Shown here: piece after piece, positions 1 to 64,000 of the stretch
Layout of the letters: the number at the start of each line of letters is the position of its first letter
Position numbering within the stretch: position 1 is the first letter of the stretch
Assembly: GCA_965285935.1 (NCBI GenBank)
Contig: OZ260666.1
Span: 38,192,001 to 38,256,000 of the forward strand
Direction: 5' to 3'
Source of the DNA: Ophelia neglecta
Lineage: Eukaryota
DNA: 64,000 nt
Position numbers and translations under genes: made by a program
The notes under the pieces: model-generated
Told to the model about the DNA's origin: nothing
The model's input: only the letters and a program-made list of their open reading frames with translations
Databases searched by the model: none

Positions 1-1363
1 ATTTATGGTTAAGCGATATTATTTGATATCCCGTGTGGACGGAGTGACACGTTTTGAGGTTTGTATCGGATGTGAAAGAAATTAAAAATAATCATGTTTG
101 AATTAAGGACCCAATGACGCTTGTCGAGACGGCAGAATAATTCTGTGATAATGCAAGTAAATGTATTTTATTTAAACCAAAAGAAAGCCAATAAGTCAAT
201 TATGTTCTATGAAAAAAGAACGAAAAATTATTAATCATAATTCCGGGGTTTGTTTTTATGAGAAAAACGATTAGTTAATTTTATTACATGAAGTGACTGA
301 CTAAGCAGTGGTGTCCATGCAGGCAGCTGGATGTGCAGCATCGTGATAGCGGAGTCCCCACCAGCACAGCAATAGGCTAATTCAGTGCATGGCCATCGAA
401 AATCACACCTACCTACATACCCAACTTGGGTTTTCTAAAAAAATATAAGTATGTTGTATTAGCTGCTTGCTACCATTTGTAAATGGTCAAACCTTTATAT
501 TTTACTTCTTTTAATTCATTATAATACATGTATTCACTTTTGTACATAAGGCTCTAGCCTGGATTGTGACTCCAGTCATGATGTTCGAAATAAACCACAA
601 AGTAGGCCATTTTATTATTATGGTTTTATTCGCTGCAAAAACAGCAACATTTAAACTGTGTACCAAAATAAATAGTACAGAAAAGAGTGCGGCGAAATTT
701 TCCTTATGGAGAATAAAGTATATTCGTCTCCAATTAGAGATTTAATTTTTAGGTGCACATTTAGTCATTTAGTCCATCCATTGACCGCACTATACTGAAA
801 TGGGAGTTGTTATCTTCCTTATTTCGTATTAGACATGTCGACAGACAGCAGGAAGCACGAACACAATAAGTAATTCCTTTGCTTGCATTTAGGAGGCGAA
901 GTCTAAAGGAAAATGATATTATTAAAGTACAGACTGAGTAGCATGTAAATCTTGTTGAATACCCATTTGTTAAGTTACCATTCTTAATCGTATCTAATTT
1001 CAAGACAAACACCCAACTAAGTCCGACCTGTCACTAGTTTTCCATGCTAATTTAAGACGTATGCAAAGTTGTTCAATAGGAAAGGTAAAACAAGCGTACT
1101 TAGCACGAAGCCTACACTTATACAGGTAAATTATGCCGCTGGTGGCTCTCCACATGTATCCGTTTTTGTAATAGGTTCCGCGCTCTTCGGTCTTAACTCC
1201 CTATTATTTACACATGTCTCTATAATAATTATCTGGTTACTGTGCTTGGGTTTTATCCAATCATACAGAGGTTCATTCATCGGGTCATGAATAAATTTCG
1301 TTCAAAGAGGTATTCATTTCTGCATCGTGGGCTTTCGGTACAAAATCACATCAATAACACATC

Positions 1364-3645
1364 ATGGATAATACATTTCTATTGATTGTATACGTGAACT
1401 TTGTTTCTTACTGTAAATCTCAGCAGGGTAAGTAATAGCACGATTTACATAGGTACTTTAGGTAAACGCAAAGTTAGATGTTAAGTTACCAATATATTTT
1501 ATATTTTCTCTGTGAATATGATTAAGTTTATAATCTAATGGTCTGTCCGGAACGTAACGTTATTCAGACTGAATTATTTATTACAGATTTTTATTCCGTA
1601 TCTTTTTATACTATTATCTAGCCTTCTTGGCATTTATATATAATGTAAAGGGAGATTGTGTAACTTACGATTCGGGTGAATTTGTTTCGGTATTCTCAAC
1701 GTAGCATTTTCAGCTAATATGGTATTGAGGTCATAATATGGATTATACAATTTCGGCGAAGTTCACTGTAACTACTTTAATTGGAGAGGCGATGAGGGAA
1801 ATGGTGTTCATGACATGTGAGTCAAATTATTGATAGAAAGAACGGGCCGTTGACAGAGTACCTGAGAGGAGGAAATTGGATGGAAACAGCTCCTTATTGA
1901 CTAAATGTATTTTTGTTGTTAATATCGCTATTCTCATATATTTTAATTCTTCAGTGAACTGCTACTATTGCAGTAGTGTGACCAATACCGACCAGTGTTA
2001 TTCATACACCCAAAGCTGTGTAGGAGAGTGCTTGGTATGTTCTATCAACATCAAACCAAATATTATTTTAAAAGAGTCTCAATATTTTTTTTTATAAAAA
2101 TTCATTCAAAGGAAAATTAAGGCTTGTTTGATTAAAATTGGATGAAATTCATACTATTCGTTTATTCTTCGTTACCTCCTAGGATCAGATCAAAACTCAT
2201 CATGCCACGGGGCAGCAGACTTACACTAAAGGATGTGTTTCCTCGTGTTCTCCGGGGGAAAAGAATGACCCGGCACTGGAATATAAACGAAATGATGCCT
2301 GTTGTAAAACCTCTAAATGTAATAAGCCTACTCGTGGAATGACTAAATTGCTAGGTGAGTTACTAAAATATATTAAATACACTTTTGTAGTTATAACTAT
2401 GTATTTGGCATATTTTTCATGTATCGGAATTAAAGCTTACTAAAATAATGCGTGGGCAATTGCAAATGTTGAATAATTGGGTTTTGAAAAGGAATAAAAT
2501 GAAATAAACACGGATATAAAGTTCAATATCAAATTCAAGAATCGGAAACCTGTGTTATTGTCAAATTACGTATAAGACATCATAATGTAACACAACACCT
2601 GGCAGATTAAAATAAACTGCTTAATTCAAAAGCTTGATTACCATTAACAAATCTTTTTTTTAGAATCCTACGTCAAAAATCTCATCAAAAATGGCAGTCT
2701 AGGGCGAATAAGACAGTTGAATTAATTAACGTTTTTTCAGTTTAAAACACCATTAAGCACCCTGTTTTGGTTATTTTATCATTTTTTCTGGGGAAATCCA
2801 ACGTAATTTTTTTTCAGAAATTGCAGTGATTCAAACCGAGCACCTTGTTAAACGTTAGTTAAATTACTTAAACCAACTATTACCGGACAGAAGGACTATT
2901 TTATATACTATAGCGTATAATGTTCCCGTGAGTTCGTCTTACGACCCTTGTTTTTTGTTTACAGACGCCCCCTTGTGGTCGGCTATAGTAATTACGACAG
3001 CCATAGCTCTCATACTGATAGTAATCGTCCTATCCTTGTTGTGTAGTGGCAAGATCATCTGCTCGAGAATGGTAACAAACTTTTGCTATATGATAAGATA
3101 AACATCTCTGATCTGATTTAAAGCACAGCAATAGCGATATGCTTTGGGTAACTTTTACAGTTCTTTTGCTTTTTGCAATAGATTTAAAGATGCTCCACAA
3201 TAGGTAAGATATGCCAGTATAAATGGCATATACATTGCGTTTTGGACAGGGAGTCTCTGTAAATGATTAGCCGTTTACATGCTTGAAGACCTAGTTACGA
3301 CTTTCTATAAATTTTATGTTGCATTCAGTCAACTGTTCAGACACTATTGAGTGCAATTTTAACAGCAGACTGGCAGGTAAAAAATAGTATCAGTAGTATT
3401 TTCCTTCTTGTTAGTGGACAAAAAGACCAACACCATGGAGCAGATCAAGTTTAAATGGAAACACGCGGACGGAGAGCCACGCCATCCAGGTGTCTGATCC
3501 GCCTGATATACCAGTACCAACGGCGCCTGTCTACACCATACATGACTCGAACCCTCCCCCGAGCTACGAAGACACAGTTGGCAACAATGATAATCACAAT
3601 TGGAATATCAACCAAAGCATACACCATCCAAGTTATGAAGGATAA
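1364..3645 (+). CDS. Ly6/uPAR (three-finger) single-pass membrane protein with PPxY tail, paralog 1
   Basis: Exons 1364-1427, 1955-2034, 2183-2354, 2965-3071, 3415-3645, all GT-AG, phases 1/0/1/0. Protein: MDNTFLLIVYVNFVSYCKSQQ-VNCYYCSSVTNTDQCYSYTQSCVGECL-DQIK...KGCVSSC...ACCKTSKCN (10 Cys, CCxxxxCN end), TM LWSAIVITTAIALILIVIVLSLLC, tail containing PPPSY. Confidence 0.85.
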
Positions 3646-4487
3646 GAGGAGTCCTGTTTCCATGGAATCACGATAGCGAGTTGCGCAGAACAGTGATATT
3701 ATCTTTGCTAATTACTTTTATATCAATAGTTTTGCAAAATGAAAAATCTATATGTATAAGCTACAGTGGCAGAGTGGGGGAAAACTATTGACATGCTTGC
3801 ACCGATGGGGGGGGGGGGGTGGATCTTCAATTATACTTCCTAATAATAATCAAATCAATATATTTGAGATATTTGCGAAAATGCTATTATTAATCATAAG
3901 CTAGTTATTTTTAGAAGAGTAACGTTACTTTGTTACACATGGCCATGTGCCAATACCAAGCTAGCCGACATGTTATATTTTGTTGTTAATAAACTACGTA
4001 TATACTAGAGTAACAAAACTTTCGCAGTACCATGACTCAACCCAGACATTAATTTAAAATTCAGTCCTTAAAGAACTATTACGAAACAAAAATAAAAAAT
4101 GCGTTCAGAAGCCCATCTTAGATTTTATTCATTTATTTGGAAAGACCAATCGTGTATCTGTTTTGTACCGATTAATACTCAATCAGATAAGCCTGGACAA
4201 CATTCAGGTAGTTTTGACCCAAACAATATAGAATAGTGCCGACAAAACCGGTGTTCATCCAATCTCATTGGTCTTGGGTACTGGCAACCTTCTTCGAGGT
4301 TAGGCATTCAGCACGGTCTAAACACAACGTTTCAACCACGCTTTCCTTTCATCCAAAACATTGCCTTTTTGTCTGCCACAAGCTGTGGCTGGTATATTAA
4401 ATAAATGTGATTTTTTCCTACTGTAGTGTGTACATGTACATGTGTACTTGTCTGGGCTAATATAGAAAAAAAAAATCAAAAACGGAT

Positions 4488-4491
<4 letters not shown>

Positions 4492-4546
<55 letters not shown>
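4492..4546. repeat. (CT)n microsatellite
   Basis: Perfect CT dinucleotide run. Confidence 0.95.
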
Positions 4547-4549
<3 letters not shown>

Positions 4550-6325
4550 GAAGTAAACCGTCAACTTTGTGGGTGGTACCGTAATAGTTTTGCAAGGTTA
4601 ATAGATTTATTTAGCTTACAAGTGCTGTCTGTTTTTCGAGGCAGGTAGCATAATTTGTGTTTTCAGTCACTTAGTACAAGTTTTTCATCTTGACATGAAG
4701 TGACCTCATAGTTAAACGTTTAAATTTAACGGTTCAAAGTGCGATCATGATATTCCTATGTATGAGTGTTATATTTTCCACGTCAACACAGAACGTCCTA
4801 CCTCAGCCGCAGCTGCAAACTTTTTGTCATTAAGAAAAGAGTATTTTTTCTCTTACAGCATTAGTCATGGATTGACACTATTCTACGCTCCGATGAGTTT
4901 GAAGGGGCTGCACACTATTTTAATGGGCCAACAACATACAGTGGGTAAGTCTAGCGGTTTTAACGCACCATCAGGCAGTTCTGAGTCATATGTTACGCAT
5001 GTACTGTTTCACATAATTATAATGCGTCTAATATATGTATCTATCCAATAAAAATTTTCAAAACCCAATCATTTCTTTGTTTTCTTTATAAGCCTTGACT
5101 ATACTCTTTCTATGCATAGCCTAATCATACGTAATGTTTGAGTAATTGCTAAACATTTCATTAAAAGGCTGAGTGTCCCGCTTTTTGCACTCGACAGGGA
5201 ATTTTAATTTTTAAAAGTTTACAGTGCCAACAAATGGCCAAGACCAATAAAGAAAAGCGATACATTTTGCTTTTAAACCATATGGTCTCGACATTGGGAG
5301 CAGTTTATTTACATTGTCTGAATTGTCTTAAGAGTAATTGTCAAAATTATCAATTCTGTAATCTGTGAACAATCAAATAACATCATTCAGTAGTAAATTG
5401 TAAGAAAAATAACTATTCTGATATCATTAGATTCCGTTAAAGCATACAACTAAAACAGAGTTTACCGACAAATGGCAATAAATAATAATAAGGATAATGG
5501 TGTTAACATGACTGTACTATTTTGAAAATCCTGAGTCATAATGATTATGTATGTCCAAACCCTTTGCTGCGTTAAACGATTTGATGTTATGTCTGCGTTT
5601 AAACCTTTGACTCAGAAATAAATGCGCATGTGAAACTTCTTGTATAATGATGCACTGATTAATACGCAATCTTTCCGTTATTTATGGAAAATGCAGCTTT
5701 AATTTTTTGGTATAATTTTACGTTTCAATAGTGCTTTCAGGCGATATTTAAAACGACAATTTACTCACCCCACACTATGAACAAAATTAGAAGTTGTTTC
5801 TAACGTGACTTTTAGGATAAAAACATTTGGATGTTAAAAATGCCGCTTAGATTTTTAGGAAGCATACTTTAGAAAAAAAACTTGACTAAAGCGGAGAAAT
5901 GCGCTTTATTTATTCGGTTGAGGTCTGAAAGTCAAAAGCATGTTCTCTGCTCCTAAGCATAAGGCAAATATCGCACCTTAAGTATTGCTCGATACCACAA
6001 CGATGCATCTCGTTTTGAATCACTTCAAATTGCCATGAGCTATTGGTTAATAGACAACTGTCTACATATAACGGTCTACATCATTAACCCCGGTACTTTT
6101 AAACTATTATAGGCGCACGCAGTTCTTTCTCGTCACCTGTCGAGGGTGACGTGCTATCCTTATCGGCTGGATTCGCGATATAAGTGCTTTTCCAATATTA
6201 TTAAAATATTACACAGTAAGAAACAAATACTCTCATCTGTGCACAGGGACAAACTGTGGAACAGATATGGTATTGTGTAAGAATAAACATATATTATATT
6301 CAATATTATAGTTGGAGAGGATAAA

Positions 6326-9230
6326 ATGGAACGATGTCGTGTTATTTTCGCTTTGTCGTTTTTCATGTGCATGTTTCCGTCTTTCGAAAACAAAGGTAAG
6401 TGCGTTGGCAGAGTAAAATAACCAATACTAATTTTGCTTGTGGCTTGAACACTTATAATTGTCTTCTGCAGTGTTCAAATATGAGTTTCAGGCACTCCCT
6501 AATATGTCCACACACATGCCTGAGATCTTTCCGTACCTTAGTTATGATACCAAGGCCCCTGGAAGTTGAAGTTACTTGTTTTTGCCTAATATTACGTTTG
6601 AAGATGGTCAAATATAAACCATAACCCCGCCTAGGTTACCGGCGCTCTGCCGCCATTCCCTCCGGAGATAACGGTGTGAACTACAGAAGAAATGAGTCAA
6701 AATGTTGTTACTACATACAAATCATGTGCCCGTTCAGATTCAATACTAAAATTCCGACTTAATTTCAGCCTCATATTCTATCATTAAAGGTACTTTTCGT
6801 TTTGTCTTTTTTATTATGATTTGAACTCGGTTAAATGTTACAATAATTGCAAATGAATTTTTTGGACAAATTTACATAAATCATGTAAATTTTCTTGATT
6901 AACGATTTTGCTCATTTTCAATTTTTCGTCTTTAAATGTATTATTCCAGTGTTCATTTGGCGCGTTGTTTATCTCTATATGGCTATTTCACAGTGCTCCA
7001 TAAGCCACTGTGGGCGTTCCATTTGCCATGACTTTTGACTCCATAAAAATGAATATATAGAACAAAGTACATTAGATCCCTGGTCTATTCAGCTTTCTCA
7101 ATCTTGTTTTAATCCGCTCAAATTTATCAGGAGACACCAGTTATACGCCCTCTTAGACAGGTAAGGAGTGTCGAAATGTGAGCCTTTTCCGAAAAAAATG
7201 GCTTGAAAAATATGTAAAAGCATTGTTACAAAATTTAAAGATGTTTAAACTTGTGTGCAAAATCGCTATTATACATAGCCTGTTACAAATTAAAAAGTAA
7301 CCATTGCAACATTTGTAATCAAATTTCTGCCTTTCAATTTCACTCGTATTAGTCGAAATATGTGTATTTAAAAACATGATGTGCCACTTTTGGGATATTC
7401 AGTTCGGAGTGGTAACACAGGAACACAGAAATTGCACAGAACATTATGGATAAAAAAATTATGCAATTCAAGTTCATAATTCATTATTTCCTTAATTGTA
7501 ACGTTACAAAATAATAACAATTCATTTTGTAACTAGGAATTTATTTTCTCGTTAAGAATTGTTTGACTAATTAAAGTTTACAAATTTCTTTAGTTATTTC
7601 AAGTTGTCTGATGTTAGATCGATCATTATTTCAGTTGCATGTTACTATTGTTATCTTGTGAGTGATCCTAACGTCTGCTACCAGGAACAGCAGACGTGTA
7701 ATGGTCAGTGTACGGTGAGCCCGCTCATTATGTGCAAAAAATGTATTGAAGTTACACGAAAATCTTTCGGTTTTAACTCTTTTCAGTCGGCAAATAAAGC
7801 TAATATTAGTGAGCAAATTGTGAATGTTCTTTTAATTGAGGGTTACAGTGACAAGCCGTTTTATGATGCCTTCAATGAAATATTATAATATTTCAGACTG
7901 AAATAAAGTACTCCTATTATGGATATTCTACCATATACACCAAGGGATGTAGACTACTATGTGATCCTGGCAATCAAACGGCAAACAATTATTTGTTGCA
8001 AACTACTTGCTGCTCGACTAACTACTGCAACAAAGAAGGGATGACTCCTTATGCGGGTAAATTTTCATATTATTATATGGGTTTTTACTTTTATACAATG
8101 GTTTCAAGTCAGGGAGTATCTTATTAAGACCGCCGGTAACATATTAACCTAATTCATATATTGTTTCTCATTGTATGATCATGTGCATATTATTTGCCAT
8201 GTTAAAATGCCATGTTTTAAACCATTGGCACGGTGCAATATCAGACCGGTAGTCTGGAGCAAGCTGATATCATATCACCGCGCATTACAGGAAAAGTAAT
8301 TTGTTTACATGCATTGATTTCTTGACACGAACGTTCTTCTAGAATTAAGAACCTCTGATCATGTGTCAAGTCCCTGTGATAAATAGACCCTTCCAAGTAA
8401 GGTTAGGCTAACCTGGATTCTAATATTTAACTACCCGGGTGCGATTATCGAGTACAATTCACTTCAGATATTTGAATAAAACCAAATAAGAAAATGTAGT
8501 TAATTCTCTCCCTGTTTTACTGATTCCTGCAAAATCCCCGTTGTCCTGGCAGCAGTTCATCCTTCTTTATACTTGTTCTAGCTAACAGCTCGTGGGTGAT
8601 TTTTGGCATATTAGTTGGCATCTTCACGGGGATATGCTTGACTGCAATAATAATATTTTGGATGTGTAACTGTCTTGGGTGTTGCAAACGAAAGGTGAGC
8701 ATATTCTAGTTGGCATGAAGCAGTTGTGCTTCCTGTTTTTGATATTACGTCGATCAAATGTTAAACTGGTTTACCCTGTGGTCCTTTTTAATTAACCTCG
8801 AAAAGGAAGTCAATATTATATTGTAATTATGCGTTCCTTTCAAAGTTAGATATGTAAAGTACATAGATACATAAATGTGGTGTTATTTTAGAATGTTAGA
8901 AGGAGACCAGGGGTAGAAGACATCAACAATATTTCTCACACCAATCCAGCCTACGACTTGAGCGATATACCACAGCCGTTACCACCCCCTTACACGGCCC
9001 AAGACTTAAATCCACCCCCAATATACGAGGAAATAGTGCAAGATTCTGCGATTTCCGCTGCAGACCAATGCACAAGGAACTCGCCAGAACACGCAGAAAC
9101 AATATCATTCCAGAATGAAACCGGTCAGTGCGGCGAAATTCGACCATCTGTTAGCTCTGTGGTGACCGAAATAGTGGCGGGAACGGCTTCCGTTGAAAGT
9201 CCAGAAAATTGTGAGCGCGTTGACAAATAA
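6326..9230 (+). CDS. Ly6/uPAR single-pass membrane protein with NPxY and PPxY tail, paralog 2
   Basis: Exons 6326-6395, 7635-7714, 7897-8056, 8582-8694, 8892-9230, same phases 1/0/1/0. Signal MERCRVIFALSFFMCMF; ACYYCYLVSDPNVCYQEQQTCNGQCT...KGCRLLC...CCSTNYCN; TM WVIFGILVGIFTGICLTAIIIFW followed by CNCLGCCKRK; tail with NPAY, PPPPY, PPPIY. Confidence 0.85.
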
Positions 9231-9914
9231 GCCTACGTCATGCAAAATAAGTCGCCGTAGAAAAACGCTAAGAAGAACCGTTAATAAATACATGTAAGGA
9301 CGAAGAAAGGAGTCAATTCTTCGGGCCTGTACATACTGACCAATGGTGCTTGAATAGTTATAACAGATGATTGAAATCTTTTATGTCTTAATGTTAAATG
9401 ACGTTCTTATTTTATCAGTATGCAAGACTATATCGTTGCTATTTTCTCCTTAAATTATGTTTTCAATTTAGAAAACCTTTTATAAGTTTTTTCATTAAGT
9501 GTTTTTTTTTCAATGTAAGCCGCTTCTGACATAAATAATAACACTAACCGGCAAAGGAAATTGGTTTGCAAAAAAGAAGAATAATAAAATCCTAGCGTAC
9601 AAACAACAAATTGCCTAGTAAGGGTACAAGCAGTGATCGAACTTCATAAGCTATCGACCTTATATGTCCATGCTCCAACACCAGTCACCTATTTATTCTA
9701 CACGGGATTGGTGCAATAGTGTAGAAAAGCAATTGGATACTAGAGATAACAGGGATCGAGTATAAACTGTGCAGATGCCACTGTTTGTTGCTTTTACTAT
9801 GCCATGTAAGTCATAACAATCCTTAAATAATCCATGAATTACTATGTACAGCCGGATGAAAACATCACTTTGGATGCTGAGATAGAAATGGCTTGCATGA
9901 AAGCCCACATTTTA

Positions 9915-10154
9915 GGCATACTGGAAAAGCTGATACGAAATACCAGATACGAGACGCAGATACGAGATACGAGGTGTTTAAAACGTAGCCATATGGACTA
10001 GGTAAGGGTTAGGGTGAAGGGTTAAGTAAGGGTTTAGTTAGGTTGCTAGCTTAACCCTACCCCTAACCCTGTCATAATCCAACTCAATCTTATTTTTTCG
10101 TATCTGTGTATCTCGTATTTTCTTCGTATTTCGTATCAAGTTTTCCAGTATGCC
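9915..10154. mobile_element. MITE with 9-bp TSD (Mutator/MULE-like non-autonomous DNA transposon)
   Basis: TIRs GGCATACTGGAAAA...TTTTCCAGTATGCC with GATACGA subterminal repeats. Identical flanks CACATTTTA at 9906-9914 and 10155-10163. Internal TTAGGG/CCCTAA-like repeats. Confidence 0.85.
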
Positions 10155-12844
10155 CACATTTTATTAGTTTACGCTTGATTTAGATACCAATCATCGAGGA
10201 ATACACAAGATTTTTGCTATTCCTAATACTAAACTAGTATCAAAGGCAAGCAAAACTGAATAAAACGATGTTGACTTTTTTGCAAACAGTTGACACGAAG
10301 AAGTAACAAAACGAACCTTATGGTTGAGACAAAAGTGTTCTTTTTTGATAAATTGGCGTCATAAAAATCCGAAGCTGTCCTATCATAACTGGATAGTAAC
10401 GATTGGACAGCTTACATTAGGTGCATCAATAGGCCACACAACGTAAACTATTCAAGCACAAACAAAATGGAAAAGTCGACAATGTCAAACACACGTGAAA
10501 ATCCAGATATTCATATAATACGGAATTTCATTAAAAATGACTACAGATGAGTTCGGTAATATGAGTCTCATGCCAAAATTGTTTGCCAAATCAGAATCGA
10601 TACACTTTTACAAAAAGTAAAGTATTTGAATGCTTGATACTAAGCATATATATATATATTAGAGGTTTGAATATTCATGAGAAAAAAAAAGGCAGTGGCC
10701 GGGGTATGTAATTGTTTAAAAAGGACCATTTGTCACATTTGTGAAATATTGATACAGTAGCATGTTTTTAAGTGTGATAGTAATAATCGCTGTGAAAATG
10801 ACAAATTAAACAAATGTAACAAATCTGGGATAATGTACACAAAATCATACTAGATGGATATTTCCATGTTTACCATGGACACCGTCATGGCTTTGAATTT
10901 TTGTGTTGGAATATTAGTAGTTTACCGTTAGTAAATAGCACTCTAAATTCATAAATTAGTAAAGCTGGGGATATTTTTACCTTTAAGCCACCCATTGATA
11001 CCGTCTGCAAAAAGGATATCTAATTACGTTATCGTTAACATATAAAAAAAATGCTGCTGAACTCCAGAATTCAATTTCAAATGTATATAGTTCATATCTT
11101 TAATTATATAACACAGACTGCTATCTTTTATAAATATAACCTTAAAGTTTGAACTCTTACTTAACATTTAAATTTGTAAATTAATTAAGTCTCCTCTGAT
11201 GATAAACAGTGTGGAACGCTTTACATAAATCCTATTGTATTGCACAACTAAAAAGAACAACGACTTAAGGTTGCCATTTTGAGCTAATCTGGAGAGATTT
11301 AACGACTCAACGATAAATGCATATGAAAGAGTTCAACGTTATTCAGGAAAGAAATTGTGATAGTTTATCTGTGTATGTCGATTTATCATCATGCCCTGCA
11401 AAGTGTCATTAAGCATCTGAAAAAATATGATTCGGCATCAAAAGCTCAATTTCAAACCAAGGGCAAAAGTGAAGTTTGATATGACAACGACGAAAACGGA
11501 TGAAATGTGCCACCGCAGGTTTCAAATTATGAATGCCTACGCTGAAATGCAGGCGACAATTTTTGGGACAATACCAGAATAAACTATTCTAAATAATTCT
11601 CATTGCAACTGATATTCAATATTTGCTTTTGTTCTTTTTATTGCCTTACAAGTTTAACTGTTTGGGAAGTGAGGATTGATGTATTGATGCTTGTGGGCGG
11701 GTGGATGCTGGTTCCTGATAATTTCGAACAGAATCAATGGACTATTCTGGATTAATCTCCTTAATGTGTCTGCCGTATATCCACTCTCGTCTTTCTTAAT
11801 GCGGACAACTATTGCATATGTCTTCCTGGGTCTGAAGCTGGTGGTCTTGGATGATTTCGGGTCAATTTAATGGACTATTAGTGATTACTGACTTTGCTTT
11901 GTCATGGGCGTATCTTTTTGACTGATGTAGAAAGTTAATTTTACTATATATAGAAAACTGCATTCATTGGGACCCCGAAATCTTACCTCGCAGCCAAAAA
12001 GTTGTTTTGGGAGTTCAATAACTCCGAAAACTAACCTGGGTTTGAATAAATGATACCATCTGTGAAATTGATTAATCCTAGGTTCGTTTATTGAAAGCTT
12101 AGCTAATGCAAAGTTAGCAGTTGCAATCCTTCATAAGATTGTGTCATGGCTTTCTGATCGGCTCTCATGTTCTATCGCCAAATTCACATTACAAATCAAA
12201 TTGGTTTCCATCGCGATATTATGCTTACTACTGGTATATAACTACGGGCAATGTAAATGTCTTCAAATCAGTTATAGTTATATATCTCACGTAGCTTCTA
12301 AGCCAATGGATGATATTTACATGTAACATCATTCACAGTGATACACTTATAGTTGAGCGTATAGGGTTAATATTTTAATGTTTATACATGCGTTGAATCC
12401 CATACATAATAAATCGCATATATGAATGGGAGAATTATTAAACGCTGGTAAAGGGCAATAAGACAGGAAGGACACCATATGGTAATCAGTTTGCCTCTAT
12501 TTAAATGCAGGGTTTACAAGAGTAACTGAAGTGCGCATTTTATCTACCAAAGCACATTAAACTGACAACTTATACAAGGCCCCATTAGCTATGTGAATTG
12601 TCAACAAATAAAACGCAATGAATTGTCGGTATAAGTAATGGTTACAAGTATCAACATGTGACGCTTAGCGTAGAGTTGAGACTTATTTCGTTTTATTGAA
12701 CAGCAGTTTGGAATAAATCCTTGTTAATCACGGGCCGCCATGATAATGATCACTCGTTGTCGTATATATAACTCTAGTTCTAGTTCATTGTTCGCAAAAG
12801 GGCGTGAGTGAATAAAGCAATGTTAATAACGGAGCGCAGTGATA

Positions 12845-15800
12845 ATGATTTACCACTCTTTGTCGTATATGATCCTGGTTCTGGCGCATTCTTCGTTAAC
12901 GGTCATGAGCATACAAAGTAGGTAGAAAGTTTTTATTAGACTATAACCGAGTTTTTAATTGGCAATATATTTTGAAATGAAAAGACTTGAAATATATATA
13001 CCTGTATCATGATGAATAAATAATTGAAATTCCCTCTACATGTACTTCTTATTTTGTCCTACGACGTCTTCTATTAACCACAATGCATTCTCGGCTAAGA
13101 CTATTTTCAAAAAAATGTGTTTCGCCCACGACAACAACCATCATTTATATCACTGTAGAGCATATACTTGAGATTGAATCATACGGCCATTGTCCATGTA
13201 CCAACACTTTTTCTTAGACGAATGCTGCCGCTGTTTAGGAGGAAAACTGATAACAGACGACGAATGTAACAGTTTGGACTCGCTGGCAGTATGCGAAGGC
13301 TTTTGTTTCGTAAGTAAACAAAGTTGAAATTTGAATTCCGTTTGTCTAACGTTTATCATTTATTTCCATTCCCCTCATCGTATGTTGCAGATGCACGTGT
13401 CTAGTCACAATAAAAGCATGCCTGGTTCCCTTATAAGAGTTTATTGACCTGTCGGACAGAACACAACCATCGGTTTCCTATTCAGAGTCCACTACTTTTG
13501 ACATAATTCTTTAGCGTTGTGTTTTAGGAGACAAATAAATTCATCCCTAGGGTCAATTTAATGGTATTTGATGTGCCATTTTATAACTCTTCATATCATT
13601 GTTGGTTTTAATCGGAAAATACATTCTAAAGTATCTTGATTATGAGAGAATTTCTCCATTTACAAATTCTTCTTGCAAGTTTCAAATGTTTCCTACGTTG
13701 ATACCAGACTCGTATGTCTTAACCTCGGACTCACATCGCGGTAAACTGTTGATTTCTTCTCATTTTTGTATTTCCATTACATGATTAGTTACTATTTTTT
13801 AATTTGGGAGTGATGTACATGTGCCTGTGCCTAGTGGTTCCTGAATTTTGGACCGATTAAATAAACTATTCTTGATTAATGAATGTGATTGTCCGTCGTG
13901 TTTCTACTCCCGTGTTTTTCCACAATGACTACCGAGAATGACGAAAGCGATTTTACCCTATTATCAACGTGGTGGCCAAACACACCATTCAATGCAAAGA
14001 AATTGCATTTCCATCCCGATATGTAGTATCTAACTGAGTTCGCATCTCAGTCGTTCAATAAATCGGTGATGTGCAAAGGGAATGATGCATTTATATGAAT
14101 GTGTTGGGTATGGAAATTTACATCAACATGCACGAAACACTAACTATAACATCATCCGTAATGTTAAGGCGTGACTTATCGAACATAAATATCAAATCCT
14201 TGTAGCAGATGATAATGACAAGTTTGCATTATAATCATTCACTTTGCTTTAAGTGCAAAAACAACAGCAAAAGTCAATTAATTATTTATATCTGAAGCTC
14301 GCAGCATTGACGTTGCTTAGAGCCACTGCTTTTATTTTTTAAAAATGGTGGCGAATAACAGAATCCATGTGCAATGCCATCCCTGAATGCTGTACAATGA
14401 GCTACATACAGGGTACGCGGGGAAATATCATTTTTAATTTATGCTTCTTTGCCATCAACAATATTATTCCGATATTACTCGTTATGTCTCTACCTCATGT
14501 GATTTTTCTTTAACTCTAAAGAACTCAAATACCTCATTGTTTGCCCAAAAAATGAGAACCTCCTAACATAACCTACGACAGATAGTGGACATTCCGGGTT
14601 TTGTTGCAAATTTACAATTTCATCCATAGTGATGAGGTGGCATTATTTACCAATTTAAAAAAAACATTCGTGCATCAAAGATTATCTGTATGGCATCGCG
14701 GCTAAGTTATGTCATGCTTTATTTATTAATTTCTTTACAATCTTATATGACCTGATGTAGTTGGGACACTTTATTTGCAGGCCTGCAACTGAATATTCCA
14801 GTTGACAGATTAAAATAACTATTCTAGATTACTGATTCTGGATTGTTTATGAATTGCATGCAGCTACTGCCTTTTTATATACCAGGGATATGATATATTT
14901 CTTCATTAAGTAACGCACGATGAAGAAGTAGACTCGTGTACTACATATTGGCGGTATTCAACACCACTCTGTGCTTGTGGGATCTTTGATACATCCGATT
15001 ATATTCATGAAAACATAATGAAGCGGATTATGCATATTAATACAATATGTCCACTTGTCATTTTCATTGATAATTATTTCAGAAAAATAGATCGATGCAA
15101 ACCCACTCGTAGAATGTGACATCTAGATAATTCCACGTAAACTGATTATATATACTCCTCTGACAGACTGACATTACCACTTGGAACCGTGGTATTGTTA
15201 TCAACAAAGGATGCTCTGCCAGCTGTCGGAATGCGTCAGAAGACAGGGGCTATCTTCAGTTCAACCGGTCCTGTTGTGGAAGTAAGCTCTGCAACAGAAT
15301 GTTGAACAAAGATGGTGAGAAATTATTAAATAAGTAGAAGCTGTCACTTTATTATCTTACTATCCGATCCATTCTATCACATGGTTTATAACACGAAGAG
15401 TGGTGATTCAAGATAATTACCCCCACGCCAATGCATTAATCCTATCAATACTAAAAACCCAAGATCAAAGCGTTCAATAAGCCGGTATTATGCATAGTCG
15501 CTGCCTAGACTGTTATATTGCTTCTGCAGTATCTACATAATTTATCCCTTTGCATATTCAATCACCCACATTGCATAATGGATTGTTTATCCTTTGATTC
15601 TATCGAAAGTCTCGGTTATATCACTACTATGTAAAACGTGTCGATTCAATGGTTTTTTACCAACACGCCTATGCATATGATAATAGCCGTATTCGATTCC
15701 ATCGATCCTATAATAATTCTATCCTTTTGTACGTTTGTTTTAGTTTTGTTGACTGTCAAAATCTAATCTCTCTTCTGGTCATCGTCTGCTGTGTAAATTC

Positions 15801-17437
15801 TGTTTCTATATGAATCCTAATGAGATTCTGCTCATCCTTTCTATTAGATATGTCATAATTGTGTAGCATCGATATAATATTTGTTTTCTTGATTTACCAA
15901 TCAAGTGTTCCTTTTCTGTATCTTAGTATCAGTCTACTGAGTTTGTTCTAGTAGTAGATATTCTGTTAGTTGTCGAGATGATTATTTCTTCACAATGATA
16001 CTGCACGTTGATGTAGATTCTCTAAACCATCATTGCCGGTCATCATTGCTGAACACGGCACCTGAACTGTGTGAATTGCTTCTGATGACACCGGAGGCTG
16101 TTGTTCCATTAATCTGCTAATGCATTGACTGCAGTAATAAATATAACCGGATATAACCGGTGGTATAAGGATTATACGAATTAAGTGTTTGAATTGTATC
16201 TTGGGATGATTTACTTCCAGGTCAAACAAAACATCCGTTCTGGATGTTTCGAGGACTATCTGTTCTCGGAGTTACTCTCTTCATTACAGCTGGCCTGATT
16301 CTGTATTACTGGCTGAGGAAATGGGAGAAACAAGCTACCCTCTCAAGCCGACAGGTATGTATTGATTAGTATTTATCTGCATTTTCATTATTGTCAGTCA
16401 TACCTTACACCTAATATGATCATTTCAACACTTGAAATAATCCTAAAAACTGTTTTCATTTAATATATGATTTAAAAAGGCCTCGAAATCGTCTACTAAC
16501 TTAAAAGTCGTTATGAAGTACAAACTTTTGGTATGTAAACAAGGACATAGGGTCACAGTAAAATAATAGACACTTATGTTATGTTATTAAATGCTCAACA
16601 CGACTATTGATATCAGCACATTTCGGCAACTGCTACTCAGCTGGGCAACTGCAGAAATGCTTTATCTTGTAACACCGTTAACTTAATAGTTACATTTGAA
16701 ATAAAAAAAAATCAAGCTCGAAAGCTAAATTGGTAATTGTTATCATTAGACAGGTTTAAAATCGTGTTCAAGAATTTTGGGTTCGGTATATGTTGTGAAT
16801 TGGTTCCATAATAGGTTACTTTGTAATGTGTCGTGACTATCCCACTTCTGGGTTATATTCTGAAGATAATTGAAAAAAGGTCGAATATTAGCAAACTACC
16901 AATTCAGGACCCAGCTAATAGTATCAATGCAAACAAGAATATCACCAATTCTAAACGACTTAACCAAAAATACACACAGCAATTAAGAAATGCACAACAA
17001 ATTTGGTATTGACGACATATTGGGTATAAAATTGTATTCATTGGGACGGAATATATGTTATTCCTCACAGCCGTGCGAACTTAACAAATTGTGTGATTAT
17101 CTCATGTGTTCAAGGGATGAGATTAGCCATGATCAGCAGTGGTGGGGCCAGGGAAGGATCTGAATATTCAGACAGATTTAATGAACTATTCTGAATTAAT
17201 GAATTCATCTTAAAGTGCTAATTTTCACATTCGGTTCTTTGAATAATAGTACTCGATGCATGATACATCGCCCTATGATATTTGCAGGGGTGTCCTGGTG
17301 TTATAGAAGAACAACAAATGGAAGTACCCACTAAAGAATACGATACTCCGGCATTGGTCATGGAACTTCCACCATATGACGTCACAGACATATATCCACT
17401 GCCTAGTTACAAGGAATCCACACCGGCGTTGTGTTGA
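12845..17437 (+). CDS. Ly6/uPAR single-pass membrane protein with LPxY tail, paralog 3
   Basis: Exons 12845-12917 (signal peptide, least certain), 13218-13309 (ECCRCLGGKLITDDECNSLDSLAVCEGFCF), 15167-15314 (KGCSASC...SCCGSKLCN), 16221-16354 (TM GLSVLGVTLFITAGLILYYWL), 17288-17437 (LPPY, LPSY). Same intron phases as paralogs 1 and 2. Confidence 0.78.
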
Positions 17438-18444
17438 TGGGGTGGGTCTTGTACAAGACCGGATGATGTTGCAACTCCATAAGAAAAATGTGATGAAGAC
17501 AAAGCCTCTCATTGGACATAGATCAGTTCTTTTGCGTGTTGCTTTCAAACTTGGACTGGGAACTGATATTCCAATGCGTATTGGATTGTATAAATTCTTG
17601 ATAACTTTCAACTTTGATAGTTTGAAAAAAGGTCAAAATGTAATCTGAAATTTGCGTTTGTTAAATGACCAGGGTCTTGCTCGATCGACTTCCTTTGGGC
17701 CACCTCCAGATATCAAACATGGCATCATATCATGTAGATTAACGCAACATTAATGAGGTAGCAGAATAATTAAAATGTTAAAATATACGTCACATATAAA
17801 GTAATTCGTCGAGACTGAGGGACTTCATGGGCCTGTGCAGCTAGGCTATTATAGTTGAATTGTCAAAACCTACCCAGATATGAAGTACCGAGGATTTTAA
17901 TTAGTGGTTACTGTTTGGATCGTAATCGTTACATTTTGTGTTAATCTCTCAGGACACAGATCATTACAAGGAATAGCAAATTATGACGCATAATATCGGA
18001 CATAAGGCTACGCCTTACATCACTGGCGAAACAACATCTTCCAGGACGTCACCTACTAGTACATTTCGTATATAATTAAATTCATGAATAGCTAATTATT
18101 TACGGTTTTAGATTAATAGCGGTGGAGTGGAACCCTGACGGAGGTAAATCCCGAAATTAGCACACAACACTATAGATATTATATACAACCCTTTTTCTTT
18201 TCCTTTCCCTAGCCCTCAAACTAACCCACTGTCCTAGTTCTTGACTTGCAGACGACTTTTTGCTTCATGTCATTCAGAATACACGTGATATCCGCCTCCG
18301 CATTCCCGAATAAATTAACACGCAGAGAATAGGTCAGTCATTATGAAAGTGTGTACGGTATGTTTTATTATGTTTGAAATAAATAAAACTATTCATACCC
18401 GAAGATATGATTTCGGACTAGCTTTTCAATTTTTAACAATGATA

Positions 18445-21400
18445 TTATAGGCAAGTCGGCGTGATTTCCCGTATTATCACCCATTCTTCTTGTGACCTTG
18501 AAAAAACAATTTGAATACATTTCACCGGAAATTTCACTTTATCTTTCATGTTCTCGCTCACAAATTTCCCATGCGCGAACTCGCCAATGTTCTGGAAGTT
18601 TGTGCACACACATTTATCATTTCCTGTGGAGCTGACCATAACAAATCCGCTCCGTATGTAGTCGTTTTGCTGCTGGCTATGGCCAGATTCGATGTACAAC
18701 TCTTTCAACTTTTTGGGTGTTTTGAACACAACAGTGAAGGTGTCGTTTTCTTTGGGTTTCTTGCCCCAGAAGAAATTGTCAGACGCGTCGTTGTAAGCAT
18801 TCACTGGAATATAATCTTTATAATGTTCGACAGTAGTACATACATCTGCAGGTGGGTTCTTTCCCATGATTGGTTCAATTTGAATACTTGCTGGTTTGCC
18901 ACCACCATAGAATCTATCTTTCACTTTGACTCTTCCTTTTCCTGTGAATGAAGAAATTTCTCCCATATGTTGAAACAATGTAGGCTTCCTCAGAATTTTC
19001 TTATTTTGCGCAAGCAGCTGGTGAAAAAATGTCAACAGCCAATCGACCGGCATTTCTTGGTAAAACATCATTAGAAACCTGGAAAATCGCCCTAGATCAG
19101 ACGACCTGAATAGTTTACCGATGAATCCTAACTCGCTGAAGTCTATCATTACCCACTGTGGGTCGGATCGACTAACACTTTCTATGTGCTTTTTTATCTC
19201 GGAATCAAAGTTTTTGGTGCTCAGTACATCATCCTCAATTTGGACATAATACTTCGAGAGAGTTGACCCATAGTAGAACATGAAAGCGAAATCCACCACT
19301 TGTTTCGCCCGCCATTTTACGCGGTCTGCGTTGTCGTTATAATTCCGTTTCAATCCCTCTAACGGGGGGTAAGCTTCAGACGATACCTGCATTATCTGGA
19401 TCAAGCCTGAGTCTAGATGTGCACCATATTTCGCTTGGATAGTCTCCACAACTTTTCGTCGCCTTTCCTTGTCAGCGTCGGCTGCAAAAACCAGGAGCAG
19501 AGTGTTTTCTTTGTCCCTAGTCTCACTGAGTAGGGAGTCAATAGTGTGGCCGAGGTAAACGGTGCCAGCCACTTTACGGCACACGGTGGGTATGCCTATG
19601 GTCAGAAACCCTGTAAATTGAGAATCGTGTGCAAATTTATGATGGTTGAAAATAAAAGTCAGGTTCGGTTTCATGGATTCATTTAAATGATCGCTCACAC
19701 ATTTCAACAGTCTATTACCTGGATGTGGCTTGGTATTACCGATGATCGTGATTTGGTCAGGTTTCAGAGGTGCATAGCCCCATTGTCGTTCTACGTCACG
19801 GGCATCCTAAAAATACAGGTACACCTAACTTAATAAACCGTACCCGTCGTCATAGTGATTGAGCGGCATGGCCAGGCCGCCTTATACCTTTATATGTTAT
19901 AAGAAGGCTTTAAAGAATAAGTCATTCAACACGTAGTACCGTGTCGCCCAAATACATACATGTGTTCTATATTTAAAAACGATTATAATAATAGATCTAT
20001 AGCGTAGATGAATTTTCCTATAGGCCTATGTACCTAACTGAAACCTTCCATCCTTAAACCTTCACCCTAACCAGAATCTAGTTCATACGGTTATGTTATG
20101 ATGATATCATCTCTCGTATCTGTGTCTCGTATATGTTATTTCTTATCAGGTTTTCCAGTATGCCCGTTAAAATATGAGCATCATACTATTGTTTTGGCTA
20201 TATTTGCCTTTTACGGATTAACGGTGGATTATTCTGCAGAAAACAATGCTATTTATATAGAAGTAAGCCTATATAACTCGCTGTCCGATTGCAATGCTTC
20301 TCTTGAGGCTGCCTGTAGAAGATGGGCCGCTGGAATGTCTTTTTATATCAATGGCGGGTATTTTTTGCCGGGTGTCCGGTTATTAGTTTACTAGCAATCT
20401 ACTTAGGCCTATTCATAAGCCAACAGCTGTGAGGAGGCGGTATATGAGCCCCCCCCCCCTTTACCCCAGCCCACGCGCACCTAACCCCGCTTCCCCCCCC
20501 CCCCACAACCACCACCACTCCCACCCCATTCCCTCCCCCAGTCCACCACCCCCTCTCCCAACCGCAACACACACGTAACAATCATACGCGCGGAACAATG
20601 TCTAACAATCATATCATGAAACGTTCAAACGCGAGACCATCGATCCGGCAACGCACTGACAAAATGATTGAGTAGGCTTTTAGTTAGTAATGCCTGGGAC
20701 ATCTGAAAAGTGGCCAAGGTTTTGCACAATTTGGCCGGGCTTTTAGCGTTTTTGTTCCAAGATTTATTGCCAATGCGTAATACAATGTAACAAAATATTG
20801 CGATGGATACCAGTAATTGGCAAAAAGGGGGTTCGACATTATCGCTGTTATATCGTCAGTTATGATTAGTGCGAGGAATGAGGACTGGAATTCATGGTAT
20901 CGTCGGGAAAAAACCAGTAGGCCTATTCTCACATTTCCCTGCCACTCGTTAATGTATTAGTCAGGTCCCAACAATAAAATATATATTTATTCAAAAGATA
21001 GTTTGATTATGACTTGCATAGACGGCGACAAAGTGATATGCGCAATCATACTCACGCTGGTCAATGAGCTTTACCGGCCGCTCAACATATATCCTAACTC
21101 GCTACGGTATATCCGAGTCTCATTATTTTCATAGGGGCAAAGATTCAATGGTAAATTGAAATTCTCTAGCGTCTATTAACTGTCCATTTTCATAATTATT
21201 TCGATTTATAAACAAATAGGCCTCTCTCTTTGAAGTTTGTTTCAACATTACACTTTTCGCCGGCATATGATCGGTATTAGGTCTAACGTTATTTGCCATC
21301 AGCGACAGGTTGTAAATCATACGTATCTCACCTTGATGTGGGATTGCTTCAGGTCATGTTGAGTTTTCAGCTGGTCTGAATTGTTCGCAGATGTCATCAA

Positions 21401-21890
21401 ACCCACATCAACGGCTGCTAGAAAAGAAAGGTTTTAGAGTCCCCTGGAACGAATGTCCCCGGGCTCTTGTACTGTAAATATGAGTCCCCGGACCCTTTTT
21501 TCTTGCAAAAAAGTATCCAAGTACTTAAATTCCTAACTTAGTTCTTAGTCCGGGGGACTCTATTTCCTAGTATTTTTTTTTGTCAAAGGGAATCTATTTC
21601 CTAGCATTGTTTTTGTTCGTTGACAATATCTTGGTCCTATAGTTATCTTTGATTGTTATATATGACTCCACTCTGATTGCATATCTATAATAAGCATAAG
21701 AAGACCATTAAATAGCCCTGGCTTTGCCTTTACCTGTTGAGATATTTCCTTGGTCTCTGTAAGTAGTACCGATGGCATCTGGACTGATCGCCAAACTTAG
21801 TATTTTAATTAATGGGGCCATCACCATGACAGCGACCAAAGTAGGTAACACCTTCTTAGATATCCTCCTGCATTTCTTTATTAGAGGCAT
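18445..21890 (-). CDS. MGAT4: Alpha-1,3-mannosyl-glycoprotein 4-beta-N-acetylglucosaminyltransferase (MGAT4/GT54 family, MGAT4C-like)
   Basis: Exons 21734-21890 (MPLIKKCRRISKKVLPTLVAVMVMAPLIKILSLA, type II anchor), 21332-21417, 19719-19806, 18445-19610, phase-consistent GT-AG. Motifs LTIGIPTVCR, YYVQIEDD, FSELGFIGKLF, PVDWL, LFQHMGEISSF, then NPPA and a C-terminal lectin-like domain. Confidence 0.9.
20050..20164. mobile_element. Degenerate half-copy of the 9915-10154 MITE family
   Basis: CCCTAACC...CTCGTATCTGTGTCTCGTAT...TTTTCCAGTATGCC matches the right TIR of the 9.9-kb MITE; lies in an MGAT4 intron. Confidence 0.65.
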
Positions 21891-22149
21891 GCTGCTGACT
21901 GCTGAAAGGTGAATATAGTGGCTCAATTTGAATAAAATTGTGGTACTTTACATATTAGGAAATCAATATTCCCATTTTTCACAATCAATTGTCTATCTAT
22001 ATCAGCTGGTTGAATGTCAAAAATTTGGCCAATCAATACTCTAAAGGGAAATATACCATGTTGTCATGCTATAAAGAGATGATTAGGCCAACTGACACGG
22101 TAGCCACCGCACCGTTATATACCACTTAATTCCATTTACCAGCATTTTA

Positions 22150-22527
22150 ATCCATCGCCTTCCACCGCCTTCCACCGCCCTCCATAGCCTTCCATCACCC
22201 TCCACCGCATTTCACCGCCTTCCATGACTTTAGTGCCTTCAATTGTCTTCCATCGCCCTCCACTGCCTTCCACTACATCTACCGCCTTCCATCACCCTGC
22301 GTCGCTTTCCATAGCCTTCCACCGCATTCTATTGCCCTCCACCTTCTTCCACCGCCAACCATCGCCTTCCATCGCCCTTCATAGCCTAACAGTGTCTTTC
22401 ACAGACATCCACCGCCCCTCGCCTTCACCACCTTTAATCCCTCTCCACCGACTTCCATCGCCCTCGAACGCTTTCCATCGCCCTAAACCGACTTCCATCA
22501 ACTATCATAGCCCTCCATCGCCCTTCA
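22150..22527. repeat. Degenerate ~10-bp minisatellite (TCCATCGCCT / TCCACCGCCT)
   Basis: Several tens of imperfect 10-mers in tandem just upstream of MGAT4. Confidence 0.85.
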
Positions 22528-23394
22528 ACTTTGGCGGTGGCTACAGTCCCAGTTGGATTATAAGGTGAGTTGCTGTGTGTTTAGAGTGAGTGACTCCCTA
22601 ACCACTGTGATAAGTTGAGTTATCGACGTGATTTTCTACTATGACCAGGTATGCTTATTGATTACATTTTACCAACAGAAAGTCCAACAGGCACATGTTC
22701 TAAAACAAACTTTTCAGTACCAAGAGCCAGACTGTTTTGAGTAAACAAGAGGTGGCAATTTAACACCTGCCTGTTTCCATGTCGCAATACAGGTATATTT
22801 ATAAATTGCCTGTCAATTCACCTGTCCGTAACGTGCTCGCTAAAACCTTGAAACAGTCGGTAAATGCACAATCCCGTGTACAAAAGGATATTCATGCCAA
22901 TCCGGATGAATACTTATTTATTTATTATAAATTAGTCGAGTGCTCGGGGTTCTCGTAGGGTCCAAGATTAATGGAAGGGTCCTTCGCGACTCAAAATCTT
23001 TGCACAAACGTTACACTTGCAAAGCTAATTAAGTAAGCTTGATTGCGCATGTCTGTTCAAGACATCAACACAAGCCCGATACACTCCGGTAACTGCCATT
23101 ATGCAAATAACCGTAATGAAAATAAATGGCACCTACTTGCTTTCTTTTTTATCCGATTCAAACGTAAGCGGTTCTATACATTTGTAGCCACATGGAAATT
23201 GATCATCGGGGCGATTATAAGCCAATGTTCATTACAATAACGTTATTGACGTAGAATTGCCGGGACGTCACCTATCTCCATGCGTACTTCTCGTAGAATT
23301 GATGTAACAGTGCGCGGGTGCTGTACGGTGAGGCTTGGCTGGTTACGGGTAATCATCAAACGTTCATCCTGCTCGGGAATAATACATTCTATTA

Positions 23395-23748
23395 GGGAGC
23401 GTTCATTATTTATGGCCGGGGGGGGGGGGGGGGGGGGTGGTAAATTTTTGAAATGAGTACGTCAAAAAAAAATTGCCCCCCCCCTGGAAATAGGTGGGAA
23501 AAAAATTGCCCCCCCCCCCATCAAAGACAGAATTTGGCTAAGTTTTATCAGTTTCACTACACACTTTTGTACAATATATATTTCTAAATAAAATTGCGCA
23601 CCCTGTGAATAGACTAAAAAAAAACTGTCCCCCCCCATGGAAATGGGTTGAAAAAAAACTGTCCCCCCCATGGAAATGGGTTGAAAAAAAACTGTCCCCC
23701 CCCCAAATTTACCACCCCCCCCCCCGGCCATAAATAATGAACGCTCCC
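23395..23748. mobile_element. PIF/Harbinger-type MITE
   Basis: Long TIRs GGGAGCGTTCATTATTTATGGCCGGGG...GGTAAATTT, TTA on both flanks (23392-94, 23749-51), internal ~30-bp duplication. Confidence 0.85.
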
Positions 23749-26700
23749 TTAGTGTGCGTTTTCATTGAAGCGGAGGCGCTCTATTTTAGATAGAGCTCTA
23801 GAGCTCCTATCATACGGTTCAGTGATCACAATAAAGGCTTCAATGGATTGACTCACCGCCTAATCCGAGGTAATAGGGCTGAACTCAAACTCTAACCTAT
23901 ACATAAGGTCTCTGGTTCAGCACATAGTAACCTAGGCTTGTAAGTAGTCTATGCCAGAGGGAGATAGCACTACTTCCGATAATTCCCCTTGAGATATTAT
24001 TGTCATAGTAACCCCCGTCCCCCTTAGCCAGCCAACCAAAATGATTTATAAATTATACATTTACTATGTGATGTTATAAACTGTACTGCCATGGTATAAT
24101 CATGTATTACGTTTGTAAGGTAAGGCCGATTACTAAGTTGTTATAACTTGTGGCCAAACCTACTTGCATGTAATAAGGCAATAAAATATGTTTAAACTAA
24201 ACATAGTAATTTGCCGAGACCCTGCGGCCAGTAAGGTCATTTTGCCAACTAGAGTTGCTGATTTCTCGTCCTGGCTGGCGTGCTTGCAGCATCAGTGTTT
24301 CGACAATCGATGACTAACAAGGGACGCGTGACGGTTCCATTGATTTATAGCGTAATAACCACATGCTTAGCGATTTAAGGCTATACAGAGAGACAGGGGT
24401 GTTGCCACGGTCCCAGGTGGCATGTGTAGTACAGGTGTGCTTATGTTGGATTTCCCGTCAAAAAATGTGATAAAATGTCCATGGTTAACTAATAATTCAG
24501 GTACAAGCTCAAATATCGTAAATGTTAAACCAGTGTCCAGTATTAAACGGCTGAATATATTTGTGTATAACGTCACGTCAAAGGTATTCAGATAAACTGT
24601 CAGGATGTTTTAGAGAGTTTAAGGGAACCAATACGAATCGCTTATTTATAACACGGTTGTAAAATGTTAAATGTGTTATGGGCTTTTCCGATAAATATTA
24701 AAGCATTTAAAACGGTTGTAATTGCTCGGGAATTTAATCACTTTCTTAACAGGCCCCCATGTATATTAACCCATTCTCCATGTAACTTGCCATGGGCAAT
24801 CACATGGCTTTGTGATATTAAACATGAAATACTGTCAATACTTAGTCATCCAACGCTTTAAGTGGGCACTATTTTGCAGTTTAATTTATGAATTCAATGA
24901 ACCATGCAAGGTGAATTTAACTTTCCCATGGATAAAAATACCATATTTGGAATAAGGCAAAGTTAACATTGGCGGGCAATCGTTTATAAGTTAATTACTG
25001 TGTTTAATTTGTGTTAATTTCACTACTAGTTTTGATGTTAACCATTTCAGGCTCCAATGCCCGAGGTTAACTTATAATTTCTAAGTTTGACTATGTCCAA
25101 TTTAAACCGCTGTCCTCAACGGATTAGCTGGACGTGCAATGTTTCCATTGTCCTTTTTGGAATATCTTCTATATGTATGAATACACATCAGTACACATAC
25201 AATGTTGGCTAGTTGTCATAGGCTGTACATAACATTCGTTGTATATAACATACGCAAGTTAATCTTTTTGAAATAATTATAAATGAACAATTGTTACCTG
25301 TGGACTCGTTTAAAAGGAAAACAATATTACATAACATTCAATTTTGAACTCTTACCTTATTTTTGAAATGCTGCAGGAATTTTGAATTGAATTGAAATTA
25401 TTGCTACTCCTGGTATAGATATATAATCAAAATAAAGCGGCACGTGACAATAATGACAGGTCAATAGGCCCCAGGCATGCCAGAACAGGTCTAACGTTAG
25501 TGTCCGAAAGTAAAAAAATTGTAACTAAACAAATGATTCCCAGAACGGCCCTTGACTACTACTTGGCACAAAAACAACTATACACTGAAATGTTCTTTCA
25601 AGCTGTAATCCGAGAATCTCTGACGTTAAATGGCTTCTTAATGTATTTTCTACTGGATACGTTCGTAGATGTAGGCCATCTAACATATTGGCCCCCTGAT
25701 ATACCAATAAAGTCAGAGATTTTCGGACTACTAAAGCCGGAAATAACCAACAATATATAATCCAAGTTATTGCAGTTTCAGAAAAAAAACGGTTTTATAT
25801 TTAAGAATTCACATACTTGTCTCAGATAGGCTCACTTTTGAGAATCCACAGCCATTAATACGTTCTTGATTGGTCATGTGTTGTTATTTGCCTTAATCCA
25901 TCGACTGCATTGGCCTAATATTATTAGTCAATATATCTATAATTTCGACGTGCTGATCCTTAATGAAAACACTACAAACGCATGCTTGTTTCGAATGTTT
26001 GACCAGGTGATCCCTTCAGCAAACTGTCACCTGTTATTCTGCGGACGCTGCGCCACGTTGGCGCGCAAAAAACACTAAGATTATGAAACTGAAGCTGTGG
26101 GGCATTAAATAGTCCTACATGGAATATGATTTGTGGCTAGTGGCAAATAGACTTTCTTTGCATCCTGGAAAGAATAGGTGTATTCCTTTTGTGTCTAAAC
26201 TCGAATCGCTTTATGTGTAAAGCTTAATGTAACCTGCAAGGGTATTGCAATTGAATGTAAGACTTGAATAAAGTACCTCGGTTCACCATACCTTGGGAGA
26301 AAATATGGCCAAATAAATGATCAAATAGAAAAATATGAATTGAAATTCTTGTCTATATGAATCAGAGCAGCCTGAACAGTGAGGTAAGCAGGTTGCTATT
26401 TAATGTCTTCAAATGTAAAGGCCTGTGATAAATCGAAAAGTCTAACTTAATGTGAAGAGAATTTTACAGCAACTTAGCTCAAAGTATTGAGAATTCATTT
26501 TAGGATTTTTTCCTAAAATAAGCAAATGTTGTTTTCATTGATTTTTTCGTGTTCAACACGATACAACACATTATATTACAGGCGGCAGTTATGTGAGCGT
26601 AGCGTCGTTACGTGAGAGATAGTGTTCGAGGCTCCAGGGTTTTTCATAATAAAGTGCGACAGGGCGAGAACACTGTCTCACTTAGTATACGGTCAAGCCA

Positions 26701-38489: not shown

Positions 38490-39643
38490 TAGTTTGACGA
38501 CTCCTTCGTCCTTGGCCGTTCAGTTGGTTTGCCGTCTTGTTGGAGAGGGCGGTCTTTGTTCTGATAAGTAATACCATCCTTTTTACCAGACCATCTATTT
38601 TTCAATATACCCTTCTGTGATGGACAGTCAGGGCTTTTATGGCCAACACCTGAACAATTAAAGCACTTAACGTCCCTAGTTTGTCCCTGTTTGTTATCTC
38701 TGCGATGACTGGACGAAGTTTTAGACCTACCACCAGACTCCAAACTAGAGTCTGACGAAAATCGGTCCAACATCTTTTCCATCAAAGTTGACATTTGTTT
38801 CTGTTGATCTACAATGGTTTTCAACAGCGAAGATTCTTTTGGTTCGTTTATCCAATTTGCCTGCACCTTGACAGGTTTGGCGGTTGATTCACCGTCATGA
38901 GTCCACTTGATGGCTTTATCACGAAACTCATAGAATTTAAGAGTAGGTTGTTCCTCGTCCAATCTACGCAGATCTCTTTTCAGGTTTTCATCACAAATCC
39001 CTTCGCTAAACCTTTCTTTCAAGGCAGTATCTATTTCATGCCGAGACATACCAGTTTCTCTCTGTATCTTATTCATGATGCTTATGAGGCGAATGGAATA
39101 AGAATGCAGAGACTCCTCTTTACTTTGCACCTTAGTATAAAATTGATGCTGTAAAGCAGACACAGACTGATGACCTCCAAACACCTCAGTGATGATATCA
39201 AGTACACTGTGGACAGGTGTGCGACTGTTGCTACGAAACTTAACTTCGCGGCGTACATCGCCAGAAAGGTGGTCAACCACAAAGAAATGCTTTTCTTCAT
39301 TAGACATGCTTCTTTGCGAGTCAAGGTAAGAAGACATATCATTTACCCAATCATCAACATCCGGGTCATTAGGTTTCTCTGGTTTACCAGACAACTTGGA
39401 GAAACGTTTTTCTCTAGCAACAACGATGGTAGGGCCCTGGTTGTAGGAGCCACCCTGCTCAAAAGCACCATCCTGAGACCGACCAGAGGCTAAATCCTTA
39501 CGCGCACCATCAACTACCGGCTCAGGTTTTACCTCTGAAAGACTCGCCCTAAGCTTAGTGATCTCCTGCTTTAGACTCAGGAAATTTTCTTCTGTAAATT
39601 CCCCTGATCCTAACTTATTAGGGTTCTCATCATCACCTGACAT
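38489..39643 (-). CDS. gag: Gypsy Gag with CCHC zinc knuckle
   Basis: ATG at 39643 (MSGDDENP); capsid-like region; CFNCSGVGHKSPDC knuckle; pol follows in the -1 frame at the gag stop. Confidence 0.92.
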   Translation of the reverse strand: MSGDDENPNKLGSGEFTEENFLSLKQEITKLRASLSEVKPEPVVDGARKDLASGRSQDGAFEQGGSYNQGPTIVVAREKRFSKLSGKPEKPNDPDVDDWVNDMSSYLDSQRSMSNEEKHFFVVDHLSGDVRREVKFRSNSRTPVHSVLDIITEVFGGHQSVSALQHQFYTKVQSKEESLHSYSIRLISIMNKIQRETGMSRHEIDTALKERFSEGICDENLKRDLRRLDEEQPTLKFYEFRDKAIKWTHDGESTAKPVKVQANWINEPKESSLLKTIVDQQKQMSTLMEKMLDRFSSDSSLESGGRSKTSSSHRRDNKQGQTRDVKCFNCSGVGHKSPDCPSQKGILKNRWSGKKDGITYQNKDRPLQQDGKPTERPRTKESSN

Positions 39644-41256
39644 GGTGTCGGTAGGTCTATTAGCTGTTTCACAAAAAAACAAGGGGGATTAAAGATGTAC
39701 GAACCTAAGGGTTTCACCAAGAAAGAACACCGAGAGGGTTATTCAGTCTACCTATAGTGAAGCTATTTGGGAAACATCAATGGAAGCTTCAACATCTCGT
39801 GGTTACCTACAGCTTATTGCCATCTCATTCATACAGATAGCTTCTACATATATGTAATATCATTAAATATCAAAGTCATTCAACATTCATGTAAGTAATT
39901 TTCAAAATTAAATAGCAAAGTCATTCATAATTATCAATTAAATATCAAACATTCAAAAGCAAAGTTATTCAATTTCATACAAGTACATTCTAAACATTCA
40001 CTTGCAAAACACATTCAATTTTCATCAAAGTAAATATAAACATTCAAGACAATTTCTAGTTGCAAACCAAATTTTTTTTTTTTTTTGATAAATTTAGAGC
40101 AACATAATTATTACACAATATAATTCGCCTTATTATTTACATTCAATATCCATGCACTTCGGAAAGCACACAGTCACAATGATAGGAAACCAATAGACAG
40201 CTGATTACAACTATCAATCTGACAATCGTTTTACGTTTTGCAATAAAATTCAAAATCCATTCAAGCACACAATTATAACTATAATGACTCAACAGGATAA
40301 CAGTTCGAGATACAGTGCATTGTTGCTGGCAACTAATCGAAACAATACAAGTCATTCCAATATATAAACATGCATCCGTACACACAATCATTATCCATGG
40401 TTATAGACACAAGTTCAAAAGTTAGTACACAAAAGCGAAATCAGGACAGCAAAAAGTTCTCAAGTAATCATCAGTAGCAACAAGTAATTAAAACAACAGA
40501 ACCAATTCAGAAATAATTAATAATTCATATGGTACTAATGGTTACCTTCGAATGTCGGTTCACCCACGTGTATTTGTTGTCAATGTTTATGTCTGAGGTC
40601 AATCACGGCGTCGTAAAATGTTTGACACGATGTTAGTGACCATAGGACTTTATGTCAGCTACTATTGACAAGTATCTACCGGGGACAACAATTTTTAGTT
40701 GAGTGGAGTAAGTTGCATTTTAAACTGAAAATTTTGTCGAATACCTGCTGATAAAGTTCCGATAGTAGATTGACGAGTCTTCAATGTACACACAAGTTCG
40801 GAAGTCTGGCCTTCTTCTCGACGATACTCGGCGGTTCCCGTAAGCAGTCTCGACAATTCCGAAGTCGTCGGTCTGCAAGAAGTGACCTCGATCGGCTGGG
40901 AGAGAGGTTCGGCGGCAGTTTTGACCGTAGAGCGAGACAAATGCACGTGCCGAGCCTGGGTTAGTTTAACTGGTCGTGTAGAGCAGTGCAAGTTAATCAC
41001 AGTCACAGTCGAACCATACTGTAAAGCTGGAATTGACTGGCACCTCGACGAACCTAATGTTACTTTAAGTGGGGTCCCATCCTTCTATTGTAGGGCTTCA
41101 ATACTTCTCCGTGGTAGATGAATGAAACGCCTAGCAGGAGCGGCCCTTGACATCCGCCGGACTGAATCTCCAGCGTTCACCATAAGGATCAGAAATTATG
41201 CCATGCCAACGAAAAGCAATGTCCAGAAAATTCACACAACCAAATCGGGCGCCATT

Positions 41257-41847
41257 TGTGGTATTTATATATCCCCTTTTACGTTGACAAAGAGAAAAAT
41301 ACCGGGTTCAAGCATAAAACAGTTTATTACAATGGACATGCAATTCCTTGGCTGGCAATACTTTCCTGGTGTATACAAAAATCTGTAATAAAGATAATGG
41401 AATTTATCACAACCAACAATGCTCTTTCATAATTACAATTTACACCGGATTACCTTTAGCGGCACCAACTTGGTACAGTTTGTACAATTGACTATTAAGT
41501 TTGCCTTGCCGATTAAGCTAGCCTTCTAAGTGAAATATAATATATATTTTATACAAGAATTGTATATGTTTTTATGACAATGAATTAGGAAAAAGAATTT
41601 ATGTAACCCGTTCGGACTTACCCAGTAATGGACTGGATTTTGTAATGATTCCACAATGAAGGGAAGGCCGGTCCTTCGCCGGTCAATTCAAACGTGGAAT
41701 GATTACTTGGCCGGGCGCTCGGTTACACCTCGCTGAACCGCGGTATTGGTTGCGCCATAGCGGTCAGTTAGGAACCAATATATTAGTCACGCCAACAGTG
41801 GTCATTTGGGGAACTATACAGACTGGCGGGAGACCTACACTCTCACA
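41257..41847 (-). repeat. 5' LTR
   Basis: Direct repeat of 33341-33931, followed on the minus strand by the PBS. Confidence 0.95.
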
Positions 41848-42547
41848 CACTACTGCAATATAATTTTAGATGAAGACTTATTTCCTTGTGGGTGAGGTAA
41901 TCTTTAATCTATTGGTGGCGATGGTTATACATATACTGATGCAATAGCCGAATACAATATGAACAATCCTGCTTGTAACTGGATTCTATTCTCACTTGCT
42001 ACACCACTAGATTCTATATAGAGAGGTTTACCACAGGTGTTGGCACTAAGCCGGTCAGTAGAGAAAAAAAATGAATACTAAGGTACCGCGTAGGTTGCAG
42101 TGAGCGACGCCTAGTGGTGGTAAAGTATAACGAACAATCAATATCGGCGGCAATCAAGTGGATAGACGACCGCGGGATATAGTGTCACTAACAGCCCCGT
42201 CTATCGGAACTAGATATTTAAGCGCACATATAGATCTATACTAAGAACAAACCTTGCCAGCCAAGAAACCAATTTAACATCCCACTCCTTCGGTCCACCA
42301 CCCCTAAGGTTCCAGAGCCAAGACCTAAGTCAATAGTTTAAAGCAACCCCTCCCTATAACTCCCATCAATGGTTCAAAATTTTCAACATGGCTATTGCCG
42401 GCTGGAAACGAACCGGGTTTCACATATTTATGGTTTTTTAATCTCTATCCCTAGAGAGCCTAGTTTTACTCTTTGCTCCAACCGCCTACCTACCCTGACG
42501 ATAAAACAGAGAAAATGGACCGCATGCTTGCATGCATATGCAGTTAG

Positions 42548-42631
42548 CACGCGCGCGCGTTCATATATTGAACGCGCGCGCGTTCATTCACGCGCGCGCG
42601 TTCATTCACGCGCGCGCGTTCAATATATGAA
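42548..42631. repeat. (CG)5-rich palindromic repeat cluster
   Basis: Four ACGCGCGCGCGT blocks; 24-bp perfect inverted arms at 42560-42583 and 42608-42631. Confidence 0.85.
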
Positions 42632-45600
42632 AAAATACACAAAATATACAGTCTCTAAAAACTCATATGACTCGTCATCAGGGCCCCTTGAACAAAGACA
42701 AATGAAAAAAGTCCACATAAACAATATAATAATTTATTTCCAAATTGAAATTCAACACTCAACTGTTATGAAATACATCTCCTCAGTCAGCCAAAGACAT
42801 GTCTGACAGTTTGACAAAAACCAAATATGTTAAGGCAGTGAAAAGTGTACTGAGTAGTATAGTACCTACAAATACACACCCTGTAGGTGTCTCATTGATT
42901 ATTGAGAGGTGCACACAGCAACATTTAATTTTTGCATTTGCTTGGACACACAAACATTTATGTCCATCATGTATCTTGAAACAAAAGCTATGAATTTCTT
43001 CAAAATTTCTGGAACTCTTATGTTGAAGACAAAGAGGGCTGCGACGTACTTGACAACAGATTCTGTAAAGTCTAGGCTCATGTTGCTGATGTTATCCATT
43101 AGTAGGATGAAGTTTGAAGACGTATAACCACTGTACCCATTTGTTTTGAGAATATACAGCTCCGGGCCCTCTCTCTGAAACAAAGTACATGGGTAAGGAT
43201 TAAAGTAGAGTCTGTGATTAATGCATAACAATAACGAGTTGCAACTCAATATCTGCAATGTGAGTGACCATCCTCAATTGACTATTTTTCAGCATATGTC
43301 ATGCCACAATATTCTACTCAATGCCATGCATACCAGTGACATGTACAGTAGTGTATAAATGTGTTTACATAAACATGAATATAATTATGTGGTTGTAGAC
43401 TACTGTCTTGCATCCCTAAATAGGTGGAAGATCAGGGATGATCTGGCTAAAAGATGAAGAATGAAAAACAGAAAAACGTAATGTACATCTTGTAGACAGC
43501 CAGCCTTCGGCTCATGAGGCATGAAAAGTTATCATTGTAAACATTTTAATTTTTGATTTGTCATTCATAACTTAGACAAGCAGAAATAGGGACATTTAGG
43601 CACAAGGCAGCTATTGGCAATAAATTTTCTTTGAAAAGGGTATCCCTTTATGCCACTTATATCTTGCCGTTTTACTAGTCCATGTGCCATTCACCTCTTG
43701 TTTTATACATTTCACTATTTGTGATATTTTACATGATGAAAATTAATAAATCAATCAATCAAAGAAAGTCTGAAGCTAGGAACGTTTACAACGTATTTAA
43801 AGTTGAAAGGTGCAACTTTATATCAAAGGAGAAAATCTTACCTTCTTAACAGATAGGAGTGCCTCTGGATCCTCCCCAGGATGACTACTAGTTTGAGAAT
43901 GGAAAAAGCTCCCAGTAAGGCTAATGTTAACAGAAAAAAAGAAAAGAAAAATTAATTCCTTGTATTGAAGTAGTGCTCTGCGAAGGTACATTAAATATAC
44001 ATAAGGTGTAGTTGATCACATCTGGTTCATTTTGTAAGTGATAGCCATAACATAAGGGGAAGTGTAGAGAGACCTATGGCTAGGGGAGGGAGGCAGATTG
44101 AGTTATCACTGAAAAAGATAAAGAAATCTATGACGAATTGACACCTCATCCCTGACTCCCTCCCTAAAACGTCCAGTGATCAGACTTAAAGAGGCTCACT
44201 AGTATTAATAGCAGGTTCCATCATATAAGAATTTTTTTTTTGAAAATGCAATAGGTTAAATTTTTAGAACTTATTTGTACATATATAATGATAGGCATTG
44301 CTAAAGGTAGAGCCAGGTTTTCCCCTTGTTTTCCTGATTTTTCCTCTTTCCTTGTATTTTCAAAAGCCTCTAATTGTTTTAATAGTATGGATGGACTGCA
44401 ATATTTTTTGCACAAATTTAATGCCTAGCAAAAATGATAAAAGTTGAACTTTTTGCATTCTCTAAAAAATCTCTTACTACTATCGAGCCTCCTTAATTCA
44501 TTACATTCATATGTGATTTTAAAAAGAATATTTGAATGCACTGAGTGGAGCGCTTTAATTTACCATACTTTTTTGTTATAAACCACAACACATTAAGAAT
44601 TATGTTTATATTAAACAGCTAATACTTATTGGTAAAATTGTAATAATTAAATTTAAGAAAGCTAATCACCCCAATTTACTAAGTCTGTTTGCTTTGAATG
44701 TTCAATTTGTAATTTATCTTGAATTGTAGCTAATAACTGTTATATTCTGTTTATTATGTAATACTGTTTAATGTATAAACAGACGTGATGTATTCTACTG
44801 ACTAATAAATGATTTAAAAAGAAAAAAAATACCTTTTTTTACTAGTTTGTCTTCTTCGATGTTGGCCTCACGAAAAACCTTTATCACCCATTCAGGTACT
44901 CTAACCTTGGTCTTGTATTTCAAGATGGCGGGGGCATACTTGTTTATCGAGCCCAGGAATATTTGTCCAGCTCCTGAGGATTTTTGGGTTGTAGCCTGGC
45001 ATACTCCTTCGCAAGCTAAAAAAGATCATGCAGTTTAAATAGTTGCAACTGAACCATAATTGCATGTACTGTACATCACTTAGTGTGAAAGGAGCTTTAG
45101 TTTTAGTAAAGTACCCTATTGTACATGTAGAGTCAAACTGAGATGCATCACAACAGGCCTGCTGCCAAACAAATATTGAAAACAGGCTTTGAAGCTAACT
45201 TTCTGGTTAACTAGACTGGACCCTGTGGCCCCGGTCTACCTGACCATAAGATTTACTAGACTGAGCCATTTTTTATTAGACTGAATATAATACTCAACCA
45301 ACCTTAAATTTAAACGCATTTAACATCACTGCCTTTTAAATTGGCGCCACTGCACCGTAATGGATATCAATATCATGGTTTGGAAATTCCCACTGGTTCC
45401 CTGTGTGTTTGCAGAAGACAGTAACCAGTGCAGTGTACAGCTTGTGGGAAACCAGCCTAATATTGCGCATACTGCCCCCTGTCGGCCGGTGGGACGACTG
45501 AGATGGCAATGCAGGGTAGTTTTAATGGGAACATTAAGGCGACTTGACCATTTTTTACTAGACTCAGTCGGACAGTCGCACGTTAGCTTCAAAGCCTGTG

Positions 45601-48600
45601 AAAATTTAGAAACTGAGTATAAATGTGTTACCCCTTGTCCCCTCACAAGCCAGGGGTACTTGTTGATAATGGCAGCAGCGGGGTGGAGCCCATCCAATAT
45701 CATATTTCTCCTATCGTACAAGGTCAGCTCCATTAGTGTTTGTACAGTTCTCATATCTGGAGACTTCTAACGACCTTCATCTTGTAGCTTCTAGCAGAAT
45801 AAATGCATATTAATTAAGGGGAATGTATATTGATAAATGCATATATATATTCAATTGAATACATACATCTAGGCCTACATATCAAATGTAGGCCTATACT
45901 CTTGTATTTCCCCTGGGTGATGGGGACCTTAGTACTGTAGGACATTAAAGGTATGTTTCTGCTGGAAAATATGGATCTACTATATGTACCTAAAATCAAG
46001 CACATGCATACTGTATAATCCAACCCTGAAGGTGTTCATGGGTAAAGTGAATGTCAAGCTACCCACTAGTACCCTGTGTTTAGGAGCTTGCTATTCAAAC
46101 AAGAAAACAATTTGTGTGCTGAAAGGCAGTTTCATCCCCAAAATAGTACCATTCTCCATTGCAATGCAAAAACTCCACAACGTCAAGGTCTTAATAATGA
46201 ACTAAGTCATACCAAATCACTCGGTTAAGGCAGTAAAAATATGTCAGACAAAAGTTTGTGTAGTTGACCGCAACATTGGCACCCGAGGCAAAGCCGCTCA
46301 CTGAAGTCGGGCTGCCAATAGAGTGCAGTGCCCTCAAAAAACATGGCTATTGCTTTATTACTGCCCAGGCATAGAATAGGCGAGGGCACCAATGACTATG
46401 AAGGACTGCCAGTCATTAATGGAGTGGCGAAAAAGAAGCAGAATGACCAGTGAATTCACTTACTTTAATGTGTAACTGTATGGAGAAATCATCTTCTGAG
46501 TGTGGTCTTGACACTGGGCTGTAATTCTTAAAATCATATCTAGCACTGATTGCAGTTTCATCTTTGGAGTTCAGATCTGGAAGTGCCTCTTCCTGGTCAT
46601 CCTCGGCTTGCTGGTCCACTGAGCCTGCTTCCTGTACATTAGTTTCTTTTTCAGGGCTGACTTTCAGTTTCTTCCTTTTTATTACTTCAGTATTGCCACT
46701 GTCATGCCTCCTTCTCATGTTTTGGAATGTGAAAGTTAACTTTGTTTGCCAGTATACCTATTATATAGAAGAAAGGTCATGAGTCATTGAAGTAGAGTGA
46801 TTAAATAAATTCATCTGTATTGAACACCAGGAAATTTTTATCCTACAATATTCAGTTGGGGTTTGCATAGCAATAATCAGTTAATTTGCAACTATCTTTG
46901 CAGCAAAAACAAGGAATCTAAACAAGTGCCAACAAGTAGCATTTTCACTTCTTCGGTGTGCATATATGTGTTAGATAACGATGATTTTGTATGTAAAATC
47001 TGCTAGGATGGCTTTCTACGTTCAATATATTAAGTTGGTTTAATTGCCAGTGATAAACCAGGAGACCTGTGCCAGCCACAGGCTGCATAATTATGGCAAG
47101 ATGACCAATTTCTAACATAGCAAAAGAGGCAAAAGAGGCAAAGAGGCATGCAAACATCCTTAACTATGGAAAACACTAGGTTATTGCAACAGTGCAGTGG
47201 CGGACCAAGGAATTTTTCACTGATGAACAAATTCAAAGTGAGATCATTGAGGGATATTTTTTCAGTAGTATGACATTCAGTACTACAGTTATAGTACAAA
47301 CTGTGCAAAAGGTCGGGTTTTATGACCGATGCATGTGACTGATTCACACCATTGTTGGACCGATGCCAATGAAGCACAAATCTCATTTCGGTAATGTATG
47401 TCCATGGGTCAGACAGGGCTGGATATGCTCCTGAAAGTGTAAGGAACATGGTAATATTTCAATCTAATAAAACAATACAATTTTTAAGCTGAAGTATATC
47501 TGAATTACAAAGGCATCCTCATATCCACATTTGCTACTGTATTGAGGGAAGGCCTGTAGTATCAAATCAGCAGCTTTCTTATACTGTGAAGACTTTGGGT
47601 ACCTGTTCAAGATGTGAATTGTAATGCAGAAGGGGAGCAAGATATTGATTATTTACATAAATCATGAGTGAGAAGTAAAACAATTTATATTACATATAGA
47701 GATTATGAGCTCAATTCTGTTTTACAGGTACCATATCCCTTCATTCCCTTGGAGTCAGGGCCCATAACCAAGTAAATGGGCCTACCTATATTAGTACCAG
47801 ACTGGCCTAAATTTAGACTTGCCTGTAAATACCCATGTCTGAGTTAACATCCTCCACCAAATTCTGTATACATCTCAATTTGAAAGCCAAGGGTGTCAAA
47901 ATGGACAAATATGGTAGACCAACAGTGGAACCCAGAATCAAAGACTGCACAAAACATGGCAAAACATGGCTTTATATTGGAAACAATTCTCAATGTTGGC
48001 CCTGTGTGGGACCATGAAAGTCCACCCTTGACCCCTCATTTATTGCCGCAAAAATATTGTCTTTTGTCAGGGGTTGAGCTGTACAGTATATTCATGGGGC
48101 CATCCATGTCATTGTCTGCGTGGCCAGAAGGTAATCAGTTTCAGATAACCTTGGCCTACAGTATACATCTAAATTATATCATAGAAACTCACTTTAGGCT
48201 AAAAAGTGATTGAGTCAAGCTATTTTTATAGTTCATTCAAAGTTGTTTATGGTTATAAATTACAATGAAAACTACTTACACTATTTTGTTTTTAGCAGCG
48301 TCATGGTAAAAGGCCCTTGAAATGTAGTGATCATCAGACACCTGACATCAAGCTTCCAAATCTTCCAGGACTGACTGTGGAATGGCATACCTTGGCAGCT
48401 GGTATGGCCATGATACACCGGACATACTATAAAAAATGTTCACATTAAATTTACAGTCATCTATGGCCGATTACTGGCACATGTATAGCAACAAGTACAA
48501 CACTGCTACAACAATAAGGCCCTGGAGTATCTAGTTTTTGCAGTATACCAATTACAGCAGTTATTGAAATTTGGAAAACATAAAAAACGATAAAAACATT

Positions 48601-51029
48601 AAAGGCTATTTTGTTACAATTAGATTTCAGACATATCAAATCTATTATCATATGTATATGGACACCAATCCATTGATTTGTATAGTAAAGTTATATTTCA
48701 ATATCATACCAGGGTTTTGGATCAACTCCATTCACTGGGCAAACACTTGTGGCTTCAGATACACTGCAATTTAAAACAGACTGAATATATTTAGAACCGA
48801 TTAAATCAAAACCATTAACATTATGTACATCTTTAAAACATGCTAAATGACTCTTTTCCATTAATTTCAACATAAATATGATATACTTGATTGCAGTCGC
48901 ACACTCATCAATTTTGGGTAAGATGTACCTCGGACAAGTAAATATTTCATCCTACTCTCCCGATCTGACATGTGAAATTTAAACTGTTGACATAAAATAC
49001 TAGTATTTGGCCAAGTGAATTGAGTCACAGGACGAGTAAGTGGTAGAGTCCACTACTCACTGCACAAGCGAATATTTCCCCCACTTTTAGGCACTGTACA
49101 TGGGGTTTTATTTCATGGCAACAAATTGTTGGGTGCATATTGCAAAGGCTGACATTTATTAACTGTCAAAAATATATATCCCAAAATAGTTTTCTTCTTT
49201 GTCAGCTTGCCCTGTTACAGCCAGCCATTTTCAAATTTACATCCAGGGCAGGGGCATCTCATGTCCCCTTACTGTCAAGATTAAAAGCCAAAGCACAGCA
49301 TTGCACATTGTGTAAAACATGTCAACTCCCACCTACTAGTAGAGCTTTTCATCCTTATGTGTATCAGATATAAATATGCATGGACATGTATGTAAAAATA
49401 TGTCTTACAAACAGGTATATTAGGTAATATGAGATTTGAAACCCTGATGTCAAACAATGTCAAACTACAAAATTAAAATGCCTTTGGAGAAAAACCTAGG
49501 TAAAACCTTAAATTTTACCGAACTGAGCTTTACTCAGGTATAGACTAGGGCTAGGTGGAAGCTGCGAACACTGGTGTTTATTATGATGTAGTTAAATGTA
49601 TCAACCTGGCTCTAGGGTCACATTCACTCATTGGTTCAACACTGGCTGGTACAGATGCACTGTAATAAAAACTGCTGGCTAGTTATAATGTTTTTCATGA
49701 CAGACAGCAGGTAAATATTATACATTTCACAGTCTACATGTATATGACTGAATCCATATTTAGAATCCATTTGAACAACTTACATGATCTGTTACAGACT
49801 AACACATGTTTATCACAAGAATATTCACCCCCGGGAAGGCACTCCCCACATTTGCCTATTTTAATTGACAAAATGATCAATAACATAATATGTGGAACAG
49901 AGGGACTTTGCACAAGCATGTTTTGGACAAATTATTCTTCTGTTATGTCCATGCTTTAATCGAAAATGCTTCAACCACAATGTACATGTGTTTGTTTGAA
50001 ATTCACAAAACTGACACAGAAACATCTCAACAGGTATCTACATGTAGTTCTTTGGCATGACAGTGAAACCAGATCTGGATTAGAATAGGGATACCAAAAA
50101 AGACACCACTATAGTATAATATCATTGTGCATGTTTTAAAATAATAGCACATGTAAATCTGATATAAGCTTACTCATGCACTTCGCTCAATGCCATTTCA
50201 AAGTCTTCCTCACTGTCTGTCAGGGATTCTGAGCCAGTTTCTTCGTCGTCTGACTCAACATTGGATGATATCAACTGAAAAATAATAGATACATATTTAA
50301 ATACGATTTATTGCATACTAGCCAATTATGAAATGTTGGCAAGTGGCTATGTTACCTCACAAGGCGATACCATTTGCATGTGCCCCTCTAGGCCACAGTG
50401 TCACAGTATGCGACATTAAATTACAAGATTTGTAGACTTTCAGTCTATGAAATCTTTAATGTTGATAGACCTTAGTAAATTATTAAATACATGAAATTTC
50501 TTTCTTGTAGAAATTAAATTAAATAAATTAAATTTTGTCATTCGCAAAAATTGCTCAAAAAAGGCCGCAAAAATTTTTGTGCTTTACAGTATTGATTCAT
50601 TGCAAAGTAGTGCACCCTCCCCCTTATGCGGGAATTCAACAATTGGTCTTAGACCTAATAAAGTGAAATTATATATATTAAGTCTAGAAATACTAATCTA
50701 GTGTCCACTCCGGGGCCCTCCTTCAGGTTATAAACATGTTAGCGTGCTAAATTACTGGTATCATATGTATTTGTAAAAATCTAACAGCTTAGAAGGAGAA
50801 TCTAAAAGGCATCCCTCACGCACTGGGTATGGGCCTCAAAAAATTTAAAGATACTGGAAACATCACCAAAAAATACTGAAAGGAGGCATCAGGATGGCAA
50901 TTCACCCAGGAGTGGGGCATGGTTATTGAGATTTTGCCTAAAAACAGGGGTATGGCTACATGGAAAATTCATGAAACAAATAGATCTATACCAGTGCTAG
51001 GGACAAATTTTTGTCCTTCACCAGACATT

Positions 51030-51094
51030 TGTGTATTATTCGGGCAGGTAAAAAATTATCTTAAACCGTAATGTTTACCTGCCCGAATAATACA
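51030..51094. repeat. 22-bp perfect inverted repeat (MITE remnant)
   Basis: GTGTATTATTCGGGCAGGTAAA...TTTACCTGCCCGAATAATACAC. Confidence 0.7.
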
Positions 51095-51484
51095 CTCTAG
51101 TTTAAAATGTGACTCCGGGTGAGCCTACTGTAATGTGTATTTGGTTTTTATATTGGTTTATTTACATAATTGTATATAAAGTTCCATAATTAAAATTGGT
51201 ACTGTTGCAATTAGGAGTTGAATTAATATTTGGCTGCCATGTAAAGGATGGACCATTTGACATTGGGGGGAGGGGGGGGGGGGGTAGATAAAAAACTGTT
51301 CCCATGACAATTATTTTTTTTCAAATCTTTGCCAAAGAAACTTTTTTTCTGCTCCCTCAAGTATCAAAAATTTATTTCACCACCAGGTAATTTGACCTTT
51401 TTTTCTCATGTAAATTTGCATATTCATAAGGTGTTTTGGGTCCTCTGCATTTGAGTGGGAGCACGGCCTCGGACCACTGCCAAT

Positions 51485-52110
51485 AATGTACGCTGATGAT
51501 ACTGATTTATCCAGTACATTGCACACATTTAAAGGTATAAATTCTCACCAGGAAATTACTAATACTATAGATATTCAGCTTGTTTGATTAAGTGTCTGGT
51601 TAAAGTTTAATAAATTATCCTAAAATTCTTCAAAATCTAAATTAATGATTTTGCATATGCCCCTAAATATATCAAACCTGTTGTAAAGATAGATGGAGTA
51701 TTTCTGAAATGTGTAGACAATTTAAACTTTTTGGGAATCAACTTCAATAAACACCTTGATAGGATAAACCATGTTTATAAAGTTGGTAATAAAATATCAT
51801 AGGCAATAGGAATAATGAGCAGGTTAAAAATATATTGGCCCGACACATTCTAGTCACTCTTTATCACAAATTACAATTGCCACACTTTAATTATTGTATC
51901 CTTGCATGGAGGCTTCAGGTTGATAGATTAAGTAAACTGCAGAAAAAAACGGTTCGAATAATTCCTTTCAGTAGGTATAATGCGCATTCAGAGCCACTGT
52001 GGAAAGAACTTAAACTTCGACAGATTGAGGATCTTAACTTATAAACTCATTCTGCTAAAGTTCTATTATAAATGTGCTATCATTATGCTACCTGAATGTT
52101 TTAGGTCATT
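51485..52110 (+). pseudogene. Non-LTR (CR1/L2-clade) RT 3' remnant
   Basis: MYADDT, WLKFNKL, FKLFGI, LPHFNYCILAW, LQKKTVRII, YNAHSEPL motifs with stops and frameshifts; inside intron 1 of the SAMD3-like gene. Confidence 0.8.
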
Positions 52111-55100
52111 TTCTTAACGATTGAACGGATTGAACGCGGATGTACATACATACAATCCAAAATAAAATCCAGGTTAAGTCTGAAGGTTTGTCAGTGTACC
52201 TGTCGACGGGTTGTGTAGGGTTACCAGGAACAAGGAACACCACTATAACCTTCATCTCGTTGTCGGCTGATAAACCCTCCACCCCCCCCCCCCCCCATAC
52301 ATTCTATGTTTAAGAAAAACCTCCGAATAGTCATGTAAGAAGATTACACTTAAATGGACGTAACATTTCAGAACATTACTGTTTGAAAACCACAAACATT
52401 CCCATTCACAGCGCAATGCCAAAGATCATGCTACATTTTACACAATATTCATTACACTAGAAATTTGTCTGAAAAAAGAATGCAAATCATATCTGCACAA
52501 ATGTTTGCATTGGCTTGCACGATTGTTAAAAAGGTATTACAAATAAATATAGTTTAACGAATATACGCAAAAACAAATTTGTATAGTGAATTTACTAAAC
52601 TTGTTTGAATGATTTTAACCCCCCCCCCAACCCCCCGCCCCCGATATCAAATGGCCCGTCCTTAATTTGATGCTGATTATATGGTTATATTTATAATTAA
52701 ATTTTGCTGTAAATCACTATAAAGGTACTAGTAGTTATTCAATATAACAATTCAATCTGTCTCTCTGAAAAAAAAACTCTTACATTTTCAATTCACTTGT
52801 ATTTTACTTAGAAGACAGTATTGATTTACTAGTATTCCAGTTAGGTACCTGATCACATTGGGGCACATCCCATGGTTGGGCACGATCGCCCTATATGGAG
52901 ATCTCCCTATGCTATAGGGCTATATCGCCCTATAGGGAGATATAGGCATTCTGCTGTTTATAATTGCACCACAGGTAATCAGGCTGGGACTATGGCCAAA
53001 ATGTAGGGACATCCCTATACATGTGCATAGATTTTCACATCACGTGCACCCATCATGGGATGTCTAATGGGGCATATTTTTGTGTTTTTAACGTCCAAAA
53101 CTCGTCCAAGTTAAGCCCCGGTATCTGCCGGTAAAACTGCAGTTCTCATCCTATCGTGCTACACATTAATCACCGTATAAATGCGAATACTTACCAGCTT
53201 ACATTCACTTGTGTGCTCATCTAGTCGCCTGGCGTCGTCTGGCGAGGGCGTAGTAGTAGTCTCCATCTTTTCCCGCGTCAGGCAGGGGTTTCCCGCGAGA
53301 ACGTCACTTCCGACAAGCCATGTCGTTGAACTTGTCCGTCCTCGCCCGAGAATCGTGTTCGGTCGGTTTTCTCCGGAAACCTCCGTCGGCCGAGCCCGGT
53401 GTGGCGGTCTCAGATTGCCCCGGTCTCAGATTACCGTTTGCACATCTGCGCATGCGGAACAAAGTGGCGCGTACTTAGGCAGTCTGAGTTTACCGATGCT
53501 TAATAAGCGATTTGTTCGTTATAAATTTGAGTTCTTGGTTACTTTTTTTCGAAAATTGTATAATAATTTTCATGTGAATACATCGTTTTTCAGGACTAAA
53601 CCAATACATGCGAACACAGTTTGCCATATAAGGTAATGTCAAGGTTAGCGCGAGAACGAGGCTATTACCTTTTGGCGAGTAAACAAACCTATACTTGTGG
53701 CGTTCGTGAAACGGAAGAAAATACTCTTGTCACCATTGTCCTGTGACACAGGTGAGTATTTATAAATTTTTGGGTTCGTATTTATGCGTAGAAAGGCTTT
53801 AAGTACTAAACTGTAGTCAATGCTACTCTTCATTGGATTTTGTTTGGTTTCGACAGCCTGACAGTGGGCGATAACATAAGCAATGCAGGCTTAGTTTAGT
53901 GTTTGTTCCATATCGAGTTGAAGCCTAACCAATTTTGTCCCCCCCCCCCCCCCAAACAGCCAAAAGAAATGTGTGTGGAGCTGCCATTCTGTCCTAGAAT
54001 ATTTTTGATAATGAATATATTTCAATTGTCCCTCTGGCCCCCCACAAACATTGAACTTTATATATACGGAATTATATATAAGTTTCTAGGGGTTATTTAC
54101 CAGGCTCCCAGATAGCTGCATTGGGCACACAGTATTAGGTCATACCTTAGTATCAAATATTTGTAATTTACTTCGGCTAAAGCTAGGTCTTACGGGACAT
54201 AAAACAAAAAACTATACTTCTGCCTAAAAAAATACAATTTTTTGGACTTTTAAGTCAAAATGCATTTAGCTTGACAGCCTCTTGGACATATGTAAGACTT
54301 GATTGTTTTTATACATAGGCTTTAAAGCTCATTGTGCATCAAGTTTACAGTAAAAATTACCAAATGCTTAAGTTCACTAGCAGATTATGCAACTTTATGC
54401 CAGTAAATAATTTAATACTTAATCCTCTTTGTAATTACATATCATTTTTATTCACATCTCCTTTTGTAACATTAGTACCTTAAATGAGAAATAATTATAG
54501 CAGAACTGACAGTGACACTTTAGTTTATATTATTTATGTCATTTTGGTATCAACAATAATGTGAACTCTCTAAGAGGATACTGACACAAGAAATTTTATT
54601 TCCACATACAAGTATGTTTATTTTCATATGACAATGCATGTCAACACTGAGCAAGTTAATTAATCTATTTACAAGTCTACCACAACAAATGCCTCCCCTT
54701 TCACTGCAGATGCTTGCCTCCTTTGAGGTTGTGATGAACCTGAATTCAAACAAATGGCAAAAAAGGTGAGATGCACAATTTTTGTTGATTTGTTTTTGGC
54801 ACATGGAAATCAGAAACAATCATTGGAAATTAACTTTTTAATTAATGTATGCATGATAATATTCACAAAAAGAAGTGTTTTGGTAGATTTTCATCATTAC
54901 ATTAGCCCTTTTTCACTTGTCCAAACAAAACCATATTAATTCTCAGTATCCAAGATAGCTAAAACTAGTAGTATCTGCCTAATATTGACAAATTTATGGG
55001 TTTTTTTGTGTCAATATAATTTTCGTTTTGCACTAAACAAATGCACTGATCATTTTCCTTGGTTGCCTGCACTTGGAGGTTTTTCTCTTTAAGTGAACAT

Positions 55101-56496
55101 CAACAAATAATCCATCAAGATATAATACACTGACAACAATTTACTGGTCTGGTGGATAAATATCATGATCTGATGATTGTCAAAGGGGGGGGGGGGGGCC
55201 TCGCAGTCATCCGAACTTCGGATATACCGAACCTAATTTCCCGATCCCGACTGGTCCGGATACGAGGGCTTGTACTGTACTTTATTTCAATAATCACATT
55301 GCCATATTCATGAGAAATATAAATTGTTAGACTAATAGAGAAAGCTGTGGAATAAAACTGATTGAGCTGTCATATCACAATACTTCTGAGGCCATGTTTG
55401 GATAACCCTATGATGATGATGCAGGTATAAAGTGATACAATCTCATTCATAGTTTACCATAACATTTCAGAATAAAAACTGCTCCCTAGTAAACTTAAAG
55501 CAGCCAATAGGGCGTTTTATTACAAAGGTCGACAAACGTCAAAGACACCATATTGTTGAAAGCTGGTAGAAGTAGATGTGCCAGTGTTTTTATGGTTTCT
55601 TGTGTTTATTATATTACTATATTTTTTTTAATTATGCCATTGAAATATGCATAATAGTATGGCATTGAAATGTGCTTCAACCAAACATTGATCGATCCTT
55701 GTTTCATTCAGATTCAAACCACACTGACCAGCCTTTTTTGATGTGAACTGGGGGTATTCAGTTACACATACAAAAAACAGCTCCATGTATTTATATCCAC
55801 ATAAATGATTCCTCACATATTTTGATATGAAATATAATTATATTTATCAATGGAAAGAAAATATGCTGGATTTCTCTTTCTAGAAAATAAAAAATTAATA
55901 CAAAAAGTTCAAAACAATATCTTTACCATATATCACATTTATGAACACACTAGTTTGCTTGCCACCGTTTGTAATTCGTTAACAGGGCATTAATTTTATG
56001 TTCGCTTTTTCTCATTTTCTGGGACCATTAGGTCCCATATTCATCATAAAGAGAAAGATTCCAATTTAATGAGTAATACATGTAAGTGCATAGCTCCGCG
56101 AAAATCACCTCCGGGGTTTAGGTTCTACCAACAATAACAATAAACTTTTTACAGGTAATTTAAGTATTACCTTTTTCCTGCACTCTTGGCTTCCGCTTTG
56201 GTTGTCTCTCCAGTAGTTCAGTTGGCCACACTGCTTTGTAATTTACTTTAGGCAAAAATGGATTGCTGGAGCTGATATATCTCTTCATAGTTTGTGCACA
56301 TTCATTGTTTTCATTTTTCTGGAACTTCTGAAGATATATTGTAAAATCATGTTTGGCACGGTTGACAAACACATTGAAACATGCCAACAGTATTAGACCA
56401 ACAGGCCTCAGATTCAACAAGGAAGAACCGGAAAATAAATTTCAAGTAAATTGGACATTTCCACAGGGGCTTTGAACCTATGTTTCTCTTAATTAC

Positions 56497-59400
56497 CTGG
56501 ATTAACTCGCTTTCATCACAAGCATCCTTGAAATAGGTATCTAAATTTTCATCCTCACTGTCAGTTGTGGAACCTTTGTTGATTTCGTACTCATATAGGT
56601 AGCTTGGCAATTCTGGAAAACAAACACTCTACTGCTAGTTTACCTTTATGAGTGGAATAATTAATAAAGTACTTTTCGTTCTCACCAGGTATAATGCTTG
56701 TTTCTTTTTATACAAATCTTACAATTTATACATTATTATGAATGAATTGATTTTAATTGATTAATTTTACTTCTTTTCCTCTTTCCAGCTGGTGCCTCAG
56801 GAGCTAACTCAACAGGGATGGCTGCAATGAAGAAAGTTGGTATACATAAAACACTTTTCTGGTGTATTTGATGAGCATTGTGTGGAGTATGTATAACATC
56901 TGAAGCACAAATACATAATATTTACTACCAAAAATGTTAATACTTAGGCTTCTTGCTTCCTCAGATGAAGCTTTCTGGGAAAGAAACACTGATGCATCAT
57001 GTGGTGGCTGAATCTCATACAGGAGATAAATCGGATCCTGGGAAGATGTGAAACTCCATGACACTGTACTGACCTATTAAAGAGAAATCAGTTAAGTAAT
57101 TATGTAAGTATAAACAGGTATTAGGATAAAGATAATTGATTTTTGTAAGCCATTTGTGGGTGTGGCGGAAGCCTCCCGTCCTGATATATGAACTTGATAT
57201 ATACGGTATAACATTGTTAGCAATTTTCCAATTCATTAACATTATTAAGGGTTGTGTACCTGACCATCATTCATTCTTTTCCATTCCTGCCCATACCAGT
57301 TTATTGAGATAAAGTGCCCTGAGTTATGGCTGCCAAAATGAATGATCATGCTAGCAAGTTTGTACACTCTCCTGTTAAACTGTAGTTCCTGGTCGAATTC
57401 CACATGGGCATTTGTTGTTCTATGATAAAGCACATATCATGGTTTTACTAAAGTTAACAAAGTTGCAATTGGTTTTCGTATGAGAGGTCACTCTGGCGTG
57501 TACATTTCAAATCACCATCTTGGTCATAAATTTCAGGGTTGGGGCAAGTACAGGGCTCATGTACTCGAGTACGAGTACTTGCCAATCACACGAATAAGAG
57601 TACAAGAAATCCTGGATGTACTCGAGTACGAGTACTTCTATGCGAGTACGAGTACCGAGTAATTTTAGAATTACCATTCAAAACAAAACTACACTCACAC
57701 TTTATACATTTATTATGTGGTTTGCTCATATGTTAGATCAAAGGGCAGTCAATAGAATTTGGCTTTGGCTAGAGATGTAATAAACAGCTACATTTTTTGT
57801 AGAAAAGCTCCATCCAAGAGCGAAACACAGCCCATACATAGAAGTGTCAAACATGAAGACACATCCTTCTTGGACACGTCCATTTTTCTTGCCTACCACG
57901 CCAAACCAGAATAGCCCATATCAACATGGCCCCCGCATCTGCGCAGAGCCTTAGAAATTGTTCATGCATATGCCTTATTGCAATTAGAGAAGTTTCCACA
58001 TTTAGAAGTAGTGCTACTTGTATGGGAATTATTTAACTACTTCCATCTTCTAAGTGTATATCTAAATGTTGCAGCTATTCAACTCTGGATCATAGGCAAA
58101 TTAATATAGTCTCCAGGGTTAAGGTTGTATTAAACATTTTATTTATTACATTTGACAGTGGCCTCACTGCCCTTTTGTTTCACCTCAAGCTACACCTCAA
58201 GCTACCTGTTACTTTTTACAATTCTTCGTATCATATTAGATAACTGCAGCAATTAGTGCATATTTAGGGAACCAAATATTACAGAAATAGGTATCATTTC
58301 CTCAATGATAAAACAATAGGAAGCAATTCTGTAACAATATATAAAAACTGACTAGCCGTAGTTTACCTGGTTATTTGTATGATCAGATTAAGTGGCAGGG
58401 CATCGTCTCCAGGGTGTTGTACAATCCTATGGCCACAGTTCTTTCCACACCTTTTTATTTTGAAAGCGCAAAAAGGGCAAATTGCATTATTAGTAAGATG
58501 ACTTTATTAGCTAAAATAGAGAAATTTGCAAATGAGTGCAATGGAGTACTGCAATGGACTTACTTGTTACAGAACTTAATGCATTGAGTGTCTAACCAGT
58601 ATTGTTCTATCAAGTCACAGAGTGATGTTGTTTCTTGGTTAACCTGTCAACAATATATAAATCTAGGGTTGCTATGCATTTTCTGTTTCAAAATTGGTGC
58701 TCTCATGATGTTTTAGGGATGTACTCCTCAATCAAATATTACTTGAATGTTTGCCTTAATTAAGGAAAATCATAAATAGTCTGGAATCTTAAAGTTCTTC
58801 ATATTTTTTTTCTTTATAAACCATGGTGCATCAGATATTGGTACTTGCCATGTTTATTGGTAGCACAGACATATCTAGTGTACACTCTGTTGTTTCAGTA
58901 CATATATCACAAATAACTGGAAACCAAAAAAAATGGGATAATGATTAATGTTTGACATGCGTAAAAAAAATCTTGTTTGGGAATATACTAGAATAATGCA
59001 AATATTCTTAATGTAGTCTTTATATAACTCAGACACTTGTTGTTGCAGGACAGAGCTAGAATCTTCACTCAATACTAGCTTAGATCATGAAGTAGTATTT
59101 TTTCATTGAAACACAAGTACAGATCTAATACCATATTTAATATAGTCTTTTTTACATATATTCATACATGTTACAACTTAAATGCTTTAAGTTAACATAA
59201 TAGGGTTTGAGCATAGTTAAACATTCATATATCATGTAGCTACAAATTGTATTACATCATTTCTTTTCTTTTAATAGCAGTATGGGCAGCAGTGCAGCTG
59301 CCACGATGGCCATGTTATTATACCTACTTTTCTGGTACGAGGACCACCAAAACATGTTAGGTATGTAATGACGTAACCCTTTAAGGGACTCTAACATCTT

Positions 59401-62400
59401 CAGCAGGACTTCTCCTGCATCCTCCATGCTGAGGTAATTCCGATCCGGCCACACAGCTATAAGATATTATGGAACTGAAGCATTATATTGTGTAAAATAC
59501 ATCCACTTAGCTTGTCTACATTACAAAAAGTTAAATCAAAGCAATTAGAATGCAGTTGATATTAAATACCTTCCAACATTGCATTCATGAGCTGTGTGTC
59601 TGCTTGTACAAAAAACTGTTTCATTAAACACACAATGCATTGCCGCTGAGGTGAACCTGAATACAATGAAGTAAAAATAATGTTTCGTATGAATTTAAAT
59701 TAAGGAAGAAAAATATTGCATCACACAATTGTCGGCAAGCGGTGAAGAGCTTCATTAATGGTTATCACTTAAACAGATGCTGTGCATAACTACATGTTTT
59801 TACTTACAGTCTTTATGCATGGCCAACAGACGATGTATTGAAGACATTCGGAGAAATTGGCAAACTGAATTAAAGAAACAAGTGTTTCCGGTGTTTGGCA
59901 GTCCACCAATGTCTTGTGCTGGTATGGCTGAAACAAATGGCAAGCTATGAAAGGGTGTGTTGACTACTGTAAAGTTGGAAACTTCTCCTCTATCAATTTC
60001 AGGGTGAATATAAAAGTCTATAAATGCCTTGAAGTAAATGCCTTGCAAACATTTCTGACTTAACAGTGAAATATTAATAAGAAACTGTGAACAGATTGTA
60101 TATGTTGAGTAAATAATATTGTTCTATAAGCCCGACATGGCTTCCTGTAGTGTCACAGAAAGTAGTAATTCCATAGTTTGCTCAAAGTTAATTGCATACT
60201 ACATGTACTTACAATTTACTACGAGGTGGTGTTGCTCTAATCCATCCTCCAAGGTTGCTTGGCAGCTGTCGGAACTGGCAGAGGTAGATGATAACACTGC
60301 TTCTGATACAGGCTTGCCGGACCCAACTTGGGGGACATACACAGATGCTTGCTCCACAGACCCCTCCTCCAACTCTTGCAGTATGCTTATAATTTCCGAT
60401 TCTGTGACTGTGGATCCTGCAATCGCCATAGAAAACCACATTGGTTTTAATATGAATAGATTGGAGAAACATCAGTATCTTATGCACACAGTTTCCCTTT
60501 ATTGACCCATGTACAAAATTAAAATACCTTCAGATTTTTCATTACACTGTGTCTGCTCTTTTGGTGCTTCATCTGTCTGCAATACCAACAATTAAAGTTT
60601 GTATAAATTGGAGATGTTCAGTACAATATAGTTTAGGAAATAATGGCATTAAAAAAACCATTAAGAAAGATAAATCTTTTGGACTCAACATGTTTATTCT
60701 TACCTTGTGCAAATGGCTAACAAATACTGGTTTTATTTGATCGTATGGCACTCTGGGTGCCAATGGGGTCTCACCCAGCATTGTCTTTAACTGTATCCTC
60801 TGATTTTGATCTATTTCAGATATCCTGTCACAGTACGATTGTTTTAAGTTAGGCAGTTTCATATAAATTTACCATTATTAATGCTATCAGTTAATGATCT
60901 GCAATTAATTCCTTATATTACACAGTAAGAAATGTAAAAGTAAAAAGTAGAAAAATCATATTTTCCTACTTGTATGGACCTATCCACTTTTTTTCCATTG
61001 CACCACCCTTCCGTCCAATGTTCTTCATGTTTTTTTTCAGGACGGTGTCACCCACATGCAAGTCAAAAGTCTTTACACCTTTAGCCTTGCGTTTCTTGAA
61101 ATTTTCCTTCTGCTTCAGGTGGGCATTTTCTTGATTACTAATGACCTGTTCATGAATTAGAGATGAAAAGTAATTATTAATATGTTTAAGGAATAGAAAG
61201 TTTAACAAAATGCTTTTGTTATTAACTAAATTTATCATGTCCTGTGGATACCATGTTTGCTTTGTAAGGCTGATTTGTCCCTTTAACCGTAAATGAAACC
61301 CAGTATACATGTACATCACATTCTACAAACGTTCAGCAACAGCACCTTTTTGTAAACACTATCCCTTTGTTTCATTGTACTTTCTACATGCACCTGCAAG
61401 TCGTCTTCCATCACTTCGGAGGGACATTCCATGTTTTCTGCTATGTCTGACATCTGAAAATGCATAAAGCAAGGTGTTAAGAAATATTCACTGAAGGCAA
61501 AAATGTATGGCCTTGATCTATTTAGAATTACATCACAAATGTTCATATGAAATGTAAATTAAGAAAACAAATAACCAACCTCCAGGAGAGAACGTGGATG
61601 GCGACCAAACATAAGATAAAATGGACTGAATTTTGTAGATGCCTGTGGTTGAGTCCGTATTGAAAATGCAACATCTTCAAGTACCTAAGTGCCGAAAAAA
61701 TGCATGTTTTATGTAACAGTTAGTGAAAGCAGAGCTTATGGTGTTAAATGCAACCAGCCATTTCCATTTGCACTGATTTAGTTAAAACCAAAATGCAACT
61801 TTTTTGTCTCAAATTTTTATGTTTATTCTTTTGTTGTAGCACAAGTAAGAAAGAACTACAAAATTGTTTGGTCAATATTATAACTCTAGCAATGACAGAT
61901 GCAGTTGTTTTTATTACCTCATCCCATTTGTTATTTTCAGAAGCCAGTTTGCTGATTCTTGTTTTTACTGTCTGGTTTGTTCTTTCATCAAGGCCATTTG
62001 TTTGTGGGTGATACGCAGATGTTACTGATTTCTTTATTCCATGCTTGATGCATAGTTCTTCATTGATCTATTGAAAGTAAGGTATATGCACTTGGTACCA
62101 TTTTTAAATTCCCTTAACCCTTTTAACTACCAGAGTGCCCTTGTTCAATCAGCCTAGCCAGAGATTTTTGCCAGAACAATGGACAGATAGACCTTGAGTT
62201 CAGGCTGCAGCATTATTAGGAAGTATAGAGGGTTACCAATGCGCACAGGGAAATGTTCTGAAGAGAGCAGAAATGTTCTTTAATGCTTTATTTCAAATGC
62301 CATTTGTCAAGCTACTGTAAGTATCCTATATTCTAACTTAGGGGGGAGATTATTAATGCTTTTGGTATATTTGAGCTTTTAATACTTATATGACTAACTT

Positions 62401-63526
62401 TGTTGCAGAATTCCCTTCCTTGATCTGACAGCAAGCGCATCGGAGCCCCCCATCTGCATATAAAAGATTTTATGCTCTTGCTGACATTAACAGCGGTCTT
62501 TGATGGTAAGGCAAACAGCTCTACAAATTTAGTGAAATAATCAGTCATTGACATCACATATTGACTGCCTCTTTCTGTTATGGGTAGGGGACCTGAAAAT
62601 TTGAGCATGTTCTATCAATTATGCAGGAGGATTGAAAAAGCATTTGAGTAGCATACTGTATATAAAACCGTGTAGCACTTAAATGTTGTATATATGAAGA
62701 AATAATGTATCTACATTATGGTGTAGTTAATAAACCAAATCACCTATCAAGTCCATACCAACAAGTTCCAAAGGTTGTGTCACCTTTATCTGCTGAAGTT
62801 CTGGTGCCTGAGTTTTCAGCAGTTCAAATTGCTGGCATGTTGGACAGGAGGAAATCTATGGTTTCAAAATCATTTTTACATAAATATATAATGTCTACTT
62901 TTTTTGGCTAGCAGTTAGTTTACATAATTTCTTAAAGTACATGTTTGTATGGTGCATTTAAGTATAGCACTCTCCTACCAATACAACAGTACATGTGTAT
63001 CAGAGACCACTAAAACAAATGTAGACTTGGCATTGTGATTATATTTTCCATAATCGGGAATATATTTACATATTCTTTGACATCTGTTTTCATCCTGTCC
63101 CACCAGTAGTGGATGGATATTTTGTTTTGGGTGTTGTTAACCCCACTATGTCCTCCTAGAGCACTTGAGTGGTGCTGGTGCAGGATATCCTTTACTTCTT
63201 CTGGATCTGTCACGCATTTACGTGGTCCTTTGTCCTTGTCAGCCACGTAGAACAGATGATCTCCTTCAAAAGGCCAGTTGATTTGTAAGTTATCATTTAT
63301 TAATACTTAAGTAATGTGGAACATGAATTGAGATGAAAAAACCTTAATATATGGATAACCTTCATATTGAATTATCATTTAATTATTTATATTGTGCACC
63401 TTTCAAAATGTGGGTATTCAACCCATTTCGGGCATTTCTCTGTTGCTGTTTTGACAGTCCCGGCAGCTGTTTTCTCTCCCGTGATAGATAAATTATGTGT
63501 GCCACCTTTTCCTTGTAATGGCTCAT
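56497..63526 (-). CDS. GIN/Ginger-type DDE integrase-transposase fused to a USP (peptidase C19) domain
   Basis: Phase-consistent exons 63400-63526, 63070-63263, 62744-62855, 62399-62592, 61918-62067, 61580-61684, 61346-61453, 60970-61145, 60704-60824, 60528-60576, 60213-60416, 59808-59927, 59570-59656, 59328-59456, 58849-58916, 58564-58643, 58367-58450, 57260-57419, then ~56929-57073, ~56772-56822, ~56497-56612. Integrase motifs HHSSALGGH...CPTC, GMDLIGP, LSDQGREF, NGLDER, WIGPY. USP motifs GLPNTGNTCFFNS, MEDAGE, CDIC/CNKC, LPLNLIIQITR, IHFGSHNSGHF, WKRMNDGQV, IYLLYE. 3' end not resolved. Confidence 0.85.
57534..57665. mobile_element. hAT-like element end with GTACTCGAGTAC subterminal repeats
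   Basis: CAGGGTTGGGGCAAGTAC followed by repeated GTACTCGAGTACGAGTAC; inside the intron preceding the USP His-box exon. Confidence 0.55.
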
Positions 63527-64000
63527 CCTCACCAAGAAGGAAGTGTGGGAATCCTGGATAAAATGTATATGGTAAATTATGTGGATTGATAGTTTATTAT
63601 ATCCAAATGTGCATCCACTCACTTGTTAGGGTCAGTTTTTGGGGTCATAAAATTGATATACATAATCACCTCTTGAACCGGATCTGATATTGGCTGTTCT
63701 GACTCAGGCTGCACACTTTTGGGTTGTATGTCTGAGACAAATGTTCTCTGAATACCATCTGCAATAAATGACCAGTTTATTTATCTTCAACACACGGAAG
63801 GGCAAGTGTATAACATTTTGCTTATTTACAAAAAACGTGTCAACTTTAGATAGTTAATTACATCATCCAAAAGTATTTCTGCACAGACTAATGTAAAGTC
63901 AAAATATTAAAATTCATGCTTCTTTAGATAACCCATCAAGAATTTGGAAGACTGATTTTCTTTATTTTCTGTGCCTATTGGACAGGAGATATCTTAGGTT

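Follow-up and report, generated by a model that had tools for sequence, protein, structure and literature searches.

A tandem array of predicted Ly6/uPAR-type transmembrane proteins with PY-motif tails in Ophelia neglecta

Ly6 proteins are held to work via partners and without a cytoplasmic tail, as described in the available part of one account (PMC4839075). How, then, might Ly6-like genes function when each appears to encode, behind the Ly6 domain, a membrane-spanning helix and a tail with PY motifs? Such genes occur in a 64,000-nucleotide stretch of the Ophelia neglecta genome (the window, to which the positions in Table 1 refer). The first-pass annotation recognised a trio, and the three genes (g1, g2 and g3) are indeed present; a 214-kb scan, however, revealed an array of seven tandem copies, four of them (u1-u4) lying upstream of g1-g3, up to 55 kb away. 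No eighth LU copy was found within the scanned 214 kb.

Each gene of the trio runs from a signal-like start through a ten-cysteine Ly6/uPAR (LU) domain and a transmembrane (TM) stretch with Lys/Arg to a tail. The models predicted from sequence for g1, g2 and g3 are open and stop-free (217, 253 and 198 aa). All three have five exons, GT-AG at every junction and intron phases 1-0-1-0, in agreement with the identical layout first described. Open five-exon models with the same phases were obtained for six of the seven copies, each with a hydrophobic N-terminus as read by eye; exon 1 of the seventh, u2, was not found, and a cysteine-rich stretch upstream of it showed no surrounding exon context. 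Candidate sites that broke the frame were discarded: two acceptors tried for exon 4 of g2, and two start positions. Near the array is an adjoining signal-TM-PY gene that lacks an LU domain.

Table 1. Exons of the three array genes within the window.
Feature	Positions	Strand	Basis or content
g1 exon 1, signal-peptide-like, phase 1 donor	1364..1427	+	hydrophobic N-terminus read by eye
g1 exon 2, LU Cys1-Cys5	1955..2034	+	gene model, Cys pattern
g1 exon 3, LU Cys6-Cys10-Asn	2183..2354	+	PF00087 21.6 bits, cut-off 21.2
g1 exon 4, predicted TM helix with Cys/basic stop-transfer	2965..3071	+	hydropathy
g1 exon 5, predicted cytoplasmic tail	3415..3645	+	PTAP 3517-3528; Y...Y module 3532-3567 (PPSY)
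g2 exon 1, signal-peptide-like	6326..6395	+	gene model
g2 exon 2, LU first half	7635..7714	+	gene model, Cys pattern
g2 exon 3, LU second half	7897..8056	+	PF00087 24.8 bits, PF00021 21.3, PF01064 21.3
g2 exon 4, predicted TM helix, Cys cluster, KRK	8582..8694	+	hydropathy
g2 exon 5, predicted tail	8892..9230	+	NPxY, then PPPY (8982), PPIY (9015) in conserved module
g3 exon 1, signal-peptide-like	12845..12917	+	gene model
g3 exon 2, LU first half, one extra Cys	13218..13309	+	gene model, Cys pattern
g3 exon 3, LU second half	15167..15314	+	PF00087 29.9, PF00021 25.2 bits, both above cut-off
g3 exon 4, predicted TM helix, weakest of seven, then RKWEK	16221..16354	+	hydropathy
g3 exon 5, predicted tail	17288..17437	+	LPPY (17366), LPSY (17399)

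An LU domain is defined, in the part of PMC8763315 available, by ten cysteines with a C1-x2-C2 start and a C10-N end, and this pattern is found in all seven copies. The ten-cysteine signature C-x2-C ... CC-x4-CN claimed for the trio is present in each of g1-g3 (g3 having one Cys more), with spacings of 2, 8-10, 6-8, 3, 16-18, 3, 15-17, 0 and 4. Exon 3 alone passes the PF00087 cut-off in three of three and that of PF00021 in one of three. A 71-position LU profile, derived from 30 complete domains among the library hits, spans positions 2-71 over exons 2 and 3 in all seven copies, although joining the exons gains little over exon 3 alone (25.7-31.8 against 24.4-28.4 bits). The nearest Ly6/uPAR proteins by sequence are PSCA (PDB 9u9n) and GPIHBP1. 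Ectodomain comparison matched PSCA at E 3.5e-10 and the activin receptor ACVR1B at only 0.13; on this evidence the predicted ectodomain is PSCA/Ly6-like and not TGF-beta-receptor-like. LU identity between copies is 24-62%. A tree of half domains (39 rows, 48 columns) gave no resolved branching, and a word-index search of 935 longer candidate proteins with exon 3 found no match, a weak blank given the half-domain query.

The array shares with Ly6/uPAR genes the CC-x4-CN end, the signal-like exon 1, the domain spread over exons 2-3 and tandem clustering. The typical Ly6 gene has three exons, with the domain split over the second and third (PMC4839075, available part); the array, by contrast, has no GPI-type end in exon 3 and carries two added exons for a TM helix and tail. 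The best 21-residue hydropathy windows score 3.06, 2.74 and 1.80 in g1, g2 and g3, and are followed within 20 residues by 5, 6 and 4 Lys/Arg. Behind them remain 85, 124 and 62 residues (62-144 across the array). The proposal of a true TM segment with tails of roughly 60-125 aa thus holds for the trio, with basic residues following the hydrophobic stretch and tails of 62-124 residues. Basic residues together with 62-144 further residues are not the GPI-type end typical of Ly6/uPAR proteins, whereas 21 of 26 other PF00087-type loci in the same genome end 25-36 residues past CN in such a hydrophobic tail. A Cys marks the inner end of the TM in six of seven copies. The phase-0 donor and acceptor joining exons 4 and 5 are retained in all seven, and splicing into exon 5 is predicted; unspliced read-through past the TM-exon donor would still place Lys/Arg behind the hydrophobic stretch in every copy. 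These features support a transmembrane rather than a GPI-anchored state for the array proteins.

The tails had been thought to share little but PPxY/LPxY motifs. PY motifs are indeed common to them, but so is a longer module, Y-x3-D-x2-P-[P/L]-P-x-Y, with 12 residues and five invariant positions, in seven of seven tails. The pattern was chosen once the alignment had been seen, and in this post hoc form recurs in at most one of 20000 shuffles per tail. It contains two invariant tyrosines 11 residues apart and an invariant Asp; an acidic residue follows the second motif within two positions in every copy, and a single TM with cytoplasmic PY motifs is predicted in all seven. Canonical PPxY occurs once in g1 and twice each in g2 and g3, while the first module tyrosine falls inside a canonical L/PPxY in only two of the seven copies. 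Other motifs are patchier: NPxY occurs in three tails, YxxI/F in four and P[ST]AP in g1 and u1, and u3 carries a YxxI-x6-YxxI pair that is complete in this one copy only. Lys is present in all tails. P[ST]AP motifs can contact ESCRT-I. The two motifs of the array tails are spaced by 7 residues, as against 2 for the tight WW-tandem binding of KIBRA/MAGI (PMC6744271, available part).

L/PPxY after the last CN was found in none of 32 library relatives. A word-index search with the tail returned no homolog among 7993 longer and 699 near-length proteins scored, a weak blank for a low-complexity query, and exon-3, tail and profile searches found no array orthologs in other species; its distribution appears confined to a single lineage. 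Tail atlas leads (TMEM51, TMEM52 and MLANA clusters, 0.75-0.81) fell under the level that counts.

Selection was assessed as pN/pS pooled over two independent pairs of copies, g1/u1 and u3/u4. Constraint is strongest in the PY block, at 0.29 (95% 0.13-0.57), although its bounds were set after conservation had been seen and codons were aligned via protein, both of which lower the value. The rest of the tail exon gives 0.63 (95% 0.50-0.81), the LU domain 0.55 (95% 0.38-0.79) and the TM exon 0.63. In both pairs the tail exon is open and below neutrality, which supports purifying selection on it. A dN/dS check among paralogs had been proposed at the outset for a family supposed to be diverging rapidly; the low LU identity agrees with that description, but pN/pS is below 1 in all parts tested. 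Alleles were drawn from contigs of three runs on one sample, in which introns are evenly covered and exon joints absent. At position 2284 in g1 exon 3, contigs from two of the three runs carry a stop-making letter, probably a heterozygous stop allele at Tyr82; because g1 carries it, the array may include at least one non-essential copy. The g3 tail exon shows three allelic amino-acid changes, which leave both PY motifs untouched. Gene conversion, considered for a second copy of a g1 tail piece in the contigs, was rejected, as the piece is the u1 paralog.

In short single-pass proteins such as Comm, PRRG4, CYYR1 and yeast Rcr1, L/PPxY binds Nedd4, WWP1 or Rsp5. Like the array proteins, Comm, PRRG4, Rcr1 and the Shisa-like STMC6 group (CYYR1, WBP1, VOPP1, TMEM92) have a small ectodomain and one TM, and the Shisa-like proteins share the single TM with cytoplasmic PY motifs. 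Precedents for single-pass adaptors with PY tails appear in the available parts of PMC5578492 and PMC11399591; the former describes a Cys often at the TM inner end and a tail in which conservation is limited to the surroundings of L/PPxY motifs with acidic residues behind them. The array shares L/PPxY followed by acidic residues with Comm/PRRG, but not the full Comm motif letter for letter. The ectodomains differ: Gla-type or Cys-free in Comm/PRRG, six-Cys (C*C*CC*CC) in the Shisa-like group (PMC5578492, available part) and ten-Cys LU in the array. Moreover, the short PY adaptors are conserved genes whereas the array is an apparently lineage-restricted tandem.

At four genomic sites, WW clusters lie next to HECT exons; in all, the genome holds 46 WW matches, many away from HECT exons. 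Modelling the g1 tail in complex with two of the genome's WW exons gave a score of 0.08 against a mark of 0.34, in a comparison whose controls were not folded and which speaks neither for nor against binding. Given the TM anchor, the constrained PY module and the presence of WW-plus-HECT genes, the most likely role is one linked to ubiquitin-dependent trafficking. The outer three-finger domain would hold a membrane partner while the inner PY module contacts WW domains of Nedd4-family ubiquitin ligases; the held partner would then be ubiquitinated and routed to the lysosome, with P[ST]AP in g1 and u1 as a possible added ESCRT-I contact. That the seven-member family of predicted LU membrane proteins acts in this way is, on sequence grounds, an even call. 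As to origin, the best reading is a lineage-restricted fusion of Ly6 exons with a Comm/PRRG/Shisa-like PY tail that would recruit Nedd4-family ligases: the first three Ly6 exons may have been joined at a phase-1 junction to TM and tail exons, replacing the GPI signal, with tandem duplication following. Each copy might then hold a different partner and reuse the same inner sorting signal. A bolder version, which we consider tentative and somewhat doubtful, casts the proteins as natural targeted degraders built from 'prototoxin-like' Ly6 binders. In these, exons 2-3, as a phase 1-1 cassette, would supply a swappable three-finger module, joined to a fixed two-tyrosine PY module recruiting a Nedd4-family ligase; each paralog would clear a different channel or receptor from the cell surface, the LU-less neighbour being the donor or a stripped derivative.

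The tail might instead serve the proteins themselves. As self-internalising capture receptors they would bind soluble ligands or microbes through a variable LU, with PY, NPxY and YxxI driving their own uptake and turnover, and gene birth and death shaping the array. The low LU identity, the seven-copy array, the probable null allele of g1 and the scattered NPxY, YxxI/F and Lys fit such receptors, but the whole LU shows no sign of positive selection, and the PY module is common to every copy while NPxY and YxxI are not; we consider this unlikely. None of the sequence tests separates a partner adaptor from a self-sorting receptor. Alternatively, the tyrosines could recruit a WW scaffold of the YAP, MAGI or WWOX type or, once phosphorylated, SH2/PTB proteins. 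The invariant Tyr pair and Asp, which exceed the needs of a lone PPxY, would suit such signalling receptors, as would the u3 YxxI pair and the many WW matches without adjoining HECT exons. That pair is complete in a single copy, however, the 7-residue linker is off the KIBRA/MAGI consensus (PMC6744271, available part), and the acidic residues past PPxY recall the extended Nedd4-binding motif of Comm/PRRG (PMC5578492, available part), making this quite improbable.

The first-pass annotation likened the proteins to a kinase-less decoy, with a TGF-beta ligand among the partners it listed. BAMBI does share the array's layout of three-finger ectodomain, TM and kinase-free tail, and of the 48 starfish LU proteins in Table S1 of PMC11595613 it alone of this kind could accommodate a long tail; moreover, g2 exon 3, at 21.3 bits, barely exceeds the Activin_recp cut-off of 20.9. 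When scored with the array profile, however, the TGF-beta-receptor-like and BAMBI ectodomains of this genome reach only 2.3-5.0 bits, near the bottom, whereas GPI-type LU exons, to which the array ectodomain is nearer, reach 9-28 bits, bar one at 6.8. The BAMBI family profile PF06211 finds a separate locus (C2:49553383, 69.3 bits) and no array locus, and none of the 13 matches listed in the genome search with Activin_recp lies in the array. Because the ectodomain is PSCA/Ly6-like and a separate BAMBI exists in this genome, the decoy idea is not supported, and BAMBI-like TGF-beta/BMP decoys are very unlikely. Least probable of all is that the genes are decaying copies or encode ordinary GPI-anchored Ly6 proteins, the 'tail exon' going unused: the g1 stop allele, the missing u2 exon 1 and the weak g3 hydrophobic stretch (1.8) would fit, but the exon 4-5 splice sites persist throughout, the tail exon is open and sub-neutral in both pairs, and charge follows the hydrophobic stretch even if unspliced.

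If the LU domain and constrained PY tail do act together, Ly6 proteins would have a direct entry into ubiquitin-based sorting, their output would shift from receptor modulation to receptor removal, and a simple exon-level path by which a GPI anchor gives way to a transmembrane adaptor would be demonstrated. The reach of this is limited, as the parts are known, invertebrate LU-plus-TM proteins are already listed and apparently one lineage is concerned. A 2026 survey gives 'LU plus C-terminal TM helix' as a standard invertebrate layout, tails being absent from the main text as available (PMC13719153). Its supplement, with thousands of invertebrate LU sequences, may include proteins of the array's layout.

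The first-pass annotation had placed a tandem trio of five-exon genes with shared intron phases in the window. The three gene models (g1, g2 and g3) stand as open frames in which every junction is GT-AG and the intron phases are 1,0,1,0, but the count does not. With g1 as a DNA query an additional upstream copy was obtained, and exon-wise profiles scanned across 214 kb bring the array to seven copies, with no eighth detected by these profiles over that distance; the four others (u1-u4) lie within 100 kb upstream of the window and have the same phases. The first exon encodes a signal-like hydrophobic start, as judged by eye, exons 2 and 3 ten cysteines, exon 4 a hydrophobic stretch and exon 5 a tail. 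When the whole of this 762 Mb animal assembly was searched with the g2 tail motif, only six array loci matched, g3 being too distant to do so. The array genes are real, and most copies are intact.

Array copies and neighbouring features; plain positions are those of the window (C9:38192001-38256000, C9 being its contig), and L008 is a sequence piece taken from the genome
Feature	Position	Strand	Description
u4	C9:38136966-38138655		upstream copy
ORF	L008:5202-6485	-	u4-u3 gap; 428 codons; amiloride-sensitive sodium channel (PF00858 E 0.0067), weak, below cut-off
u3	C9:38172412-38174376		upstream copy
gene piece	C9:38175867-38180147		u3-u2 gap, upstream of window
u2	C9:38183341-38185283		upstream copy, exon 1 not identified
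u1	C9:38186129-38189638		upstream copy
g1	1364-3645	+	five exons, 217 aa, no stops
g2	6326-9230	+	five exons, 253 aa, no stops
short element	9915-10160		between g2 and g3; very high-copy, summed contig depth tens of thousands
g3	12845-17437	+	five exons, 198 aa, no stops
ORF	18448-19806	-	453 codons; MGAT4-type glycosyltransferase (PF04666 E 1.5e-68, PF23524); tail to tail with g3
open frame	31150-31767	-	Pif1 helicase 2B piece; probably a mobile-element remnant
LTR-retrotransposon-like element	34350-39688	-	PNMA/zinc-knuckle gag frame and 1390-codon RT-RNase H-integrase frame

Judged by cysteine pattern and profile, the array is a family of Ly6/uPAR three-finger (LU) domains, and the ten-cysteine Ly6 assignment made earlier is borne out. 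Exon 3 alone exceeds the PF00087 cut-off in all three window genes, that of PF00021 in one of the three and, narrowly, that of PF01064 in one. Among 15 PDB matches to an exon-3 profile, PSCA ranked first (E 3.5e-10) and GPIHBP1 next (4.3e-5), with ACVR1B at 0.13. The same profile matched 32 proteins at E <= 0.001 among 1.84 billion representatives; by their sequences these are Ly6/PSCA-like or multi-LU, and none of the 32 has an L/PPxY after the last Cys10-Asn (CN). A whole-LU profile, built from 30 LU domains of 15 of these proteins, aligned at positions 2-71 of 71 across exons 2 and 3 in all seven copies, the joined exons scoring barely higher than exon 3 alone.

A link between the ectodomain and TGF-beta receptors had also been suggested, and this is supported neither by the ranking of ACVR1B behind PSCA nor by an array profile, to which six TGF-beta-receptor-like or BAMBI-like ectodomain pieces from the same genome (labels assigned from profile search and sequence pattern) score 2.3-5.0 bits, against 6.8-28.1 bits for eleven GPI-type LU pieces. 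A tree of these short ectodomain pieces was without resolution. A BAMBI lies elsewhere in the genome (contig C2, 49.55 Mb; 69.3 bits). In the starfish Table S1 of PMC11595613, BAMBI is alone among 48 LU proteins in having a kinase-less long tail. The exons at C2:49517216 and C2:49553383, which are separated by 36 kb and encode related three-finger ectodomains, group together in the tree (support 97/98); the latter is the BAMBI match, while the former may code for a receptor or for another BAMBI.

The proposal of a transmembrane rather than a GPI anchor is upheld as a prediction from sequence. For g3 the best 21-residue hydropathy window is 1.80, against 2.66-3.06 for the other six copies, and behind the hydrophobic stretch all copies have 3-7 Lys/Arg within 20 residues and 62-144 residues in total; charged residues still follow under unspliced read-through in 7/7 copies. 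As an internal control, a PF00087 search of the genome gave 34 matches, from which 30 loci were fetched, four belonging to the array and 26 not. In 21 of the 26, of which 10 are near-identical copies from one cluster, a stop lies 25-36 residues past CN with the hydrophobic end in the same exon; three run on into more LU exons and two are unclear. Compared with the typical Ly6 layout outlined in PMC4839075, where exon 3 carries the GPI signal, the array retains exons 1-3, and two exons stand in place of the GPI end. Its predicted products are thus unlike the GPI-anchored or secreted proteins of the Ly6/uPAR family. A cluster at C5:107.36-108.71 Mb holds ten or more LU genes of the GPI type that are nearly identical to one another. 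At C2:30.659-30.669 Mb, six LU second halves in series on one strand, with a GPI-type end on the last, form a probable multi-LU gene; its short C4-x3-C5 spacing is that of the array.

The tails do share PPxY/LPxY (PY) motifs as first described, but not little else: the module Y-x3-D-x2-P-[P/L]-P-x-Y, five of whose positions are invariant, is common to all seven, within a 26-residue block showing 28-85% identity between copies. A bare L/PPxY occurs by chance in 4-10% of shuffles per tail, and the full pattern, picked post hoc, in at most 1/20000. Pooled over g1/u1 and u3/u4, pN/pS is 0.29 (95% 0.13-0.57) in the block, whose limits were drawn after conservation was seen, and 0.63 (0.50-0.81) in the tail outside it, which was not so chosen; it is 0.63 for the TM exon and 0.55 for the LU domain. 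With both tail values below 1, exon 5 has the character of coding sequence. The four values together show no overall positive selection among the paralogs. P[ST]AP is confined to the tails of g1 and u1, NPxY occurs in those of g2, u3 and u4, and a second canonical PY in those of u1, g2 and g3.

According to sections of PMC5578492, Comm, PRRG4 and Rcr1 bind Nedd4/Rsp5 WW domains through L/PPxY, and proteins of this type set the surface level of their partners and have very low conservation outside the motifs. CYYR1 is described in part of PMC11399591 as binding WWP1 through PPxY and routing it to lysosomes. WW clusters adjoin HECT exons at C8:29.13, C5:47.55, C8:56.65 and C2:98.6 Mb. From these precedents and genes we infer that the array tails would quite probably recruit a Nedd4-family ubiquitin ligase. 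With less confidence, at roughly even odds overall, we take the ligase to act on whatever partner the LU domain binds rather than in self-uptake. The 7-residue spacing between the two tail motifs misfits the two-residue gap rule given for KIBRA/MAGI WW tandems in PMC6744271. Most likely, the array would work in the manner of PY adaptors of the Comm/PRRG/Shisa type, although it does not belong to that group.

Exons 2-3 are in phase 1 at both entry and exit, and thus constitute a swappable cassette. The gene piece between u3 and u2 has signal-like, TM and tail exons with the phases of the array, its tail exon encoding PPPY and PPKY; no LU exons were found between its signal-like and TM exons. 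It could reflect the layout of the donor or else be a copy stripped of its LU exons.

PMC13719153, which surveyed 387 genomes of invertebrates in 2026, reports an LU domain with a C-terminal TM helix as a standard layout and lists other novel LU fusions; its main text, as far as consulted, makes no mention of PY tails, and proteins of the array's layout may be in its supplements. An LU/Ly6 three-finger domain combined with PPxY, Nedd4 or WW is not described in the literature searched by title and abstract, a body mostly exclusive of subscription papers; the portions consulted of PMC8763315 and PMC5549309 supply definitions only. Single-exon queries, used throughout, found no orthologs in other species. 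The layout appears to be new as a combination, the LU family and PY adaptors being already known kinds.

The three public runs are contigs from one sample. Among the variants listed, a letter at 2284 (exon 3) in two of the three runs changes g1 Tyr82 to a stop, probably a heterozygous null. In the full variant list for g3 exons 3-5, exons 3 and 4 have no allelic change, and exon 5 has three amino-acid changes (codon effects read by hand) and no indel, the PY motifs being spared.

Follow-up and report, generated by a model that had tools for sequence, protein, structure and literature searches.

A predicted 22-exon gene on the minus strand

The window (the whole 64-kb stretch of DNA that was analyzed) contains, on its minus strand, a chain of 22 predicted exons that runs from 63526 to 56163, stays in phase without an internal stop, and amounts to ~940–954 codons in the gene model (Table 1). 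The gene spans 7.4 kb and has 21 introns, with AG at all 21 acceptors, GT at 20 donors, and GC at the remaining donor. Translation is predicted to start at the ATG at 63526, as the stop-free stretch upstream of it has no earlier ATG. A preliminary description of this locus had reported an integrase (HHCC, D-D-E, GPY) together with a set of USP boxes, and both were recovered where it had placed them on this strand, partly by exon-wise Pfam and PDB matches and partly by reading motifs from the sequence. Its in-phase, stop-free chain with the His box in the 18th exon was likewise reproduced. Against its count of 756 codons to the His box, our model gives 800 when the whole of that exon is included (786 or 773 if either of two other acceptors is used). 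The final exon of the earlier model, extending to 56497, was retained, but 56497 turned out to be a donor, and exon 22 (56327–56163) follows and adds the stop codon TAA, with an ATTAAA 93 nt beyond it. In-phase joining by itself is weak support because GT/AG choices are plentiful.

For exon 2, the acceptor at 63264/63263 was preferred to the alternative at 63305 on which the preliminary description relied; it fits the Ginger1 spacing, and an AG lies in the same place in L005, a metagenome contig with a relative of this gene (see below). Two candidates were discarded: an extra exon at 58328–58283, which has no phase-compatible donor, so that exon 17 is spliced straight to the His-box exon, and an alternative frame of exon 1 (KCPKWVEYPHFE), which has no in-phase join to exon 2. 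One intron of the gene harbors a repeat insertion. A search against Rfam returned nothing. A neighboring MGAT4-like ORF had a best match of 59% and matched Capitella at 45%, values that point to a probable annelid or other lophotrochozoan missing from the database searched.

Table 1. Exons and associated signals of the predicted gene (all on the minus strand).
Feature	Position (strand)	Content
Exon 1	63400..63526 (-)	ATG at 63526; N-terminal block like Gin-1/Ginger1 (LP...R-x-A), by eye against published alignment; phase-1 donor
Exon 2	63070..63263 (-)	G-DHLFYV and His-His half of H2C2 finger; Pfam Integrase_H2C2, E 3.7e-15
Exon 3	62744..62855 (-)	CxxC half of H2C2 finger and first catalytic Asp (GMDLIG); 54% identity to L005/L006
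Exon 4	62399..62592 (-)	Integrase core, second catalytic Asp (LSDQGREF); Pfam rve, E 1.3e-8; 75% identity to L005/L006
Exon 5	61918..62067 (-)	Integrase core, catalytic Glu (HPQTNGLDERTNQT); Pfam rve_3, E 3.5e-5; 67% identity to L005
Exon 6	61580..61684 (-)	End of integrase core (STKFSPFYLMFGR); 73% identity to L005
Exon 7	61346..61453 (-)	Acidic spacer without recognizable homology; canonical splice sites, phase 0 to 0; gene model only
Exon 8	60970..61145 (-)	Basic cluster KKRKAKG and GPY motif (WIGPY), read from sequence
Exon 9	60704..60824 (-)	Post-GPY continuation (K-ISEIDQ...), last integrase-like exon; strong donor AAG|gtaaga
Exon 10	60528..60576 (-)	Linker, 16 codons; least supported piece of chain (gene model only)
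Exon 11	60213..60416 (-)	Linker rich in acidic residues and Ser
Exon 12	59808..59966 (-)	USP Cys box GLPNTGNTCFFNS, catalytic Cys, Asn five residues earlier; in-phase alternative acceptor 59927
Exon 13	59570..59656 (-)	USP region downstream of Cys box (CIVC...); gene model
Exon 14	59328..59456 (-)	QDAxE-like box (MEDAGEVLL), read from sequence
Exon 15	58849..58916 (-)	First CxxC pair (CDIC); GC donor (gcaagt), sole non-GT donor
Exon 16	58564..58643 (-)	USP finger region; gene model
Exon 17	58367..58501 (-)	Second CxxC pair (CPFC), LNLIIQIT strand; weak acceptor, 62-nt intron before
Exon 18	57260..57419 (-)	His box of USP (HFGSHNSGHF), followed by W-x3-ND; Pfam UCH (positions 190-236), E 9e-7
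Exon 19	56944..57073 (-)	End of USP fold (PIYLLYE), read from sequence
Exon 20	56771..56821 (-)	Basic cluster GKRKR, possible nuclear localization signal; gene model
Exon 21	56497..56612 (-)	Acidic tail; donor at 56497; gene model
Exon 22	56160..56327 (-)	55 codons, basic end KRKPR, then TAA (56162-56160); gene model
ATTAAA	56065..56070 (-)	Candidate polyadenylation signal, 93 nt past stop

The integrase part and its relatives

The residues of the HHCC finger, the D-D-E triad, and the GPY motif are all intact, with the three triad residues encoded in exons 3, 4, and 5, respectively, and the integrase part is interrupted by eight introns. Pfam and PDB searches were run exon by exon, with single exons as queries; Integrase_H2C2, rve, rve_3, and both ends of UCH were matched, the His end of UCH above its cut-off and the Cys end below it. 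The GPY motif (WIGPY-K-I) spans the exon 8/9 junction in a reading of the sequence only; exon 8 alone gave no Pfam match, leaving GPY without profile support. In the YPYY region, ~40 aa before the finger, a by-eye alignment with Gin-1 and Ginger1-5 recovered LFY and an upstream Tyr and Pro; the adjacent Y/F-P pair is absent. As the preliminary description had noted, no gag, RT, or RNase H is attached: none was found in the 474 nt upstream of the ATG (63527–64000).

On its sequence motifs, the integrase is a member of the Ginger1/GIN group and not a generic Gypsy integrase, in keeping with the GIN/Ginger type proposed earlier. Like Ginger1 elements, and especially Ginger1-5 to -8_HM of Hydra, it stands alone as a Gypsy-like integrase that has H2C2, DDE, and GPY/F but lacks an RT. 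It has the motifs DLIGPLPIT, LSDQGREF, SAYHPQTNG-DERTNQT-K, WDE, and STKFSPF-LMFGR in common with Ginger1-5 to -8_HM in the published alignment, and exon 5 is ~60% identical to Ginger1-6_HM by our own count on that alignment. This comparison with Ginger1 was made by eye on the printed alignment. A young Gypsy element is also present in the 64-kb window. Exons 2–5 are only 26–43% identical to its integrase; exons 2–6 are colinear with it, and exon 6 reaches 61% identity over 18 aa.

We regard it as very improbable that the integrase part is instead what remains of the pol gene of a Gypsy LTR retrotransposon, lying beside or inside a USP gene. H2C2, DDE, and GPY/F are common to Gypsy and Ginger1 integrases (PMC2836005), and a young Gypsy element is close at hand; moreover, in the word-indexed homologue search, whose length filter hides full-length relatives of single-exon queries, the sole match to the H2C2 exon (exon 2) was a weak one to a Gypsy pol fragment. 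The low identity to the window's own Gypsy nevertheless contrasts with the ~60% identity of exon 5 to Ginger1-6_HM and with the long common motifs. In addition, an ATG and a Gin-1/Ginger1-like N-terminus directly precede the zinc finger, where no RNase H is found, and a Gypsy origin sits poorly with eight introns within the integrase part. The rve exon found no match among viral sequences.

A decayed close relative was found in two metagenome contigs (L005 and L006), in which exons 2–6 are fused at the predicted junctions. Junctions 2/3, 3/4, and 4/5 are matched exactly by this relative, which is without these introns, and junction 5/6 is off by about three residues. Homology to L005 ends at an AG acceptor in the same place and phase as intron 1, and for this reason we doubt that a plain processed retrocopy is what L005 contains. 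The L005/L006 relative may keep one intron only, as Ginger1 elements do. An exact look-up of the L005 and L006 ORFs found no exact records.

The USP part and its predicted link to the integrase

The catalytic Cys, His, and Asn/Asp of the USP are all intact. The Cys box in exon 12 (GNTCFFNS) aligned with positions 2–22 of Pfam UCH at an E-value of 1.2e-3, below the Pfam cut-off, and in the PDB it matched the Cys box of USP2 (E 0.004). Exon 18 covered UCH positions 190–236 with 29.2 bits (cut-off 23.9) and matched USP30 in PDB, with SGHF aligned. When we scored 352 open stretches in the region with our own USP profile, built from database matches, exon 18 ranked first (E 1.8e-15) and exon 12 second. 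Between the two matched ends, the gene model has 188 residues for 167 profile positions, a fitting spacing. Exons 13–17 and 19, each searched singly, had no family match in Pfam, PDB, or our USP profile. The complete USP domain of the preliminary description is hence matched at its His box and, weakly, at its Cys box, but between and beyond them it is traced by motifs and spacing. Judging from the motifs that we read (MEDAGE, CDIC, and CPFC) and from the spacing, the domain may be complete; the USP part is predicted to hydrolyze ubiquitin conjugates. No exon matched OTU or Ulp1 in Pfam. Against 1.84 billion representative proteins, exon 18 had 11 matches, which are generic or multi-domain USPs plus one false positive; an rve domain is absent from all 11, and no orthologue is among them. 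The same exon found no match in metagenome and viral sequences.

The two halves are only 738 nt apart, measured from exon 9 to exon 12, in a gene-poor 64-kb window. All six splice sites of exons 9–12 are canonical and come with pyrimidine tracts. Exon 9 has no stop, and read-through from it stays open for 44 more codons before an AATAAA, which follows directly after the exon 9 donor. We infer that the integrase and the USP are linked via exons 10–11 in a predicted single transcript. Openness of the reading frame is weak evidence here, as the exon 11 region is stop-poor in several frames.

The same stretch bears on the possibility that two same-strand neighbors have been joined, namely a Ginger1-derived integrase gene that ends around exon 9 and a USP gene that starts in or near exon 11, with the chain through exons 10–11 being only apparent. 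We consider this unlikely. Plentiful GT and AG dinucleotides make in-phase paths easy, and exons 10–11 are without a homologue, the 90-codon open stretch of the exon 11 linker having found no relative in the word-indexed search. An ATG-started ORF at 60441 opens the exon 11 frame and could begin a separate USP gene, and the AATAAA behind the exon 9 donor could end the first one; the search of single-exon queries also found no orthologue and no rve+UCH protein among the USP relatives. Nevertheless, the donor of exon 9 is strong and the exon lacks a stop, the six splice sites are canonical, and less than 740 nt of a gene-poor region would have to accommodate both the 3' end of one gene and the promoter of the next. 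Fusion of this type also has a precedent in Ginger1 (PMC2836005). A single gene encoding both the integrase and the USP remains our preferred reading.

Resident gene or mobile element

Ubiquitin- or SUMO-system proteases are carried by Ginger1 transposases, Helitrons, and some Mutator and IS5-like elements. To our knowledge, nobody has shown why such elements carry them. Ginger1 transposases have OTU or Ulp1, sometimes with PHD, and not USP (Bao, Kapitonov and Jurka, 2010, PMC2836005), which agrees with the add-ons listed in the preliminary description. Like them, the protein predicted here carries, in its C-terminal part, a cysteine protease that belongs to the ubiquitin/SUMO system, but of the USP class (Pfam UCH, peptidase C19) instead of OTU or Ulp1. 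Our literature searches turned up neither a Ginger1-type integrase joined to a USP nor any other integrase-USP fusion. The earlier claim that no USP fusion was known stands to this extent, but a Trichomonas fusion of a DDE transposase with C19/USP is known. The novelty is therefore less than that claim implied, because the Ginger paper already cites the Trichomonas case and puts forward the idea that transposition and the ubiquitin pathway are linked in general (PMC2836005).

Ginger1 elements have 0–4 introns, are 2.6–7 kb long, and encode proteins of 500–800 aa (PMC2836005). By contrast, the gene described here has 21 introns and encodes ~940 aa; its introns are otherwise Ginger1-like in being GT-AG, and a GC-AG case is found in PMC2836005 too. 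Mobile Ginger1 elements are bounded by TIRs of 40–270 bp with TGTNR ends and by a 4-bp CCGG/CCGT target duplication. Terminal repeats, a target duplication, and further copies, which the preliminary description had raised as marks of a transposon, were not seen: a comparison of the 474-nt 5' flank with 4 kb of 3' flank showed no TIR (a 5' flank too short to exclude one), the 474 nt up to position 64000 have no TSD+TGTNR pattern, and the 64-kb window contains neither a further copy nor a fragment of one. The absence of a TIR and a CCGG duplication in these flanks, and a YPYY motif that is only partly recognizable, set the gene apart from Ginger1. A YNACA+CCGG site at 53404 is of a kind that occurs at chance frequency.

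Among host genes, Gin-1 and Gin-2 of vertebrates are similarly multi-exon, TIR-less, and derived from a Ginger1-5-like element, and the N-terminal block (LP..R.A..LFYV) closely resembles that of Gin-1. Unlike the gene described here, they are integrase-only, with no protease reported, and have 6–8 introns; Gin-2 has also lost the second catalytic Asp in our own reading of the printed alignment. Imagin of malacostracan crustaceans (PMC12863088) is another Ginger1-derived, multi-exon invertebrate gene without inverted repeats, and is single-copy. Its DDE triad is lost and no ubiquitin protease is mentioned for it (PMC12863088); the gene described here has both an intact triad and an attached USP. 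NYNRIN/CGIN1, mentioned in the same paper, is likewise a domesticated integrase joined to cellular domains, but it has a retroviral origin, an NYN domain as partner, and no deubiquitinase. A precedent for the protease class is Trichomonas vaginalis XP_001314237.1 (transposase_11 + Peptidase C19; PMC2836005), also a DDE transposase fused to C19/USP; by its description, its transposase is of an unrelated, IS5-like family, and its host is a protist. Helitrons and Helentrons resemble our case in that a mobile-element protein has its own papain-fold deubiquitinase (OTU, or the VTD family, PMC9741609), some of them domesticated, but these are rolling-circle elements that encode RepHel and use proteases of other classes, OTU and VTD.

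We put at about even the chances of the following reading in full: a single gene, rich in introns, with 22 exons and ~940 codons, in which a Ginger1-clade integrase (H2C2, D-D-E, GPY) is followed by an acidic linker and a C-terminal USP, and which is a resident, single-locus, Ginger1-derived gene, domesticated or nearly so, with its catalytic residues intact. An intron number of 21, against 0–4 in Ginger1 elements and 6–8 in Gin-1/Gin-2, argues for residence, as do the lack of RT/RNase H, TIR, and TSD+TGTNR in the flanks covered and the lack of a second copy in the window. The gene is probably a resident integrase-deubiquitinase whose catalytic residues are still intact.

The intact triad, unlike the known Ginger1 domestications, favors a still-mobile element. 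Such an element would be an autonomous, still or recently mobile Ginger1 transposon whose transposase gene has a USP in place of OTU/Ulp1 and whose ends are out of view, the 5' end lying past 64000; we judge this rather unlikely. HHCC, DDE, and GPY are intact and very near those of the active Hydra elements Ginger1-5 to -8, whereas the triad is lost in Imagin and, in our reading, in Gin-2, both known domesticated descendants. An integrase with a C-terminal cysteine isopeptidase is, in addition, the architecture of a Ginger1 transposase, and introns do occur in Ginger1 genes (PMC2836005). The one close relative that we found, in another organism, is decayed, as expected for a transposon family, and it may retain a single intron in the manner of Ginger1. 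Weighing against mobility are the 21 introns and the 7.4-kb gene (0–4 introns and 2.6–7-kb elements in Ginger1), the missing TIR and upstream TSD+TGTNR, the lack of a second copy or fragment in the window, and the repeat insertion in an intron.

If the gene is a resident integrase-deubiquitinase, its three basic clusters would be predicted to carry the protein into the nucleus, where the integrase part may bind DNA, possibly still cut it, and multimerize via GPY. The tethered USP might strip ubiquitin off its own protein, or off chromatin or repair proteins at the bound site, and this could shield the complex from ubiquitin-driven removal or shape repair. Escape from turnover and histone deubiquitination had been suggested as possible functions in the preliminary description. 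As a tentative proposal, on the unlikely side of even, USP would have joined OTU and Ulp1 as a third, unrelated type of ubiquitin-system protease acquired by a Ginger1-type integrase, and the product would persist as an intact intron-rich gene.

Were the fusion real and active, it would add independent and convergent evidence for a mechanistic requirement, in such transposition, for ubiquitin removal at the integrase site, and the swap of OTU/Ulp1 for USP would show selection on the activity, not on one particular fold. Were it domesticated, it would represent the first case of a host-genome deubiquitinase guided by an integrase and would offer a natural handle on the link between transposition and ubiquitin; with its triad intact, it would also differ from Gin-2 and Imagin, whose triads are lost. 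In such a compact protein, the predicted DDE and Cys-His activities would be separately mutable. Another transposon family or two neighboring genes would be of annotation interest only.

Exon model and coding content

The window has a G+C content of ~36%, that of AT-rich eukaryotic DNA. Stop-free stretches were listed, the sequence was read, and an exon chain was built and checked by script. The resulting integrase-USP gene model comprises 22 exons on the minus strand, opening with an ATG at 63526 and closing with a TAA just below 56163, with an integrase part (exons 1–9), a linker (exons 10–11) and a USP part starting at the Cys-box exon (exon 12). All exon junctions are in phase and there are no internal stop codons. 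Every acceptor is AG (21/21), and the donors are GT at 20 introns and GC at one (gcaagt, exon 15). Introns span 62–947 nt, and an ATTAAA lies 93 nt past the stop codon. The preliminary description had ranked the His-box exon 18th, a rank that it keeps here; the 3' end that it gave, 56497, proved to be a donor site, and one additional exon leading to the stop codon was found. For exon 2 we prefer the alternative acceptor at 63264/63263 over its upstream one, since the former better fits the N-terminal spacing of Ginger1 and of Gin-1, a vertebrate host gene from Ginger1. The model is 954 codons long, or 940 with this favoured acceptor. We noted palindromic repeats of the GTACTCGTACTCGAGTAC type at 57500–57700, which make up much of the 947-nt intron 17, the sole long intron, and are probably a small inserted repeat.

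All homology tests were performed on single exons. Pfam searches identified Integrase_H2C2 in exon 2 (E = 3.7e-15), rve in exon 4 (E = 1.3e-8) and rve_3 in exon 5 (E = 3.5e-5). Exon 12 matched positions 2–22 of the UCH profile (E = 1.2e-3, under the curated cut-off), and exon 18 matched positions 190–236 with 29.2 bits, exceeding the cut-off of 23.9. Among solved structures, USP2 aligned with the Cys-box exon through its own Cys box, and USP30 with the His-box exon through its own His box. The same two exons ranked as the top two of 352 open stretches on both strands when scored with our own USP profile, made from database matches. Reading of the sequence further revealed the H-x3-H and C-x2-C zinc finger, the integrase D-D-E triad (in GMDLIG, LSDQGREF and DERTNQT, respectively), a GPY motif, and three basic clusters that could be nuclear signals. 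In the USP part it showed a catalytic Cys with an Asn five residues before it, GHF, ND, a MEDAGE box similar to QDAxE, and two pairs of CxxC.

Taken singly, exons 13–17 and 19 gave no USP match in Pfam, PDB or our own profile, hence the middle of the USP domain rests on the motifs read and on spacing: 188 residues separate the points matched to UCH positions 22 and 190, versus 167 profile positions. These features are compatible with a complete USP fold, which is thus a putative one.

One gene or two

The weakest link in our reading is that the integrase and USP parts belong to a single gene. A separate USP gene could instead start from an ATG at 60441. Linker exons 10 and 11 lack homologues (a search with the linker exon returned no matches), the surroundings of exon 11 are stop-poor in several frames, and chance easily yields in-phase paths, all of which weaken the link. 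By contrast, exon 9 is free of stop codons and ends in a strong donor, the splice sites of exons 9–12 are canonical (6/6), and the two halves lie just 738 nt apart in a gene-poor window. Moreover, integrases that end in a ubiquitin-system protease have a direct precedent in Ginger1, whose transposases carry OTU or Ulp1, one of them also with a PHD finger (PMC2836005).

Affinity, relatives and possible residence

The gene had been described as a "Gypsy-like" GIN/Ginger integrase. The window's Gypsy element is colinear with exons 2–6, at 26–43% identity for exons 2–5 and 61% over a short match in exon 6, and the single match of the H2C2 exon in a homologue search was a Gypsy pol fragment. For Ginger1, we read by eye the printed alignment in Additional file 3 of PMC2836005. 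The gene and Hydra Ginger1-5 to -8 have in common DLIGPLPIT, LSDQGREF, SAYHPQTNG-DERTNQT-K, WDE and STKFSPF-LMFGR; exon 5 is ~60% identical to Ginger1-6_HM by hand count on that alignment, and the N-terminal LP..R-x-A...LFYV resembles that of Gin-1 and Ginger1-5. Judged from these common motifs, the integrase is of the Ginger1 type, which upholds the Ginger part of the earlier label.

In a search of 1.84 billion representative proteins, the His-box exon matched only generic USPs, none of them bearing an integrase. Two JGI contigs, L005 and L006, nearly identical to each other, came up in a metagenome scan with exon 4 and contain a close relative, in which equivalents of exons 2–6, 50–75% identical to the gene, lie head to tail without introns. 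Three of the four fusion points fall exactly at predicted splice junctions, which validates introns 2–4, and intron 5 to within three residues. Neither contig reaches the GPY and USP regions. Two frameshifts and a stop codon, common to both contigs, mark the copy as decayed, and L006 has an extra repeat insertion within its exon 5 equivalent. The homology breaks off at an AG acceptor whose place and phase match those of the gene's alternative exon 2 acceptor (intron 1). The relative may retain intron 1 only, in the manner of Ginger1 elements, or it may be a truncated retrocopy with a coincidental AG. Another metagenome contig, L007, encodes at 98–3123 an integrase that begins with an ATG, carries rve, GPY and Integrase_p58_C, and continues into a tail of 572 aa where no known domain is recognised. 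The short stretch ahead of it shows no RT, and this could be a further stand-alone integrase, as a gene or as an element. None of the retrieved contigs resembled human sequence.

We see about even chances that the predicted integrase-USP gene is a resident gene derived from Ginger1. Ginger1 elements have 0–4 introns, TIRs of 40–270 bp and CCGG/CCGT duplications (PMC2836005), whereas the gene has 21 introns, one with a repeat insertion, and hence the look of a long-resident gene. No TIR, TSD+TGTNR pattern or second copy was seen within the window, which includes only 474 nt upstream of the ATG. That the gene is a mobile element is our second reading, and an unlikely one. It is favoured by fully intact catalytic residues and by the decay of the metagenomic relative, as in a transposon family. 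The intact triad differs from the state of two Ginger1-derived genes, the crustacean Imagin, a domestication that has lost it (PMC12863088), and the vertebrate Gin-2, which has lost it by our reading of the printed Ginger alignment. At 53404, 2.7 kb past the stop codon, we also noted a YNACA+CCGG site, as would be seen where a Ginger1 3' end meets its target duplication; the frequency of this pattern is that expected by chance, and the other end of such an element would fall beyond 64000.

Precedents and neighbouring features

Full-text literature searches found no report of an integrase-USP fusion, in line with the novelty first proposed. Precedents of a broader kind do temper it: the fusion of an IS5-like transposase with a C19 domain in Trichomonas is cited in PMC2836005, which also proposed that transposition widely involves ubiquitin pathways, and Helitrons carry OTU and VTD deubiquitinases (PMC9741609). 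The gene therefore varies a known theme and is not a new kind of system.

Coordinates of the metagenomic relative and of other features in the window
Feature	Sequence	Coordinates	Strand	Content
Decayed integrase relative	L005; L006	925–1720; 940–1540		exons 2–6 fused
Gypsy LTR retrotransposon	window	33337–41552		two LTR stretches, open gag and pol
Gypsy gag ORF, open	window	38492–39688	minus	PNMA-like, CCHC
Gypsy pol ORF, open	window	34350–38519	minus	RT, RNase H, H2C2, rve
MGAT4-type glycosyltransferase stretch	window	18448–19806	minus	453 codons; MGAT4_cons, MGAT4A_C
Pif1 2B helicase domain stretch	window	31150–31767	minus	206 codons
Two similar open-stretch sets	window	1837–3642; 7571–9227	plus	Cys-rich module (Ly6-like by eye), then PPxY tail
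G+C-richer block (0.45)	window	22150–23760	both	repetitive Pro/Ser-rich open frames

The Gypsy LTR stretches (33337–33636 and 41253–41552, 300 nt each) are 100% identical, and the element looks like a very young insertion. The MGAT4-type stretch does not begin with an ATG, which makes an additional 5' exon likely; its best match reaches only 59%, with Capitella teleta at 45% and several annelids high among the matches. From these matches, the source of the window is probably an annelid or another lophotrochozoan absent from the protein collections. The Pif1 2B stretch is probably a Helitron remnant, and the similarity of the two Cys-rich sets suggests tandem paralogues.
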